Assembly: GCA_043801965.1 (NCBI GenBank)
Contig: JAZDLN010000028.1
Span: 22,288-86,287 of the forward strand
Direction: 5' to 3'
From: Candidatus Falkowbacteria bacterium
GTDB taxonomy: Bacteria > Patescibacteriota > Patescibacteriia > Patescibacteriales > UBA12075
DNA: 64,000 nt
Shown: in pieces, positions 1-64,000 of the stretch
Position numbering within the stretch: the first letter of the stretch is position 1
How the letters are laid out: the number at the start of each line of letters is the position of its first letter
Notes under the pieces: generated by a model
Databases searched by the model: none
What the model saw: the letters and a program-made list of their open reading frames with translations, nothing else
Told to the model about the DNA's origin: nothing
Translations under genes and position numbers: made by a program

Positions 1-48
1 GCCAGAAATGCAAGCAAATAATAAATTAAACCATTGAGTTATCTACAT

Positions 49-591
49 ATGGAATCACAAACAGCCTACAAAAAAACCATCCTGCCGAAATTAAAAGAAA
101 AATTCGGATACAAGAACGACCTGGAAGTGCCTCGGTTGAAGAAAGTCGTAATTAACGTCGGTTTCGGCCGGCACATGAAAGAAAAGGCCTATATCGACGC
201 GGTCGTGAGCGGACTTACGCGCATTACGGGGCAGAAACCGGTGTTAGCCAAAGCCCGGAAATCGATTTCGTCCTTCAAGATCAGGGAAGGTAATATTATC
301 GGCGCATACGTGACCTTGCGCGGAGCCAGGATGCATGATTTCGTCAATAAACTTATAAACATTACATTCCCCAGAGTCAGGGATTTCCGCGGCATAAACG
401 AAAAGAACGTAGATCGGATGGGAAACATGACCATCGGTTTCCGTGAGCACATCTCTTTTCCCGAGATAAGCGCGGATGAAGTGGAAAACGTTTTCGGCTT
501 GGAAATAAGCCTTTCTGTCGGAGCCCGAAGCCGGGAAGAGGGGTTGGAGTTTTATAAATTACTGGGATTTCCCATTAAAAAAGATAAATAA
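49..591 (+). CDS. rplE: 50S ribosomal protein L5 (uL5)
   Basis: Track ORF 34..591. The translation [33 protein letters not shown] is the conserved uL5 N-terminus. ATG at 49 is preferred to the TTG at 34. It heads an L5-S14-S8-L6-L18-S5-L15-SecY run. Confidence 0.95.
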
Positions 592-592
592 T

Positions 593-778
593 ATGGCTAG
601 AAAAGCGTTAATTGCCAAAGCGAAAAGAAAACCGAAATTCTCCACACGGACCATACGCCGGTGTTGGCGGTGCGGCCGCAATCACGGTTATATGCGTGAT
701 TTCAATATGTGCCGGATATGCTTCCGCGAATTAGCCGATAACGGCGATCTGCCAGGATTGACCAAATCTTCGTGGTAA
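593..778 (+). CDS. rpsN: 30S ribosomal protein S14, zinc-ribbon type Z
   Basis: 61 aa with CWRCGR...CRIC (CxxC...CxxC) and a ...GLTKSSW ending typical of short S14. Starts 1 nt after the rplE stop. Confidence 0.95.
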
Positions 779-850
779 CGGAATAAAATAAAAGCTAATA
801 ACCGTAATATAAAGTCGTAATAAAATCACTTGAATAAAATATAAAAATAT

Positions 851-1264
851 ATGACTGATCCTATTTCTGACATGCTTACAAGAATTAGAAACGCCGCCTT
901 AATCGGTAAGCCGGAGGTATTGGTGCCCATGAGCAAAATAAAATACGAAATCGCCAAACTTTTGAAAAAAGAAGGGCTGATTTTGGATGAAGAAATAGTG
1001 AAAACCAAGAGTCGGAAGAATAAAGCTTCGCAATTCGACGAGATCAGGCTGGTTTTGAAATACAAGAAGAGCGGCCGGTCGGCCATAACGAGCCTTAAGA
1101 GAATCAGCAAACCGGGCCTTAAGGTGTATGCCAAGAAAACCGAACTGCCGAGAGTATTGAATAATCTGGGTATCGCGATAATCTCGACGCCGGAGGGTCT
1201 TATGACCAATAAAGAGGCCAGGAAAAAGGGCTTGGGCGGAGAGGTTTTGTGCGAAATATATTAA
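851..1264 (+). CDS. rpsH: 30S ribosomal protein S8 (uS8)
   Basis: N-terminus MTDPISDMLTRIRNA is the canonical S8 start. Operon position after S14. Confidence 0.95.
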   Translation: MTDPISDMLTRIRNAALIGKPEVLVPMSKIKYEIAKLLKKEGLILDEEIVKTKSRKNKASQFDEIRLVLKYKKSGRSAITSLKRISKPGLKVYAKKTELPRVLNNLGIAIISTPEGLMTNKEARKKGLGGEVLCEIY

Positions 1265-1271
1265 TAGGTTA

Positions 1272-1296
1272 TAGGGATTAGGGAATAGGGATTAGG
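1272..1296 (+). repeat. Heptamer tandem array (TAGGGAT TAGGGAA TAGGGAT TAGG)
   Basis: Read directly in the rpsH-rplF spacer. Downstream CTAATCCC (about 1311-1318) can pair with GGGATTAG of the array to form a hairpin. Confidence 0.8.
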
Positions 1297-1339
1297 ACGC
1301 GTTTTAACCTCTAATCCCCAACCCCCTAAGCAAATACAT

Positions 1340-1879
1340 ATGTCAAGATTAGGAAAACTTCCAATTAAATTACCGCAGGGTACCGAGGCGAAGATTGAGA
1401 ATGGTTTTATTTTCGTAAAAAGCGGCAAAGGGGAATTAAAACAGAAGCTCTCCGACCTGGCCCAGGTCGAGATCGGCGAAGAGGGGATAAAGGTAAGCGT
1501 CAAAAATCCGGAAGTGAAGAAAGAAAGGGCTTTTTGGGGTCTTTTCCGCAGCCTGATAAATAATATGGTCATCGGCCTTAACGATGGCTTCGAGAAGAAG
1601 CTGGAGGTGGTCGGCGTCGGATTTCGCGTGAATGTCAGCGGCAATAAGCTTAACCTGAATCTCGGCTTTTCCCATCCGGTTGAATTTGTTTTGCCGGAAG
1701 GAATTACGGCTACGGTTGAAGCTAATATCATTACCGTCAAAGGCGTGGATAAGCAGCTGGTTGGCGAAACTGCCGCCAAGATCAGAAAAATAAAGAAACC
1801 GGAGCCTTACAAAGGCAAAGGAATAAAATACGTTGACGAAGTGATCAGAAGGAAAGAAGGCAAGACAGCCGCGAAATAA
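1340..1879 (+). CDS. rplF: 50S ribosomal protein L6 (uL6)
   Basis: MSRLGKLPIKLPQGTEAKIENGFIFVKSGKGEL and the C-terminal KKPEPYKGKGIKY motif are typical of L6. Operon position fits. Confidence 0.95.
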   Translation: MSRLGKLPIKLPQGTEAKIENGFIFVKSGKGELKQKLSDLAQVEIGEEGIKVSVKNPEVKKERAFWGLFRSLINNMVIGLNDGFEKKLEVVGVGFRVNVSGNKLNLNLGFSHPVEFVLPEGITATVEANIITVKGVDKQLVGETAAKIRKIKKPEPYKGKGIKYVDEVIRRKEGKTAAK

Positions 1880-1897
1880 GGTTAATATTCAAGCGGC

Positions 1898-2494
1898 ATG
1901 ACAATCAGCGGAGATAAAAAAGATAATCATTACGTGGGACGGGGCGCCCTAAAGCTCAAATACGGTTTGGAATATTTTAATATAAACGTGAAAGATAAGA
2001 CGGCCGCCGACCTGGGGTGTTCGACCGGCGGATTTACGGAAGTGCTCCTGGAAAAAGGGGCCCGTAAAGTATACGCGGTCGACACGGCTTACGGGCAGCT
2101 GGACTGGAAACTTCGGAAAGACGATCGGGTGGTAGTGATGGAAAGGACGAACGCGCTTCACGCGGAGCTGGAAGAAAAAGTCGATCTGGTGGTCATAGAC
2201 GCCGGTTGGACCGCGCAAAAATTGATCGTACCGAAAGCCATGGAACTCCTTAAGGCGCAAGGAGACATAGTCACCCTCGTTAAACCGCATTATGAAGCAA
2301 AACGCTACGGTCTGGTTTTTAAGGGGAAAAAATTAACAACGGAAGAAAGCGGGCGGGTACTGGAGTCTGTTTTGGAAGATCTGAAAAAAGCTGGTTTTAA
2401 AATCAATCTATATACCACCTCTCCGGTTACCGGAGAAAAAGGGAAAAATATTGAATATCTTGTATGGATCAACAAAAAAGAAAAAAAACAATAA
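1898..2494 (+). CDS. tlyA: TlyA/FtsJ-family rRNA 2'-O-ribose methyltransferase (no S4 domain)
   Basis: RGALKLKYGLEYF...DLGCSTGGFTEVLLEKGARKVYAVDTAYGQLDWKLRKDDRVVVMERTNA matches the TlyA SAM-binding core. Embedded between rplF and rplR, overlapping rplR by 31 nt. Confidence 0.75.
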   Translation: MTISGDKKDNHYVGRGALKLKYGLEYFNINVKDKTAADLGCSTGGFTEVLLEKGARKVYAVDTAYGQLDWKLRKDDRVVVMERTNALHAELEEKVDLVVIDAGWTAQKLIVPKAMELLKAQGDIVTLVKPHYEAKRYGLVFKGKKLTTEESGRVLESVLEDLKKAGFKINLYTTSPVTGEKGKNIEYLVWINKKEKKQ

Positions 2495-2832
2495 AAACTA
2501 GGAAACACGCTAAGATCAGGGCTAAGATCCGCGGGATAGAATCGCGCGTCAGGCTAAGCGTCTTCCGGTCTAACCGGGGATTTTATGTCCAGGTGATCGA
2601 TGATCGCGAAGGCAAGACCCTAGTGTCCGTGCATAGCCAGGAAATAAAAGACGCGGAAGATAAGGATAGAAGCGGCAAGACCGCCGTCGGTTTCGCCGTG
2701 GGCAAGCTAATCGCCAAAAAGGCCTTGGAGAAAAAAATAGAAACAGTGGTTTTTGACCGGGGCGGAAATAAATATCATGGACGGGTCAAGGCGGTGGCCG
2801 ACGGCGCCAGAGAGGGCGGATTGAAGTTTTAA
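2464..2832 (+). CDS. rplR: 50S ribosomal protein L18 (uL18)
   Basis: RHAKIRAKIRG...RLSVFRSNRGFYVQVIDD...VVFDRGGNKYHGRVKAVADGAREGGLKF is the L18 signature. The exact start is uncertain. Confidence 0.93.
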   Translation: MDQQKRKKTIKTRKHAKIRAKIRGIESRVRLSVFRSNRGFYVQVIDDREGKTLVSVHSQEIKDAEDKDRSGKTAVGFAVGKLIAKKALEKKIETVVFDRGGNKYHGRVKAVADGAREGGLKF

Positions 2833-2917
2833 GCGCGATTCCCAAGCCGGTCTCGTTCATATTCGCTCCATAAAACGCGAAACAGGCGAAATGTCTTTAG
2901 ATATAATTTAATCATAT

Positions 2918-3574
2918 ATGGATAATAAGAACAGCAATAAAAATCAAATGAACAATCCTAAAAACACGGGAACGGGCGGATCGGTTTACGCGTCCAAAAA
3001 AAGACAGGAAAGAGGTAAACGGATGTCGGCGGGCGGCAGGGATAAACAGGAAGAATTCGACCAGCGCATAGTCGATATCGCGCGCGTTACCAGGGTTATG
3101 GCCGGAGGTAAAAGGATGCGGTTTCGGGCCTGCGTGGCGATCGGCGACAAAAAAGGAAGGGTGGCGATCGGATTGGCGAAGGGCGCGGACGTTACTTTGG
3201 CCGTTACCAAAGCCGTTAATAAAGCGAAAAAGAATTTCATAGAAGTGCCGATGATCAGGGAAACCATACCGCATGAGCTTCGCTATAAATACGGCGCGGC
3301 TAAGATCCTTTTGAAACCGGCCCGGCAAGGCAAGGGAGTCATTGCCGGCGGCGCCGCCCGGATTATTTTCGAGCTGGCCGGGATCAAGAGTATCACGAGC
3401 AAGATATTGGGCACGAATAATAAGGTTAACATAGTGAAATGCGCGATCAGGGCGCTCGACAGCCTCAAGAAGGTGGAGAAACCGAAGAAACAGGAGCTTA
3501 AAAATGAAGCGGAAAAAAGCGACGGGAACAAGGACGCGGAAGCCAAGAAAGAGAAAGAAGTGAGCGGCAAATAA
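2918..3574 (+). CDS. rpsE: 30S ribosomal protein S5 (uS5) with N- and C-terminal low-complexity extensions
   Basis: The core IVDIARVTRVMAGGKRMRFRACVAIGDKKGRVAIGLAKGADV is S5. It is flanked by an Asn/Lys-rich leader and a Lys/Glu-rich tail. Confidence 0.93.
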   Translation: MDNKNSNKNQMNNPKNTGTGGSVYASKKRQERGKRMSAGGRDKQEEFDQRIVDIARVTRVMAGGKRMRFRACVAIGDKKGRVAIGLAKGADVTLAVTKAVNKAKKNFIEVPMIRETIPHELRYKYGAAKILLKPARQGKGVIAGGAARIIFELAGIKSITSKILGTNNKVNIVKCAIRALDSLKKVEKPKKQELKNEAEKSDGNKDAEAKKEKEVSGK

Positions 3575-3603
3575 TCGAAATAAGTATATAATTTTAGAAT
3601 ATT

Positions 3604-4077
3604 ATGACATTAGCATTACATACGATAAAATCGACGGCCGGTACGACTAAGAAGCGGAAAAGGGTCGGGCGCGGCAACGCTTCCGGACACGGCACTTATT
3701 CCACTCGCGGGCTTAAGGGCCAAAAATCCAGGAAGGGCGTATCGAACCTGAAGCGTTTAGGCATGAAGCAGGTACTTTTGCGGACGCCGAAAAAACGCGG
3801 ATTCCGATCGCTTAAGCCGAAACTCTCGGTTGTCAATCTGTCCATGATAAACGAAAATTTCAAGGATAAAGACATTATCGATCCTAAGGTTTTACTGGGT
3901 AAAAAGCTCATCGATACCGTAAAAACGGGCGTAAAAGTTCTGGGGCCGGGAAAGCTTATCTTAAAGGGGCTTACTTTTAAGGATGTAAAAATGAGCGGAT
4001 CGGTTAAAGAGGAGCTGGAAAAGTCCGGCGGAACATATCTGGTAAAAAAGGAAAAGAAAGTGTATAATAGGAGATAG
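3604..4077 (+). CDS. rplO: 50S ribosomal protein L15 (uL15)
   Basis: KRKRVGRGNASGHGTYSTRGLKGQKSR is the L15 N-terminal motif. It starts 29 nt after rpsE, leaving no room for rpmD. Confidence 0.93.
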   Translation: MTLALHTIKSTAGTTKKRKRVGRGNASGHGTYSTRGLKGQKSRKGVSNLKRLGMKQVLLRTPKKRGFRSLKPKLSVVNLSMINENFKDKDIIDPKVLLGKKLIDTVKTGVKVLGPGKLILKGLTFKDVKMSGSVKEELEKSGGTYLVKKEKKVYNRR

Positions 4078-4098
4078 GCTAATTTTAAATACGCAAGT

Positions 4099-5373
4099 AT
4101 GATATTAGACAAACTGGTACAAATCTGGAAAGCCAAAGATCTAAGGAAGAATATTCTTTTTGTTTTAAGCATGCTTATAATATTCCGTTTCGCGGCCCAT
4201 ATTCCGGTTCCCGGAGTCGATACAGCCGCGTTGCGTGATTTTTTCCAGTCTAATCAGATTCTGGGATTATTGAACGTCTTTTCCGGCGGCGGCATGGAGA
4301 ATTTTTCGATCGTCATGATGGGTATCGCTCCCTATATTACCGCTTCCATCATTTTTCAGCTTTTAGCCATGATAATTCCGAAAATGGAGGAGATGCAGAA
4401 GGAAGAATCCGGCCGCCAGAAGATAAATATGTGGACGCGCTGGTTAACCGTTCCTTTGTCCGCGATGCAGGCCTTCGCCATGATCACGCTTCTTAGGCGC
4501 TCATCCGCCAATATTTTAGGAGAAGTTTCCGGTTTTAACCTCTTTACCATGATCTTAACCATTACGGCCGGCACTATATTCCTGATGTGGATCGGCGAGC
4601 TTATTACGGAAAAGAAGGTCGGTAACGGCATTTCCCTTCTGATTTTCGCCGGTATCGTCGCGAGTCTTCCTTCCGCGATCCAGCAGGCGATCGTCCAGTT
4701 CGAAGCGGGCGACCTTTTCGTGTTGATCGGTTTTCCGGCGATCGCGATCGTAACGGTCATCGGCGTGGTCGTGATCACTGAAGCACAGCGCAATATCCCG
4801 GTCCAGTACGCCAAACAGATCCGGGGAAACCGCATGTTCGGCGGCACCTCGACCCATCTTCCCCTCCGGGTAAATATGGCCGGCGTCATACCGATAATTT
4901 TCGCCATTTCCGTGGTCTTATTCCCGCCTATGGTCGCCCAGTTTTTTGTCCACGCCCGTTCGGCCTGGATCGCGAAATCAGCCGAATGGATCATTACCCT
5001 TTTTAATAACCAGCTTTTTTACGGCATATCTTATTTCCTCCTGGTTTTTGCTTTTACTTATTTTTATACGGAAGTGATTTTCCATCCGACCCAGATCGCC
5101 GAGAATCTCCAGAAGCAGGGAGGGTTTATACCCGGTATCCGGCCGGGTCGGCATACTAGCGAATATTTAGCTAATACTACGCATAAAATTATATTCGTGG
5201 GCGCGTTGTTCTTGGGGGCGATCGCTATCCTGCCTCTTATTATGCGTTATTTTACCGGCATGCAGTCTTTGGCGATCGGCGGCACGAGCCTTTTGATCGT
5301 CGTGGCGGTCGTTATAGAAACGGTTAAACAGGTTGAATCCCAGTTGACCATGCGCGAGTATGAAGGGATGTAA
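4099..5373 (+). CDS. secY: Preprotein translocase subunit SecY
   Basis: 10-TM profile. LGLLNVFSGGGMENFSIVMMGIAPYITASIIFQLL and GGFIPGIRPG motifs. Follows rplO as in spc operons. Confidence 0.96.
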   Translation: MILDKLVQIWKAKDLRKNILFVLSMLIIFRFAAHIPVPGVDTAALRDFFQSNQILGLLNVFSGGGMENFSIVMMGIAPYITASIIFQLLAMIIPKMEEMQKEESGRQKINMWTRWLTVPLSAMQAFAMITLLRRSSANILGEVSGFNLFTMILTITAGTIFLMWIGELITEKKVGNGISLLIFAGIVASLPSAIQQAIVQFEAGDLFVLIGFPAIAIVTVIGVVVITEAQRNIPVQYAKQIRGNRMFGGTSTHLPLRVNMAGVIPIIFAISVVLFPPMVAQFFVHARSAWIAKSAEWIITLFNNQLFYGISYFLLVFAFTYFYTEVIFHPTQIAENLQKQGGFIPGIRPGRHTSEYLANTTHKIIFVGALFLGAIAILPLIMRYFTGMQSLAIGGTSLLIVVAVVIETVKQVESQLTMREYEGM

Positions 5374-5400
5374 TGATCTCACAATTAGCTAATATCGAAT

Positions 5401-5430
5401 CCGGCTCCACGGCCGGTTTTTTGTTTTTAA
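5401..5430 (+). terminator. Rho-independent terminator after secY
   Basis: CCGGC-TCCAC-GGCCGG hairpin followed by TTTTTTGTTTTT. Confidence 0.7.
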
Positions 5431-5607
5431 TTTAAATTGATCGCGGTATTGTCGCAACGAAAAATTGTCATAGTAATGATAACGTGCCATGCCGGGATAA
5501 TTTGACGACACGGATTGACAGCGCGGAAAAACTCAGGTTATACTTATAACATCGAAATAATGCTTTTTTAATTTTTAATAAAAGCTCAGTGTAAAAAGGG
5601 GTGAAAA

Positions 5608-5805
5608 ATGGACGAGAAAACCAGAGAACTTTTCGGGCAATTCGTGGGAAAACGCGTTTTTTTTGAGGGCAACGAGTATATTTTGCGGGAAGTCGGCGAA
5701 TTTTGCGGCCTTTCCGGCCAATGGTTGGCGAATGAACAGAATTGTTTTTACCCTAAAGTGAGTACCTGGGTCCATTTCAGTCGTCTGGTCCTTTGGGGAC
5801 TGTAA
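5608..5805 (+). CDS. Small hypothetical protein (65 aa)
   Basis: ORF preceded by AAAGGGGTGAAAA (SD-like) and followed by its own hairpin terminator. No recognisable family. Confidence 0.45.
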   Translation: MDEKTRELFGQFVGKRVFFEGNEYILREVGEFCGLSGQWLANEQNCFYPKVSTWVHFSRLVLWGL

Positions 5806-5833
5806 AAAGGTAAAATTATCAAAACTCCATAGT

Positions 5834-5861
5834 TCCTTCCGTAAACCGGAAGGATTTTTTT
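5834..5861 (+). terminator. Rho-independent terminator
   Basis: TCCTTCCG-TAAAC-CGGAAGGA stem-loop followed by a T7 run. Confidence 0.7.
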
Positions 5862-5963
5862 ATTGAGCGCATTTATTTGAAATTCGATGATCATTTATGT
5901 TATAATAAAAGCAATCGCGAAATAGCCGAAGAAAGGCTTTTTAACGCAAAAAAAAGAAAAACC

Positions 5964-7667
5964 GTGGATCCGATCATCAGCCTCAAAAACATAAATTTCG
6001 TCTATAATAAGGGCAAGGACAATGAATTCCAGGCTCTTATTAACGTTAATCTGGAAATTTACCCCGAAGAATTCATAATTATCTTCGGGCCTTCCGGCTG
6101 CGGCAAATCTTCTTTATTAAACGTTTTGGCCGGGCTGGAAACGCCCGATTCCGGCACGATCTCTATTTTAGGGAAAGATATGATGACGTTAAGCAAGAGG
6201 GATTTCGCCTGGTACCATCGCAACCAATTAGGCATGATCTATCAGGCTTATAACCTGATCACGAGCCTGACCGTTCTTGAGAACGTGGCCTTACCCCAGA
6301 TATTTCTTAATGTCCGGAAAAGAAAGAGGGAGAAATGGTCGCTTTCGCTCCTGGAACGTTTCGGGATCGTCGAGCACGCTCAAAAGATCCCCACTGAACT
6401 GTCCGGCGGCCAGCAGCAGCGGATCGGCATTGCCCGTTCGATCGTCAATAACCCTAAGCTCATACTGGCGGACGAGCCTGTCGGCAACCTTGATTCGGTT
6501 TCAGCCCAGAACGTTTTCGATATCCTGGAAGAACTTAATGAAAAAGAAAAAAAGACCATCATTTTAGTTACCCATAACCCCGAAAACCTCGACTACGCCG
6601 ATCGGATAATCTACATGAAAGACGGGATCATAACCCGGGAGGTCGTTAATCGCGAAAAGCACAAAAAGGAAAAGAAGATCGGACCCGGGGCTGAGGTTAA
6701 AAGCGCCATAAACCAGATGGAGGACCTTATGCGCGCTTATCACGGCCTGTCGCCGGAACAGATCAATATCCTGATCATGCCCTATAAAGCCAAGGTTTTC
6801 GCGCACCATTTTATAACCACGCGGAACATGGAGGAAACCAGGGTCTTCGAGGAGTCGATCCAACGCCGGCTCCTGGGCACGATCTCGCAGGAAGAATTAT
6901 ACGACATACTTCATCGGAACCTTGGCGAGGGCGGCGTCGGTTTCGATAAAAGAACGACCGATAAGATACTGCGCAGGGTAAACCGCATTATCCGCATGGC
7001 CTACTTCGTCTATCAGAAAGACCGGCAGAGAAAGGATACGGGCGGGGAACACGTGAAGATCGACTGGGACGAGAAAACGGAAAAGCTGACAAGCTACCTC
7101 CTGATGTCCTGCTATCAGGAATACTATAAGCATTTGGATAAAGAGCAGACAGAGCGTTTAAAAAAAGTGGTGCACGACCGGATCGTGGGAAATATCAATA
7201 AGGCCCAGTTTTTCGCGTATCTTGATCAGCCCCTCCATGACGGAGGCGTGGGACTTAACAGGAAAACCGCCAGAGCCATCACCGAAGAGATCGAACTGAT
7301 ATTGATATTGGGATTCGGCATTGTCGAGATGATGCACCAAAGGCAGTCGTTCATGAACCGCAACGCCGCCGGGCTACCCCCTAAACCGGAGCCGAAGATC
7401 AAAGAAGACATACCGGCATCGGCCGCGGAAGAGAGCGGTTTAAAACCGGTTATAGCCCCGGAAAGGGAGACACCCCCCGGACCGGAGGCGATCATAGACC
7501 CTAAAGAGGCGGAAATGATCATTAATGATATTATTAGCCCCATAGGCGATGTCGGCATGAAAGATTTCGCCAGCATCATGAATCAGGCGAAATTGAAGCT
7601 TAAGGGCTCTTTGCCTGACGATAAGCTGGGCGAATTGGTAACCAAGGCGATATTGTCGAGAAGATAA
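5964..7667 (+). CDS. ABC transporter ATP-binding protein (MacB/LolD/FtsE-like) with a long C-terminal extension
   Basis: Walker A GPSGCGKSS, Q-loop, signature LSGGQQQRIGIARS and Walker B ILADEP. The residues after the ATPase carry two copies of a GGVG[FL]..(K/R)T(T/A) module. Track start 5877 (TTG); I prefer GTG 5964 (VDPIISLKNINFVY). Confidence 0.85.
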   Translation: MDPIISLKNINFVYNKGKDNEFQALINVNLEIYPEEFIIIFGPSGCGKSSLLNVLAGLETPDSGTISILGKDMMTLSKRDFAWYHRNQLGMIYQAYNLITSLTVLENVALPQIFLNVRKRKREKWSLSLLERFGIVEHAQKIPTELSGGQQQRIGIARSIVNNPKLILADEPVGNLDSVSAQNVFDILEELNEKEKKTIILVTHNPENLDYADRIIYMKDGIITREVVNREKHKKEKKIGPGAEVKSAINQMEDLMRAYHGLSPEQINILIMPYKAKVFAHHFITTRNMEETRVFEESIQRRLLGTISQEELYDILHRNLGEGGVGFDKRTTDKILRRVNRIIRMAYFVYQKDRQRKDTGGEHVKIDWDEKTEKLTSYLLMSCYQEYYKHLDKEQTERLKKVVHDRIVGNINKAQFFAYLDQPLHDGGVGLNRKTARAITEEIELILILGFGIVEMMHQRQSFMNRNAAGLPPKPEPKIKEDIPASAAEESGLKPVIAPERETPPGPEAIIDPKEAEMIINDIISPIGDVGMKDFASIMNQAKLKLKGSLPDDKLGELVTKAILSRR

Positions 7668-7691
7668 ATAAGGTTATTATTTTGAATCATT

Positions 7692-8894
7692 ATGTTAATT
7701 ACGGATATTCTTAGATTAGCGACCAGGATGTTCCGGACCAACCGTTCCCGGACAATCCTTACTATTTTAGGCATAAGCGTCGGTATCGGGGCTATTCTTT
7801 TCCTGGTTTCTTTGGGTTACGGTCTTCAGGAGATGATCTTAAGGCAGATCACGACCTCCGAAGCTCTTTTAAGCCTCGATGTTTCTACCGGCGATCTTGA
7901 GAACCTGAAGATCAATAAGAATACTATCGGCGACATAAGCTCGATCCCGGGCGTGGAAAAGCTAAGCCCCCTGGTGTCGGTTCAGGTGCAGATGGGGGTC
8001 GAAGACATATCTTCGGAGTTGACCGCTAATTTCGCGGACAGCAACTATTTCCGGCTGGACGGAACGACGCTTAAAAAAGGCGCGTTCTACAAAGACGAGG
8101 CCGGAGACACGAAAAAGGTCATTATTTCCTCCTCGGCCCTCCAGCTTTTTAATTTAAGCGAAGACGAGGCTTTCGGAAGGTTAATAAGGTTTTCCATATT
8201 TTTGCCGGAAAAGGAAGAGGATAAGATCATCCGCGAATCCGTTGAATTGGGCCAGGACTTCCGGATCGTGGGCATTATCGAAGAAGAGGGGTCGAACTAC
8301 GTTTATCTGCCTTTCGCGATCAGCGAAAAAATGGAGATCTTCGATTACAGCAAGATAAAAGTCAAGGTTGACAGGAAAGAGAATCTTGATATCGTCAGAT
8401 CGGCGGTTATCGACAAAGGCTATATCGTAAGCGCCCTTTCGGACGTCATTGAGCAGGCGAACCAGGTTTTCGGCATCGTCCAGATAGTTTTAGCTTCGTT
8501 CGGCATCGTCGCTCTTATAGTTTCCGCTATCGGCATGTTCAATACCATGACGATCGCCCTTCTGGAGCGGACCCAGGAGATCGGCATCATGAAAGCCCTG
8601 GGCGCGACCAGCCTCGATATCTGGAACATGTTCCTGGCCGAATCGATAATCATCGGTTTTTTCGGGGGGTTGGGCGGAATCATCATCGGCATGGCCGGAG
8701 GCGAGGTTTTTAATTATGGCGTCAATCTTTTGGCCGGAGCTTTGGGCGGGGAAAAGATCGATATGTTCTTTACCCCCTACTGGTTCGTTTTGCTCATTAT
8801 CTCTTTCTCGACCATCGTCGGCCTTCTGACCGGATTTTATCCGGCCCGTCGCGCCGCCCGCATCAACGCGCTGGAAGCGTTGCGGTATAAATAA
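7692..8894 (+). CDS. ABC transporter permease, FtsX/MacB family
   Basis: N-terminal TM, a large periplasmic-type loop, then three C-terminal TMs with ERTQEIGIMKALGAT and a ...ARRAARINALEALRYK ending, typical of FtsX-like permeases. Confidence 0.85.
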   Translation: MLITDILRLATRMFRTNRSRTILTILGISVGIGAILFLVSLGYGLQEMILRQITTSEALLSLDVSTGDLENLKINKNTIGDISSIPGVEKLSPLVSVQVQMGVEDISSELTANFADSNYFRLDGTTLKKGAFYKDEAGDTKKVIISSSALQLFNLSEDEAFGRLIRFSIFLPEKEEDKIIRESVELGQDFRIVGIIEEEGSNYVYLPFAISEKMEIFDYSKIKVKVDRKENLDIVRSAVIDKGYIVSALSDVIEQANQVFGIVQIVLASFGIVALIVSAIGMFNTMTIALLERTQEIGIMKALGATSLDIWNMFLAESIIIGFFGGLGGIIIGMAGGEVFNYGVNLLAGALGGEKIDMFFTPYWFVLLIISFSTIVGLLTGFYPARRAARINALEALRYK

Positions 8895-8912
8895 TTTTTT
8901 ATATTTTAAATT

Positions 8913-9689
8913 ATGCTTAATCCTAAAATAAAGATCAATAAGCGGGACGCTTTGAAGAAATTGACCAAGATCCCCGGGCTATTGACGCGATTCGGCTATG
9001 GAAAAATCGGTGATCTCGCCCAAACGGTAAGCGACAACGGTTATTACAAAGAACGCGTCAAGGCTTACGAGAAGGAACACGGCCTGGACCGGCAGATGAT
9101 AAAAAAGATCGAAGAGGGCTTGGGAGAAACGGAAAAAGACCGGTCCCAGATAAGCCGGGAATATAAATGGGTGCGGAACAAGGTTGACGGTTACATAAAC
9201 CCCACGATCGACCAGAAAATCGTTGAGTCGATCAAAGAGGGGAAAAGCAGCATCAAGCAGATAATCAATCAGGCGAAGCGCGATCAGGCGATATACCATC
9301 GTCGCCTTAAGGCGGGTCATAAAGATTACGCCCGGAATCTTCAAAAGGGACGATTCGCCATAATGGCGGAGCGGAAAGCGAGCGCCCTGGATAAGGCTTT
9401 GACGAGCGGCACCGGAGAGATCCAGAGACGTAAAGCCCTGGGCTTGTCTTATGGCGGCGGAGGTGTTTCCGCTTTGAGCGGGGACCCTGAAAAAACCGCC
9501 TCTTTAACGACGCAGGGGGGTTCCGCGACGGCGGTCAATACCGAAGCCCACGGAGTCGCGGCGGCTATCGGTTCGAAACAGGAAAAGACGAGGGGGAATC
9601 CGGGAAGTATGCCCAGTCCTTTAGGCGGCAAACTATCGCCCTTCGCCGGCGGCGGTGTTCCTCCGATCGGCTTTTCGAAGAAATTTTAG
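8913..9689 (+). CDS. Hypothetical protein, basic N-terminal part and Gly/Ala/Ser-rich tail
   Basis: Long ORF 19 nt after the permease. No recognisable motif. Confidence 0.5.
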   Translation: MLNPKIKINKRDALKKLTKIPGLLTRFGYGKIGDLAQTVSDNGYYKERVKAYEKEHGLDRQMIKKIEEGLGETEKDRSQISREYKWVRNKVDGYINPTIDQKIVESIKEGKSSIKQIINQAKRDQAIYHRRLKAGHKDYARNLQKGRFAIMAERKASALDKALTSGTGEIQRRKALGLSYGGGGVSALSGDPEKTASLTTQGGSATAVNTEAHGVAAAIGSKQEKTRGNPGSMPSPLGGKLSPFAGGGVPPIGFSKKF

Positions 9690-9745
9690 CCGAATAATTT
9701 TTTATAGCGGCCTGGATCATTATTCGTGTTCATGCCGGATAACAT

Positions 9746-10579
9746 ATGATAAGATTAAAAACCAAAGCGGAGATCGGAATATTAAGAGAGGGGGGCAAGA
9801 AGCTGGCCTCCGTTTTAAATATTGTGGCGAAAAAAGCCGTACCGGGAGCGACCACGGTAGAGCTTGAGGATTTAGCCTGCGCTTTGATCGAAAAAGCCGG
9901 CGGCCGTCCGGCCTTCAAGGATCTGCCCATGGGGAACGGCGATATTTTTCCGACCGCTTTATGCACGTCGATCAACGACGAGATCGTGCACGCCCCGGCA
10001 AAGCCCGGGCGCGTCCTTAAATCCGGAGATATCATCGGGATCGATATCGGCATGGAATATCCCGTCCGCGCCGGCGTTTCGGCTGAGCGGAATCGGCCGC
10101 GCAATAAGTATTCGCCCCGGGGCGGATATTTTACGGATATGGCCGTAACTGTCATGGTGGGACCGGTCGATAAAAAAGCCAAGCTGCTCGTCGAGACGAC
10201 CGAAGCGGCCCTGTTTTTGGGTATTAAAACAGTCAAGCCGGGAAGCACTTTAGACGATATCGGCCGGGTCATCCAGGGTTTCGTGGAAAAAAGGGGATTT
10301 TCCGTGGTGCGCGAATTGGTCGGCCACGGGGTGGGCCACAAGATCCATGAAGATCCGCAGGTGCCGCATTACGCCATAATCGACAATAGCGTCAAAAACG
10401 TGGTTTTAAAATCCGGGATGGTCATAGCGATCGAACCGATGATCAATACCGGCACGTGGAAAGTCAGACTCGGGGAAGACGACCTTACCTATTTGACGGC
10501 CGATGGCGGACTATCCGCCCAGTTCGAGCATACGGTCGCTGTTACCGATACGGGATACGAAATATTGACCGCTTTATAA
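9746..10579 (+). CDS. map: Type I methionine aminopeptidase
   Basis: SINDEIVHAPA, DIIGIDIG, LVGHGVGHKIHEDPQVPHY, IEPMIN and FEHTVAVT are the metal-ligand motifs of MAP. It carries an extra roughly 20-aa basic insert (VRAGVSAERNRPRNKYSPRGG). Confidence 0.92.
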   Translation: MIRLKTKAEIGILREGGKKLASVLNIVAKKAVPGATTVELEDLACALIEKAGGRPAFKDLPMGNGDIFPTALCTSINDEIVHAPAKPGRVLKSGDIIGIDIGMEYPVRAGVSAERNRPRNKYSPRGGYFTDMAVTVMVGPVDKKAKLLVETTEAALFLGIKTVKPGSTLDDIGRVIQGFVEKRGFSVVRELVGHGVGHKIHEDPQVPHYAIIDNSVKNVVLKSGMVIAIEPMINTGTWKVRLGEDDLTYLTADGGLSAQFEHTVAVTDTGYEILTAL

Positions 10580-10583
10580 CATT

Positions 10584-11006
10584 ATGAGCATTGATAAAAA
10601 AACAAGAAGATATTTAGGCGTTGATTGGGGAGAAAAGAGGATCGGGCTGGCGCTGGGGGATGACGAAACCGGGATAGCGACGCCTTTGGGGGTAGTCGAT
10701 TCGGTCGCCGGTGTTTTGGATTTGACGAAAGAAGAGGAAATAGATAAGATCATAATCGGGCTTCCGGTCAAGATGTCGGGCGCGAAGAACGAAACTTCGC
10801 CCGCTTTCGATAAATTCGTAAAATATTTGCGGGATAATTCCGGCATTCCGGTCGAATTCATGGATGAGAGGCTGACGAGCAAGGCCGCGGACGCGCTTTT
10901 AAAAAGGGGAGCAAACCCGCTTTCGCCAAGGCTACGGCGGGCGGGGGCCGCGCGCGATTCTATCGCGGCCATGCTTATCCTCCAGGCTTATCTGGATAAA
11001 TCTTAA
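10584..11006 (+). CDS. ruvX: YqgF/RuvX putative pre-16S rRNA nuclease / Holliday junction resolvase-like
   Basis: YLGVDWGEKRIGLALGDDETGIATPLG N-terminus and DERLTSKAA motif. Confidence 0.88.
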   Translation: MSIDKKTRRYLGVDWGEKRIGLALGDDETGIATPLGVVDSVAGVLDLTKEEEIDKIIIGLPVKMSGAKNETSPAFDKFVKYLRDNSGIPVEFMDERLTSKAADALLKRGANPLSPRLRRAGAARDSIAAMLILQAYLDKS

Positions 11007-11020
11007 TCCCGTTTACCGTC

Positions 11021-11749
11021 ATGGAAGAAACTTACGCCACTCGAGCCATAATTTTAAGACGGGAACCGTTCCGGGAACGCGACAGCCGAATCGTCGTACT
11101 CTCTCCCGACCGGGGGAAGCTTGAGCTTATCGTCCGCGGCACCAAGAACTTAAAATCGAAAATGGCCGGCCATATCGAGCCGGTAAGTCTGGTAAATTTC
11201 ATGGTGGTGCGCGGACGGATTTGCGATTACGCCGGGAACGCGATAAACGAAAAAAGCTACGCGGGGATAAAAAACGATCTATCCAGGCTTATTTGGGTCG
11301 GAAAATCCTTAAATTTTTTAGAAAGAGCCATAAAGCCGAACGAAACCGTCGACGCTGATCGTTTTTTCGCGCTTCTGGGCGACTATCTGGAAATAGTCGA
11401 TCGCGGCCTAAAGCCGGAAAATTACGATATCTTCCATAATTTTTTTCTGCTTAAATCGCTCTCGCTTTTAGGATACGCTCCGGAATTATATAATTGCTTT
11501 CGCTGCCGCGGAAAGATACTGCCGCAAGGGAATTATTTTAAGCCCGCTTATGGGGGCATCGGCTGCGGCCATTGCCGGGAAGAGCGCGGCCGGGAAGATC
11601 CGGCGATTTCCGACAACTGCGTTAAAGTCTTAAGATCGGTCCTGAAAGACGGATTAAGCCGTTTGGCCAAATTTAAAATCGACAATGATCTGGGAAAGGA
11701 AATAACCAATATTATCGGTTCGTTTAAAAAATATCACGCGGATTTCTAA
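11021..11749 (+). CDS. recO: DNA repair protein RecO
   Basis: The OB-fold N-terminus (RAIILRREPFRERDSRIVVLSPDRGKLELIVRG) and the C-terminal CxxC...CxxC zinc motif (CFRCRG...CGHCRE) are typical of RecO. Confidence 0.88.
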   Translation: MEETYATRAIILRREPFRERDSRIVVLSPDRGKLELIVRGTKNLKSKMAGHIEPVSLVNFMVVRGRICDYAGNAINEKSYAGIKNDLSRLIWVGKSLNFLERAIKPNETVDADRFFALLGDYLEIVDRGLKPENYDIFHNFFLLKSLSLLGYAPELYNCFRCRGKILPQGNYFKPAYGGIGCGHCREERGREDPAISDNCVKVLRSVLKDGLSRLAKFKIDNDLGKEITNIIGSFKKYHADF

Positions 11750-11779
11750 AAGTTCTGCCGCGGAAAACCGGAGGGCGCG

Positions 11780-11986
11780 ATGTTAAAAGCAGTAGTGATT
11801 TTTTTTGTCTTTTTTGGTTTTTTAATTTGGTTTTTTTCGAGGAGTCGGTCTTGTCCGGCCTGCAAAACGACCGATATTGATGTCGATGTCGAAAGATGTT
11901 TCGGACTTCCTATGCGCGAGATCCATACCTGCGAAAAATGCGGTTACCAATGGAAAAAGAATATTCGCGGGGAACGTAATTTTTAA
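11780..11986 (+). CDS. Small membrane-anchored zinc-ribbon protein (68 aa)
   Basis: One N-terminal TM (VVIFFVFFGFLIWFF) followed by CPAC...CEKC. Confidence 0.5.
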   Translation: MLKAVVIFFVFFGFLIWFFSRSRSCPACKTTDIDVDVERCFGLPMREIHTCEKCGYQWKKNIRGERNF

Positions 11987-12121
11987 ACGCCGCCTAACGC
12001 GGGAAAGCCTCAGGCATTTAAGCCGGGGTTTTTTATTTATCGGTATTTCTTAATATTTAGCTAATATTAAATAATATATTGGAATTAAGAATGATGGGAG
12101 AATTTGAATTTAATGATCAAT

Positions 12122-12150
12122 TTGACATTTTTCTTTATTTTGGATAATAT
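12122..12150 (+). promoter_or_regulatory. Putative sigma70-type promoter of the aspS leader
   Basis: TTGACA (12122-12127), 17-nt spacer, TAATAT (12145-12150). Confidence 0.45.
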
Positions 12151-12156
12151 TATTTA

Positions 12157-12341
12157 TAACAGCCGACAAACGCAAAGCCAGATGATCCCGATCGTGACAG
12201 CCGGGTGATGGCCATAAAATCAACATTAAAGAGGTTTCGGGGAAGCGTTCGCTTACCCGGGACAAACGGGGTGGCACCGCGGATCACAAAATTCGTCCCT
12301 GAATATCAATCATGTTTTGGTATTTAGAGACGAATTTTTTT
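12157..12341 (+). promoter_or_regulatory. T-box riboswitch leader (probable Asp specifier) with terminator
   Basis: T-box core ACGGGGUGGCACCGCGG at 12266-12282. Then the ...TTCGTCCCT 5' arm of a 10-bp terminator (AAAATTCGTC / GACGAATTTT, 12288-12338) plus a T-run. Candidate specifier GAC at 12196-12198 followed by A. Directly upstream of aspS. Confidence 0.8.
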
Positions 12342-12357
12342 ATTAATTTTTTTAAAA

Positions 12358-12396
12358 GCTCCATGTTTCATGTTTCATGTTTCATGTTTCATGTTG
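12358..12396 (+). repeat. (CATGTTT)x5 heptamer array, left arm of a 6.5-kb-spaced inverted repeat
   Basis: GCTC CATGTTT CATGTTT CATGTTT CATGTTT CATGTTG read directly. Its reverse complement recurs at 18884-18920. Confidence 0.9.
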
Positions 12397-12406
12397 CCTG
12401 AATTAT

Positions 12407-14176
12407 ATGTTACGTACGCATACTTGCGGAGAACTTACTAAAAATAACAGTGGCGAAACCGTGACGCTTTGCGGCTGGGTACACCGGCGGCGGGACCACG
12501 GCGGGGTGATCTTTATCGACCTTAGGGACCGGTACGGGCTTACCCAGGTAAAATTCGACCCGGAAAAAGACAGAAAAGCCCATAGCGAGGCCGAGGGACT
12601 CCGGAGCGAATGGGTAATCGCGGTCAAGGGCAAAGTCGCCCCGCGGCCCGGCGACATGATCAATCCGAAGATGAAGACCGGAGAGATCGAAATCGAAGCG
12701 GGCGAACTGTCGATCTTAAACCAATCGAAAACTCCGCCTTTCGAACTTGACGAGGAGAAGGCTAAAGAGGCCAACGAATCGGTCAGGCTCAAATACCGCT
12801 TCGTGGATTTAAGGCGCAATAAGCTTCAGGAGATCATGAAAAAAAGAGACGATGTGATCCGCTATATCCGTGAGTACTTCCATAAGAATGACTTTATCGA
12901 CGTCCAGACACCGATATTGGCGAATTCGTCCCCCGAGGGCGCGCGGGATTTTCTTGTGCCTTCCCGCCTGCATCCCGGAAAATTTTTCGCCCTGCCCCAG
13001 GCCCCGCAGCAGTTCAAGCAGCTTCTGATGGTCGGCGGCCTTGACCGGTATTTCCAGATCGCGCCCTGCTTCCGGGACGAGGATCCGCGGGCCGACCGGC
13101 ACCCGGGCGATTTTTACCAGGTCGACATGGAAATGAGCTTTGTGACCCAGGAAGACGTCTGGAATATGTGCGAACCCCTGATGATCGAGTTGACCGAAAA
13201 ATTCTCGGGCAAGGAGGTTATTACCAAGCCGTTTCCGCGGACACCCTGGCATGTGGCCATGGAAAAATACGGAGTGGATAAGCCGGATCTGCGCTTCGGT
13301 CTGGAAATAAAACCGATTACGGATATGGTCAAAGATTGCGGCTTCGGTGTTTTTGCCGATACGGTCAAAGCGGGCGGCGTGGTGCACGCTCTAAAAGTGG
13401 ACGGCGGCGGCCGGTTTACAAGAAAAGAGATTGATGAATTAACCGAGCTCGCGAAAAATAAAGGCGCCAAGGGTCTCGCTTATATCCAGGTCAAAGACGA
13501 TAAGCTGCAATCTCCGATCGTAAAGTTTCTGGGCGAAGAAGCGGCAAGGGGCATCATGGCCGAGGTCGGAGCCGTAGCGGGCGATATCGTTTTTTTCGGC
13601 GCGGACAAATGGCGCGTAGTTTGCGAATCCCTGGGCGCCGTCAGGAATAAATGCGGCGAATGGCTCGGCCTTAAGGACGCGACCAAAGCCGCCTGGGCCT
13701 GGATCGTGGATTTTCCGATGTACGATTATTCGGAACTGGAAGAAGGCCGGATAGATTTTTCCCACAATCCTTTTTCCATGCCCCAGGGCGGATTGGAAAC
13801 TTTGGACACTAAAAACCCTCTCGATATATTGGCTTATCAATACGACCTGGTCTGCAACGGCTACGAGATCTCTTCCGGCGCGATCCGGAACCATGATCCC
13901 GAGATCATGTACAGGGCTTTCGCCATCGCCGGTTACGAAAAGAAGCAAGTGGACGAAAAGTTCGGCGCTATGATCGAGGCTTTTAAATTCGGCGCCCCGC
14001 CCCACGGCGGCATGGCCCCCGGCCTTGACCGGCTCCTTATGATCTTCTTTGATCTGGACAATATCCGCGATATCTACGCTTTCCCTAAGGACGGACAGTG
14101 CCGCGACCTTATGATGAATTCCCCGGCGGCCGTGGATGAGAAGCAGCTCAGAGAATTAAAAATAAAAATAGTCTAA
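12407..14176 (+). CDS. aspS: Aspartyl-tRNA synthetase
   Basis: MLRTHTCGELT start and class-II motifs (FQIAPCFRDED, GGMAPGLDRL). Track start 12377 lies inside the heptamer array; ATG 12407 gives the canonical N-terminus. Confidence 0.95.
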   Translation: MLRTHTCGELTKNNSGETVTLCGWVHRRRDHGGVIFIDLRDRYGLTQVKFDPEKDRKAHSEAEGLRSEWVIAVKGKVAPRPGDMINPKMKTGEIEIEAGELSILNQSKTPPFELDEEKAKEANESVRLKYRFVDLRRNKLQEIMKKRDDVIRYIREYFHKNDFIDVQTPILANSSPEGARDFLVPSRLHPGKFFALPQAPQQFKQLLMVGGLDRYFQIAPCFRDEDPRADRHPGDFYQVDMEMSFVTQEDVWNMCEPLMIELTEKFSGKEVITKPFPRTPWHVAMEKYGVDKPDLRFGLEIKPITDMVKDCGFGVFADTVKAGGVVHALKVDGGGRFTRKEIDELTELAKNKGAKGLAYIQVKDDKLQSPIVKFLGEEAARGIMAEVGAVAGDIVFFGADKWRVVCESLGAVRNKCGEWLGLKDATKAAWAWIVDFPMYDYSELEEGRIDFSHNPFSMPQGGLETLDTKNPLDILAYQYDLVCNGYEISSGAIRNHDPEIMYRAFAIAGYEKKQVDEKFGAMIEAFKFGAPPHGGMAPGLDRLLMIFFDLDNIRDIYAFPKDGQCRDLMMNSPAAVDEKQLRELKIKIV

Positions 14177-14222
14177 AATTTTAGTTTTGCGCCGTAATTT
14201 GAAGATATGGAGATGGAGTAAA

Positions 14223-14250
14223 ATTATCAATTTTCAATTTTCAATTATCA
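14223..14250 (+). repeat. Heptamer array ATTATCA ATTTTCA ATTTTCA ATTATCA
   Basis: Read directly. An inverted partner array lies at 14410-14437. Confidence 0.85.
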
Positions 14251-14409
14251 ATCAATGATAAAATTTTTTAATTTTCAATTCTGACAAAGATGAGCGCGCT
14301 TTTTTGTCACAGTTAAAAATTTTTATTACTGCCGGTAATCGGTTAGTGATTGTTAGTTTACAAGTTGCTGTTTATACGGGAAATGAAAATTATAATATTG
14401 AAAATTCAT

Positions 14410-14437
14410 TGAAAATTGATAATTGTAAATTGAAAAT
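14410..14437 (+). repeat. Heptamer array TGAAAAT TGATAAT TGTAAAT TGAAAAT (inverse of ATT[A/T]TCA)
   Basis: Read directly. Further TGAAAAT copies occur at 14384 and 14399. Confidence 0.85.
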
Positions 14438-14465
14438 TAAGTTTATGTTTTTATAGCAAATAAAA

Positions 14466-14499
14466 AGGACTGCCTTACGGTAGTCCTGTTTTTGTTTTT
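14466..14499. terminator. Bidirectional terminator between convergent aspS and OFOR genes
   Basis: AGGACTGCC-TTAC-GGTAGTCCT (9 bp including one G-T pair), flanked by an A-run upstream and a T-run downstream. Confidence 0.65.
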
Positions 14500-15027
14500 T
14501 TATATCAGGTTTTGCCCTTGTTCGTATTGGCGTTTTGTTTCTTCAAGGGATGTTTTTTTGAAATTTTCTTTGATTATTTCCCAAAGACAATCTGATTTAA
14601 TTTGCGGGACGAGTTTTTGGAGCGCGCCCAGTACGACCAGGTTGGAAAACGGTTCGGTGACAAGCCCCTTGATCTCACGTTCTTTTTTGCAGATTCGGGG
14701 CAGGTTGCCGGGGCGATCTTCGTAGACGACGATGGTTCGCGGGGATAGCTTAGGGTATTCCCGGCCGTTTATGACCGGGAACAAGAGTTCCGCGGGCAAG
14801 GGGTCCGAGAGGATCAGGGCGACATCGGCCGTTTCCACCAGCGGGTAAGTCAGGGGGCGGTCGGATATGACCAGGGAAGAAACGATGTCGCCGCCGCGGG
14901 CCTGGGGCGTGTAGATCGAATAATCGGCCGGATAAAGGCCTTGTCTGGCGGCCGCTTTAGCGAGAATATCGCCGATCGTTTTTATGCCCTGGCCGCCGGT
15001 GCCGGTTATGAGTATCTGTTTTTTCAT
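14500..15027 (-). CDS. 2-oxoacid:ferredoxin oxidoreductase, gamma subunit
   Basis: MKKQILITGTGGQGIKTIGDILAKAAARQGLY is the typical POR/VOR/KOR gamma N-terminus. 4-nt overlap with the beta gene. Confidence 0.85.
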   Translation of the reverse strand: MKKQILITGTGGQGIKTIGDILAKAAARQGLYPADYSIYTPQARGGDIVSSLVISDRPLTYPLVETADVALILSDPLPAELLFPVINGREYPKLSPRTIVVYEDRPGNLPRICKKEREIKGLVTEPFSNLVVLGALQKLVPQIKSDCLWEIIKENFKKTSLEETKRQYEQGQNLI

Positions 15028-15875
15028 ATTGCCCCTCCGACAAGCGTCATGTATTCTCCCAGGCTGCTAAAAATACCGCAAAGCTGTTTTCCGGCTCTGT
15101 CCGCCAGCGGCGTTTTAGCCGCTTTAGACGCGGAAATATAGTTGGCGCTAAGATAGGCCTTGAGATCGGACACGGAATTGATCCGGTTTTTGCGGTTGAA
15201 ATGCGTGGCGCAGGGCGCGATCAATTCCACAAAAGAGAAGCCGCGGTGAGCGAGCGCTTGCTCGCAGACGGATACGACTCTTTGCGGCTGGCGCGTAAGC
15301 ACTATCTCCCGGGCGGCGAAACGAACGATGATTTTATCGCCGATCTTGCCGTTGCCGCCGGCGGCCAAGACGAGCGACATAAGGTCGAGCGGTTTTTCCG
15401 CGTGGCCGGAGGGGGTGGTTGAAGTGACCGCGCCGGTCGGAGTCGTGCCGCCGGCCTGTCCGCCGGTCATGCCGTAGACGAAATTATTGACGCAGAAGAC
15501 CGTGATATCAAGGTCGCGCCGAGCCGCGTGGATGAGATGATTCGTGCCGATCGTGGCCAGGTCGCCGTCCCCGCTTATCACTAAAACATTCAATTCCGGT
15601 TTAGCCAGTTTAACGCCGGTCGCGAAGGCGATCGGCCGGCCATGGGTCGTGTGCAGTGTATGGGTTTGCATGTACTGGTCGGGGATCCAGGCGGCGCAGC
15701 CGATGCCGCCGACCGCCACGGTCGTAGCCGGATCAGCGCCGGTTTTTTCCAGGGCCCGCGCCAGATAATTAAGAATCGTGCCGTAGCCGCAACCCGGGCA
15801 GAAGTCCGTCTGGCCCGGCCTTATCCACCGTTCGGGCGAGCGCTCGTTATTTTTACTCATGAGTTTCTCTCCCAT
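15024..15875 (-). CDS. 2-oxoacid:ferredoxin oxidoreductase, beta (TPP-binding) subunit
   Basis: FCPGCGYGTIL cysteine motif and the GDGD...N TPP-binding region (ISGDGDLATIGTNHLIHAARR). Confidence 0.88.
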   Translation of the reverse strand: MGEKLMSKNNERSPERWIRPGQTDFCPGCGYGTILNYLARALEKTGADPATTVAVGGIGCAAWIPDQYMQTHTLHTTHGRPIAFATGVKLAKPELNVLVISGDGDLATIGTNHLIHAARRDLDITVFCVNNFVYGMTGGQAGGTTPTGAVTSTTPSGHAEKPLDLMSLVLAAGGNGKIGDKIIVRFAAREIVLTRQPQRVVSVCEQALAHRGFSFVELIAPCATHFNRKNRINSVSDLKAYLSANYISASKAAKTPLADRAGKQLCGIFSSLGEYMTLVGGAI

Positions 15876-17233
15876 TCTTTGTCCAGAAAATAGTCAACTA
15901 TTCGCCGCGGCTCTATCGCCATGCCCGTATTCTGCGTGAGCGACAGCGCGGCCGGACAAACCTCGCGCACCAGGTGGATCAGCTGGCCCCGGTTCATTTC
16001 AATGACGTGCACTTGCGGATCATGAAATAAGGCTTTTTCCAGCTCAAGGTCGGGGAAGGGCGAGAGATATTTTATCGGGATCAGGGCGACCTTCTCGCCG
16101 TGCCGTGCCAGGCGCCGGACCGCTTCTTCCGCGGCGCGAACGACCGAACCGCAGGCGATTATCACGTGTTTTACGCTTTTCTTTATTTTCGGGGCGCGCC
16201 AGTTTATGTAAGTCCCGGCTTCCTGTATTTTTCTTATGATATTCTTCATCGCCAATTCTTCCATATCAGGATTCGAAGCGGCCCTGACGCCATTGTGGTC
16301 GTGGGTGGAGCCGGTGACATGCAGGATTTCCCGGCCGCCGAAGGGCGGCAGAGAAGCGGCGCGACGTCCGTTGTTAAGCGCCAGCCCGAAATGGCTTTCA
16401 TTCGGATCATAAGCCCGGTCATAAACCAGGTTTAATTCGGGTATATCAACGGTTTCTTTCAGATGGGCGATAATCTCGTCCAGGAGGATTATGACCGGCA
16501 CCCGGAACATTTCCGAGAGGTTAAAAGCTTCTATGGTCAGAGAGCGGCAATCCGCGATATCGACCGGGGCCAGGACGATCTTTCTGGCATCGCCGTGTCC
16601 GGACCAGATCGCCGGCATAATATCCCCCTGGGCCGGGCGGGTCGCCTGGCCGGTGGAAGGGCCGGCGCGCATCACGTCTACGATAACGCAGGGCGTTTCG
16701 GTCATGACGGCGAAGCTGATGTTTTCCTGCATGAGCGACAGGCCCGGACCGGAAGTGGCGGTCATGGCCTTTTTGCCGGTAAGCGCCGCGCCGATCACGG
16801 CCGCCAGGGAAGAGATTTCGTCTTCCATCTGGATAAAGCGGCCGTCGGGAAGATCATTTAGTCCAAGCAGTCCGTACATGATCTCCGAGGCCGGCGTGAT
16901 CGGATAGCCGGCGTAAAACCGGCAACCGGCGTCCAGGGCTTCCAGAGCGATAGTATCATTCCCTGACAAAAGATGCCGGCCGGGTTTTTGCGTTTGGACT
17001 TTATTCCAGCCGCCGCTTCCCTGGCCGCTCGCGGTTTCCGGAACGGCCGTTTCCGTCTGGCTTTCGCTTAAAATAATCGCTCTTTCCGGGCAGATTACGT
17101 CGCACAAGCCGCAACTCCGGCACGCGGACGGATTTTGCAGTTCGCCGTTCGGGCCGAAAACATCGGTCGGGCAGACGCTGGCGCAGTAGCCGCATTTTTT
17201 GCATAATTCGCGCTTAATCGAGATTCTTTCCAT
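15857..17233 (-). CDS. 2-oxoacid:ferredoxin oxidoreductase, fused delta (2x[4Fe-4S] ferredoxin) + alpha subunit
   Basis: N-terminal CKKCGYCASVCP and CRSCGLCDVICP motifs. After a linker, the alpha core GNDTIALEALDAGCRFYAGYPITPASEIM. Confidence 0.85.
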   Translation of the reverse strand: MERISIKRELCKKCGYCASVCPTDVFGPNGELQNPSACRSCGLCDVICPERAIILSESQTETAVPETASGQGSGGWNKVQTQKPGRHLLSGNDTIALEALDAGCRFYAGYPITPASEIMYGLLGLNDLPDGRFIQMEDEISSLAAVIGAALTGKKAMTATSGPGLSLMQENISFAVMTETPCVIVDVMRAGPSTGQATRPAQGDIMPAIWSGHGDARKIVLAPVDIADCRSLTIEAFNLSEMFRVPVIILLDEIIAHLKETVDIPELNLVYDRAYDPNESHFGLALNNGRRAASLPPFGGREILHVTGSTHDHNGVRAASNPDMEELAMKNIIRKIQEAGTYINWRAPKIKKSVKHVIIACGSVVRAAEEAVRRLARHGEKVALIPIKYLSPFPDLELEKALFHDPQVHVIEMNRGQLIHLVREVCPAALSLTQNTGMAIEPRRIVDYFLDKEWERNS

Positions 17234-17491
17234 TTCCTCTATCCTTTCCGATATGTTCTTTCGAAATTATTAAATTGTCAAAATTCTATTTTTGCTTATA
17301 TTACCAGAATATTATTTTTTTGACAAGAACTTTTAGCAAATTTTTCCGTTGTCTTCTTTACTTGAATTAAATATGGATATTTGCTAATATTAAGATAATG
17401 CAATCATAATTTCGCGAGCGCGCGTTAATTATGATGGTAATTAGGAGGAATAGCCGGTATAATAAAATTATAAAATAGGTAAGACAATAAT

Positions 17492-18883
<1,392 letters not shown>

Positions 18884-18920
18884 TCATGAAACATGAAACA
18901 CGTAACATGAAACTTGGAGC
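18884..18920 (+). repeat. (ATGAAAC)n array, right arm of the inverted repeat paired with 12358-12396
   Basis: TC ATGAAAC ATGAAAC ACGTAAC ATGAAAC TTGGAGC. Hand alignment to the reverse complement of the left arm gives about 3 mismatches over about 35 nt, including the flanking GGAGC. Confidence 0.85.
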
Positions 18921-19057
18921 ATAACAAGAACGTTTTTTTCTGTCATTTCGACGACCCGCGGGAGGAGAAATCTTCAATACTTTGTTTTTATTCCAATATT
19001 AACCGCTGGCCAGATTAAAGCTTGGGCATCGCTTATTAATCGTTAATTTTTAAATTT

Positions 19058-19954
19058 ATGGGAATTTTTGAAAAATTTTTTCGGGTTAACAAAACTAAAG
19101 CCAAATTTGAGGACGGTGCTTTAAGCGGACGGGAACAGGAAAAAGAACCGGCCGACATTATTCCAGGTGGCGAGGAAACATCGGAGCCGGAGAATGGCGC
19201 GGTTGAAAATAAAAGAGAAGAAGTCCTGCCGGATATGGAAAAACCGGAGACTTTGCCCTTTAATATCGATACGGCGGCGGATTTTATCAGGCTTTTGGAA
19301 TTACGGCTAAAAGAAGCGCAGGAGAGCAAAAACGACAAAAACGAAAAAGAACTGTTCTACCAGATGGTGAAGATAAAAAGCGGCCTTAATACCGCCGGAC
19401 TCTCGGCGGACGAGGTGCGGATTCGGGAGATGCAGCCGGGCGTTTTAGGCACGTTCGATCCGGGCAACCGCGAGATCGCGGGTGCTAAGGCCATGTTTGA
19501 GGATTTCGGAAGCGATGAACGGCTTTTCCGCACGGTCTTTCTCCACGAAGCCACGCATCGCGACCGCGTCGCGGACGAGGGTTTCTGCGAACTATCGGTC
19601 GAGATGAAGATCGATGCCGTGCCCGGAATTTACGATGCCGAAAAACAGAAAGCGAAAAAAACCTTTAATGAGCTTCTGGGCATGAAGGGCGCGATCGAGC
19701 TTTATAATATCGACGAGCCGGAAAAGCTGGCCGAAGCCTATATCGCGGCTAAACTCGAAAAAGAGCTGGGCATCAGGAAAGCCCAGGAAATTTTAGCGGA
19801 CAAAAAGATCCTGAAAAGCGAAACAGAAAAATTAAAAGAAGATATCGGGGACGATCTGAAAAAAGGCGCGCCGCGTTTGCACGAAAAACTGAAAACCCGC
19901 GGTTTTGATTTTAAAAAGAAGATCACCGGGGCTTTGGACAGGATGGGGAAGTAG
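19058..19954 (+). CDS. Hypothetical protein with a HExxH motif (possible minimal zincin)
   Basis: Acidic N-terminus and the central motif VFLHEATHRD (H-E-A-T-H). No family recognised. Confidence 0.5.
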   Translation: MGIFEKFFRVNKTKAKFEDGALSGREQEKEPADIIPGGEETSEPENGAVENKREEVLPDMEKPETLPFNIDTAADFIRLLELRLKEAQESKNDKNEKELFYQMVKIKSGLNTAGLSADEVRIREMQPGVLGTFDPGNREIAGAKAMFEDFGSDERLFRTVFLHEATHRDRVADEGFCELSVEMKIDAVPGIYDAEKQKAKKTFNELLGMKGAIELYNIDEPEKLAEAYIAAKLEKELGIRKAQEILADKKILKSETEKLKEDIGDDLKKGAPRLHEKLKTRGFDFKKKITGALDRMGK

Positions 19955-19963
19955 ATTACACTT

Positions 19964-20017
19964 GTCCCTCATCCCCAGCCCTTCTCCCCCGGCTGTGGCG
20001 CCGCGGGAGAAGGGAGC
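19964..20017 (+). repeat. GC-rich hairpin element, copy 1
   Basis: GTCCCTCATCCCCAGCCCTTCTCCCCCGGCTGTGGCGCCGCGGGAGAAGGGAGC contains the CCCTTCTCCC/GGGAGAAGGG stem. It is related in inverse orientation to 20084-20130. Confidence 0.75.
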
Positions 20018-20083
20018 TATAGAAAATATTTGAGGCTGGCAGTAGAAAATTTAAATTCAACATAAAATTAAAGATCTAAACCA

Positions 20084-20130
20084 GGCACCCTCTCCCGCGC
20101 GGTATCGGGGGAGAGGGACGGGGTGAGGGC
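20084..20130 (-). repeat. GC-rich hairpin element, copy 2 (inverted)
   Basis: The reverse complement GCCCTCACCCCGTCCCTCTCCCCCGATACCGCGCGGGAGAGGGTGCC aligns with copy 1. Internal stem CCCTCTCCC/GGGAGAGGG. Confidence 0.75.
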
Positions 20131-20133
20131 TAT

Positions 20134-20619
20134 ATGAAAACATTAATCGTTTATTATTCGAGAACTAAAACGACCAAGAAGGTGGCCGAGGCGCTGGCAC
20201 AAAAACTGGAAGCCGATCTCGAGGAGATTATCGACAAAAAAGACCGTGCCGGCGCTTTCGGGTATTTGTCGGCCGGCCGGGACGCGACCCGGCGGTATTT
20301 GACCGATATTGAGCCGGCGAAAAAAGCGGCCGGCGATTACGACCTGGTCATAATCGGCACGCCGATCTGGTCCTGGAACCTGTCCACCCCGGTACGCACC
20401 TATCTTTCTGAGAATAAGGAAATTTTATATAAAATAAAAACCGCTTTTTTCTCTACGATGAGCGGGTCAGGGCATGAACGAGCCGGCCGCGAGATGGGGG
20501 GCATTATCGGCCGGGAGCCGGTCGCGACCTTAGGGCTTTTGACCAAGGAGGTGGTGCGGGACGAATACGGCTCTAAGTTGGAAGAATTCATAAATAAAAT
20601 TATTCAGGCGATAAAATAA
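20134..20619 (+). CDS. Flavodoxin-like fold protein
   Basis: MKTLIVYYSRTKTTKKVAEALA start and the IIGTPIWSWNLSTPVRTYL motif, typical of the flavodoxin_4 family. Confidence 0.7.
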   Translation: MKTLIVYYSRTKTTKKVAEALAQKLEADLEEIIDKKDRAGAFGYLSAGRDATRRYLTDIEPAKKAAGDYDLVIIGTPIWSWNLSTPVRTYLSENKEILYKIKTAFFSTMSGSGHERAGREMGGIIGREPVATLGLLTKEVVRDEYGSKLEEFINKIIQAIK

Positions 20620-20630
20620 TTTTTAAAAAT

Positions 20631-21731
20631 ATGGAAAATTTAGACAAGATAAAAAGCGCCGATTTTGTGGTAAAGCCTGAAAAAATCGTTTCCCGGAACG
20701 CCACCCAGATAGTGGCCGCAGAAATGATAGATGATATTTCGGTTTTTTCCGACGAAGATAGAGTGATAGTAGAAAAGAAGCTAGTAGAGGACGAGCCCCT
20801 GGATGCTAAAGAACAAAAAAAATTTGATCAAGCTAGGAGCGCTTGGTGGTACAATAAATACGGTTTTTCATATACAATGAAAGAGGCGCGCCAAGAAACT
20901 TTGCTTAGAAAATATGAATCTGACAAAAAAGCAGAAGAAGAAAGAATTTCTTTGCAGCAAGAATTATTTTTAGCTTTTAAAGATGGCGACAGTGAACAAA
21001 TAGCAAAACTTAAAGAAAGATATGAAGGCGAATTCCCGGATCAATGCGAGGGCATAGCCGCTTTATTCGGATTAGCGGATTATTTAAAAATTCAGGAGAA
21101 ATTATATTCTCAGGACACGATAGAAAGAGAACGGAGAGGGGATATGATCAAAGGATTAACTGAATACCAGTTCCTTTTAGCCCATTTTATCAGTTTAAAT
21201 GGTCAAAATAAAGAATTTTTGCGGATTTTTTGGGAAGTAATGGAAAAATCCGCCGACGCCTGCGGCGAATTAAAACAATTTAATGTTATGCGCCAAGGGG
21301 TATTAAGCCAAGTGGCGACTTTTAAAATTTTTGAAGCTTTGGGAGCAAATCCAAAATTGTCGCATCCGCGCGAAGACGCTTTTGAGGCCATAGACATGTG
21401 GAGCGACGATAAAAATGCTATTCAGGTCAAAAGCAATAAACGTATCACCGAACCCATGATCGTTGAAGCCGATAGCGTGGTTTTTCCTGGTATAGAAACG
21501 AAAAAAGAGGGGGATAATAATTATTATAATTCAAAATATTTTTCTGACATGCAGAGATTTAAAGGTAAATTAAAACAGTACGGATTGCTTTTGGGCAAGG
21601 AATTAAAGGGCTATTTATTGGTCGTGCCGACCGCGCAATTCGACTTCATTACCGGCGAACCAAGCGAAAAGATCGTTGAATTCGTCCGGGAGCATATTAA
21701 CCGGAAGAAAGAAGAGGAAAACAATAATTAA
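20631..21731 (+). CDS. Hypothetical protein with a C-terminal Mrr-cat/PD-(D/E)xK-like nuclease motif
   Basis: GVLSQVATFKIFEALG...EDAFEAIDMWSDDKNAIQVKS resembles the D...(Q/E)xK core of Mrr-type restriction endonuclease folds. The gene is visibly more AT-rich than its neighbours. Confidence 0.4.
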   Translation: MENLDKIKSADFVVKPEKIVSRNATQIVAAEMIDDISVFSDEDRVIVEKKLVEDEPLDAKEQKKFDQARSAWWYNKYGFSYTMKEARQETLLRKYESDKKAEEERISLQQELFLAFKDGDSEQIAKLKERYEGEFPDQCEGIAALFGLADYLKIQEKLYSQDTIERERRGDMIKGLTEYQFLLAHFISLNGQNKEFLRIFWEVMEKSADACGELKQFNVMRQGVLSQVATFKIFEALGANPKLSHPREDAFEAIDMWSDDKNAIQVKSNKRITEPMIVEADSVVFPGIETKKEGDNNYYNSKYFSDMQRFKGKLKQYGLLLGKELKGYLLVVPTAQFDFITGEPSEKIVEFVREHINRKKEEENNN

Positions 21732-21740
21732 TTCGATTTT

Positions 21741-22337
21741 ATGCTCATAGCCATCGACGTCGACGAGGTGCTCGCGGATTTCTCGAGCGCCCTGGTCGAA
21801 TATCACAACAATAAGTATCATCGCGGTCTTTTAGGCTACCGGCCGGAGATGAAGCACTGGTGGCAGGCCTGGGGCAAGACCAAGGAGGGGGCGATCGGCC
21901 GGGTGTACGAATTCATAAACTCCCGGGAGGTCCTTAAGATCGACCCGATCCCGGGAGCGGTCGAGGGCGTCAGGGCCCTTAAGGAATCGGGGCATGACCT
22001 CGTCGTGATCACCGGCCGGCCGATCGAGGCCATGGACGAAACCTGGACCTGGCTCAACGTCCATTTTCCGGATATGTTCGGGCGGGCCTATTCCACCGAT
22101 TTCCATCTCGTTAACCGGGGAAAAGAGAACAAAGGCGATATCTGCGCCCGGCGGGGAGTCAAACTGCTGATTGACGATTTTTTTGAATATTGCCTGGAGG
22201 CGCGGGAGAAGGGCGTGCCCTCGCTTCTTTTCACGACCCCCTGGAACCGCGATTTAGAATTACCCGCGGGCATCAGCCGGGCCAATAACTGGGCGGAAAT
22301 CGTGAATTATGTTAAAAGCAACGGGCAAGCGGCTTAA
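21741..22337 (+). CDS. HAD-superfamily 5'(3')-deoxyribonucleotidase-like protein
   Basis: MLIAIDVDEVLADF (the DxDxV motif I of the NT5C family), VVITGRP (motif II) and LLIDD (motif IV). Confidence 0.7.
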   Translation: MLIAIDVDEVLADFSSALVEYHNNKYHRGLLGYRPEMKHWWQAWGKTKEGAIGRVYEFINSREVLKIDPIPGAVEGVRALKESGHDLVVITGRPIEAMDETWTWLNVHFPDMFGRAYSTDFHLVNRGKENKGDICARRGVKLLIDDFFEYCLEAREKGVPSLLFTTPWNRDLELPAGISRANNWAEIVNYVKSNGQAA

Positions 22338-22400
22338 ATTAATCTTTTTGCAATAATCTATTAATATAATAATAAATTAACAATAACCATCGTAAATTAT

Positions 22401-23339
22401 ATGACTAACGCAAATACGACCGACAATGCCGCCAAATTCGCTTTTTACTACATGCTTTCCCTGGTGGCGCTGGTATTCATGGCCCTGTCCACGGGCATGA
22501 TAATCTTCCAGGTGATCAACAAGAATATCGTGGACACTCTGCACGAAGGCAGCGGGCGTTTCTCTTCCGAGGCGCTTAAGTTCGCCATTTCGGCCCTGAT
22601 AATATCCGCGCCGGTCTTTTTCGCCGCCAGCCGCGGTATCTATCGGAGCCTTTTTTCCGGCGCGCTTAACCGCGAATCGGGCATCAGGAAGTGGCTCACT
22701 TATTTTATCCTTTTCATAGCTTCCGTCGTGATGATCGGCTGGCTCATATTCACGATCAATAATTTCCTTAACGGCGAACTGACGCTGAAATTCCTGCTTA
22801 AGGCCGTAACCGCCATCGGCATCGCGGTCAGCGTTTTCACTTTTTATTATTACGATATCCGGCGCGCGGAGGTGGTCGACAAAAAAGACCGGGTAATAAG
22901 CGTTTATTTTTACGGGACCCTGGCCATAATAATCGCCGCTTTCGTGTCCGCGCTCTTCGTGGTCGAATCGCCGACCGTAACCCGCAACCGGAAGCTCGAT
23001 AACGCGATCCTGGAATCGTTTAGCCAGATAGATCAGGCCATAAGCGAATATTATCGCGAGAACAGCCGCCTGCCGGAAAATCTTAGTACCCTGCGCGAAG
23101 AATATCCCTACATAACCGACGAAGATATCAGGGACAAGGAGACCGGCGCCTTTGAGCTTAATATTACCGGCGACCGGGCTTACGAATTATGCGCTGTTTT
23201 CCGCACGTCCAATACCGACGAAAGCGGTTCTTACGAATGGTACAGGGAGCGCTGGCCCCATGAGGCCGGCCGGCAATGCCTGAAGCAGAAAGTCCTGTCC
23301 CTGGAGGAGGAAAAAGCCATGCCTTTGCCGATAAGATAG
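22401..23339 (+). CDS. Multi-pass membrane protein (DUF5671-like N-terminal domain)
   Basis: Five or six predicted TM helices followed by a soluble C-terminal part. The family name is from memory of similar CPR proteins and is unverified. Confidence 0.5.
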   Translation: MTNANTTDNAAKFAFYYMLSLVALVFMALSTGMIIFQVINKNIVDTLHEGSGRFSSEALKFAISALIISAPVFFAASRGIYRSLFSGALNRESGIRKWLTYFILFIASVVMIGWLIFTINNFLNGELTLKFLLKAVTAIGIAVSVFTFYYYDIRRAEVVDKKDRVISVYFYGTLAIIIAAFVSALFVVESPTVTRNRKLDNAILESFSQIDQAISEYYRENSRLPENLSTLREEYPYITDEDIRDKETGAFELNITGDRAYELCAVFRTSNTDESGSYEWYRERWPHEAGRQCLKQKVLSLEEEKAMPLPIR

Positions 23340-23390
23340 TTGATATCATATAACAAAATCAGCCGTTCATTGACAAAGGAGCATAACCCC

Positions 23391-23996
23391 ATGAAAACGT
23401 CATTAGCGATACTGGCCGGTTTATTTTTGGTTTTGGCGATAGGTACTCCGCCCGTGTCCGCTAAGGAGCCGGGCGACACTCTCGTAAGATCGATCGAGCG
23501 CGCTTTATCCATATTGAGGGCGGATGACTCTCCGGCCTTAAAAAAAGCCAGGATCCGCGAGGTCGTCGACGATCTTTTCGATTTTGAGCTGATGGCCCAA
23601 AAAGTAACCGGTCATCACTGGAATAATTTCAGTCCGGAAGAAAAAAGGGAATTTACCGCCGTGTTCGCGGATTTTGTGGGCGATATTTATCTGGATAAAC
23701 TCAAGTTCTATCGGAGCGAGAAGATCGAACTCATCGGACAATACCACAGAAGCGAAAGCGATGGCCGTTCTTATTATCTGGTATGCACCATGATCACCAA
23801 GATCGATCAGCAATTCCGCGTGAATTACGGAATGTACGTTTCCGCCGAAAAAGTCCGCGTTTACGACGTTGAGATCGAGGGGGTTAGCCTGATACGAAGC
23901 TTCCGCGCCCAATACGCGAACCTTCTCGAAAAAATGGCTCCGGCAAAATTCATAGAGAATGTGAAAGCCCGGCTTAAAGAGAGGCGAAGATCATGA
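23391..23996 (+). CDS. MlaC/Ttg2D-like phospholipid-binding periplasmic protein
   Basis: Signal peptide MKTSLAILAGLFLVLAIGTPPVSA. VDDLFDFELMAQKVTGHHWNNFSPEEKREFTAVFADFV matches the toluene-tolerance Ttg2D/MlaC core. Track start 23340 trimmed to ATG 23391. Confidence 0.7.
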   Translation: MKTSLAILAGLFLVLAIGTPPVSAKEPGDTLVRSIERALSILRADDSPALKKARIREVVDDLFDFELMAQKVTGHHWNNFSPEEKREFTAVFADFVGDIYLDKLKFYRSEKIELIGQYHRSESDGRSYYLVCTMITKIDQQFRVNYGMYVSAEKVRVYDVEIEGVSLIRSFRAQYANLLEKMAPAKFIENVKARLKERRRS

Positions 23997-24769
23997 AAAA
24001 ACCCGTAATTCCCGCGTTGGACGGACACGGAACGAAAGCCGATATTATCAAGGCGGCCGTCGAGATCAGCCAATCGCCCCTATCCGATATTATCCATTAC
24101 TGGAAGATCAATGACGCGGCCCATCTAAAGCGTTCCACGGGGCAAGCGGTCATAAAGGCTTTGCGCCGGACGATCGGCAAAGACCGGAGCTGCGGCATAT
24201 TCCTTGATCTTAAATTGACCGAAACGAACGGCAGCTTAGTCAATATCGCGCGCCATTATGCCGATTCCCGGCCGGACATTTTAACCGTTACCGGAAAGAT
24301 TTCGACGCGCGGATTCATCGAGCTCCGCCGGACATTGCCGAAGACCAGGATCGCCCTGGTAAGCGTTTTAAGCGATATTACGGAAGAAGAGTGCCGTTTC
24401 CGCTGGTGCAAGTCCCCCCAAGACCTGATGATCTCGGAAATAGAGGGGATCCAGGATTATTACCGGCGGCTTAAAAGCTATACCGATCCGGCTGCGGCCT
24501 TCGACATGGTAGTTTGCTCCCCGGCCGAGGTCGGCTTTTTAAGCCGGCGTTTTTCCTGGCTCGAATTCGTGGTTCCCGGCATCCGCGACGCCTGGATGGT
24601 AAACGGGCAGCAGGCCAGGATCTCCGGCATCGTCCGGACGCTCGATAACGGCGCTGATTACGTCGTTTTAGGCGCCCAGATCGCGCGGGGCAATCCGGAA
24701 AAAGGCATCACGGCCGAAGACAGCCGGAATCTTACCCTGATCGAACTTGAGAGGAGGGGGAAGACATGA
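23993..24769 (+). CDS. OMP-decarboxylase/HPS/KGPDC-superfamily protein (divergent)
   Basis: PALDGH, IFLDLKLTETNGS (canonical DxKxxD with the last D replaced by E) and a VVLGAQIARG C-terminal phosphate-binding-like motif. ATGA overlap with the upstream gene. Confidence 0.5.
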   Translation: MKKPVIPALDGHGTKADIIKAAVEISQSPLSDIIHYWKINDAAHLKRSTGQAVIKALRRTIGKDRSCGIFLDLKLTETNGSLVNIARHYADSRPDILTVTGKISTRGFIELRRTLPKTRIALVSVLSDITEEECRFRWCKSPQDLMISEIEGIQDYYRRLKSYTDPAAAFDMVVCSPAEVGFLSRRFSWLEFVVPGIRDAWMVNGQQARISGIVRTLDNGADYVVLGAQIARGNPEKGITAEDSRNLTLIELERRGKT

Positions 24770-24822
24770 ATTTAAGGAATTATTCGCGATCCGGAAAATT
24801 TTGAATTTTAAAGGAGAAAATC

Positions 24823-25311
24823 ATGGCAGAAAGCGCGCCGGTCATCCAGAAATATTTCAACACCTGCTTTGTGTGCCAGACCAAGGGACTTGAAAGTTTT
24901 GAAGTGAAACTCGATCCGGCCGGCCGGATAGTATGCGTGAACGAATGCTCTTGCCAGAAAAGACAGAAGGAAAGGAGCTCCGCGTTCCTGCGTTTCGCCC
25001 AATACAGTTTCAGTCCGGAAAATATCGTCGATTTCGGTCCGGGTCTCGTAATTCTTAAAAAATCCGAAGCCGCGGACGATATACCCGCCCTGATCGATTC
25101 GCTCATCGCGCATTATTTCCGCAATTTTTGCGCTGCCCGGAGCCTGGAACCGTCGAAGGAAAGTCTTGAACTTTTTGACGCCACCTCTGACTGCCGGCTT
25201 TTGTCGGTCAGTCTCGGAAGAGAGCGGGTAAAAGCGGTTTTATCCGCCTGGCTCCCCGCGCCTAAGCCGAAAAAAACCGCCAAAGCGAAACCGGCCGCGG
25301 CCGCACCCTGA
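24823..25311 (+). CDS. Hypothetical Cys-containing protein with an Ala/Lys/Pro-rich tail
   Basis: CFVCQ...CVNECSC cluster and a C-terminal PAPKPKKTAKAKPAAAAP. No family recognised. Confidence 0.5.
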   Translation: MAESAPVIQKYFNTCFVCQTKGLESFEVKLDPAGRIVCVNECSCQKRQKERSSAFLRFAQYSFSPENIVDFGPGLVILKKSEAADDIPALIDSLIAHYFRNFCAARSLEPSKESLELFDATSDCRLLSVSLGRERVKAVLSAWLPAPKPKKTAKAKPAAAAP

Positions 25312-25344
25312 AAAAGCCTGAATCCAGGCTAAAATAATTTAAAT

Positions 25345-25376
25345 AGTTAGCTTATATTAGCTAACTTTTTTATTTT
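25345..25376 (+). terminator. Rho-independent terminator
   Basis: AGTTAGC-TTATATTA-GCTAACT followed by TTTTTTATTTT. Confidence 0.65.
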
Positions 25377-25403
25377 GCTTTTCGCGGCGTTTTAAGGTAT
25401 AAT
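25375..25403 (+). promoter_or_regulatory. Putative promoter of scpA-scpB
   Basis: TTGCTT (25375-25380), exactly 17 nt, then TATAAT (25398-25403). Confidence 0.5.
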
Positions 25404-25445
25404 ATTAACAGGTTAACCGCCGTTCTCTGACGGCTATTTAGTTTA

Positions 25446-26162
25446 ATGATAGAATTCAAACTGGAAAAATTCGAAGGGCCGCTTTCCCTGCTTTTGAAAT
25501 TAATAGAGCAGGAAGAGATGGATATTACCCAGGTAAGCCTGGCTAACGTCGCCGACCAATACGTGGAGTATATAAAAAGATCTCCGGCGATCGACCCGGA
25601 AGAAGTGGCCGATTTTTTGGTGGTGGCCGCGAAGCTCCTGCTCATAAAATCAAAAGCGCTTCTGCCTTATCTTTATCCGGAAGAAGCGGAGGAGATCGAC
25701 GACCTTGAGAAGCAGTTGCGGATGTATAAGGAGTTCGTCGAAGCCGCCCGCAAGATAAACCTGATGATCGGCAAGAAGAAATTCATGTTTACCCGCGTTT
25801 TTAACCGTCGGGCCATGCTCGCCGACGCGAACCTGTTTTCCCCTCCGGCGAAGATCGGAGTGGACGACATGAGGATGATCTTCCGGGACCTTCTGGCCCG
25901 CCTGCGTCCTCCGGAAGCGCTTGAAGAAAGGACTATGGTCAGCAAGGTTTCGATCGAGGATAAAATCCTCCATATCCAGCAGATGCTCGTTACGAGGATA
26001 AGGATGAGCTTCAACAAGGTGCTCGGACGCGCCAAGGACAAAACCGAAATAATAGTGAGTTTCCTGGCCATGCTCGAGCTTATGCGCCAGCGGGAAGTGG
26101 TATTGGAGCAGACAGAGCTCTTTAGCGAGATCTTTATCTGTAAAATAACCAATGAGGATTAG
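25446..26162 (+). CDS. scpA: Segregation and condensation protein A
   Basis: FKLEKFEGPLSLLLKLIEQEEMDITQVSLANVADQY is the ScpA N-terminal signature. Confidence 0.9.
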   Translation: MIEFKLEKFEGPLSLLLKLIEQEEMDITQVSLANVADQYVEYIKRSPAIDPEEVADFLVVAAKLLLIKSKALLPYLYPEEAEEIDDLEKQLRMYKEFVEAARKINLMIGKKKFMFTRVFNRRAMLADANLFSPPAKIGVDDMRMIFRDLLARLRPPEALEERTMVSKVSIEDKILHIQQMLVTRIRMSFNKVLGRAKDKTEIIVSFLAMLELMRQREVVLEQTELFSEIFICKITNED

Positions 26163-26199
26163 AAATCGCCTTGACGCGTAAAATCATAAATATTGGATT

Positions 26200-27246
26200 A
26201 TGGATAATATAAAAAGCAAAATCGAATCGTTGTTATTCATCTCGGCCAAACCGATGACGATAAGCCAGCTGTCCGGACTCTTAAAGAAGAGCCCGAAAGA
26301 GGTCGGCGGGGCCGGGGACGAGCTCGTGGAGGATTATAAGCGGAACGGGGGCGGCATCCAGATAATCAAAAACGGGTCAAAATACCAGATGGTAAGCTCT
26401 CCCGAGAACGCCCACCTGGTCCAGGAGTTTATTAAGGACGAAACGACGGGCGAACTTTCGCGTCCGAGCCTCGAGGCTTTAACGATTATAGCTTACCGCG
26501 GGCCGATCACCAAGATAGAACTTGACCGGATCAGGGGCGTTAATTGCGCCCTTATCATCCGCAATCTTCTCCTGCGCGGCCTGATCGAGGGCCGGGCGGA
26601 CAAGATCAAGAAGGAAACTTATTACCGCGTTACTCTGGATTTTATCCGGTTTCTGGGCATTAACGATATCAAAGAGCTTCCTGATTACGAAAAGCTCAAC
26701 CAGGACGATACGATCGACCGGGTACTCGCCGGCAGCGAAGAGGGGCAGTCCGGACCGGCGGCCGATACCGGATTATCCGATGGCGATAATGAAGAGGTGG
26801 TCCCGGACGACGGAAACGGCGAGGGCGAAGATAGATCCGGAGACGACGCGGCTGAGGAAGCGGAAGATACCGACGAAGAAGAAAATGCCGATGATCTTAC
26901 GGAAAACCCGGACGCGGAAGAATTCGGATCCGATGAGGACGAAGCGGACGAAGAAGACGACGATAACGACGAAGCGGATGACGATAACGATGAAGCGACG
27001 GAGGAAGAAGAATTAGAAGAGGGGATAGACATAGTTTCAGGGGATGAAGAGGAGGAAAGCGTCGATAATAACGCGGAAGAAGACGGATTGGACGAAGAAG
27101 AAACGGATCTTATTTCTGGAGACGACGAAGAAAATACCGATGATCTAACTGAAGACCCGGTCGCGGAAGAATACGGGTCCGATGAGGACGAAGCGGACGA
27201 AGAGGATCCGGATGGCGAAGAGGAAAACGAAAAACCGGAAAATTAA
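26200..27246 (+). CDS. scpB: Segregation and condensation protein B with a roughly 170-aa acidic repeat tail
   Basis: The KIESLLFISAKPMTISQLSGLL and EALTIIAYRGPITKIELDRIRGV winged-helix motifs are ScpB. From about residue 175 the sequence is D/E-rich with an internal duplication. Confidence 0.88.
   Translation: MDNIKSKIESLLFISAKPMTISQLSGLLKKSPKEVGGAGDELVEDYKRNGGGIQIIKNGSKYQMVSSPENAHLVQEFIKDETTGELSRPSLEALTIIAYRGPITKIELDRIRGVNCALIIRNLLLRGLIEGRADKIKKETYYRVTLDFIRFLGINDIKELPDYEKLNQDDTIDRVLAGSEEGQSGPAADTGLSDGDNEEVVPDDGNGEGEDRSGDDAAEEAEDTDEEENADDLTENPDAEEFGSDEDEADEEDDDNDEADDDNDEATEEEELEEGIDIVSGDEEEESVDNNAEEDGLDEEETDLISGDDEENTDDLTEDPVAEEYGSDEDEADEEDPDGEEENEKPEN
26872..26954 (+). repeat. 83-bp direct repeat inside the scpB tail, copy 1
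   Basis: Hand alignment to 27121-27203 gives 8 mismatches in 83 nt, offset 249 nt (in frame). Confidence 0.85.
27121..27203 (+). repeat. 83-bp direct repeat inside the scpB tail, copy 2
   Basis: See copy 1. It encodes EENTDDLTEDPVAEEYGSDEDEADEE, versus EENADDLTENPDAEEFGSDEDEADEE in copy 1. Confidence 0.85.
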
Positions 27247-27298
27247 AAGGACTTTTTTACGAATTTTTTAATATTATACTAAATACCAGATACTAAAT

Positions 27299-28315
27299 AT
27301 GAAGTTCCCCATGCTTTCTATTTCAGTGCTTCTTGTTTTTACTTTGTTCATCTGCACTTTATTCATTAACGACAAGGATACCTCCCCGAAGATCGTTCTG
27401 GACGGCGATTTTTTCGACACGGGGCGGGTTTTGGGCGTGAGCGAAGCCATGCCCATCCCGGGGGCGGAAAGCCTTTATCTCGGGCTTTATGACCGGGCCG
27501 GAATAGACCCGCTCGACAAAAGACCGCCCGCGCCGCAAAAAACCGGCACCGAAGCCGATTTTATGTTGCCGGCCGGCCGGGGAGCGGTTTTGGATTCCTT
27601 AAGCGGAGCCGTTCTTTACGGACAGGCGGCCGAGGAAAAAGCGCCGATCGCGAGCCTTACCAAGCTGGCCACCGCCTTGGTTTTTTTAGAGTATAACCGC
27701 GGCTGGGAAGAGATCTATGAATTGAGGCCGGAAGACCGGATCGAGGGCGGCATGATCTATCTCATGAGCGGGGAGAAAGTGAAGATCAAAGATCTTTTTT
27801 ATCTTAGCCTGGTCGCGTCCGATAATACCGCCACCCAGGCGCTCGTCAACGCCGCCGGGGCGGGACAGGGTGAATTCATCGCCCGGATGAACGCCAAGAT
27901 GAAGGAACTCGGCCTTAAGAACACGCGTTTCGCCGATCCGATCGGACTCTCGGGCGAGAATGTTTCCACGGCCCTGGAAGTGGCCGGTCTGGCGAAAGCC
28001 GCTTTGGCCTCTCCGGAAATAAGCGAGGCGACCTTGACCAAAAGATACGAGTTCTCGACCGTCCAGGGAAGGCGGGTGGCCGTCGACAGTACCGACGTAC
28101 TTCTTGAAGTCCTTCCCCAGAACGGCATCAGGATATTAGGCGGCAAGACCGGCTATATCGACTCCGCCGGCTATTGCTTCGCCGGCAAGTTCGTGAACGA
28201 GGCGGGCCGGGAGCTTATTGCCGTGGTTCTGGGCAGCGATAGCCCGAATCTGCGCTTCCGCTGGGCCAAAAACATGGCGGAATGGACGTATCGGAATTAC
28301 GAATGGCTGAAATGA
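27299..28315 (+). CDS. D-alanyl-D-alanine carboxypeptidase (peptidase S11, PBP5-like)
   Basis: N-terminal anchor. SxxK (ASLTK), SxN (ASDNT) and KTG (GGKTGYI) motifs in the correct order. Confidence 0.85.
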   Translation: MKFPMLSISVLLVFTLFICTLFINDKDTSPKIVLDGDFFDTGRVLGVSEAMPIPGAESLYLGLYDRAGIDPLDKRPPAPQKTGTEADFMLPAGRGAVLDSLSGAVLYGQAAEEKAPIASLTKLATALVFLEYNRGWEEIYELRPEDRIEGGMIYLMSGEKVKIKDLFYLSLVASDNTATQALVNAAGAGQGEFIARMNAKMKELGLKNTRFADPIGLSGENVSTALEVAGLAKAALASPEISEATLTKRYEFSTVQGRRVAVDSTDVLLEVLPQNGIRILGGKTGYIDSAGYCFAGKFVNEAGRELIAVVLGSDSPNLRFRWAKNMAEWTYRNYEWLK

Positions 28316-28390
28316 TGGTTTGTTTTTGTTTTCGGGTTTATAATGGTATAATGGTAATAAGTGCCATATCTAATAAATTTAGCCAATAAT

Positions 28391-29158
28391 ATGAATAACG
28401 AAAAAATCATCATCGCCAACTGGAAAATGAAACTGGGTCTGGCCGAAACCCTGGCTTTGGCCGAGAACATAAAAACAAAGTTCCAGGGGTTCAGCGGGGC
28501 GACCGTCGGGGTTTGCCCGAATTACCTCTCTGTCCTCGGGGTCAAGGAAATCCTCAAGGGAACGGACATAAAATTAGGCGCCCAGGACGTTTTTTGGGAA
28601 GGCGCCGGAGCCTATACCGGCGAAATTTCGGCGGATATGCTCGTCGAGGCGGGTTGCGAATACGTGATCATCGGCCATTCCGAGCGGCGTAAATTCCTTA
28701 TGGTCAATTACGAAATGATCCATCGGGAAACGAAGGCGGTTTTGAATAACGGCAATCTCGTGCCGATAGTCTGTATCGGTGAGAATTGGGACGAGCGCAA
28801 GACCGACCGGCGGGACTTCGTCCTTTTCGACCAGCTCCAGCAGGCCCTGTCCGGATTGGATCTCGTCGGCAACCAGCAGGTGGTGATCGCTTATGAGCCG
28901 ATCTGGGCGATCGGTTCCGGCACGGCCATCGAGCCCTCCGAGGCGGAATACGCGCACAAGATCATAAAGCTTACCTTAAACGACATGTTCGGCATGAAGA
29001 TCGTCAATAATAATTTTAAGATCATCTACGGCGGGAGCATCAGCTCGAAAAACGTCAAAGGTTTCGTCGGGCTGGAAAATCTTGACGGCATGCTCGTCGG
29101 CGGAGCCAGCCTCGAGACGGATGAATTCTATAAAGTAGCCAAAGCCTTAGTGAAATAA
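28391..29158 (+). CDS. tpiA: Triosephosphate isomerase
   Basis: IIIANWKMKL, IIGHSERR, AYEPIWAIGSG and YGGSI motifs. Track start 28361 (GTG) trimmed to ATG 28391. Confidence 0.93.
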   Translation: MNNEKIIIANWKMKLGLAETLALAENIKTKFQGFSGATVGVCPNYLSVLGVKEILKGTDIKLGAQDVFWEGAGAYTGEISADMLVEAGCEYVIIGHSERRKFLMVNYEMIHRETKAVLNNGNLVPIVCIGENWDERKTDRRDFVLFDQLQQALSGLDLVGNQQVVIAYEPIWAIGSGTAIEPSEAEYAHKIIKLTLNDMFGMKIVNNNFKIIYGGSISSKNVKGFVGLENLDGMLVGGASLETDEFYKVAKALVK

Positions 29159-29176
29159 TGAATTTTAATTTAATTT

Positions 29177-30052
29177 ATGCTGGTACATATCAAAGAGATC
29201 GTAGGGAACGCGCAAAAAGGGCATTACGCCGTGGGCGCTTTCAATATCCATAATCTCGAATCCGTCCTGGGCGTGGCGCAGGCGGCCGTCCGCGCCGGTT
29301 CGCCGGCGATCATCCAGGTTTCCGAAGGAGCGATAAAATACATGGGACTAAAACCCATTACGCATATAGTTTCGACCGTCGCCAAGAACGTCGCCGCCGG
29401 AGTGCCGATCGCTTTGCACCTCGACCACGGCAATAGTTTCGACGCCGTTTTCGAATGCATCAAGGCCGGTTTTTCTTCCGTCCATATCGACGCCTCGAGC
29501 CTGCCTCTGGACGAAAATATCGATTTGACCAAGTCGGTCGTGGAGATCGCCCGCGGCAAGAACGTCTGGGTGCAGGGGGAGGTCGGAGCGATCATGGGCG
29601 GACACGGCCAGGTTTCCGGGCGCCTCGAGCATATTCCGGTCGCTAAAGTCTCCGAGGTCATAAAATTCGTGGAAGAAACGCAAGTCGATACGATCGCGGC
29701 CGCGATCGGCACGGCGCACGGCGTTTTCGACAACGAGGATATCAGGATGGACCTTCTTAAAGAGATCAAGCAGAAAACGAAGATCCCCTTCGTTCTGCAC
29801 GGCGGCAGCGGCGTTGACGCGGAGAAGATAAAAAATGCCATAAAATACGGCGTCAATATAATTAATATCGGCACGGAAATAAAGCTGGCTTTTTCCGAAA
29901 CCCTCAAGAAAACCTGCGCGGAAAATCCGAACGAGACCGATCCCCGGAACCTGCTTCGGCCCACGATAAAAGCGGTCGAGGAAGCGGTTTACGCCCAGAT
30001 GCTCCTTTTCGGAAGCTGCGGCCGCTACGGGGAAGGGGAAGTGGAAACTTAA
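29177..30052 (+). CDS. fba: Class II fructose-1,6-bisphosphate aldolase
   Basis: GHYAVGAFNIHNLE, LHLDHG, GTAHG and LHGGSG motifs. Confidence 0.92.
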   Translation: MLVHIKEIVGNAQKGHYAVGAFNIHNLESVLGVAQAAVRAGSPAIIQVSEGAIKYMGLKPITHIVSTVAKNVAAGVPIALHLDHGNSFDAVFECIKAGFSSVHIDASSLPLDENIDLTKSVVEIARGKNVWVQGEVGAIMGGHGQVSGRLEHIPVAKVSEVIKFVEETQVDTIAAAIGTAHGVFDNEDIRMDLLKEIKQKTKIPFVLHGGSGVDAEKIKNAIKYGVNIINIGTEIKLAFSETLKKTCAENPNETDPRNLLRPTIKAVEEAVYAQMLLFGSCGRYGEGEVET

Positions 30053-30097
30053 GGCGCCGGCTATTTTAATTTAACCAAGGCCCGTTTTTAAAACGTT

Positions 30098-30907
30098 ATG
30101 TTCAATATCATTCCTTTGATTTTAATACTTTTAGGCCTGGTGGCGATCATCGTGATCGTGGTCAGGAAATTTTCGATACTGGCGAATCTCGATATCGACA
30201 ATATTCCGGCGGAACGGGAAGCTAAATTCAAAGAGCAGATCATAGGCAAGAGGATGAAGCGGAATTTCCTTAAGTACTACAGCCGCCTCGCGAGGATAAT
30301 CGGGCCGCTGGGAGAGGCGATCGGGAATCTTTTTAAGTGGTCGCACGCCCGGCTTCTTGAATTCAAGGAAAATTACAACCGGGAGAAGGCCGCTCCGGTC
30401 GATACGGAAGCGGGGATCGACCGGCTTTTCCTCGAGATCGAGGAATCCGTTAAAAAGAGCGATTGGGACGGGGCGGAGAAGAGATATATCGAGATCATAG
30501 CGATCGACAGCCAGAACGTGAAGGCTTTCCGCGGCCTGGGCCTTCTTTATTATAACCAGAAGAATTACGGCGAAGCCTCCCAGACTCTTGAGCACGCCCT
30601 TAAGCTTTTAGAGAAGAAATACGAAGCGGAAGGGAATAACGACGAGACCAATACCCAGCTGGCCGCGATCTATTTCGACCTGGGGGAGGTTGACCGGATA
30701 ACGGAGAATTACGTAAACGCGGCCGCTAACCTCGATAAGGCTTTGGCGATCGAGCCTAATAACCCGAGATTCCTGGACGGCAAGCTCGAGATCTCTATCG
30801 CCGCCAAGGATAAGATCGGCGCCCTCGAGGCCTACGAGCGGATGGCGGCCGCTAACCCGGAAAACCAGAAATTGGCTATTTTTAAAGAGGAGATTGACAA
30901 ATTATAG
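30098..30907 (+). CDS. Membrane-anchored TPR-repeat protein
   Basis: N-terminal TM (IIPLILILLGLVAIIVIVV) and TPR-like repeats (AFRGLGLLYYNQKNYGEASQTLEHALKL; NYVNAAANLDKALAIEPNN). Confidence 0.7.
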   Translation: MFNIIPLILILLGLVAIIVIVVRKFSILANLDIDNIPAEREAKFKEQIIGKRMKRNFLKYYSRLARIIGPLGEAIGNLFKWSHARLLEFKENYNREKAAPVDTEAGIDRLFLEIEESVKKSDWDGAEKRYIEIIAIDSQNVKAFRGLGLLYYNQKNYGEASQTLEHALKLLEKKYEAEGNNDETNTQLAAIYFDLGEVDRITENYVNAAANLDKALAIEPNNPRFLDGKLEISIAAKDKIGALEAYERMAAANPENQKLAIFKEEIDKL

Positions 30908-30928
30908 GTTTTTTTATAAAATAGAATT

Positions 30929-30954
30929 ACTGTTTAAAGTGAACAGTTTTTTTA
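30929..30954 (+). terminator. Rho-independent terminator
   Basis: ACTGTT-TAAAGTG-AACAGT followed by T7. Confidence 0.65.
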
Positions 30955-31023
30955 TTTAGTTTCCATCCCAAAGCTTTCAGGGCTATCCAAAGGGCCTGCC
31001 CTACGAAGCCTTGGCGAAGTAGG

Positions 31024-31098
31024 GCCGAAATAGCTCAGCGGTAGAGCACCTCCATGGTAAGGAGGGGGTCTCGGGTTCAATCCCCGATTTCGGCTCCA
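31024..31098 (+). tRNA. tRNA-Thr (anticodon GGU), CCA encoded
   Basis: Hand-folded cloverleaf. Acceptor GCCGAAA/TTTCGGC, D-arm GCTC-AGCGGTA-GAGC, anticodon arm CCTCC-ATGGTAA-GGAGG, T-arm TCGGG-TTCAATC-CCCGA, discriminator T, then CCA. Confidence 0.9.
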
Positions 31099-31101
31099 AA
31101 T

Positions 31102-31130
31102 AAAAATCCCCCAAAGGGGATTTTTTATTT
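31102..31130. terminator. Palindromic terminator after tRNA-Thr
   Basis: AAAAATCCCC-CAAA-GGGGATTTTT, flanked by A-rich and T-rich runs. Confidence 0.7.
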
Positions 31131-31430
31131 GGAGTTGAGATTGTAGGATTGAACCCGCCTGAGTAGCTAGGCGAGCAAAAATAGAGACTGATGTTAAAAA
31201 TAGTATAAACAGACACGCTGTCCGCGTGTTGTGGGAATCTTACATGAGAAATAGTTAAAGAAGAAAGATATTGCCCATAAAGATATGTTGGATAAAGTAG
31301 AGCACCCTTCCCACACCCGACACTGAAGCCTGAAAAAGCTACAGGTGTTCAAAGACTATAGTAAAGCCTAACATAATTTTCCACGATATTACAAAACATT
31401 TAGTAATGTTAGGTTTTAGCTTATTTTAAC

Positions 31431-31459
31431 TTGATTTTTGAGCCTAAAAATGGTAGATT
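31431..31459 (+). promoter_or_regulatory. Putative promoter of the island operon
   Basis: TTGATT (31431-31436), 17 nt, TAGATT (31454-31459), 22 nt upstream of the ATG. Confidence 0.3.
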
Positions 31460-31481
31460 AAAGAAGTGTTAAATTACATCT

Positions 31482-34400
31482 ATGGATCAAAAAATTGAAA
31501 AAATTAACATTAAGGAAAATAAGTCGCTATTGTTTGTTAAAGAAGTTGCGAAATATTTTATGGACTTCTTGGAAACGGATTTTCATAAGAGAAAAACGCC
31601 AAGGAGAAACATAAAATTTAAGAACGATAGCAATTTGTTGGTTGGGGTTAATTTGGAAAAATATCAGAACTTTAACAAACTTGTTATCGGTGCTTTTAAT
31701 GAAGCATTTTTGCAAAGCGATATAAAAGTTAAAAAAGGAGAGTACAAAGCAAACATACCAAAGAACCTTTTAGATTTAATCAAAATTAAAGTTGAAGATA
31801 TAGAGGCAAGTGATATTCAGGATATAATAAAAAAAATTGCTGGGAAATTACAAAAACACTCAGAAGTTTATCACGAAGAATATGACAGATCATTAGTTTC
31901 TTCGCTTGAGAGCGTATCGGATATTTTCAGAAATAACCTGGTATCGCCGTTCATTGAAAAGATTGAGAAATCTCTAGAGAATATTAGTCTTGGTGATGAG
32001 AATACGAAATATTTAATGGAAGAAGAATTAACGGATGTGTTTTTGGGAAGTATTGAAAATAAAATTACTGAATTGTTAAAGCTGTTAGTTTCCGATAAAG
32101 AGGTAGATTTGATTAATGAAATTGGCTCAGTGCTTGGAATTGAGGAAATCAAAGCAATTATTATTGATTTTTTTGATGATTTTAAAATTGCAGACTTGTT
32201 TTCAGAGATTTTAGAAATAAACCGGAATAGAAATATTTTAGACAAACAGGATTTTTATTTATATTTCTGCGATGTTACTTATAATCGGGCAAAATATCCG
32301 ATTTTTTATATTCCATTTGAAGTAGAGGTTAAAAATGATACAGTTTTTATCGCACTTGACTCCAGGGTTTATATCAATAAAAAAGCACTTGAATTTATAG
32401 TTCAGGAGTATAACAAAGAGATGGATGTAAAGGGCGGTTTGAAAGCAGACACGGAAAGAATAATTTATTTAGCCCAAGGCAAAGACAATCTGATGGATGT
32501 GGCTAACGGATTAATTTCTGAGATAATAAATTATTTTGAATTAAGCGATAATATTCATTTAATTAATCCAGTAAAACAAAGAGCCAGAAGTAAGAAAGTT
32601 TTTATTACAAATTCCTGTTATGTTTCTCTTTTTGATAAATCAGACGAAGCCTTGGTAAATGATTACGAGGATATATTACAATTATTGTCGGCTGGTGGAG
32701 GAGTGCTGGGAGAAATGTTTAATAAGTTGGTAGATGATTTTATTAACAAAGAACCGAAAGTTTATAACCTAGAAATTGATGAAAATTGGGATGAATTTGC
32801 TACAGCAGAAAAGCTGGTTATTGAAACGCCGATACCTTTAAATAGCGAGCAAAGAAAGATTGTTGCTGCCTTAAATAAAGAAGATTGTAAATATATAGCC
32901 GTACAGGGTCCACCGGGAACGGGCAAGAGTCATACGATTACAGCTTTGGTTTGTAATGCAATTTTGGATAATAAAAACGTTTTGGTTTTATCGGATAAAA
33001 AAGAGGCCCTTGACGTGGTTGAAGATAAAATTACAGGCACGATGAATAAGGTAAGGACTGATAAACATTTTCAAAATCCGATTTTACGACTCGGAAAAAC
33101 AGGAAATACCTATAGTCAAATTTTATCAACCACCTCGGTTGAAAACATTAGAAATAATTATAAAGCAGTTAAAAAGAATTATTCTGAGCTAGAAAGCAAC
33201 ATAAGCAAAACCGTAAATTCCCTAAAGGAAGATATTGAGGCGGAAACCTTGGTATATGAAGACATAGACCAGAAAGAAATAATTGAGCTGACGCAGTACG
33301 AGAAACACTTTGAAAAAAATATAATTTTGGTTAATGAAGATGAGGTGATGAAGTGTGCCGATGCGGTTAATGATTTGGAGGAGTTAAGAAATATTTTTTT
33401 GCGATTTAAAGAGGTTTTTAATGAAGAAAAAAATGATTATGTTGATTTCTTAATTTTTCACGGAGTGCCCACTTCTTGTTTTGAAAATATTGAAAATTTC
33501 AGTTCTTTTTTACGATTTTTAAAATTATTGGAGCAGGATATAGCAGGAATTAAAGAGGGAAAGGAGTATAATCTCAACAGAAAATCAATATTGATTTTTA
33601 AAGATTTTAGCTCAGATAAAATCAATCAACTTGAAAATTTTCTTGAACGATACCAAGCACTCAAGAGTTCAGTCTTCGGCTATTTATTTAAAAAGAAAAA
33701 AGTTGAACAGCTAAACAGTGAGTTTTTCAAAATATTCGGTGCTACGAAAATTAACGAACCGCAAAAAAAATTAAACCTACTTGAAGAAGCACTGAATGTT
33801 TTTCGTTTTATAAAAAGTAATGATAAATCAAGTTTTGGTCTTGATTATGTGCGACTGGTTCATCATCTGCTAACCAATGAGAAGTATAACCTGGTTGTTG
33901 GTGAGTTTGTTAGGTTTATTGATGATGTAAATTTCATCCAGGAACAATCTGAATATCAAGAAACTTTTAAACTTATCGGATTTAAGCAGGATGATTTTGA
34001 CACATATTACAATAACAAATTAACTGAAATCCCAGAAAAAGATTTTACTCATATTTTGCGATATATATTTTTAAAACAAAAAATTCAAAAAAGTTTTAGT
34101 CAGATACCTAAGTATAGCTACGTTAATCAAATTCAAAAAATTGAAGATTTGGTAACGGCAAAGATGACTTATTTGATGGACGGCAGGCTGATAAATTTTT
34201 ATGAAAACAACAAGGGAACTGCTATAGATATAAGAAAAATTATCAGAGCGAAAAATAAATTTGAAAAAGATAAATTTGAAAATTTGAAAGAAGCTTTTCC
34301 CTGCATACTTGCGGGAATACGTGATTATGCCGAGTATATTCCGTTGGAGCCAGAAATATTTGATTTAGTGATTATTGATGAAGCTTCTCAGGTAAGTGTA

Positions 34401-36038
34401 GCCCAGGCTTTTCCGGCTTTGATAAGGGCAAAGCAGGTGGTGATTATGGGCGATAAGAAACAATTTAGCAATGTAAAAGCAACCCAAGCAAAGACAGAAA
34501 CAAATTTGCAGTACATTAACGACCTTGAAATTTCATTTAAAAAGAATGTTTCAAAAGAAATAACAAAACTGGAAAGGCTTAAAAAATTCAATATCAAAAC
34601 ATCAATATTAGAATTTTTTGAAACCATTAGCAATTTTGACATTCAATTACGGAAACATTTCCGCGGGTATAAGGAATTGATTTCTTATTCCAATCATTTC
34701 TTTTACAGCGATACATTGCAAGTGATGAAAATAAGGGGCAAGAGCATTGATGAGGTTTTAAAAATGACGGTGGTTGACCACGATGGCAGAGTTGAAGCGA
34801 TACCGAAGACAAATAAACCTGAAATTGAATTTATTAAAGAAGAATTAGCGAAGATAAAAGACGGCGGAAAAAAACAGAGCGTTGGCATAATAACTCCGCA
34901 TACTAATCAGCAAAAGATTTTGATTGATGAAATCAGTAAACTTACTGATAAGGATTATTATTTCAATGAGTTGGATTTAAAAATAATGACTTTTGATACC
35001 TGTCAGGGCGAAGAAAGGGATGTGATTTTTTATTCAATGGTTGCAACCAAAGAGAGCGATAGGTTATGGGGTGTGTTTATTAAGGATTTGGAGGCGATTG
35101 ATATTGAGGAGGATGGAAAGATAAGGGCGCAAAGATTAAACGTTGGATTTAGCCGTGCCAAGGAATGTATTCATCTTATTTTAAGCAAGGAGCCTGAAGA
35201 ATACAAAGGCTCCATAAGGGATGCACTATTACATTATAAGAACGAGATTGAAAAAGGGAAGAAAGAACCAACGCCCGATGACGTAGATAATAAATCCCCG
35301 ATGGAGAAACAGGTGTTGAATTGGTTAACTCAAACAAAACTATGGAGAGAAAATGCTAAAAATATTGAACTTAAGCCGCAGTTTCAAGTCGGAAGTTATC
35401 TAAAACAATTAGATAGCAACTACGACCATCCTAGTTTTATCGTAGATTTTTTGCTCATTTACAGGGAAGATGATAATAGAAAGCACAATATTATAATTGA
35501 ATATGATGGTTTTAAGGAGCATTTTGAAAATCTTGAAGCAGTTAATGAGTTCAACTTTGAAAGCCACTATTCAGATGATGATGTATATCGGCAGAAAGTG
35601 CTTGAAGGGTATGGGTATAAATTTTTAAGAATTAACAAATTTAATATCGGCGATAATCCTATTGAAACGCTGGATAAGAGAATTGAAGAATTGATTAAAA
35701 ATACTGGTCAGCAGAATAGTTTTTTAGAAAGTATTCATAGTACGATTGAAGGCCTGGAAAACGGAGATTATAAAGAATGTCCTAAGTGCAAGGAAGTAAA
35801 AGAGATAGCTAAGTTTAAGGATAAGACTTTAATCAGCGGAGTCGGTAGAATTTGTAACGACTGTAAAGGAGCGAGTATATGCAGTACTCAAAAAAATAAG
35901 GCCGTAAAACCTCTGCCTGTATTAAGCTCGCAAACTTGCCCGAGATGCGGAGCGAGGATGATTTTAAGGGGTGGAAGATTTGGAAAATTTTACGGATGTT
36001 CAAAGTATCCTTATTGCAGGGGGACAAGGAAATATTAA
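31482..36038 (+). CDS. Multidomain SF1B (Upf1/DNA2-like, AAA_11/AAA_12-type) helicase with a DUF4011-like N-terminus, a C-terminal Vsr/DUF559-like endonuclease fold and two zinc ribbons
   Basis: Motif I GPPGTGKS (nt 32907-32930, about aa 476). Motif II VIIDEASQ (nt 34377-34391, about aa 966). Also GDKKQ, LRKHFRGYKELISYSNHFFY, TFDTCQGEERDVIFYSMV and LNVGFSRAKE. Then FIVDFLLIY...IIIEYDGFKEHF...YRQKVLEGYGYKFLRI (DUF559/Vsr-like), CPKC...CNDC, and the topoisomerase-type CPRCGARMILRGGRFGKFYGCSKYPYCRGT. N-terminal AKYPIFYIPFEVEV...FIALDSRVYINKKALEFI resembles DUF4011. Confidence 0.85.
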   Translation: MDQKIEKINIKENKSLLFVKEVAKYFMDFLETDFHKRKTPRRNIKFKNDSNLLVGVNLEKYQNFNKLVIGAFNEAFLQSDIKVKKGEYKANIPKNLLDLIKIKVEDIEASDIQDIIKKIAGKLQKHSEVYHEEYDRSLVSSLESVSDIFRNNLVSPFIEKIEKSLENISLGDENTKYLMEEELTDVFLGSIENKITELLKLLVSDKEVDLINEIGSVLGIEEIKAIIIDFFDDFKIADLFSEILEINRNRNILDKQDFYLYFCDVTYNRAKYPIFYIPFEVEVKNDTVFIALDSRVYINKKALEFIVQEYNKEMDVKGGLKADTERIIYLAQGKDNLMDVANGLISEIINYFELSDNIHLINPVKQRARSKKVFITNSCYVSLFDKSDEALVNDYEDILQLLSAGGGVLGEMFNKLVDDFINKEPKVYNLEIDENWDEFATAEKLVIETPIPLNSEQRKIVAALNKEDCKYIAVQGPPGTGKSHTITALVCNAILDNKNVLVLSDKKEALDVVEDKITGTMNKVRTDKHFQNPILRLGKTGNTYSQILSTTSVENIRNNYKAVKKNYSELESNISKTVNSLKEDIEAETLVYEDIDQKEIIELTQYEKHFEKNIILVNEDEVMKCADAVNDLEELRNIFLRFKEVFNEEKNDYVDFLIFHGVPTSCFENIENFSSFLRFLKLLEQDIAGIKEGKEYNLNRKSILIFKDFSSDKINQLENFLERYQALKSSVFGYLFKKKKVEQLNSEFFKIFGATKINEPQKKLNLLEEALNVFRFIKSNDKSSFGLDYVRLVHHLLTNEKYNLVVGEFVRFIDDVNFIQEQSEYQETFKLIGFKQDDFDTYYNNKLTEIPEKDFTHILRYIFLKQKIQKSFSQIPKYSYVNQIQKIEDLVTAKMTYLMDGRLINFYENNKGTAIDIRKIIRAKNKFEKDKFENLKEAFPCILAGIRDYAEYIPLEPEIFDLVIIDEASQVSVAQAFPALIRAKQVVIMGDKKQFSNVKATQAKTETNLQYINDLEISFKKNVSKEITKLERLKKFNIKTSILEFFETISNFDIQLRKHFRGYKELISYSNHFFYSDTLQVMKIRGKSIDEVLKMTVVDHDGRVEAIPKTNKPEIEFIKEELAKIKDGGKKQSVGIITPHTNQQKILIDEISKLTDKDYYFNELDLKIMTFDTCQGEERDVIFYSMVATKESDRLWGVFIKDLEAIDIEEDGKIRAQRLNVGFSRAKECIHLILSKEPEEYKGSIRDALLHYKNEIEKGKKEPTPDDVDNKSPMEKQVLNWLTQTKLWRENAKNIELKPQFQVGSYLKQLDSNYDHPSFIVDFLLIYREDDNRKHNIIIEYDGFKEHFENLEAVNEFNFESHYSDDDVYRQKVLEGYGYKFLRINKFNIGDNPIETLDKRIEELIKNTGQQNSFLESIHSTIEGLENGDYKECPKCKEVKEIAKFKDKTLISGVGRICNDCKGASICSTQKNKAVKPLPVLSSQTCPRCGARMILRGGRFGKFYGCSKYPYCRGTRKY

Positions 36039-36050
36039 ATTGATTTTTAA

Positions 36051-37778
36051 ATGAAGATTACTGAATTAAAAATTCACGGAATAAAATCATACGTTGATGA
36101 AACGGTAAAAATCAATGAATATACTGTTTTTGTCGGCGAAAATAATTCTGGCAAAAGCAATATTTTAAAATGTCTTCTGTGGTTTTTTGGAAAAACAAAA
36201 ATTAGCGAAAAAGATTTGAATTGCCACGTTACTGACGACCCGTTCGTGGAGGTTGAATTTTCTTTAAGTGATAATGAAGAATTTACTCATCCCAAAGAGT
36301 ATTTGGTTAATGGTAAATTTAGAGTCAGAGCTTCGGCGGAAAGAAAAAAAATTTTGGATAAGCCTACTGCTTCCGAACACCGAGGTTATATCGGCGAAGA
36401 AGAAAATTCAATTAAAGACACGAAGCTACTCGGATATAGTAGCGTGGCAAAGTTCAGTTTAGGCGAGGTAATTTATATTCCCTCGGTTAAAGCGTTAAAT
36501 GAGGAATTGAAATTCACGGCGAAAACTGCTTTAAGCCAATTAGTTACAAAATACGTAATAAGTAGAATAAAAGAAGAAGACGAGAAGGGCAACCACTACA
36601 ATCAAATCGTTGACGCAATAAGAAGTTTGTCGGAATATATTAGCAACGGTGAGAACAGTGCATTACAGCAGTTAAAGAAAGACATTTCAAGATATATGCT
36701 CGATTATGACAATATTTCACTGGGCTTTGAACTGGAACCGCCAGACGCAGATAATTTGATTAAATCTTGTTTTAAGCATCATACTGACGTTGACGGTTTG
36801 ACAAGCAAATTACCACTGGACTCGCAGGGAGACGGATTTCAAAGGTCAATGATTTTTTCTTTAATCGCCAATTTAGCGGAATTGAGTAGAAAATCAGAAA
36901 AAAAGAAAACAGCTAAGAACGAATGCACTTTTTATTTGATTGAAGAACCAGAGATATTTTTACATCCTAATCATCAGTCATTTTTCCGTAATAAATTAGA
37001 AGAATTGGCAGCGAGCAACGACTCTCAAGCCATAATTACTTCGCACTCGCCATATTTTTTAAACCACGTTAATCGTTATTCCCAGATAAAGAGAATTTAT
37101 CTTGACGGGAATAAATCAAAGATCGGTGAGGTAAGTGACGATAAAGTTGACATTATTTGCCAGAGTAACGGTTTGTTGGTTGCGAAAGCAAAAAACGACT
37201 GCCGAAACGAAAATGAAAAATGGGATGAGAATGAATTAAAACAAAGGGCGAGTGAAATTGCAAAGGAAGACCATTTGCGTTATTTACTTTGGATTGACCC
37301 GACAAGAGCGAACGCATTTTTATCCAAGAAAGTCGTTCTCGTTGAAGGACCAACCGAAAAAGCTTTTTTTTCCTATATCTTCAATGACCCAAGCGGGGAT
37401 TTTTATGCTGAAAAAAGAACATCCTTCGTTACCGTTATTGACGTTGTGGGAAAATTTCATATCTATAAATTCGCCCAGCTATTAAAGGAATTTAACATTA
37501 AAGTTTGGTGTATATATGACGGCGATGGCGACCAACGAAAAGAAGGAATTTCACACGCCATTTTAAATCAGGCGATAGAGGAGCTTAAAACGAATGGGGT
37601 AATAATTGATACTTTAAGGCTTGACCCTTCACTAGAGCAGTTAATAGGCTTAAGTAAGGATAAACACAAACCAGACGTTGGTTTATATTTGAATTTAGAA
37701 AAAGACAACAATAAATGCAAACAATCAGAAGGTTATAGTAGATTAATTGAATTTACAAGAAATATTATTGATGCTTAA
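36051..37778 (+). CDS. OLD-family nuclease: ABC-type ATPase + Toprim domain (GajA-like)
   Basis: LKIHGIKSY...VFVGENNSGKSNIL (Walker A, nt 36135-36158), LDSQGDGFQRS, Walker B YLIEEPEIFLHP and TSHSP. Toprim VVLVEGPTEKAFF (nt 37336-37358) and IYDGDGD (nt 37517-37531). Starts 12 nt after the helicase stop. Confidence 0.85.
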   Translation: MKITELKIHGIKSYVDETVKINEYTVFVGENNSGKSNILKCLLWFFGKTKISEKDLNCHVTDDPFVEVEFSLSDNEEFTHPKEYLVNGKFRVRASAERKKILDKPTASEHRGYIGEEENSIKDTKLLGYSSVAKFSLGEVIYIPSVKALNEELKFTAKTALSQLVTKYVISRIKEEDEKGNHYNQIVDAIRSLSEYISNGENSALQQLKKDISRYMLDYDNISLGFELEPPDADNLIKSCFKHHTDVDGLTSKLPLDSQGDGFQRSMIFSLIANLAELSRKSEKKKTAKNECTFYLIEEPEIFLHPNHQSFFRNKLEELAASNDSQAIITSHSPYFLNHVNRYSQIKRIYLDGNKSKIGEVSDDKVDIICQSNGLLVAKAKNDCRNENEKWDENELKQRASEIAKEDHLRYLLWIDPTRANAFLSKKVVLVEGPTEKAFFSYIFNDPSGDFYAEKRTSFVTVIDVVGKFHIYKFAQLLKEFNIKVWCIYDGDGDQRKEGISHAILNQAIEELKTNGVIIDTLRLDPSLEQLIGLSKDKHKPDVGLYLNLEKDNNKCKQSEGYSRLIEFTRNIIDA

Positions 37779-37951
37779 TAATTGAAAATATTTATTTCTA
37801 GGTCATAAGTAATATGTTAAAAAATAAAATTGCAAAATCTATTTTAAATTAGGATAGTTTTTCGTGGTACATTGAAACCCTATTGCTCTAATACCCCCGC
37901 CCCCTTCGTTTATGATTTCGGATTTAGATTTCCAAGCTTTATATTATATTT

Positions 37952-38019
37952 TTTAATCGTCAGAAATGACGATTTTTGTTATAATGATATTAATGGTAAT
38001 TTATATATAGTTAAGTATG
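37952..38019 (+). repeat. 68-bp perfect direct repeat, copy 1
   Basis: TTTAATCGTCAGAAATGACGATTTTTGTTATAATGATATTAATGGTAATTTATATATAGTTAAGTATG is identical to 38364-38431. It contains the hairpin ATCGTCA-GAAA-TGACGAT, a TATAAT box and a terminal ATG. Confidence 0.95.
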
Positions 38020-38169
38020 AAAAAAATAAAAATAATGAAGGGCGGATTTTTAGTGAAGGACACCATGGAGCTTGGGTGCTTAATAGAAAAAAGAATGGTG
38101 GGGAAAATTAATAAATAGATTCGAAATATATCAAAACTGAATTTACCCACGTTACTATTGTAGTTTGCC

Positions 38170-38189
38170 ATTCCCGCGCAGGCGGGAAT
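38170..38189. other. GC-rich hairpin ATTCCCGC-GCAG-GCGGGAAT
   Basis: Perfect 8-bp stem read directly, inside the segment bracketed by the 68-bp repeats. Confidence 0.7.
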
Positions 38190-38251
38190 CCAGCGGTTGG
38201 CGAGACAAACTATGTTTTACTTAAATGGCTGTTCGTACGGATTAACCCTGG

Positions 38252-38281
38252 ATCCCCGATAAGCCTCCGGCTTTCGGGGAT
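38252..38281. other. Long hairpin ATCCCCGA(T)AAGCC-TCC-GGCTTTCGGGGAT
   Basis: 13 bp with a one-nucleotide bulge and a 3-nt loop, read directly. Confidence 0.7.
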
Positions 38282-38363
38282 GACAAAATAATGTCAAAAC
38301 AATGTTTAGGGAAAAGGATTAAGTCCGTTAACTTATAATTACACCGACGAAGTCGTTATGTAG

Positions 38364-38431
38364 TTTAATCGTCAGAAATGACGATTTTTGTTATAATGAT
38401 ATTAATGGTAATTTATATATAGTTAAGTATG
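38364..38431 (+). repeat. 68-bp perfect direct repeat, copy 2 (carries the real start of the 38429 gene)
   Basis: Identical to 37952-38019. Its terminal ATG is the start codon of ORF 38429..39523. Weaker similarity continues about 17 nt into the coding region. Confidence 0.95.
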
Positions 38432-39523
38432 CAAAAACCAAAAATAAGTCACATAATTGGATTCGCGATCTTTATTTTTTTGCTATCCCAGCCGGTACAA
38501 GCCAGTACTGATTCGTCGGATGGGATTAGAAAGATCGAATCCGCCCTGGCAGGAGAGAATTATGGAATATGCCAAGAGTATCTGAATGTAGATAAAAATC
38601 TCTACGGTATCTGCCAGAGCAAATTAAAAAAGAAAGCCGAGGATGAAAAAAAACCGGATCTGTGCGCGCTTTTAGACGATAAACTTCAAGTCCCAAACTG
38701 CATCTATGAGATAAAAAAGGCCGGCGGTTTTTCGGGAGCCAATGATTGCCTTAAAATCAAAGACAGCACTTCGCGGCTGGAGTGCCAACGGCTTTTTGAT
38801 ATTGACGCCAGCAAAGTTTATCGGGATGAGATTATGGGCGAGTCCCCGCTTACCTATGACCAAAATGATTACAAAGAATATATCGCCGCTTGTTCTTTTC
38901 TGCCTAGAGCAGAGGCTCGCAGTGATTGTTATTTTCGTCTAGCCCTCAAGACAAAAGAATTCAGGTTTTGCGAGAAGGCGTTTTCCGAGCCGATTAAAGA
39001 AAGCCGCCGATCTTTTGAGGGGCATGTTTATTTTGGTATCAGCATGACTGACGAAGAAGCTTGCGGCCTCTATACCAGCAAGAAATTGAATTTTAACAAT
39101 TTGGCCAAACTATATTATCCGATTGTCTTGTTGATTTTAACGGGACTGGGTTTAATCGCCTATGTTTTTCGTATAGTAGTCAATAACCGTCTGATCAAAG
39201 ACCTTGTTTATGGCGCGTTGATCACGATTACTACCTTTGGTTTGTTGGTGATGCCTTATCGAGCGGCTAATTCAAATGTCTATACCTATTTTAAGTTTTT
39301 TTTGGAAGATACTTATGTGGTAAAGCATTTTTTTCTTTTAGGATTTTTGCCCGGGGCGGTGCTTGGATGGCTCATAATGTGGTGGCCGTTTCTGTTTGCT
39401 TTTTATGTCTTGTTTATGTTTTGCTGGCGAAGGAATAAATTGTATTTGATTTTATATTTTGCCGCTTTGTTTGTTTTAACGGAAATTAGAATATTATTAA
39501 ATATTGCCAATCTGCAAAATTAA
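38429..39523 (+). CDS. Secreted Cys-rich domain fused to a C-terminal multi-TM domain, hypothetical
   Basis: Signal peptide (IIGFAIFIFLLSQPVQA), about 200 aa containing many Cys, then 4-5 TM helices. Confidence 0.6.
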   Translation: MQKPKISHIIGFAIFIFLLSQPVQASTDSSDGIRKIESALAGENYGICQEYLNVDKNLYGICQSKLKKKAEDEKKPDLCALLDDKLQVPNCIYEIKKAGGFSGANDCLKIKDSTSRLECQRLFDIDASKVYRDEIMGESPLTYDQNDYKEYIAACSFLPRAEARSDCYFRLALKTKEFRFCEKAFSEPIKESRRSFEGHVYFGISMTDEEACGLYTSKKLNFNNLAKLYYPIVLLILTGLGLIAYVFRIVVNNRLIKDLVYGALITITTFGLLVMPYRAANSNVYTYFKFFLEDTYVVKHFFLLGFLPGAVLGWLIMWWPFLFAFYVLFMFCWRRNKLYLILYFAALFVLTEIRILLNIANLQN

Positions 39524-39574
39524 GTTATAAAACCTGATCGATCTTATTGATTTCTTCTTACAAAGAGTTAATAT

Positions 39575-40237
39575 ATGACAAGAACAAACTTCATAAAAAT
39601 TACTTTGCTCTTCGCGGTCGGAGTATTTATTTCCGGATGCGGAATTCCCGAGCTCCCTTTAGACAATAAGATCGTAAAGATCCGCGAGCAGGATTATGTG
39701 CTTAATTATCCTCAAAAAATCCCTGCCGGAGAGCTCGACCTAATTTTTTTGATCACGCCGGGCGGCAGTGAAAACGAAGCCAACGGGATGATAGAATTAT
39801 GGCGGCCATATCTTATAAAAAATAGCCTGGCGGCTGCGTCTGTAATCGACTGGCAGCAGGATAAACTAAAAAAAGTCCTTACCGACCTACAGCAAAAATA
39901 TAAATTTAGAAAAATCTTTGTAACCGGTTTTTCCAATGGCGGTTATAATAGCTGCTATTTTGCCTCTCTAAACCCTGACCTCACCGACGGCATTATCCCG
40001 ATGGGAGCGTATTGCAGCCATTCCGATACCCTTACTTTACCTAAAGTGCCGATCCTGGCGGTCAACGGAGAAAAAGATACGTGGGCCAGGGGCGACGACC
40101 TTAAGTCGGTAACAAAAGCCAGCCGGGATTTAAAAGCGCACGGCATAAACCAGGAGGAGATGCTTATTCCGGGTTTAGGGCACGAGTATCCGGTGTCAGC
40201 CTTGCCCCGGGTTATCGAGTGGATAAAAAGCCATTAA
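39575..40237 (+). CDS. Lipoprotein alpha/beta-hydrolase (esterase/PHB-depolymerase-like)
   Basis: Lipobox FISGC, nucleophile elbow VTGFSNGG (GxSxG), and late D and H residues (GEKDTW, LGHEYP). Confidence 0.65.
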   Translation: MTRTNFIKITLLFAVGVFISGCGIPELPLDNKIVKIREQDYVLNYPQKIPAGELDLIFLITPGGSENEANGMIELWRPYLIKNSLAAASVIDWQQDKLKKVLTDLQQKYKFRKIFVTGFSNGGYNSCYFASLNPDLTDGIIPMGAYCSHSDTLTLPKVPILAVNGEKDTWARGDDLKSVTKASRDLKAHGINQEEMLIPGLGHEYPVSALPRVIEWIKSH

Positions 40238-40390
40238 TTTTTATATAAAAAACAATATGGCGCCGAAGCGGCTTTGTCACGCTTCTTTTTTTGTTTTCCA
40301 CTGTTAATTTACCCGAATAAATACTATAATATAGATATAAACTTCGGTACTTTAGTTTTAAACTAAAAATTACCCGTTAACTAAATATCT

Positions 40391-41368
40391 ATGAAAAAAG
40401 TGTTTTTTTTGATTCTGGGATTATCTTTGCTTTTTGCCGTCCTGGTAATGTCCATGATCCTGTTCGCCGGTTATTATTATAAAAATTCCGGGGTTAGAAG
40501 CGCGCCGCCCGCGCCTGGCGTACCCGCGGAGCAACCGGCGGAAGAGTTTATACCGCCTCCGGCCGATCAGGCCGAAGAGAAGGCCCCGAAAAATATTCTT
40601 TACCTTAAAAAACCCGGCAGCGGGGAGATCGATGAAAAGGACCTTGAAAGATTCCCGGAAATATACGTTGTCTACGATTTCGAAGACCTAAAAAAATACG
40701 CGCCGGAAGCGGAAGCGATCTGGGTCGACCGGAACGCGGCCGATCTTATAGAAGCCGGCTGGTTCGATAACTCGCTTAAACCCGTGGCCCTATTGGGCTA
40801 CAATAACGCGCTCTATTCGTTCCGGGAAGTCCTGCCGATCGCTAAAACAGGGGAATCGGAAATCGATTGGAGCCTGGAGCGGCTCGAACCCGGATTCAGC
40901 GTCCGGATGCCAAGAGACGGAGCGGGGGATTCGGAAGCTGGCGCCTTGACGCGCGGTTACGACCGGGAGCTAAACGCCGAAGCGGTCTTGATCGCCACAA
41001 ACGATCTTTTAGGCAAAGAGAATTACGCGGTGGCCGAACTCAGGGACGAAACCTGCTCCGGGCACCAGGATTGCGAAACGCCGTTCGAATATCTTATCCG
41101 GTCGAGCTGTCCGTACGATTCCCGGTGCCTAGAGGGCCGGTGCGCCGTGGTCTGCCCCTATATCCTTGATCCGGAATGGGTTAGGGTCACGCGGGCGATC
41201 CTCGACTGCGAAGCGGCAGAAGCCTCGCAGAATCATGATCTTGCGGTGGCGGTCGGACTTAAGAACGGCGGCCGGATCGGCGCCTTCGAACCGGAAATAG
41301 ACGAGATCATCCGGATCGCGGACGAAGCGGCCGGGAAATGCGGAGAGATACGGATCGCGACCGAGTGA
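40391..41368 (+). CDS. Membrane-anchored hypothetical protein with a Pro-rich linker and a Cys-rich C-terminal part
   Basis: N-terminal TM, a PPAPGVPAEQPAEEFIPPPADQ linker and several Cys pairs. No family recognised. Confidence 0.55.
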   Translation: MKKVFFLILGLSLLFAVLVMSMILFAGYYYKNSGVRSAPPAPGVPAEQPAEEFIPPPADQAEEKAPKNILYLKKPGSGEIDEKDLERFPEIYVVYDFEDLKKYAPEAEAIWVDRNAADLIEAGWFDNSLKPVALLGYNNALYSFREVLPIAKTGESEIDWSLERLEPGFSVRMPRDGAGDSEAGALTRGYDRELNAEAVLIATNDLLGKENYAVAELRDETCSGHQDCETPFEYLIRSSCPYDSRCLEGRCAVVCPYILDPEWVRVTRAILDCEAAEASQNHDLAVAVGLKNGGRIGAFEPEIDEIIRIADEAAGKCGEIRIATE

Positions 41369-41410
41369 TCCGGATTTGCCGCCAATAACCGTAAAATAAA
41401 TATTTTTCAC

Positions 41411-41439
41411 TTGACATAGCGTGCTAATCATGCTATGTT
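41411..41439 (+). promoter_or_regulatory. Putative promoter
   Basis: TTGACA (41411-41416), 17 nt, TATGTT (41434-41439). AAGGAGAG lies upstream of ATG 41500. Confidence 0.45.
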
Positions 41440-41499
41440 TTTATGATCTTTAAACGAAGATCATTTTGTTTTTTACAACCCGAAAACAAGGAGAGATCA

Positions 41500-43143
41500 A
41501 TGGCTAACCCGATCGTAAGGAGTTTATTGGAAAAAGATTTCCGGATCGAGATCGAGCCGGACTGGAGCCTGCCGGAAATGGCCGATAACGTTATCGGCGA
41601 AGTCGGACGGCATATAGCCGGCCGTAACGATCTTAAGACTCTCTTGACGATGCTGCCGAAAGGGATCTTTACCCTTTGCCCCGATTCGCCGCCGGAAGAG
41701 CTCCACAAATATATTATTAACCGCTACGGAAAGATCGACAAAAGCGATCCGCGCGTCGTATTGGCGTACATGGAAAATTTCGTTTCCGAAGCCGCCGCGC
41801 TGGAGCGGAGGATAATAGCCCAGGGCGCGGCCCGGATAAAGGATATTAGCGCCGACGAACTTTTCCTCCTTACCGATCCTTTCATGCCGGCCGCCGCCGA
41901 TAAACTCTGGTACCGATGGTACAAGGAGCTTGTCATTCCCCTGGAGATCCTTCCCGAAGCGGAAAAAGCCGCCCGGAAAGCGGAACTTAAAAGCCTCATG
42001 AACGAATACGACTACACGGTTTTTGCCAAGGGCGAGCGTCTGGCCTGGGCGCGGGCTTTTCCGGACGAGATCGCGGAATTAACCCGCGCTTTAACCGCGC
42101 TCGGGAACCGCCTGCGGGACAAAAGCCTTAAAAGGTACTTAAGCTACCTCGCGCGGGCGTATACCTGCGCGAAGACCGAAGATCTCGAGAAGAGATGGAC
42201 GGAGGTCGATTACGCCTGGATCGATATCCCGAATAATACCCGGGTATTCCCGATACACGGCATGGAAGCCGGCTACGAGCATCCGTGCGGCGTTTCGCCG
42301 GAATGGAACATCGTTGTCAGGCTCGACTATGGAAAGAAGGAGATCGGGGAGATACGGGAGGCCGCGCCCGGAGTGGCCGGGTCTTGCGGAGCGGATGCCG
42401 GGCTTTTGAAGCATAAGCTCGACCGCGTCGATATCGGCGTTTTCTATACCGCCGTCTGGGCCGGCAATTCCATGAATTTCCGTATCGCCGGCCAGGCCGT
42501 GCCTAACCGGCAGGAAGTATTAAAGCGGGGCGGTAAGATATTCATCGATCTGGACAGCGAAAAACTCGCGGTCGAGAGATACCGGGACATGCTCGATAAA
42601 TATCTGCCGGCGGAAACGGCGAAGATACTTAAGGCGCAGATAAGCGTACTAAGCATGATCGAGCACACGGCCGGGCACGAAGTGTCGCATCCGGCGGGCC
42701 GGAACGAAGAGATCGACCGGAAACTGGGAAGCGCCTTGAAGCTTCTGGAAGAGGCGAAAGCGACCATGAGCGGCAATCTCATAAACGAATCAAGGAACAG
42801 GGAAAACCGCCTGCATATCGTGGCCGAGACGATCGCCCGCTTCTGCCGCTTTTTCTATAAGACCTCCCTGGAAAACCCCTCCGCGACGCAGTATGTCTGG
42901 GAGAATATGATCGCCTGCCGGACGATGCACGAGGCCGGAGTGATCAGGATGGGTAAGAATTGCATCGAGGTCGACCTGGAAAATGCCAAAGGACCGGATT
43001 GGTTCGACCGTCTGGAAAAATTCGTGAGCAACATATTCGCGGCTTATGAGGCCGGCGACAGCGAAGCCCTCGAAAAGACGCACCGGGAATTATGCGGCCG
43101 CGATGGTATCGTCGCCGATATCATCGCTCTTGTTAATAAATAG
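41500..43143 (+). CDS. M49 (dipeptidyl-peptidase III)-like metallopeptidase with a pentapeptide HEVSH motif
   Basis: HTAGHEVSHPAG (HExxH), followed about 27 residues later by LLEEAKATMSG (EExKA-type second zinc motif). Start moved from 41443 to the ATG at 41500, which has an SD. Confidence 0.5.
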   Translation: MANPIVRSLLEKDFRIEIEPDWSLPEMADNVIGEVGRHIAGRNDLKTLLTMLPKGIFTLCPDSPPEELHKYIINRYGKIDKSDPRVVLAYMENFVSEAAALERRIIAQGAARIKDISADELFLLTDPFMPAAADKLWYRWYKELVIPLEILPEAEKAARKAELKSLMNEYDYTVFAKGERLAWARAFPDEIAELTRALTALGNRLRDKSLKRYLSYLARAYTCAKTEDLEKRWTEVDYAWIDIPNNTRVFPIHGMEAGYEHPCGVSPEWNIVVRLDYGKKEIGEIREAAPGVAGSCGADAGLLKHKLDRVDIGVFYTAVWAGNSMNFRIAGQAVPNRQEVLKRGGKIFIDLDSEKLAVERYRDMLDKYLPAETAKILKAQISVLSMIEHTAGHEVSHPAGRNEEIDRKLGSALKLLEEAKATMSGNLINESRNRENRLHIVAETIARFCRFFYKTSLENPSATQYVWENMIACRTMHEAGVIRMGKNCIEVDLENAKGPDWFDRLEKFVSNIFAAYEAGDSEALEKTHRELCGRDGIVADIIALVNK

Positions 43144-43162
43144 AACATTTAAAACGGACAAA

Positions 43163-43195
43163 CCCCTGATTCGCTACGGATCAGGGGTGTTTTTA
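43163..43195 (+). terminator. Rho-independent terminator
   Basis: CCCCTGAT-TCGCTACGG-ATCAGGGG followed by TGTTTTT. Confidence 0.7.
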
Positions 43196-43426
43196 TGCAT
43201 ACAAGGAAATCGACCGGCAACGATCGTAGTCGTCGGCACGGATCGATTCCCGCCCGACCGGCAGGCCCGGTCCCTGATTGACTTTTGTTTTGACAAAGCC
43301 GGGCAAACATGATAATTTATTAAATCGATTCGGTTCATTACAATTGAATATTTTTCAGGATAAAATGGCCAATATCAGATGATATTATTTGCCGCCAAGG
43401 CAAAATTTTCAAAGGAGGGTCTTAAG

Positions 43427-44398
43427 ATGATAGTTTCAAGAAATTCAGTAAAACGATGGGTCACCTGGATTTTTATGCTGCTTTTCGGCTGGCACTTCGC
43501 GGGCATCATCGGCGTGGTTCTGTGGGACGGAAACGGCACGCCTCTTTACCGGGTCAGGGAAGAGCACGCTCAGGTGCTTACCCTTTTAAACGGCAGCCGG
43601 ATGATCGATACGGACGTCGGATTGCATCTCAAATGGTGGGCCTTGAATCCGGCCAAATGGGTATTTAACACGAAGGAACAATCGCTCCGCATCGAATCGA
43701 GCTATCTCGACAACAACGCGGCTCCGCACCCGATCCAGGCTTCGGACAAGATAAAATTCCTGGGAACCGGCTTTTGGCAGTACCAGGTAGTCGATCAGCG
43801 CCAATTCTGCATAAAAATGGGCAAGAACGCCCTGGAGCAGCTGGCCAACGATTTAAACGGACTGGCCAAGGGCGTTATCCAGTCCCGGGGCATCGAAGAT
43901 ATCGTCAGCCAGCTGGCCGAGGTGAAAAGGGCCGTGGAAGGATCAGCGGAAGCGATTTTGTCGATCGAGAAGAAATACGGCGTCGACGTGATCTCTTTTA
44001 CCATGACGAGCGCCACCTATCCGGACGAGATGAACGCCAGTTCCGCCGAGGCCAAAAGCATCAGGATAGTAAACGAAGCGAAAAAAGAGTCGGCTAATGA
44101 CGCCGGCGCCGCTTTGGAAAGATTGTCCGCGGCTTACGGCAAGCTGATCGAAGACTTCGTGAACAAATCCGGAGTAAAGACCGAAGCCGGGAGAATGCAG
44201 GCCTTAAAAACATTCGATAAGATCATGCTCATGAAAAGCATAGAAAACCGGCCGGACAACACCGTGATCGTTTTTTCCGGAGACGGCTCAGCGCCGAATA
44301 TGACCCTGCCTAATCCCAACAGCACGGAGATCAGGATCGATAAGGAGAGGGAGTTATTGCGGCCCAAAACCGCCGATAATGAGCGGGAAAGGCGGTAA
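43427..44398 (+). CDS. SPFH/band-7 (prohibitin/stomatin-like) membrane protein
   Basis: N-terminal TM (WVTWIFMLLFGWHFAGIIGVVLW), an SPFH-like beta/alpha core (...VDVISFTMTSATYPDEMN) and an Ala/Glu-rich coiled-coil tail. A strong SD (AAGGAGGG) lies 7 nt before ATG 43427. Confidence 0.7.
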   Translation: MIVSRNSVKRWVTWIFMLLFGWHFAGIIGVVLWDGNGTPLYRVREEHAQVLTLLNGSRMIDTDVGLHLKWWALNPAKWVFNTKEQSLRIESSYLDNNAAPHPIQASDKIKFLGTGFWQYQVVDQRQFCIKMGKNALEQLANDLNGLAKGVIQSRGIEDIVSQLAEVKRAVEGSAEAILSIEKKYGVDVISFTMTSATYPDEMNASSAEAKSIRIVNEAKKESANDAGAALERLSAAYGKLIEDFVNKSGVKTEAGRMQALKTFDKIMLMKSIENRPDNTVIVFSGDGSAPNMTLPNPNSTEIRIDKERELLRPKTADNERERR

Positions 44399-44400
44399 CG

Positions 44401-47400
44401 ATGTCATACAACCTTCACGGCGCCGATCTTCCCGAGAACATGCGGGAAACGGAAAGGCCGTTGGTCATTACCCTCTCCGCGGAGAGAGAGCGTGAATTGG
44501 AAGAACTCTTAACCCTGTGGGATTTCGACACCATGAAATTCCTTAAAGGCTATCTCACGGCCCACCTGGCGCGATGTAAAAAGCGACCGGGTTGGCGCGA
44601 TAGATTCGCCGTCAAAAAGGAATTGAAGCTGAATTTGCTTAAAAAGCCGCCGGTTTTTTTGGATCAGGAAGAGAGGTTCAGGGAAACGGGGGAAAAGAAC
44701 GCGGCCAAGGCATTCGAGAAGATTTTCGTCGAGGAATTGAATTTCTCCGATACGGCCTATCTCCTGGACCGGACCAGAAAGGAAACCGCCAACGAGGTCG
44801 TACCGGAAGAGCTGGTCGATCTCCTGCGAAAATCATTCTGGGTCCATCTTAAAAAAGAAAAGATCTCCGTTCCGGGCGTTCCGTTAAAGCCTTTCTTTCT
44901 GTTCGTCGGTCCGACCGGTTCCGGCAAGACCCATACGGTCAAAGCCGCCATCGAGCAGGCGATTTTCGACAATCGTCTGATCATTGAACGGGATCCGGAC
45001 GAAGAAAGGGCGGAGATCGTAAAAAAATACGCTTATCTGAAAATCCCATTGGCCGGACTGATCGCGCCTCCGAAGGAGCTTATCGAACTTGATAAGCGGA
45101 TCGAGCGCGATAAGACGCGGATGAAACTGCTGAAGCGCCTCGGGAAAAAATACTGGAGAAAATACGCGTCCCGAAAGCTTAAGGAGATGGAAGACAGCTG
45201 TCCCGGCCGGTCGGACGATTGCTTTACCCGTGAATCTTACGTTGTAAGCTACCGCAGCATAGTTCCGAGCGACGTGGCCACCGCCCTGCACGGAGAAACG
45301 GGAAACCTTTTCCGGCGGGCGATGCGTCCCGAGGACAAGCCGACGATCAGGCATCTCGAGGAAGCGCACGCCATCCTTGTCAAAAACGACAAGCGCCATG
45401 ACGGCGCCGCTGATCCGCAGAACCGCAGCCTGTCGACCGCCGTTAACGTGGTCCTGGACGAAATATCCGACGGAAAAAGGGAATGCCTGCTTATCGCGGA
45501 CACCCACAGCCCGGGCGATATCGCGCCGGACATATTCCGCCGCTTTGACGAGATGGGCAGGGTCATAGACGTTTCGGAATACTGGAAAAACACGGAATGC
45601 CTGGAGAAGCTTATCGCCCTCGAAGCCAGACAGCACAAAGTGCGCCCGGAGGACGAAGCGCTAAAACAGATCACGAAAAGAGTGGCCTCTATCTTCAGCA
45701 ACAAAGGGATCACGATCACCCCGTCTTACGTGCGAAAACTGATCGCTTCCGTGATCGAGGCCAAAGACGACCTTAAGATCGGATATTTCCATGACGAACT
45801 ACTGGTCAGGGATTCATTCAAGAACGTAGCCCGGAATTCCCACGGGGATTTTTTCGGAAAGATCGTCAGAAGCCCGAAAACCGAAGACGGTTTTTCCTGG
45901 GAAGATTACCAGGGGGAAAGGGTAAAGCTCGACTTCGCGGAAAAACTTCTCTCGACCGCTTTTTACGGCGGAGATTCCAAGGGCGTCGTGCTTACCGGTC
46001 CGGCCGGATCGGGTAAGACCTTTTTGACCCAGGTCGTGGCCGCCGCCAATCCGCAGATCAGCTGCCTTATCGTCAAGATGGACGACCTCTATAAAGCGGG
46101 ACAGGGCTACGAAGGCATAATCTCGGCCCTGGACGATACCTATAATATCGCCAGGATGCTCGCCCCCTCGCTGGTCGTCATAAACGAGGGCGACGCTCTG
46201 GCAAAAAGGCGCAACACCCAGGCCTCCGACCCGTCGGACAAGATCACCAATAAATTCCTCGATATCTTAGACGGCGAACAAAGCATTAAAGGGGTTTTCA
46301 CGGTTCTGACCACGAATTTGCTGGAAAACATGGATCCGGCGATAGTCAGGCCCGGCCGCCTCGAGATCATGAATATCGACGGGAAGCTTAAGGAAGGGGA
46401 GATTTATAACATCATCCGCAAGAAACTGGCCAAAGAGCCGAGGTCGGCCGAGGTTACCGACAGGGAAATTTACGTGACCGCCAAGAGCATCAGCAATATT
46501 CCGGCCGGTTACGCCGATTTCGCTGAAAAGCTCATGGATTCGCGGAGGCTGGAATTCGAGATCATCCAGGCTTACCGGAAGACCTTCAACGATGAGCCGG
46601 CTAAGATCAACGATTTCATCCTCTATAACGCCAAAAGCGTGATGCGGATACTCGAAGCCATCGATTTCGATCCTAAAGTCATCAGCCGGGCAAAAAAAGA
46701 TATTCAGGCGCTGTTCGAGCACAAGGAAGATATTTACCGCCTCCTCGAAAAAATCGGGGATTCTAAGGATTACGAGCTTAAACTGTCCCACCTGGTGAAC
46801 GCCAAAGCCGATATCATGAAAAACCCCCTAAAGCAGGGATTCAAAGCTTTGGACGAATTTCTGAAAGATGAATTATCGGACACGCCCCAGGTAGGGAAGA
46901 TCTGCGGCGCCGCTTACGGCAACAATACCGGTCTGCTTGTGCCGATAAATACCAACCTCGTGCCGAGGTCCGGCGAAAGCGGAAACGTTTTCGTGACCGG
47001 CGCCATCAAGGGGCCGATCACCCAGGAAGATCATTCGGAGATGACCCTGCAGTCGGCCGACGAGGCTTTAACGCTGAACGCGCATTATTTTCAGAATATC
47101 CTCGCCTCCGATCCGCGCTGCCGGCATATCGATGCCGCCGCGATAATGGGAAAGATCCTCAAAAACCGCCGGATCCACCACCAGATCGTGACGGTAAATT
47201 ACCAGGGCGGCGGTCCGAGCGCCGGTTTCGCCCTGGCGATCAACACCTTGTCCGTACTTTTAAATATCCGGGTTTACCACGATTTCGGCATCACGGGCGC
47301 TCCCGGCACGAGAGGGAAAAGCGGGGACAAGGCCGGCTCTTCGGTCATGATCGGGGGCGAGGACAAAAAAACCGAGAGAGTGCTCATTGATCTTGACCGG

Positions 47401-47778
47401 ATGTACGTTCCGGCCAAGAATTTCACGATTCCCCTGGAACAGCAGGAAGCTTATTGGGAGGAAGGCAAGATCGTTCTGCCGGTTTACGACTACAGCGATC
47501 TTATCCCGGAAGTGCTCCATCTCGATGCCACCCGAACCTTGGTCAAAGATCTGATCGCGAAACGCATCGATCTTAATAAAAAATCTATCTTCGAGTCCGA
47601 GGAAAAGCTCGCGGGCGCGAGGACGGAGATCTCCGGGATCGAAAAGACCCTTAAAACCGGGGTTGAATTCGAGATCAGGCGCCGATTGGTCTCCTACTAT
47701 AATTTTTTCGTGAGCCCGGAATGCGACGAATACGCCAGCATCGGGCATATTCTCGAGAAACACGACTCGCTCAGATAG
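44401..47778 (+). CDS. Tandem AAA+ ATPase fused to a Lon (S16)-type protease domain (1125 aa)
   Basis: Walker A 1 GPTGSGKT (nt 44908-44931). Walker A 2 GPAGSGKT (nt 45997-46020), with LVVINEGDAL, TTNLLENMDPAIVRPGRLE (sensor 1 and Arg finger, classical AAA clade). C-terminal GGGPSAGFALAI (Ser codon 47218-47220) and IGGEDKK (Lon Ser-Lys dyad context). Starts 2 nt after the SPFH stop. Confidence 0.8.
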   Translation: MSYNLHGADLPENMRETERPLVITLSAERERELEELLTLWDFDTMKFLKGYLTAHLARCKKRPGWRDRFAVKKELKLNLLKKPPVFLDQEERFRETGEKNAAKAFEKIFVEELNFSDTAYLLDRTRKETANEVVPEELVDLLRKSFWVHLKKEKISVPGVPLKPFFLFVGPTGSGKTHTVKAAIEQAIFDNRLIIERDPDEERAEIVKKYAYLKIPLAGLIAPPKELIELDKRIERDKTRMKLLKRLGKKYWRKYASRKLKEMEDSCPGRSDDCFTRESYVVSYRSIVPSDVATALHGETGNLFRRAMRPEDKPTIRHLEEAHAILVKNDKRHDGAADPQNRSLSTAVNVVLDEISDGKRECLLIADTHSPGDIAPDIFRRFDEMGRVIDVSEYWKNTECLEKLIALEARQHKVRPEDEALKQITKRVASIFSNKGITITPSYVRKLIASVIEAKDDLKIGYFHDELLVRDSFKNVARNSHGDFFGKIVRSPKTEDGFSWEDYQGERVKLDFAEKLLSTAFYGGDSKGVVLTGPAGSGKTFLTQVVAAANPQISCLIVKMDDLYKAGQGYEGIISALDDTYNIARMLAPSLVVINEGDALAKRRNTQASDPSDKITNKFLDILDGEQSIKGVFTVLTTNLLENMDPAIVRPGRLEIMNIDGKLKEGEIYNIIRKKLAKEPRSAEVTDREIYVTAKSISNIPAGYADFAEKLMDSRRLEFEIIQAYRKTFNDEPAKINDFILYNAKSVMRILEAIDFDPKVISRAKKDIQALFEHKEDIYRLLEKIGDSKDYELKLSHLVNAKADIMKNPLKQGFKALDEFLKDELSDTPQVGKICGAAYGNNTGLLVPINTNLVPRSGESGNVFVTGAIKGPITQEDHSEMTLQSADEALTLNAHYFQNILASDPRCRHIDAAAIMGKILKNRRIHHQIVTVNYQGGGPSAGFALAINTLSVLLNIRVYHDFGITGAPGTRGKSGDKAGSSVMIGGEDKKTERVLIDLDRMYVPAKNFTIPLEQQEAYWEEGKIVLPVYDYSDLIPEVLHLDATRTLVKDLIAKRIDLNKKSIFESEEKLAGARTEISGIEKTLKTGVEFEIRRRLVSYYNFFVSPECDEYASIGHILEKHDSLR

Positions 47779-47802
47779 CGGGCATTTTAAAAAAATAAAA
47801 AT

Positions 47803-47829
47803 CCACCGGATAAATCGGTGGTTTTTTTT
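47803..47829. terminator. Bidirectional terminator between convergent genes
   Basis: CCACCG-GATAAAT-CGGTGG with an A-run upstream and T8 downstream. Confidence 0.7.
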
Positions 47830-47878
47830 CTGATCGATTAAAAAATCCCGCCTGATTAAAGCCGGGATTGGTTATTAT

Positions 47879-48643
47879 TTACAGATTACGGATCTTTTCC
47901 TGGGTGGCGAAATATTCGCGCAGGCAGTTGCCGCAACGGTGGCAGGCGGTCGTGCCGAGTTCGCCCTCGATCTTGCCGCAGGAATAGACCCATCGATTGT
48001 TGGGATCGAAGTATTTTCCGCCCCGCATGATCTTGCGCCAGCCGGCGGTGGTTATGGCCCAGTAAGAATTAAGGGTCCTTTGCCGGTAGATGTAATGTTT
48101 TTTGTGCTGAGCCGGAATCGAATCTTCGTCGTAGTGGGCCATGAAAGTCAACACAATCGGAATATTCCGTTCGGAATAATATTCAATGCATTTCTGCATG
48201 ATATGCCGGTTCCAGAAATTAGTCCGGAAGCGCACGAACATCAGATTCCGGGGAATGGGATCAAGCGCGTGGAAACTCTTGTCCGTCATTTCCCCTCGGT
48301 TGACGGTCAGTACGACCGGGCGCATCTGACCGTTGACTTTGAAACCCTCAAGATCATGCGGAAAGGATGTGTTGAAGAAAAAGTCTTCATAACCATATTT
48401 TTCGACCATGGAGAGGACCAGATCGCGGTGCTCGTTCGAGTCGTTGCCGTCGTTCACCCGGATAACCCGGCCGCGCGCCTCTTCGGGCGAGGGCATATTG
48501 GGGAGATTTTCGGAGAGCGGTTCGAGATAAGAGCGTCCGCTCTGAAAAAAACAGTCTTTGCAGCGGCCGGAACAGGTTCCGGTCTGTGGAATACAGCATA
48601 TAATGCCACTGCCGCGGGTTTTGGGGTTTTCTTTGTAGGGCAT
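47879..48643 (-). CDS. Putative Fe-S / radical-SAM-like protein (CX3CX2C), function unknown
   Basis: N-terminal CSGRCKDCFF (CxxxCxxC followed by an aromatic residue) and a C-terminal CHRCGNC cluster. I do not recognise a family. Confidence 0.45.
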   Translation of the reverse strand: MPYKENPKTRGSGIICCIPQTGTCSGRCKDCFFQSGRSYLEPLSENLPNMPSPEEARGRVIRVNDGNDSNEHRDLVLSMVEKYGYEDFFFNTSFPHDLEGFKVNGQMRPVVLTVNRGEMTDKSFHALDPIPRNLMFVRFRTNFWNRHIMQKCIEYYSERNIPIVLTFMAHYDEDSIPAQHKKHYIYRQRTLNSYWAITTAGWRKIMRGGKYFDPNNRWVYSCGKIEGELGTTACHRCGNCLREYFATQEKIRNL

Positions 48644-48652
48644 TTTTCCTCC

Positions 48653-49030
48653 TTAGCGGTCGGTGTTTTTGAGAAAGTTTTCGACTCTGGCTTTAAGAAG
48701 AAGGTAACGTTGCATGGTATCGGCTTTTTTCGCTCCGGCGCTTTCGAACATGTATGTCCGGCAGCGGGTGCCGTCTTCGCAGATTTCTGTTTCCGGCCCG
48801 AATTGGGCGATGGTCAGGTCGATTTTTTCGCGGCCGATCTTATTCCAGTAATGATGGGCGTGGTCGCAATAAGCTATTTTTCCGCCGCGATAATCCTGTA
48901 TAACCAGGGCGGTAACGGCGCATTGGCCGAAAGAAGGGTGATTACGCTCCCATTCGTCCTTTAAAGGCGGATAACAGGTGTCCTTTCCCCAGGAAGCCTC
49001 GATAGCGTCGCGCAGGATATTAAGATCCAT
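48653..49030 (-). CDS. YunG-like small protein
   Basis: SWGKDTCYPP...NHPSFGQCAVTALVIQDYRGGKI...HYWNKI...DLTIAQF resembles the YunG family as I remember it. Sits 9 nt upstream of the CX3CX2C gene. Confidence 0.45.
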   Translation of the reverse strand: MDLNILRDAIEASWGKDTCYPPLKDEWERNHPSFGQCAVTALVIQDYRGGKIAYCDHAHHYWNKIGREKIDLTIAQFGPETEICEDGTRCRTYMFESAGAKKADTMQRYLLLKARVENFLKNTDR

Positions 49031-49241
49031 TTTTTCTCCTTCTGGCCTTATTTTTCGGTTTTTAAGAACAAAAAAAAGAGTTTCCCTCCCTTTTTCTTTA
49101 AAATTTTTAAATCTCTTGGGTTAATTTTAGCAAAGCCAACTGAAAATGTAAAACAAAAAAAGCCAGAGGCCGCCCTTGTCAAACTTTAGAGTTTATGATA
49201 TGTTATTATTGTCTTTTAAAAGGCATTTTTTTATAAAAAAC

Positions 49242-49324
49242 GGGTCGGTACCAAAGCGGTCAACTGGGTCAGACTGTAAATCTGATGCTTCACAGCTTCG
49301 TTGGTTCGAATCCAACCCGGCCCA
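49242..49324 (+). tRNA. tRNA-Tyr (anticodon GUA), long variable arm, no encoded CCA
   Basis: Acceptor GGGTCGG/CCGGCCC (one G-U pair), anticodon arm TCAGA-CTGTAAA-TCTGA, variable arm TGCTTCACAGCTTC, T-arm GTTGG-TTCGAAT-CCAAC, discriminator A. Confidence 0.88.
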
Positions 49325-49367
49325 CAAATAAAATACAGCGCCCACAGCGCTGTGTTTTATTTGCGGG
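49318..49367 (+). repeat. Direct repeat A (tRNA-Tyr 3' end + terminator hairpin)
   Basis: CGGCCCACAA...AAATACAGCGCCCACAGCGCTGTGTTTTATTTGCGGG. The 37-nt core 49331-49367 differs at 2 positions from 51103-51139. Confidence 0.85.
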
Positions 49368-49446
49368 TGTAACTTGCGTTTTTTTTGATATAAAAGCTTA
49401 ATTTTGTTATAATATTAAACATAGAATAATAAAATTAATAAAATTT

Positions 49447-50526
49447 ATGTCATTTAATAAAAAATTAGTAAGTTATCTGAATTCCTGGGTAGAGAAAAGC
49501 ATAATCACCTCGGAACAAAGAGCGTTAATGCTTGAGGATTTGAGCCACGAATCGGTCACTGGCAAACTTTTTAAAATTTTTGCCGTCATCGGAGCCTTAT
49601 TTATCGGTATCGGTATAATTTTGATGATTTCAAGTAATTGGGAATATCTACCGAAAATCGTGAAGTTAGTTTTGATTTTAGCCATGCCGATAGTATCTTT
49701 GGGTGGTGGCGTTTATTTAAGCCAGACCAAGCCGGATTACATAAAGATAGGCGATGCTTTAATAATTGTAGGCACCCTTTTAATCGGTGCTTCAATCGCT
49801 TTGCTGGGGCAATTATATCACCTTGACGGTTCAATCAGCGGGTTGCTTCTTTGGTGGTTCATATTGTCGCTACCCGTAATGCTCCTGTTTCGTTTTCGCG
49901 TTTTGGCCGCAATTTCCATAAGTCTGCTTTACGGCTGTGTATTTGCTTTTATTACTGATGACAGAACATTAATGAGAAATGAACAGTTGGTAGTTTGGAC
50001 ATTCACCTTGCTTTCTTTGGGAATAATCGTGTTAAGTGAAATTATCAAAAGAATTCCGAATTTTGCATCATTCTCACGGGTTTTATCAATGTTTCAGATA
50101 GTATCATTAAAGGTTCTATTCTTTGCGTTGTTTATCGGCACTATTGATGATGGCAATTTTGCTTTACTTGGCGATTCAGGCGGATCTTTGGTTTTACAAA
50201 ATTTTCTATTTTTAGGCGTTGTATTTTCCGTAATGTGGTACGCAAACAAAAATTATAACCTAGTTCTCAGACATTCAACTTTTGCCTGGCTGGCTCTATA
50301 CATGATAGTACAGTATTTTGCTTTGTTTTTGGATTATATGGAAACCGGTATATTTTTTGTGATTTTTGGAGTTTTTCTTTTGGCGCTGGTATACGCTTAC
50401 ATAAAAATAACCAAACACATCGATCAGGTAAGGAAGCAAGCCTATCAAGACGCAGGTCAATCCCGGGAACAATATAAAAACGATACTAACTTATTAGAAA
50501 AATATGGAAAACAAAACGATCAATAA
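49447..50526 (+). CDS. DUF2157-like multi-pass membrane protein
   Basis: N-terminal LNSWVEKSIITSEQRALMLEDL followed by about 10 TM helices. Usual partner of GDYXXLXY proteins. Confidence 0.6.
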   Translation: MSFNKKLVSYLNSWVEKSIITSEQRALMLEDLSHESVTGKLFKIFAVIGALFIGIGIILMISSNWEYLPKIVKLVLILAMPIVSLGGGVYLSQTKPDYIKIGDALIIVGTLLIGASIALLGQLYHLDGSISGLLLWWFILSLPVMLLFRFRVLAAISISLLYGCVFAFITDDRTLMRNEQLVVWTFTLLSLGIIVLSEIIKRIPNFASFSRVLSMFQIVSLKVLFFALFIGTIDDGNFALLGDSGGSLVLQNFLFLGVVFSVMWYANKNYNLVLRHSTFAWLALYMIVQYFALFLDYMETGIFFVIFGVFLLALVYAYIKITKHIDQVRKQAYQDAGQSREQYKNDTNLLEKYGKQNDQ

Positions 50527-51043
50527 AAAAATATTATTTACGGTTCTTGGATTGATTTTTTTAGTCTTTTTAGGGTTGATTTTAGTAAACGAATACAAAC
50601 TTAATGCCGGTGAAGAAGTAATTCTTTTAACCAGGCCGGTAGACCCGCGTGACTATCTGCGGGGTGATTACGTGATTTTATCTTATCAGATTGAGACCGA
50701 TGAAAAAGTCACGAATTTCATCAAAGAGAATAAACTTGATCGGGGCGACAGTCTTTATGTTGTATTAAAAAAGAATGAAGAAAATATCGGGGAAGTTGAA
50801 AAGGTTCTGCGTAATAAGCCTGAAGACGGGCAAATATTTATCAAGGGAACGATAGAAGAGGATTTTAGAACTATCATTGATCTGGGTATTGGAAAGTATT
50901 TTGTTCCGGAGGGCAGGGGAAGAGAAATTGAAAGACTTAGTGGCAATCTGGAAGTAATGGTAAATATCACATCAGGCGGAGAAGCAAAAATAAAAGGAAT
51001 ATACGACAAAGGGGAGCTGATCGATTTTAAGGAAAAGAACTAG
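50504..51043 (+). CDS. GDYXXLXY-domain protein
   Basis: Contains RPVDPRDYLRGDYVILSY (the literal GDYxxLxY motif) after an N-terminal TM. 23-nt overlap with the upstream gene. Confidence 0.75.
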   Translation: MENKTINKKILFTVLGLIFLVFLGLILVNEYKLNAGEEVILLTRPVDPRDYLRGDYVILSYQIETDEKVTNFIKENKLDRGDSLYVVLKKNEENIGEVEKVLRNKPEDGQIFIKGTIEEDFRTIIDLGIGKYFVPEGRGREIERLSGNLEVMVNITSGGEAKIKGIYDKGELIDFKEKN

Positions 51044-51091
51044 GGGGGATAAAATATTATATATTTGATTTTTAAACCGCTTTAACCAATT

Positions 51092-51139
51092 CGGCCACAA
51101 GGAAATACAGCGTCCAAAGCGCTGTGTTTTATTTGCGGG
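51092..51139 (+). repeat. Direct repeat B (partial copy of the tRNA-Tyr 3' end + terminator hairpin)
   Basis: CGGCCACAAGGAAATACAGCGTCCAAAGCGCTGTGTTTTATTTGCGGG. See repeat A. Confidence 0.85.
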
Positions 51140-51214
51140 CGCCCGATAAATATGGCCTGAAATATCGGGCTTATTTATAAAAACGCGGTAATCTGCTATA
51201 ATTAAATCAAACAT

Positions 51215-52402
51215 ATGAGCATTTATATTTTATCTTATCTTCATTTTCTGACTTTTGTCATTTATCTGTTTTTGACCGTTTATCTGGTTTATAAGTCCCA
51301 CAAGTCTCCCCTAAACTGGTCTTGCGCGCTTTTTACCTTTTGCCTGGCGATGTGGAGCGCCGGTTTTTCGGTTTTTCATCATCCGCAGACCCCGGAGCCG
51401 GCGGCCGATTTAGTCATGAAAATTTTTTCTTTTACCCCCTATGCCGTTACCAGCTGTATTTTATTGTTCACGCTTGTTTTTGTCAATAAAAAAAGCCGGA
51501 CATTGAAAAATCCGTTTTTTTATTTTTTACTGATCGTGTTTCCGGCGATATTCACCTACCAGACCTGGATCAATAACATGATGGCGCCGGTAAAGCGGCT
51601 TTACGGCTGGGACTTTGTCTGGACGCAATCTTTTTACGTGTATTTATATTTTTTCCAGTACGCCGTATTTATTACGATCTCCGCCGTTTTACTGATTCGG
51701 GCGTATCGGCGCACGGCTGATTTCGGCCGCCGGACGCAGATACTCTGGATCTTGATTCCGACCATGATCGTCTATTTGATCGGAACGGTCACGAATGTTA
51801 TTTTTCCTCTTTTTAAAATAAGCGTTCCCCAGATCGCCAACATTACCTCCCTGGTCTGGGCTGGCGGGATTTTTTACGCGGTAACGAGATTTAAGCTTTT
51901 AACCGTTTCTTTTTCCGCTTATTCCGATAAGGTTATATCCATTATGGCAGAAGCTCTGATTTTACTTGATAAAAAGGATAATATAGTTAACGTCAACGAG
52001 GCGGCCATAAAATTGTGCGGCTGTTCCCTGGAGGAGGTGGCTGGAAAAAGTATATATGATTTTATAGGCAAAAAATATTTTATCCCCGATCCGGCGGAAG
52101 CAGCGGGCGGAAACATAAATAACCGGCAAATCAGGGTAAAGTGCGGCCGTCCGGAGCCGATACCGGTTCTGTTCTCATCATCTGTTTTGACCGCGAAAGG
52201 AAAGGTAATCGGTCGGATCGTGGTTTTAAACGATATCTCCCGATTGGAAGCGTCCCAAAAGCACACGGAACTTTTAAACCGGGAGCTTCAGGAAAAGATC
52301 GAGGAATTGGAAAGATTCCAGAAAATAGCCGTTAATCGCGAGTTAAGAATGATCGAACTTAAGAAGGAAATAGAAAAATTGCAGGCCGATAAAACCGTTT
52401 AA
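51215..52402 (+). CDS. 7TM sensor domain + PAS domain + coiled coil, no recognisable output domain
   Basis: Seven N-terminal TM helices of the histidine-kinase 7TM type. PAS-like AEALILLDKKDNIVNVNEAAIKLCGCSLEEVAGKSIYDFI. Ends in EELERFQKIAVNRELRMIELKKEIEKLQ without HisKA/HATPase motifs. Confidence 0.65.
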   Translation: MSIYILSYLHFLTFVIYLFLTVYLVYKSHKSPLNWSCALFTFCLAMWSAGFSVFHHPQTPEPAADLVMKIFSFTPYAVTSCILLFTLVFVNKKSRTLKNPFFYFLLIVFPAIFTYQTWINNMMAPVKRLYGWDFVWTQSFYVYLYFFQYAVFITISAVLLIRAYRRTADFGRRTQILWILIPTMIVYLIGTVTNVIFPLFKISVPQIANITSLVWAGGIFYAVTRFKLLTVSFSAYSDKVISIMAEALILLDKKDNIVNVNEAAIKLCGCSLEEVAGKSIYDFIGKKYFIPDPAEAAGGNINNRQIRVKCGRPEPIPVLFSSSVLTAKGKVIGRIVVLNDISRLEASQKHTELLNRELQEKIEELERFQKIAVNRELRMIELKKEIEKLQADKTV

Positions 52403-52458
52403 AAACGTTCGTGATTTATTAAAAAAACCGCCGCTTGAAAAAGCGCCGGTTGTTTTTT

Positions 52459-53691
52459 TTATTGACGTTTGAATGACCGCAGGGTCTTAAGTACCGTCCG
52501 GAGATCTTTTTCGGTGTGTGCCGCCGAGACCTGGAAGCGGATCTCTTCCTCTCCTTTCGGTACCACCGGATAAACGATCGGCGAGGCCAGAACACCGTGT
52601 TTAAAAAGATGGTTACTTATGCCGCGGGCCAGTTCCGTATCGCGCGTAAGAAGCGGAACGACCGGGTGTTCGCCCTCAAGGGTTTCGAACCCAGCGTCTT
52701 TAAGGCCCTCACGAAAGAGCCGGGTTTTTTCCCGCAATCCGGCCAGAAGTTCACGGCCCGAATGGCTATCGACTAAATCGATCGCGGCCAAAGCGGCCGC
52801 CGCTTCCCCCGGGCTTATGGGATTCGAAAAAATATACGTCGGCGCCGTATTGCGCAGGTATTCGATAACCTCTTCGGAAGCGGCCGCGTATCCGCCGTTA
52901 ACGCCGAAGGCTTTGCCGAGCGTGCCGATAAGAATATCGGCGCGGGCGCCGGTATGTTCTTCCGTTCCCCGGCCGGTTTTACCGAAAGCGCCGACGCCGT
53001 GGGAATCGTCCATGACGGTAATTACGCCTTCCGAAAAACAGGTCCCGTATTCCTCGCTTATGAATTTTATTTTCGCCAGAGGGGCACAGTCGCCGCGCAT
53101 GCTGAATATGCCGTCAGTGACAATTATCACGCGCTTGACCCTCGGTTGCTCTACGGCATCGTTTAATATTTTTTCAAGGTCAGCGGTATTGTTGTGCGGG
53201 TATATCATCTTGCCGAGCGGACGGGCCAGGCGCATGGCGTTTATTATGCAGTTATGGTTAAGCTCATCGCTTATGATCAGGGTGCTTTCGGTGATAAGCT
53301 GGGACAGAACTCCCAGGCTGGTGCTGTAAGCGGACCCCATGACGATCGCCGCGTCCCGGTCGTGAAAATCGGCCAACCGGTTTTCGAGGTCGACGTGCGG
53401 TTTGTACGTGCCGCTTATGAACCGGACCGCTCCGGGTCCGACGCCGAACTTCCGGCAAGCGGTTTCCTCGCCGCGAATGAGTTCATGGCGTAAACCCAAT
53501 CCTAAGTAGGAATTTGAATTCATGCAGATGAACCCCTTGCTTCCGGCGCCGTAAAGATAAAAACGCGGACCTCTGTCTTTAGAGGGCTTTTTGACGGCCG
53601 TGATCACTCGTTCCGACGGCTTTTTGCGGCCCTGGGATTCAAGATTACGGATCTCTTCCGCTAACGCGCGGTTCAGTTTCGTGAGGGGCAT
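52459..53691 (-). CDS. kbl: 2-amino-3-ketobutyrate CoA ligase (glycine C-acetyltransferase)
   Basis: Alpha-oxoamine synthase fold with the PLP lysine context GTLGKAFGVNGGY and DDSHGVG. Abuts the tdh gene with no gap, which favours kbl over bioF. Confidence 0.8.
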   Translation of the reverse strand: MPLTKLNRALAEEIRNLESQGRKKPSERVITAVKKPSKDRGPRFYLYGAGSKGFICMNSNSYLGLGLRHELIRGEETACRKFGVGPGAVRFISGTYKPHVDLENRLADFHDRDAAIVMGSAYSTSLGVLSQLITESTLIISDELNHNCIINAMRLARPLGKMIYPHNNTADLEKILNDAVEQPRVKRVIIVTDGIFSMRGDCAPLAKIKFISEEYGTCFSEGVITVMDDSHGVGAFGKTGRGTEEHTGARADILIGTLGKAFGVNGGYAAASEEVIEYLRNTAPTYIFSNPISPGEAAAALAAIDLVDSHSGRELLAGLREKTRLFREGLKDAGFETLEGEHPVVPLLTRDTELARGISNHLFKHGVLASPIVYPVVPKGEEEIRFQVSAAHTEKDLRTVLKTLRSFKRQ

Positions 53692-54627
53692 TTAGTTTCC
53701 TCCGTTTACCGGTTTATTTTTTACGATCGATACCATATCGGCGACCATGGTCGCGAAATCATAACGCGGCCGCCAGCACCAATCCAGGCGGGCGCGGCTG
53801 TCATCGATGGTTTCCGGCCAGCTGTCGGCGATCTTTTGCCGGCTATCCGGCTTGTAAGCGATTCGGAATTCCGGAATATGTTTTTTTATGGCCCGGGCCA
53901 GCTCTTCGGGGGTGAAGCTAAAGGCGGCCAGGTTATAGGCGTTTTTAAAACGCAGTTTTCTTTTCGGCGCGCTCATCAGCTGAACGGTTGCTCTGATTGC
54001 GTCCGGCATATACATCATCGGCAGTCTCGTGTTTTTTTTAAGAAAACAGGTATAATGACCGGTTTTAACCGCCTGATAGAAAATATCCACGGCGTAATCG
54101 GTCGTGCCGCCTCCGGGCTCCGTTGCGCTGGAAATAAGTCCGGGATAACGGATACCCCGGATATCAAGGCCGTATTTCGCGACATAGTAGTCGCAGAGCA
54201 TTTCTCCCCACGCCTTGGTCATGCCGTAAATCGTGTCGGGACGGGTGGCTGATTCCTGAGGCGCCGGTATTACGGGCAGGCCGGGGCTGAAAACCGCTAT
54301 GGAGCTGGGCACGAATACCCGGCAGCGCGATTTGCGGGCGGCTTCCAGGATATTATAAAGCCCGTTATTGTTTACGTTTATGGCCGTTTCCGGATCGTTT
54401 TCCGCCTTAGCCGACAGGATGGCCGCCAGGTGATAAATAATGCCGATATCGCGCTCCGCCACCAGATATCTGACGGCATCGCGATCAAGGCAGTCCAGGG
54501 AGAGGCAGCCGGAATATTTTTTGATGTCGGTGGCGACGATATTATGCCGGCCGTATATCTCTACCAAGAATGACACTAATTCCGATCCGATCTGCCCGGC
54601 CGCTCCGGTTATGAGTATTTTCTTCAT
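53692..54627 (-). CDS. tdh: L-threonine 3-dehydrogenase, extended-SDR (GalE-like) type
   Basis: ILITGAAGQIGSEL Rossmann motif and YGMTKAWGE (YxxxK). About 311 aa, and paired with kbl as in known SDR-type TDH operons. Confidence 0.75.
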   Translation of the reverse strand: MKKILITGAAGQIGSELVSFLVEIYGRHNIVATDIKKYSGCLSLDCLDRDAVRYLVAERDIGIIYHLAAILSAKAENDPETAINVNNNGLYNILEAARKSRCRVFVPSSIAVFSPGLPVIPAPQESATRPDTIYGMTKAWGEMLCDYYVAKYGLDIRGIRYPGLISSATEPGGGTTDYAVDIFYQAVKTGHYTCFLKKNTRLPMMYMPDAIRATVQLMSAPKRKLRFKNAYNLAAFSFTPEELARAIKKHIPEFRIAYKPDSRQKIADSWPETIDDSRARLDWCWRPRYDFATMVADMVSIVKNKPVNGGN

Positions 54628-54789
54628 TTTTTGCCTCTTTCCGTTCTGGCCAAAATTTTATTTTAAAGAGCCGTCGTGTACGCTATTATTCTCCAATATA
54701 AGTTTATTTATGTCAAGGCGTTTTGTAAAACGCCTTAGCCGGCATAGTTAAAAAAAATTCACCTGAAAAAGGTGAATATTGATGTTTTT

Positions 54790-56031
54790 TTATTTTTTCG
54801 TGAAAATGAGCGGCTGCGAATACGGCGCGATATCGGAGCGCAGATGGCGCGATACGACCGATCCTTCCGTCGATTTTCCCCTGATATCGATCGAAAGCTC
54901 GGTACCGGCGGCGAGGCGGCTTTCGATATAAGCGAGGCAGATCGGACGCAGGCGGTGTTCGCCGGTCGGTAGGGGGGGTTCGCCGGCAAAAACCGGATAG
55001 GGGATCATCGAGCCGCTCGTAACGTAGCCGACGCACCTGCCGTCTTTGAAGATCCGGCACCCCGGCCTGGCTATGCCGCGGCCGGTAATCGCTATCGCTT
55101 TGATGAGGCGGGGAAGATCCGTTACGTCCCCGGGTTCGTTCCGGCGGATTTTTTCCAGGGCCAGGGCCTGCTTTTTCAGGGCAGCTTCTCCGCGGAAATT
55201 TTCCCTGCCGGTGAAAATGACGGCCGGTTTCGCGGCCGGGCAGGCGAGGATGGGAATTTCCCGGTTTTCCGGATCAATACCAAACTCGTGGCCGTATAAG
55301 GGCAGTCCGGCCTCAAGGCGGAGCGTATCCCGGGCGCCTAAACCGATCGGCATGGCTCCCCCGGTTATGAGCCTGTCCCAGAATTCCCAGGCGTCGTTAT
55401 TTTCGACGAAGAGCTCAAAGCATACCGGTTCTCCGGTATAGCCCGTGGAAGCTATCATGACCTCAGTGCCGTTAAAAAGCGCCGTACTTACAAGATTGCG
55501 CGCCGGTCCCGGCAATTTCCCGGTAATGATCCCGGAGAGGATGTCGGCCGATCGCGGCCCTTGCAGCGCCAGCATCGCCAGATCGGAAGTACGATCGATC
55601 AGTTCCGCTCCCGGGAATTTTTTTAAGATCGCGCGGAGGGTTTTAAGATCTTTCAGGCGGTTGGAAGCGTTGACCACCAAGAGGTATTCGTTCCTTTTAA
55701 AGCGGTAAAGGAAAGCGTCGTCGATGGCGCCGCCCTTTTGATTCGGGATGAGCGTGTACTGCGCTCCGGTTTTTTCCGGATCAAGGCGGGACGCGTCGTT
55801 CGTTAGGGCGTATCGCAGGAAAGGCAGGGCTTCGGGCCCCCGGATAATGAAGCGTCCCATATGCGAAACGTCGAAAAGTCCCGCGCCCGTGCGCGTGCCC
55901 ATGTGTTCGGCTATGATCCCTTTGGCGTAATTAAGCGGCATGTCCCAGCCGCCGAATTCGACCATATTGGCCTTAAGGGCAAGATGTTTTTGATGGAAAA
56001 TAGTCCGTCGTAGTTTTTGGCCCATTGTCAT
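54790..56031 (-). CDS. gcvT: Glycine cleavage system T protein (aminomethyltransferase)
   Basis: HQKHLALKANMVEFGGWDMPLNYAKGIIAEHMGTRTGAGLFDVSHMGRF is the GcvT N-terminal signature. Confidence 0.88.
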   Translation of the reverse strand: MTMGQKLRRTIFHQKHLALKANMVEFGGWDMPLNYAKGIIAEHMGTRTGAGLFDVSHMGRFIIRGPEALPFLRYALTNDASRLDPEKTGAQYTLIPNQKGGAIDDAFLYRFKRNEYLLVVNASNRLKDLKTLRAILKKFPGAELIDRTSDLAMLALQGPRSADILSGIITGKLPGPARNLVSTALFNGTEVMIASTGYTGEPVCFELFVENNDAWEFWDRLITGGAMPIGLGARDTLRLEAGLPLYGHEFGIDPENREIPILACPAAKPAVIFTGRENFRGEAALKKQALALEKIRRNEPGDVTDLPRLIKAIAITGRGIARPGCRIFKDGRCVGYVTSGSMIPYPVFAGEPPLPTGEHRLRPICLAYIESRLAAGTELSIDIRGKSTEGSVVSRHLRSDIAPYSQPLIFTKK

Positions 56032-56179
56032 TCTTCCTTTTGCCGTTTAGATTGATGAATTTTAAAAAAACTTTCCGGTAAGATATTACCATTTTCTTTT
56101 CCGGCCGGTCAATGGTATTTGGCAAATCGCGAATAAAAAATCACCGCGAGCGGTGATTATGGTTTAAAATGTTTTTTGA

Positions 56180-57292
56180 TCAGATGATATTTTCGATCCG
56201 TTCGCAAGGCAGATTAAAGGCCTCCGCCACGCCCGCGAAGGTGATATGACCTTCGATCACGTTGGCGCCCAGGGCGATCTCCCGGTTTTCGGACATGGCC
56301 TTTTTCCAGCCCTTGTTCGCGATTTTAACCGCGTAAGGCAAAGTGGCGTTGGTTAAGGCCAAAGTCGATGTCCTGGCGACCCCTCCGGGCATGTTGGCCA
56401 CGCAATAGTGGATTATGCCGTCAACTTCGTAAACCGGATCGGCGTGCGTCGTCGGGTGGGAGGTTTCGAAGCAACCCCCTTGATCGATCGCCACGTCAAC
56501 GAGGACCGAGCCTTTTTTCATGGTTTTAAGCATGTCGCGCGTTACGAGCTTCGGGGCTTTGGCGCCGGGGATAAGGACGGCTCCGATGACCGCATCGGCC
56601 CTCATGACCAGTCGGCGGATGCTTTCGGGGGTGGAGAAGACCGTAAAGCAGTTCGGCGGCATCACGTCGCTTAAATAGCGCAGACGGGCGGGATTTAAGT
56701 CCAGGATATAGACCTGGGCGCCCAGACCGCAAGCCATCTTGGCCGCGTTTATTCCGACGGTACCGCCCCCGATAACGACGACCGTACCCGGCTCTACTCC
56801 CGGCACTCCGCCCAAAAGGACGCCGCTTCCTCCCTGCGCCATTTCGAGGTACTTGGCGGCTTCCTGGACGGCCATCCGGCCGGCGACCTCGCTCATGGGC
56901 TCCAGAAGCGGCAGAGAACCGTCGGCTTTTTGGATCGTTTCATAGGCGATATTGACGGATCCGCTTTTTATGAGAGCCAGAGTCAGGTCTTTTTCCGCGG
57001 CCAGATGCAGATAGGTAAAGACGATCTGTCCGGGGCGTATGAGCCCGTATTCCGAAGGCTGGGGCTCCTTGACGTGCATAACCATGTCGGAGAGGGCGAA
57101 GATCTCTTTCGGGGTGTCGATGATCTTGGCGCCGGCCTTGGCGTATGAATCATCCTCGAAACCGCTTTTTAAACCGGCTTCTTTCTCTACGTAGATCGTA
57201 TGGCCGTTTTTAGCCATGATTTCGACGCCGGCTGGCGTCATGGAGACCCTGTTTTCGTTTTTCTTGATTTCTTTCAAAATCCCGACTTTCAT
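56180..57292 (-). CDS. ald: Alanine dehydrogenase
   Basis: MKVGILKEIKKNENRVSMTPAGV start and the VVVIGGGTVGINAAKMACGLGAQVYILD NAD fold. Confidence 0.92.
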   Translation of the reverse strand: MKVGILKEIKKNENRVSMTPAGVEIMAKNGHTIYVEKEAGLKSGFEDDSYAKAGAKIIDTPKEIFALSDMVMHVKEPQPSEYGLIRPGQIVFTYLHLAAEKDLTLALIKSGSVNIAYETIQKADGSLPLLEPMSEVAGRMAVQEAAKYLEMAQGGSGVLLGGVPGVEPGTVVVIGGGTVGINAAKMACGLGAQVYILDLNPARLRYLSDVMPPNCFTVFSTPESIRRLVMRADAVIGAVLIPGAKAPKLVTRDMLKTMKKGSVLVDVAIDQGGCFETSHPTTHADPVYEVDGIIHYCVANMPGGVARTSTLALTNATLPYAVKIANKGWKKAMSENREIALGANVIEGHITFAGVAEAFNLPCERIENII

Positions 57293-57482
57293 TTTCCGAT
57301 CCTTTCCGTTAGGCGATATGTTGATTTAAAAGTACGTTTATTTTTAAATTCCGATATCATCTTATGGGTTTTTCCGCTAAAAGTCAATATGGCCGAAGCA
57401 AATGGCTTGGGCCGTCCGGCCGCATTTTAACTTAAATTTAATTTATATTTCATAATATGATTACATGTATTAACCTGAGCTT

Positions 57483-57863
57483 ATGGAGAAAAAAACGCAT
57501 CTAGTCATTACCGCCCTGCTTGTGGGCGCCTTTATATTGGCCGCGGTGTTTTATTTATCCGCTGCGGCTCCCCCGGAAGAGGATCCGGAGGCATTAGCCG
57601 CCTGCCTCAAGGAGCAAGGCGCGGTATTTTATGGAGCCTTCTGGTGCTCCCATTGCCAGGCGCAAAAGAAAGCCTTCGGCGGGGCCGCGGATAGCCTCCC
57701 GTATGTCGAGTGTTCCACGCCGGACGGCCAAGGCCGGACGGACGCGTGCCGGGAGAAGAATATTACCGCTTATCCCACCTGGGAATTCGCCGACGGCAGC
57801 CGCTTATCCGGCGAATTAGACATGGAAACGCTGGCAAAGAAAACCGGCTGCGGTTTGCCTTAG
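57483..57863 (+). CDS. Membrane-anchored thioredoxin-fold thiol-disulfide oxidoreductase (CSHC)
   Basis: N-terminal TM. GAVFYGAFWCSHCQAQKKAFG resembles the Trx-like partner domains of VKOR/DsbB systems. Confidence 0.7.
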   Translation: MEKKTHLVITALLVGAFILAAVFYLSAAAPPEEDPEALAACLKEQGAVFYGAFWCSHCQAQKKAFGGAADSLPYVECSTPDGQGRTDACREKNITAYPTWEFADGSRLSGELDMETLAKKTGCGLP

Positions 57864-57937
57864 TCGTCTTTGATCATGAAGTTTATCCCGTGAGCATAAA
57901 CAACTCTGTCTTTATCTAAAAAATAAACCCACCGATT

Positions 57938-58480
57938 ATGATAAACGTTATTAATTCCGCCTTGGCCGCCCTGACCGTTTTTGGACAGGCGCTTTTGGTG
58001 GCGGGCTTGATTTATCTTTTTCTCAGCCGCGGACGGAAAGACGAAAATTTCCGGCGCGTACTCGGGTCTTATTTCCCGGTCTTGGGCTTAGCCGTCGTTC
58101 TGGCCGCGACCGCGGGCAGTCTTTATTATTCGGAAATAGCCGGTTATAACCCCTGCAAGCTGTGCTGGTACCAGCGGATATTCATGTATCCTCTGGTCCC
58201 GATATTCGGCCTGGCTCTGTTTAAAAAAGACCGGCGAACCGCCGATTACGTTCTGGCTTTGGCGGCAATCGGCGCCCTGATCTCCCTCTACCACAATTAT
58301 ATCTATTATTTCGGAAGCGCCGCGAACGCGTGTTCCGCCGTCGGTCCGGACGAATCCTGCGTACGGCGTTTTATCGTGGCTTTCGGCTACGTTTCGATAC
58401 CGCTCGAGGCCCTGACCGCGTTCGCGCTGATCATCGCCCTGGCGCTGGCCGGGCAAAGATATCGGCCCGATGGTAAATAA
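57938..58480 (+). CDS. DsbB/BdbC-family disulfide bond formation protein
   Basis: Four TM helices. NPCKLCWYQRIFMYP (first CxxC) and a second Cys pair in the later loop (CSAVGPDESC). Confidence 0.8.
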   Translation: MINVINSALAALTVFGQALLVAGLIYLFLSRGRKDENFRRVLGSYFPVLGLAVVLAATAGSLYYSEIAGYNPCKLCWYQRIFMYPLVPIFGLALFKKDRRTADYVLALAAIGALISLYHNYIYYFGSAANACSAVGPDESCVRRFIVAFGYVSIPLEALTAFALIIALALAGQRYRPDGK

Positions 58481-58593
58481 ATCCCCTAAAGCCGCGCCGT
58501 TTTCGGTATGGTTGACAAAGACGGCTTTTTCGCGTAATATGGCCTAAAAGGGGATTGGATTTTTATCGATATTTATAAATCAAAGGAGGCGAC

Positions 58594-59232
58594 ATGCTTG
58601 ATCTTTATCTGATCCGGCACGGAGAGTGCGTGGCTAATACCCAAGCCGACCGGATAGGCGGACAAACGAACGAAAGCCCCTTAACGCCTTTAGGGGAAGC
58701 GCAGGCCGTGTATCTGGGCAGGCGATTGGCCCGTAATAGAATTAGATTCGATCTGGTGTTCTCTTCGAGCGCCGCCAGGGCGATCGCCACGGCCGGAATC
58801 GTCTGCCCGTACGCGGTTTTTCCGCTGGAAAAGATCATAATCTGCCCCGATCTTCTTGAGCTTAATCAGGGAGACTGGCAAGGTAAAAAAAGATCAGATA
58901 CTTATACCGTCGAATGCCTGAAAGACATGAATCTGCTTCATCCGGATTTTGCCGCGCCCAACGGGGAGTCGCAGCGGATAGTCGAGCATCGGATGTTCCG
59001 GTGGTTACACGAATTCAATCTCCCGGCAACCGGTCTTAAAAAAAAGACGACCACAGCCGCGGTTTTCGGCCATGGCATGGCCTTTAAATGTTTCCTGCGC
59101 GGAATTCTCAATTCCAGTCCGGTCATGACTTTTAAGTTCGATATCGATAACACGTCGGTCACGAGGCTGACGTTCGGACGGGAAGGCTGGCGGGTCAAAA
59201 CGATCAACGATACCGCCCATCTGCGGTCATAA
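58594..59232 (+). CDS. Histidine phosphatase (phosphoglycerate mutase-like) family protein
   Basis: LYLIRHGEC (RHG motif) and a later FGHGM histidine. Confidence 0.75.
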   Translation: MLDLYLIRHGECVANTQADRIGGQTNESPLTPLGEAQAVYLGRRLARNRIRFDLVFSSSAARAIATAGIVCPYAVFPLEKIIICPDLLELNQGDWQGKKRSDTYTVECLKDMNLLHPDFAAPNGESQRIVEHRMFRWLHEFNLPATGLKKKTTTAAVFGHGMAFKCFLRGILNSSPVMTFKFDIDNTSVTRLTFGREGWRVKTINDTAHLRS

Positions 59233-59313
59233 GAGATTGTTTATAAAAAATCGAACCCTGTAAAAACAGGGTTTTTTCGTGCCGTAAAAAATACCGGGTT
59301 TATCCCGGTATTC

Positions 59314-59823
59314 TTATGCTATTTTGATTATTTTATATTCCACGGCTTTATCTTTTAGCCATACCCTGGCCGTTTCGCCGACGCGCCGGCCCAGGAGGGC
59401 GAGTCCCAAAGGGGAATTGCGCGAAATTATCCCGCCCGATGGGTCGGTTTCGGAAGAGCCCAGTATCCGGTAGCTTTTCTCCCGGCCGTTCACGCTGACC
59501 GTAACGAGCGAACCTAAAACCGCTTTGTCCGGGTTTTTAGGGACTTCTATGATAACCGCCCGCTTAAGGTGGTCTTCGATCTCGTCAATGCGTCGGTTAA
59601 GGCCGCGAAGCCTGCCCTTAGCCATGCTGTAAGCGTGGTTTTCGGAAAAATCGCCGTCAGCGGCCAGACGTTTTACCTCGGCGGCCGCGTAAGGCCGTTT
59701 CGCTTTGAGTCTTTCAAGCTCAGCCGAAAGACCACGGAATTTATCCGGTGTCATGTGCGGATCAGGTTTTATCCCGGCGTATTGCCCGGGTTTGCGAATA
59801 GGCGTTTGCATGTGCTTAATCAA
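59314..59823 (-). CDS. greA: Transcription elongation factor GreA
   Basis: Coiled-coil LERLKAKRPYAAAEVKRLAADGDFSENHAYSMAK (the acidic DxxE finger context) and a C-terminal FKBP-like domain. Confidence 0.88.
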   Translation of the reverse strand: MIKHMQTPIRKPGQYAGIKPDPHMTPDKFRGLSAELERLKAKRPYAAAEVKRLAADGDFSENHAYSMAKGRLRGLNRRIDEIEDHLKRAVIIEVPKNPDKAVLGSLVTVSVNGREKSYRILGSSETDPSGGIISRNSPLGLALLGRRVGETARVWLKDKAVEYKIIKIA

Positions 59824-60388
59824 CCCTTATTTTTAATATGGCGGCATTTTTCAGGTTGGGAAGGTAAAGCGATTTCCTCCATCCTAGGTTTTGGGCGGCG
59901 CCGATGATCATTTTGCCGATATCGCCGTGCGTAACCAACAGTATATTCCGTCCCTGGTATTTTTCGTCAATGGATTTTAAAAATTTTTCGGCTCGTCGGT
60001 AGGTCCGGGGGAAAGTCTCGCAGCCGGGCGCGTTCAGGAAATAGGTTATATCGCCGATTTGTACGGTTCGGCGGGCGTATATAATTATATCTTTTTTTGA
60101 TTTTCCGGTCAAAACGCCGAAATCCCTTTCAATGAGAGCGTCTTCTCTATGGATTTCGCTTTTGATTTTTTCGGCAATGATACGGGCGGTTTGTCCGCAT
60201 CTTTGCAAGGGCGAGGTCAGAATAAGGTTTATCCCGATTCCAAGCAGGCTGGCCGCCGCTTCTTTCGCTTGCTTAGTCCCCCTTAGCGAAAGCCGGGTGT
60301 TTTTGCGACCGTTTAAGATATTTTTTTTATTGTCATTGTCTTCGCCGTGCCGGATTACGTATAGACGTTTTAAGTGGTTTGGTTTCAT
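59816..60388 (-). CDS. Histidine phosphatase family protein (second paralog)
   Basis: LYVIRHGED (RHG) and LVTHGD. 8-nt overlap with greA. Confidence 0.75.
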   Translation of the reverse strand: MKPNHLKRLYVIRHGEDNDNKKNILNGRKNTRLSLRGTKQAKEAAASLLGIGINLILTSPLQRCGQTARIIAEKIKSEIHREDALIERDFGVLTGKSKKDIIIYARRTVQIGDITYFLNAPGCETFPRTYRRAEKFLKSIDEKYQGRNILLVTHGDIGKMIIGAAQNLGWRKSLYLPNLKNAAILKIRVD

Positions 60389-60490
60389 ATTGACATAATA
60401 TTTCTTTCATGATATATTAATTTTAATATTAGCACGTTTTATTTTAAAAGAAAACAAAAATAATTTTTAACCAAAAGGGGAGTAAGGCCC

Positions 60491-60952
60491 ATGGAAACTG
60501 CCGAAAAGAGAGAGTGGTACGGCCAGGCCCCGCCTTTGCCGGATGACGACGAATTAAAATGCCTTAAAATCGGTTTCTGTTTTTTGAAGCCCGACGCTTA
60601 TGAACGCGGTTTATTCAGGAATATCGTCAGAATGATCAAAGGCAGGCTTAAGATCAAAGCAGCCAGAAGATTTATTTTCCGTCCGGAAAAAGTTTTTTTC
60701 ATGTATCCCGGACTCCATTATCCTGACTGGGCGCGGAACCTGCTTACTTACCTTACGGGCGGATCGTGTCTGGCTATCGTCGTATCCGGTCCGGATTGTT
60801 TGCGGGTACTACAGGAAATAAAAGAGGCCGTCAGGGAAAGATACGTTAACGATCAGATCGTTAACCTGCTGCATGTATCCGATTCGGAAACGGACGCGGT
60901 CAGGGAAGCCCTGATTATTTTCAAAAAAGAAGAGTTGCTGAAGTGCAATTAA
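60491..60952 (+). CDS. Nucleoside-diphosphate-kinase-like protein (divergent)
   Basis: FCFLKPDAYERGL and NLLHVSDSETDAVREALIIF correspond to the NDK KPD and NxxHGSDS motifs. The rest is divergent. Confidence 0.55.
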   Translation: METAEKREWYGQAPPLPDDDELKCLKIGFCFLKPDAYERGLFRNIVRMIKGRLKIKAARRFIFRPEKVFFMYPGLHYPDWARNLLTYLTGGSCLAIVVSGPDCLRVLQEIKEAVRERYVNDQIVNLLHVSDSETDAVREALIIFKKEELLKCN

Positions 60953-60985
60953 GGGACGGTTATATAACCGTCCTTCTTCGTAAAT

Positions 60986-62371
60986 ATGGCTGATTTATCA
61001 TATATTATTTTTATTTCTTTCGCGGCAATATCCTTGTATTGGTATTATCGTCTGTGCGTTTCCGCCTCCTGGCTCAGGAAAAACCGGAGTGCCGGGGATG
61101 TTAACAGAAGCGGCCGGATTTATATCATAATTCCAGTACTGGATGAAGTTAAAAGGATCGGGAAAACGGTTTCTTATTTTTTGGATACCTTCGGCGGCTT
61201 ATCCGGTCTGACCATGGTTTTAGTGTCCACGGAAAGAGAGTATGACGTCATAGACCACAAGACGAAAATATTCGCCGAGACCATTGATAAAAATGATCCC
61301 GATCGCGATCGGAAACTGGCCGACTTCGCCGACAGTATCGATACCGTCAAGGCTATCGCAAAAATCAGCGACTCCAGGATCATGCGATACCATTACGCCC
61401 GCCGCAACGGCAAGATGGCGCACCAGCTTAATCATGCCATTCGCGCGATCATCAAAGAGAATCCCGAAGAGGACGCGATATTCGCCGTTTATAACGCCGA
61501 TTCGCGGCCCCATCCCGAAACCGTCGGCTGGGTAATGGGGGAAAGAGCCAGGAGCGGGGCCTCTATTTTCCAGCAATACGGGAACTATTGTAAGAACATC
61601 GATAATTTCCGCGGCTGGGCCGGATACGTGTTAACCGCGGCCGCTTTATGGCAAACCCGATGGAGTCTTGGTTTTGAAATATACAATGCTCTTAAGCAGT
61701 TGAAATATGCCGGACGGAAAAAATCCCTATTTTATCCCTTGAATTACTGCATAGGCCATGGTTTGTTTTTTACGAAAGAGATATACGAAGAACTCGGAGG
61801 TTTTTCGGAGGACACGTATAACGAAGACGCGATTTGGGGCCTTAAGGCAAGTTTTAAGGGGAGGCTGATCATGCCGGTTCCATATTTTGACGCCTCGGAT
61901 ACTCCCGATACCGTTAAAAGTCTTTTTTACCAGAAGACCGGATGGTTTTTCGGCCCATTCGAGGCTTTCGGTTATTACCGCAAGATAAAAGCCGAATGGT
62001 CGCTGGTAGGCCCGGATAAATTACGGCTGCTGTTCCTTTCGGCCAAGCTGTTCTCCCACGCGGTTTTTTGGATAGCCGGTCCGTCCTGCTTTTTATTGTC
62101 ACTTATCCTCGCGATCTTATCCGGTCAAACGGCTTTATGGCTGCTTTTTTTCGCGGAAATCATACTTTTCCTGTCTGTGCCTAATATTTTTGTCTGGCTT
62201 ATCATGGGGCAGAAGCGCAAAAAAACCGATAACCTGGTTATCGGTTTTTCGCTCGGTATGCTGGTTTGTTATTTTATGCACGGAGCATCGGCCTACAGGT
62301 CGGTGATTAAATCGATATTTTACGGAGTCAGAGGACGGATTATGGAAAAAGGGAAAACGGAAATGCTTTAA
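60986..62371 (+). CDS. Membrane glycosyltransferase family 2 (processive type)
   Basis: [24 protein letters not shown] and WQTRWSLG (QxxRW) motifs, flanked by N- and C-terminal TM helices. Confidence 0.75.
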
Positions 62372-62793
62372 AACTTAAGGATGTTGTGCTTTTTAGAAGA
62401 AAGCAGGTCGAAACAAGCCTGCAGATAATCCACCTTTTCATATTTTCCGGAATCTTCGAGGCTGATCCAGGCATAATCATCATGTTCTTCCGGATTGAGT
62501 TTAATCTCGCCCCCCGAAGACTGCGCCAGAAAAACGAAAGTGAAGAATTGTTTGTTTTTCTTCTGGTCTACGTTGGACTTGTGAAAAAAAAGGTTTAAGT
62601 TTCCGGTGTCTATGCCAGATTCTTCCTTGGCCTCCCGAGCCGCTCCGGCCGCCGGGTCCTCCCCGTCTTCGAGCGTCCCGCCCGGAATATCCCAGAGTCC
62701 CGGCAGGTAATCATTGGCCGCCGAGCGCCTTATGATCAATACCTTTTTCTCCTCATTGAAAATAAGGGCATGCACTATTAATCCTTTGTCCAT
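62368..62793 (-). CDS. NUDIX hydrolase
   Basis: Nudix box [24 protein letters not shown] (GX5EX7REUXEEXGU). Confidence 0.88.
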
Positions 62794-62857
62794 AATTTGA
62801 TGCGTTAATAATTAATATGTTTTAATCATACCAGATTAAGCCGGGCGGGACAATATT

Positions 62858-64000
62858 ATGAAAAAACGAATTCAGGGAAAGCGGAAAATTAAATTGGTTT
62901 TCTTGAGGACGCTCTACTCCCAGTCCGGCGCTTCTTTGACCATGGGCAACCTGGCATCATATTTAAGGAAGCGCGGTTTTGACGCGGTTTTATGTTTTCT
63001 GGAAAGAAACGACCTGCACGCTGCCGAAAAAATTCTGACCGGCGGAGCGGATATGATCATAGCCAAGCCGAATTTTAAGGACTATCGGGACCTGCTTCCG
63101 CTTCTAAAGGAGATCAGGCTCCAAAATCGGACCGAACGTGTCTTTTTATGCGGTCCTTTCGCCGTTTTGAACGCCGAGGGCATAATGGCGGAAAACGAAT
63201 GGCTTGACGGCGTGATTACCGGCGCTCTTGAAGAAACGGCCGCCGATCTTTTACGGTCGCTCTGCGCCGGCAAACCAGATCCGGACATGGCCGGAGGCGT
63301 TTGGCGCCTCTTCGGAGAGATAACCCGGAAGAAGGTCAGACCGGCCGCGATCTCCTTTAACGACATGCCGCCGCCGGCACGGGATATCGAAGAGAAAGAG
63401 GCTGTCCGCTACGCCAACGTCGAAGCCAGCCGGGGCTGTCCCCACCGGTGCAGCTTCTGCCATAACCCGCTTATGACCCGATTCAACCGCCCGCGGGGCA
63501 GGGTAGAAGTGAGGAGTCCGGAAAAAGTGGTTGATGAGATCGAATATCTTAATAAAAAACTCGGCAAATCCCTTTTTATCTTCAATGATGATTGTTTTTG
63601 GCGCGGTCCGGCCGACGATCGCCGGATATTGAATTTCTGCCGGGAGATAAAAAAGCGCCGGCTCAGGATAAAGTATTACGTTTATCTTAGATGCGACCCC
63701 TTCGTCGGCGCGAAAGTCCTTAAGGCCATGCGCGAAACCGGACTGGTCCGGGTATTTTTGGGACTCGAGAACGTAGCGGCGGGAACCCAGAAAAAGTTCA
63801 ACAAGGGATTCGTGCCCGACAAATTCCGCGAAGTAAAATCAACTCTGGAAAAGAACGGGATAAATTATCATATCGGCTATATAGTTTTCGAGCCGTATTC
63901 TAATTTGCGCGACATCCGGAAAAACATAGATTATTTGCACGGCCTGGGAAAATTATTCCGTTTAGGCATATTGATCGAGCCTGTCCGGATCATTCCGGGC
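62858..64000 (+). CDS. B12-binding-domain radical SAM protein, 3' end beyond the window
   Basis: Not in the ORF track because it is open-ended. My manual translation from ATG 62858 gives 381 codons with no stop to the window end. It contains ANVEASRGCPHRCSFCHNP (CxxxCxxC) after a B12-binding-like N-terminal domain. Confidence 0.8.
   Translation, partial: MKKRIQGKRKIKLVFLRTLYSQSGASLTMGNLASYLRKRGFDAVLCFLERNDLHAAEKILTGGADMIIAKPNFKDYRDLLPLLKEIRLQNRTERVFLCGPFAVLNAEGIMAENEWLDGVITGALEETAADLLRSLCAGKPDPDMAGGVWRLFGEITRKKVRPAAISFNDMPPPARDIEEKEAVRYANVEASRGCPHRCSFCHNPLMTRFNRPRGRVEVRSPEKVVDEIEYLNKKLGKSLFIFNDDCFWRGPADDRRILNFCREIKKRRLRIKYYVYLRCDPFVGAKVLKAMRETGLVRVFLGLENVAAGTQKKFNKGFVPDKFREVKSTLEKNGINYHIGYIVFEPYSNLRDIRKNIDYLHGLGKLFRLGILIEPVRIIPG

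What the first reader, a model, noticed from the sequence alone, without database searches (positions are those of the whole stretch)
43427..47778. SPFH/band-7 membrane protein translationally coupled to a double-AAA+/Lon-protease fusion
Seen in sequence:
- The SPFH gene (strong SD, N-terminal TM, coiled-coil tail) ends 2 nt before a 1125-aa ORF.
- That ORF has a degenerate first P-loop domain (GPTGSGKT) with no clear Walker B.
- It also has a classical-clade AAA module (GPAGSGKT, INEGD, RPGRLE) and a C-terminal Lon S16 domain (GPSAG serine, GGEDKK lysine).

Established knowledge: SPFH scaffolds partner with membrane proteases, as in HflK/C-FtsH and stomatin-NfeD/STOPP. Lon normally uses an HCLR-clade AAA+ module, not an FtsH/Cdc48-like one.

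Inference: this is a new SPFH-caged ATP-dependent protease in which a soluble Lon-type protease with FtsH-like AAA chemistry is recruited to the membrane by the SPFH partner. The Walker B Asp-to-Asn change (NEGD) may mean altered ATPase behaviour.
Basis: partly seen in the sequence, partly recalled or inferred. Interest (0 to 1): 0.75.

Follow-up and report, generated by a model that had tools for sequence, protein, structure and literature searches.

The report
SPFH-paired tandem-AAA Lon protease operon
This is a two-gene operon, always inherited as a pair, that encodes a membrane-anchored SPFH scaffold protein and an undescribed type of ATP-dependent protease: a Lon-type Ser-Lys protease driven by two Cdc48-like AAA domains instead of Lon's usual motor.

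Summary
The window holds a bicistronic operon bounded by terminators. It has an AAGGAGG ribosome-binding site, a 323-aa SPFH/Band_7 protein with one N-terminal TM (43427-44398), a 2-nt gap, and a 1125-aa protein (44401-47778).

The large protein has a helical N-domain, a classical AAA D1 split by a ~90-aa insertion, a classical AAA D2, a helical linker, a Lon S16 protease domain and a C-terminal helical extension.

- **Protease residues:** Ser940, Thr965 and Lys990 are invariant in 87/87 homologs.
- **Pairing:** the SPFH gene lies immediately upstream in 85/85 loci with upstream DNA. Three of three reciprocal look-ups agree. No third gene is conserved.
- **Distribution:** mostly Desulfobacterales, including cultured Desulfosarcina variabilis. 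It also occurs in CPR bacteria and DPANN archaea.
- **Literature:** I found no description of it.

- D1 has a recognisable Walker B-like "EE".
- The D2 Walker B Asp-to-Asn change occurs only in the small window clade. The other 82 sequences have DE.
- The "caged protease" picture is doubtful. The SPFH partner has a strongly basic N-tail before its TM, which predicts an HflK/C-like topology with the cage on the far side of the membrane from the TM-less protease.

Verdict: a real, new variant of AAA protease with an obligate SPFH partner. The mechanism is inferred only.

The parts
43162..43188 (+). Intrinsic terminator of the upstream gene (DUF7897/CiaB-like, 41443-43143). It marks the 5' boundary of the operon.
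   Evidence: 12-bp stem, 7 GC pairs, followed by GTTTTTAT.
43337..43366 (+). Promoter-like site (ATTACA-18-TAAAAT) in the 240-nt AT-rich intergenic region. Weak evidence only.
   Evidence: Consensus scan, 9/12 matches. The number of such sites is no higher than in shuffled sequence.
43412..43418 (+). Shine-Dalgarno sequence AAGGAGG, 8 nt before the SPFH start codon.
   Evidence: Read directly in the sequence.
43427..44398 (+). SPFH/Band_7 membrane protein, 323 aa.
   Evidence: Pfam Band_7 E=4.2e-7. The AF2 model with Foldseek gives only SPFH proteins in the top 50. dN/dS is 0.15.
43427..43456 (+). Basic N-terminal tail (MIVSRNSVKR, +3, no acidic residues), predicted cytoplasmic.
   Evidence: In the Desulfobacterota clade the equivalent tail carries the conserved motif FLRRAFVKxxLRR.
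43457..43525 (+). Single transmembrane helix, residues 11-33.
   Evidence: Kyte-Doolittle 19-residue window maximum 2.06. A 21-23-aa TM is present in all 78 partners. AF2 helix 5-32.
43565..44095 (+). SPFH (Band_7) domain, residues 47-223.
   Evidence: Pfam. The core has pLDDT 71-91 and superposes on the stomatin SPFH domain with target-normalised TM 0.75-0.82.
44036..44245 (+). Long helices (coiled-coil CC1/CC2 region), residues 204-273.
   Evidence: AF2 helices 204-248 and 253-273.
44255..44311 (+). Conserved C-terminal motif DNTVIVFSGDGSAPNMTLP (family pattern hVIxx...TLP). It may be the strand that closes SPFH cages.
   Evidence: L294 is invariant in both partner alignments; P295 is invariant in A3 and nearly invariant in A2. 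The cage-closing role is inferred by analogy only.
44401..47778 (+). AAA-AAA-Lon fusion protein, 1125 aa, starting 2 nt after the SPFH stop.
   Evidence: dN/dS is 0.08.
44401..44850 (+). Helical N-terminal domain, residues 1-150, with no known family.
   Evidence: No Pfam hit. Mostly helical in the AF2 model.
44851..45870 (+). D1, a classical AAA domain. Its features are Walker A GPTGSGKT (44908-44931), a ~90-aa helical insertion (44968-45240), the pore loop ATALHGETGN (45277-45306), Walker B-like IRHLEEAH (45346-45369) and the arginine pair in IFRRFDE (45532-45552).
   Evidence: Pfam AAA E=1.1e-8 for D1 alone. Aligns to p97 D1. Motif conservation. AF2.
45898..46500 (+). D2, a classical AAA domain. 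Its features are Walker A GPAGSGKT (45997-46020), Walker B LVVINEGD with Asn595 (46183-46185), sensor-1 LTTN (46306-46317) and the SRH arginines in AIVRPGRLE (46339-46365).
   Evidence: Pfam AAA. Best NCBIfam matches are CDC48, PAN and FtsH. Best PDB matches are Afg2, Cdc48 and p97. Motif conservation.
46501..46875 (+). Helical linker domain between D2 and the protease, residues 701-825. The gene is split at about residue 733 in a DPANN lineage.
   Evidence: AF2 helices 701-824. Fission.
46876..47520 (+). Lon (S16) protease domain. Ser940 is at 47218-47220 (GGPSAG), Thr965 lies in GITGAP (47287-47304) and Lys990 is at 47368-47370 (IGGEDKK).
   Evidence: Pfam Lon_C. Profile against PDB gives LonB domains at 4e-9. 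Ser, Thr and Lys are invariant in 87/87. The 49-residue Ser-Lys spacing holds in 87/87.
47521..47775 (+). C-terminal helical extension, residues 1041-1125, with no known family.
   Evidence: AF2 helices 1042-1062, 1071-1104 and 1114-1120. No Pfam hit.
47803..47821 (.). Bidirectional intrinsic terminator, 25 nt after the AAA-Lon stop codon. It marks the 3' boundary of the operon.
   Evidence: 7-bp stem with 5 GC pairs and a T8 tail on the + strand. Also scored on the - strand.

Best explanation
The two genes encode one machine: a membrane-associated, ATP-dependent protease system.

Shown by computation:
1. They form a discrete bicistronic operon with tightly coupled translation.
2. The first product is a single-pass membrane protein with an SPFH domain, long helices and a conserved C-terminal strand motif. 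These are the parts that build the oligomeric rings or cages of HflK/C, stomatin and prohibitin.
3. The second product is soluble. It has a helical N-domain and two classical-clade AAA domains arranged as in Cdc48/p97. D2 has every catalytic motif. D1 has Walker A, a Glu-Glu Walker B and an arginine pair. A helical linker then leads to a Lon-type protease domain with an invariant Ser-Thr-Lys active site.
4. The two genes are never found apart.

Inferred:
- The large protein forms a hexamer of stacked D1, D2 and protease rings. It threads substrates through its central pore into a Lon-type chamber. It works like Lon or FtsH but has a Cdc48-type double motor.
- The SPFH partner most likely sits N-in/C-out. 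Its SPFH assembly would be on the outer face of the membrane, as in HflK/C. Only its conserved, basic, amphipathic N-tail and its TM helix are available to the cytoplasmic protease.
- The ring of N-tails docks the AAA-Lon under the membrane patch that the SPFH ring fences off. There the AAA-Lon extracts and degrades membrane proteins, and possibly the SPFH subunits themselves.

On this reading it is a functional analogue of HflK/C-FtsH and prohibitin-m-AAA. It differs in that the protease has no membrane anchor of its own and uses Ser-Lys chemistry.

In the window's own clade the D2 Walker B is Asn-Glu, so ATP turnover is probably slower. The gene is nonetheless under strong purifying selection.
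For: - **Operon anatomy:** terminator, SD, a 2-nt junction and a second terminator.
- **Junction spacing:** across 85 loci the median is -1 nt, and 72 of 85 are <=20 nt.
- **Pairing:** 85/85 loci and 3/3 reciprocal look-ups. Flanking genes are otherwise unrelated across clades.
- **SPFH fold:**
- **Classical AAA tandem:** best NCBIfam matches are CDC48, PAN and FtsH. Best PDB matches are Afg2, Cdc48 and p97. Foldseek aligns 620-770 columns to p97, Cdc48 and Rix7. In both D1 and D2 the AF2 model has the short helix between beta2 and alpha2 and no pre-sensor-1 hairpin.
- **Catalytic motifs:** conserved over 87 sequences.
- **Lon domain and active site:**
- **No TM in the AAA-Lon:** the maximum 19-residue hydropathy is <=1.67.
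- **N-tail:** charge and conservation.
- **Purifying selection:**
- **Natural gene fission:** a DPANN lineage splits the gene into separate AAA and Lon genes. This shows the motor and the protease are separable modules that still work together.
Against: - There is no experimental evidence of any kind, and no multimer model could be run.
- The topology call rests on the positive-inside rule. In my control the simple K+R difference did not separate E. coli HflK/HflC (periplasmic) from QmcA (cytoplasmic). Only the presence of a charged N-tail did. A cytoplasmic SPFH cage is therefore not excluded.
- If the SPFH domain is outside, the proposed contact is only a 10-22-residue tail. That tail is short and less conserved in the window's own clade.
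- Neither AAA ring has a conserved aromatic pore-loop residue, which is unusual for a processive unfoldase.
- In the window clade both rings have non-canonical Walker B motifs.
- The Lon domain of the AF2 model has low confidence, pLDDT 36-65 in several stretches.
- Substrates are unknown.
Confidence: 0.5

Rival explanations
1. The SPFH domain faces the cytoplasm, as in QmcA or stomatin. It builds a cage that encloses or caps the AAA-Lon hexamer and controls substrate access.
For: - The strict co-inheritance and tight translational coupling suggest an extensive, stoichiometric complex.
- The SPFH partner has the helices and the conserved C-terminal strand motif seen in cage-forming SPFH proteins.
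- My charge-bias control discriminates poorly.
- The AAA-Lon has family-specific N- and C-terminal helical domains that could bind a cage.
Against: - The N-tail before the TM carries +3 to +7 with no acidic residues in 78 partners: mean net charge +4.8 against +2.0 after the TM.
- Translocating such a tail outward, as a QmcA-type orientation would require, is unfavourable. QmcA itself has no residues before its TM.
- The hydrophobic segment is 21-23 aa. That is the length of a membrane-spanning helix and is too short for a stomatin-type hairpin.
Confidence: 0.25
2. The SPFH protein is the dedicated substrate rather than a scaffold or regulator. The AAA-Lon grips its N-tail, extracts it from the membrane and degrades or trims it. 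This would control assembly and turnover of the SPFH microdomain. The analogy is the STOPP/NfeD protease, which cleaves its operon-partner stomatin.
For: - There is a precedent for an operon-encoded protease cleaving its SPFH partner (PH1510/PH1511, cited in PMC2636767 and PMC13086221).
- The accessible, conserved basic N-tail and the disordered C-tail could serve as initiation sites.
- Cdc48- and Msp1-type classical AAA proteins extract membrane-anchored proteins. This is established knowledge.
Against: - Making a 1125-aa double-ring protease solely to turn over one co-translated partner is uneconomical.
- Nothing distinguishes this reading from the adaptor role. In known systems adaptors are often also substrates.
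- There are no direct data.
Confidence: 0.15
3. The pair is an anti-phage or conflict module. The SPFH protein senses membrane perturbation and unleashes the AAA-Lon protease as an abortive-infection effector.
For: - The distribution is patchy across distant lineages, including CPR bacteria, DPANN archaea and Marinimicrobia, which suggests horizontal transfer.
- There are weak PADLOC matches to TRIP13 and IetA. These hit the AAA part only.
- The family-specific Lon module also occurs fused to a caspase domain (P0187).
- In the window a low-GC Old-nuclease/helicase island lies ~5.6 kb upstream.
Against: - The SPFH partner has no PADLOC match, either in the window or in D. variabilis.
- In Desulfobacterales the pair is widespread, and its neighbours are housekeeping genes such as FeoB, a tRNA methyltransferase, CinA and transporters.
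- The operon has backbone GC (52-53%), unlike the 31-34% GC island, and four genes separate it from that island.
- The PADLOC hits reflect generic classical-AAA similarity.
Confidence: 0.08
4. The Lon-like domain is non-proteolytic and serves only as an oligomerisation ring, as in RadA/Sms, ComM or BrxL. On this reading the protein is a Cdc48-like remodelling ATPase and not a protease.
For: Lon-fold domains without catalytic residues are fused to several P-loop ATPases. This is established knowledge from my own recollection and was not tested here.
Against: - Ser940, Thr965 and Lys990 and their surrounding motifs (GGPSAG, GITGAP, IGGxxxK) are invariant in 87/87 sequences that are only 35% identical overall.
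- They align to the catalytic residues of LonB and LonA.
Confidence: 0.02

Closest known systems
HflK/C-FtsH (bacteria) and prohibitin-m-AAA protease (mitochondria)
   Same: - An SPFH membrane scaffold is partnered with an ATP-dependent protease whose motor is a classical-clade AAA domain.
- The predicted SPFH topology (N-in, bulk outside) matches HflK/C.
- The SPFH fold matches HflK/C and prohibitin at Foldseek E of about 1e-8 to 1e-7.
   Different: - The protease here is a Ser-Lys Lon domain, not an M41 zinc metalloprotease.
- It has two AAA domains instead of one.
- It has no TM helices or periplasmic domain, so it cannot sit inside an external cage as FtsH does.
- There is one SPFH gene, not an HflK/HflC paralog pair.
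- The genes are adjacent and co-translated, whereas hflKC and ftsH are unlinked in E. coli.
Lon proteases (MEROPS S16: LonA, LonB, LonC, LonBA)
   Same: - The C-terminal protease domain is homologous (Pfam Lon_C; LonB protease domains at E=4e-9).
- The Ser-Lys dyad and the conserved Thr are present.
- ATPase and protease lie on one polypeptide.
- Pro precedes the catalytic Ser, as in A-type centres (PMC9569914).
   Different: - The ATPase is a tandem of classical-clade AAA domains, not a single HCLR-clade AAA+ module.
- There is no LON N-domain and no LonB membrane anchor.
- Ser and Lys are separated by 49 residues in 87/87 sequences, against exactly 42 in LonA and LonB (PMC9569914).
- A ~125-residue helical linker and an 85-residue C-terminal extension are added.
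- By sequence the protease domain is closer to LonB, yet it has an A-type Pro-Ser centre.
Cdc48/p97/VAT and Afg2/Rix7 (type II classical AAA ATPases)
   Same: - The D1-D2 tandem has the same fold and order (Foldseek E~1e-18 over 620-770 columns).
- D2 has canonical motifs.
- The D1 pore loop 'LAGE' resembles that of p97 D1.
   Different: - No double-psi-barrel N-domain is present. The N-domain is helical with no Pfam hit.
- The TIGR01243 CDC48 score is 63 against a cutoff of 803.
- D1 carries a ~90-aa insertion and a Glu-Glu Walker B.
- D2 lacks the aromatic pore loop.
- A protease is fused in cis, whereas Cdc48/VAT hand substrates to a separate 20S proteasome.
Stomatin-STOPP/NfeD (PH1511-PH1510) and QmcA-YbbJ
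   Same: An SPFH protein and a serine protease are encoded in one operon. The SPFH fold is shared.
   Different: - The partner there is a ClpP-fold, ATP-independent membrane protease with an NfeD OB-fold domain.
- No NfeD gene appears in any of the 13 annotated contexts here.
- The gene order is the reverse of that in E. coli, where ybbJ lies downstream of qmcA.

Membership tests
SPFH/Band_7 superfamily (upstream protein) | Band_7 (PF01145) profile match above the gathering score | tested here: met
   30.6 bits against a cutoff of 23.6, E=4.2e-7. Partners in other loci carry precomputed Band_7 hits.
SPFH/Band_7 superfamily (upstream protein) | SPFH alpha/beta fold followed by long coiled-coil helices | tested here: met
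   AF2 core pLDDT is 71-91. All top-50 Foldseek hits are SPFH proteins. Rmsd is 2.2-2.7 A to the stomatin SPFH domain. Helices at 204-248 and 253-273.
SPFH/Band_7 superfamily (upstream protein) | Membrane anchor at the N-terminus | tested here: met
   A single 21-23-aa TM is present in 78/78 partners.
SPFH/Band_7 superfamily (upstream protein) | Formation of large ring or cage oligomers | not testable with these tools
   Only monomer prediction is available. The conserved C-terminal hVIxx...TLP motif is suggestive only.
HflK/HflC | Two paralogous SPFH subunits encoded together; match to the HflK/HflC family models | tested here: not met
   There is one SPFH gene per locus. No NCBIfam HflK/HflC hit was found; only a 0.057 GldL chance hit.
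HflK/HflC | N-in, periplasmic SPFH topology | tested here: inconclusive
   The basic N-tail predicts N-in. The control shows the measure discriminates weakly.
SPFH-NfeD operons | Adjacent NfeD (PF01957) gene | tested here: not met
   No NfeD appears in 13 annotated contexts. No third conserved gene was found in 89 loci.
Lon protease family (MEROPS S16) | Lon_C proteolytic domain | tested here: met
   Pfam Lon_C scores 26.2 bits against a cutoff of 21.1. The family profile hits AfLonB 4e-9, MjLonB 1e-8, TonLonB 1e-7 and EcLonA 3e-4.
Lon protease family (MEROPS S16) | Catalytic Ser-Lys dyad on proper alignment | tested here: met
   Ser940 and Lys990 are invariant in 87/87. They align to the catalytic Ser and Lys of AfLonB.
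Lon protease family (MEROPS S16) | Exactly 42 residues between the catalytic Ser and Lys (LonA and LonB, per PMC9569914) | tested here: not met
   49 residues in 87/87. A 7-residue insertion is seen in the alignment to AfLonB.
Lon protease family (MEROPS S16) | Single HCLR-clade AAA+ module with a pre-sensor-1 beta-hairpin | tested here: not met
   There are two AAA domains. In both, the AF2 model shows only a short loop between alpha3 and beta4. The best matches are CDC48, PAN and FtsH, not Lon, Clp or HslU. TIGR00763 lon scores 42.8 against a cutoff of 608.
Lon protease family (MEROPS S16) | ATP-dependent proteolytic activity | not testable with these tools
   Requires biochemistry.
Classical AAA clade (PF00004; Cdc48, FtsH, PAN, Vps4) | Walker A, Walker B (hhhhDE), sensor-1 Asn, and a second region of homology with two arginines | tested here: met
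   D2 has GPxGxGKT, hhhhDE in 82 of 88 aligned sequences (NE in 6), TTN, and R650/R653 conserved in 87/87. D1 meets this partially: it has Walker A, an EE Walker B and an RR pair, but sensor-1 is Asp or His.
Classical AAA clade (PF00004; Cdc48, FtsH, PAN, Vps4) | Short helix inserted between beta2 and alpha2; no pre-sensor-1 hairpin | tested here: met
   The AF2 model has H289-292 in D1 and H560-563 in D2. Loops alone precede beta4 in both domains.
Cdc48/p97 family proper | Double-psi barrel N-domain; TIGR01243 above cutoff | tested here: not met
   The N-domain is helical with no Pfam hit. TIGR01243 scores 63.2 against a cutoff of 802.65.
FtsH | N-terminal TM helices and a C-terminal M41 zinc protease | tested here: not met
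   There is no TM segment. TIGR01241 scores 47.8 against a cutoff of 600 and matches the AAA part only.
Known anti-phage systems (PADLOC-DB) | Significant match of both components to one defence system's models | tested here: not met
   The SPFH partner has 0 families. The AAA-Lon has only AAA-level matches to TRIP13, IetA and mad8.

The most novel reading that the evidence does not exclude
This is a further, previously unrecognised class of prokaryotic ATP-dependent protease. A Cdc48-like double-ring AAA unfoldase is coupled in cis to a LonB-like Ser-Lys protease ring, or in trans in a DPANN lineage. It depends obligatorily on a trans-membrane SPFH scaffold whose cage lies on the opposite face of the membrane. 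Docked to the scaffold's cytoplasmic N-tails, the soluble machine would act as an extractase-protease for membrane proteins confined in the SPFH-fenced patch. That would make it a compact prokaryotic counterpart of the erlin/prohibitin-type logic of SPFH on one side and an AAA motor on the other. It would work without membrane anchoring of the protease and without aromatic pore loops.
Probability: 0.25. Interest if true: 0.8.

Novelty: new variant of a known kind. Interest (0 to 1): 0.65.

Why it matters
- **A new motor-protease combination.** Bacterial and archaeal energy-dependent proteolysis is usually described as a handful of machines: Clp, HslUV, Lon, FtsH and the proteasome with its ATPases. 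Here a Lon protease ring is driven by a different, Cdc48-type double motor. AAA motors and protease chambers have therefore been recombined more freely than the textbook list implies.
- **A natural split form.** A DPANN lineage encodes the motor and the protease as separate genes, which gives a ready-made two-component version for study.
- **A third SPFH-protease pairing.** The absolute linkage to an SPFH gene adds a third protease chemistry to the recurring SPFH-protease partnership, after the FtsH zinc protease and the ClpP-like STOPP/NfeD. It is a genetically compact two-gene system for asking what SPFH scaffolds do for proteases.
- **A tractable question.** If the predicted topology is right, the system asks how a scaffold on one side of the membrane controls a soluble protease on the other.
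- **A cultured host.** The system occurs in Desulfosarcina variabilis, so experiments are feasible.

Tried and rejected
- **Single-sequence homolog searches** badly under-sampled both families: 29 hits for the AAA-Lon and 2 for the SPFH protein. Profile and pattern-based searches were needed.
- **phmmer of the SPFH protein against PDB** found nothing. The fold had to be shown through AF2 and Foldseek.
- **A third conserved gene.** The commonest neighbour is an alpha/beta hydrolase directly upstream. It is present in only 24/89 loci, all Desulfobacterota. It is unrelated to the alpha/beta hydrolase in the window at 39575-40237 (BLASTP E=33).
- **Defence-system membership.** There is no convincing PADLOC match.
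- **Topology by plain K+R difference.** The control with E. coli HflK, HflC and QmcA gave -2 for all three. I therefore rely on the presence, length and charge of the N-tail and mark the inference as moderate.
- **My first adjacency filter** mis-scored five loci, because stop-to-stop ORFs extend upstream of the true start. The corrected count is 85/85.
- **My start-codon heuristic** placed the window's AAA-Lon start at Met14, a 41-nt gap. I keep 44401, which is the first ATG and is preceded by GGAAAGG. Either start leaves the genes tightly linked.
- **Foldseek against afdb50** was unavailable.
- **A non-catalytic Lon-like domain and chance adjacency** were both considered and rejected.
- **Literature searches** for SPFH plus Lon/AAA, for Cdc48-like plus Lon, and for Lon subfamily classifications found no description of this architecture or pairing.

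Full report
**1. What is in the window**

ORF listing shows two co-directional genes: 43379/43427-44398 and 44401-47778. A 12-bp-stem terminator at 43162-43188 closes the upstream DUF7897/CiaB-like gene. A 240-nt AT-rich spacer follows. AAGGAGG at 43412-43418 sits 8 nt before the ATG at 43427. That start is therefore preferred over the SD-less ATG at 43379. The SPFH stop TAA is followed by CG and then the ATG at 44401. A bidirectional terminator at 47803-47821 follows the second stop. This is a self-contained bicistronic operon. The region has the contig's backbone GC of 52-53%.

**2. The SPFH protein (323 aa)**

- Pfam Band_7 passes its gathering score (E=4.2e-7).
- The protein has a basic N-tail (MIVSRNSVKR) and one 23-residue TM.
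- An AF2 model built on 25 partner sequences has a confident core (pLDDT 71-91) and long helices at 204-248 and 253-273.
- Its 50 best Foldseek matches in the PDB are all SPFH proteins: stomatin, HflK/C, prohibitin, erlin, flotillin and QmcA. The core superposes on stomatin at 2.2-2.7 A.
- A C-terminal motif (hVIxx...TLP) is conserved across partners that are otherwise about 20% identical.

**3. The 1125-aa protein**

Domain searches give PF00004 AAA (E=6.7e-27, two stretches) and Lon_C (E=6.9e-6, above threshold). The best NCBIfam models for the ATPase are CDC48, PAN and FtsH. The best PDB sequences are Afg2, Cdc48, p97, VAT and Rix7.

An AF2 model (mean pLDDT 77.6) shows these parts:

| Part | Residues |
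|---|---|
| Helical N-domain | 1-150 |
| D1, with a ~90-residue helical insertion between the Walker A helix and beta2 | ~165-490 |
| D2 | ~528-700 |
| Helical linker | 701-825 |
| Lon domain | ~830-1040 |
| C-terminal helices | 1042-1120 |

Foldseek aligns 620-770 columns to p97, Cdc48 and Rix7 protomers, so both rings match (E~1e-18). Both D1 and D2 have the short helix between beta2 and alpha2 and lack a pre-sensor-1 hairpin. From established knowledge of AAA+ classification, these are the marks of the classical clade as opposed to the HCLR clade that Lon belongs to.

D1 alone passes Pfam AAA. It aligns to p97 D1 with IRHLEE on IFIDEL and FRRF on the arginine-finger segment.

**4. The protease domain**

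A profile of the C-terminal region hits the protease domains of A. fulgidus LonB (4e-9), M. jannaschii LonB (1e-8), T. onnurineus LonB (1e-7) and E. coli LonA (3e-4). GGPSAG, GITGAP and IGGxxxK align on the catalytic Ser, the conserved Thr and the catalytic Lys.

Across 87 homologs all three residues are invariant. The spacing between Ser and Lys is 49 residues in every sequence. LonA and LonB have exactly 42 (PMC9569914). The residue before the Ser is Pro, which is an A-type centre, although the domain is closer in sequence to LonB.

The domain is thus a genuine and presumably active S16 protease. It fits none of the described subfamilies.

**5. Family-wide motif survey**

- **D2:** Walker A, sensor-1 Asn and both SRH arginines are conserved throughout.
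- **D2 Walker B:** DE in 82 sequences and NE in 6. The NE sequences are the window, its 95% ortholog, and the Marinimicrobia and related sequences. The split DPANN genes also carry INEGD. The Asp-to-Asn change is therefore a clade feature, not a family feature.
- **D1:** it keeps Walker A, IRH[ILV]EEAH, LDEIxxG and a YRRF arginine pair. Its pore loop (QTALAGEPGN) resembles the LAGE loop of p97 D1.
- **D2 pore loop:** NP[IVW][DEH]G, with no conserved aromatic residue. This is unusual for the translocating ring of an unfoldase and remains unexplained.

**6. Is the pairing conserved?**

The first word-based search found only about 25 homologs. Six independent contexts all had a gene of about 300-325 aa directly upstream: a Band_7 hit in five, none on record for the sixth, which the partner profile later matched. 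Flanking genes were unrelated.

A pattern scan of one genome per GTDB species found 339 matching stretches. The best 80 are all full length. Using HMMs built from the two families, 85 of 85 loci with any upstream DNA carry the SPFH partner immediately upstream on the same strand. The four remaining loci begin inside the AAA-Lon gene.

The junction is tight: the median is -1 nt, 43 of 85 overlap, and 72 of 85 are <=20 nt. Starting instead from SPFH partners, three of three have the AAA-Lon downstream. No third gene is conserved. The commonest neighbour, an alpha/beta hydrolase, is in 24/89 loci from one clade only.

**7. Distribution and size of the family**

Most members are Desulfobacterales and other Desulfobacterota, including complete genomes and the cultured Desulfosarcina variabilis str. 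Montpellier. Some are from Desulfuromonas, Geothermobacter and Deferrisomatales.

The window's clade comprises Candidatus Falkowbacteria (CPR), Marinimicrobia and DPANN archaea. An exhaustive profile search of 1.84 billion 50%-identity representatives finds about 10 full-length representatives. Below them the scores fall sharply to generic multi-AAA proteins that match only D2. A profile of the partner finds 837 SPFH sequences, and the top 120 are all of partner type.

Between two Falkowbacteria MAGs both genes are under purifying selection, with dN/dS 0.15 and 0.08.

**8.

The AAA-Lon has no hydrophobic segment of TM quality and needs ATP, so it is cytoplasmic.

The partner has a single 21-23-residue TM in 78/78 cases. 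The TM is preceded by a tail with mean net charge +4.8 and no acidic residues. The net charge after the TM is +2.0. In the Desulfobacterota clade the tail carries a conserved amphipathic basic motif, FLRRAFVKxxLRR. R12 is present in 98%, V15 in 84%, and R20/R21 in 81-84%. The motif holds 2.69 bits per column, against 1.5-1.9 for the disordered termini. The TM has near-invariant Tyr, Ala and Tyr positions.

This predicts N-in/C-out. The SPFH assembly would then be on the outer face, as in HflK/C, which PMC2636767 contrasts with the cytoplasm-facing YbbK/QmcA.

As a control I applied the same measure to E. coli HflK, HflC and QmcA. The plain K+R difference is -2 for all three, so it does not discriminate. 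What differs is that QmcA has no residues at all before its TM. The inference is therefore moderate, not strong. I put about 65-70% on the external orientation.

If that orientation is right, the protease cannot be inside the cage. The conserved N-tail and the TM are the only parts of the partner that the protease can reach.

**9. Mechanism proposed**

Shown:
- the operon
- the folds
- the catalytic residues
- obligate co-inheritance
- the separability of motor and protease (point 10)

Inferred:
- a hexameric stack of D1, D2 and Lon rings that threads substrates into the protease chamber
- docking beneath an SPFH-fenced membrane patch through the partner's N-tails
- extraction and degradation of membrane proteins, and possibly of the scaffold itself

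In function this resembles HflK/C-FtsH and prohibitin-m-AAA. In membership it is neither FtsH, nor Cdc48, nor any described Lon subfamily (see the membership table).

Rivals: a cytoplasmic cage (0.25), the partner as dedicated substrate (0.15), a defence module (0.08) and a non-catalytic Lon-like ring (0.02).

**10. Things seen on the way**

- In a DPANN lineage the gene is split at about residue 733 into an AAA gene (717-724 aa) and a Lon gene (399-403 aa) that overlap by 11-23 nt. Two versions only 71% identical end at the same position, so the fission is inherited.
- One representative, P0187, fuses a caspase domain to this family's Lon and C-terminal module.
- The window also holds a low-GC island next to tRNA-Thr, with an Old-family nuclease and a 1518-aa helicase.

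**11. Novelty**

Searches of the held literature covered SPFH-protease operons, Lon subfamilies, Lon_C domain architectures, Cdc48-like prokaryotic ATPases and band-7 gene neighbourhoods. None found this architecture or this pairing. Databases name the proteins only 'AAA family ATPase' and 'SPFH domain-containing protein'.

I rate it a new variant of a known kind, namely SPFH-partnered AAA proteases and the Lon family. Interest is 0.65.

Limits:
- All evidence is computational.
- No multimer modelling was possible.
- The afdb50 library was unavailable.

Noticed in passing
L089 7065-10416; L092 4058-7400; P0005, P0006: In a DPANN (Pacearchaeota/Nanoarchaeota) lineage the AAA-Lon gene is split into an AAA D1-D2 gene (717-724 aa) and a separate Lon gene (399-403 aa). 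They overlap by 11-23 nt in the +1 frame, still directly after the SPFH gene. P0005 and P0006 are only 71% identical yet end at the same alignment position (window residue ~733), so the fission is inherited and not an assembly error.
   Followed up: partly
P0187 (595 aa; library representative, no locus): A caspase (Peptidase_C14, E=5.5e-18) domain is fused to this family's Lon and C-terminal helical module (267 bits to profile positions 807-1119). So the family-specific Lon module also exists without AAA domains. Its genomic context is unknown.
   Followed up: no
window 31024-37778: A low-GC segment (31-34% against ~52% backbone) lies immediately after tRNA-Thr (31024-31098). It encodes a 1518-aa SF1 helicase with a Top1-type zinc ribbon (PADLOC PDC-S37 and MkoC-like, E=5e-47) and an Old-family ATPase/TOPRIM nuclease (PADLOC Old, E=4e-59). 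This looks like a horizontally acquired defence island about 5.6 kb upstream of the operon.
   Followed up: partly
window 47879-48643 (- strand): The convergent downstream 254-aa ORF has a CX3CX2C motif (CSGRCKDC) near its N-terminus, reminiscent of radical-SAM enzymes. It has no significant Pfam, NCBIfam or PADLOC match.
   Followed up: no
L004 6284-7021 and 23 other Desulfobacterota loci: An alpha/beta hydrolase of about 245 aa (Hydrolase_4/Peptidase_S9-like) sits directly upstream of the SPFH gene on the same strand in 24/89 loci, at a median distance of 146 nt. It is found only in the Desulfobacterota clade and is unrelated to the window's own alpha/beta hydrolase at 39575-40237.
   Followed up: partly
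window 44401-47778 and family alignment A1: Neither AAA ring has a conserved aromatic pore-loop-1 residue. D1 has ALAGEPG and D2 has NP[IVW][DEH]G. In the window clade both rings also have non-canonical Walker B motifs (EE or LE in D1, NE in D2), despite strong purifying selection.
   Followed up: partly
window 41443-43143: The gene upstream of the operon is a DUF7897/CiaB-like protein (Pfam E=6e-14; NCBIfam invasion_CiaB E=4e-16, far below its cutoff). It is a separate transcription unit with its own terminator and is not conserved next to the pair elsewhere.
   Followed up: partly
window 1-64000: The contig alternates between ~50-53% GC and ~31-44% GC blocks (30-40 kb and 48-52 kb). The identical protein is deposited under a Candidatus Falkowbacteria MAG (92-kb contig). 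I did not examine whether the mosaic reflects horizontal transfer or membrane-protein-rich regions.
   Followed up: no
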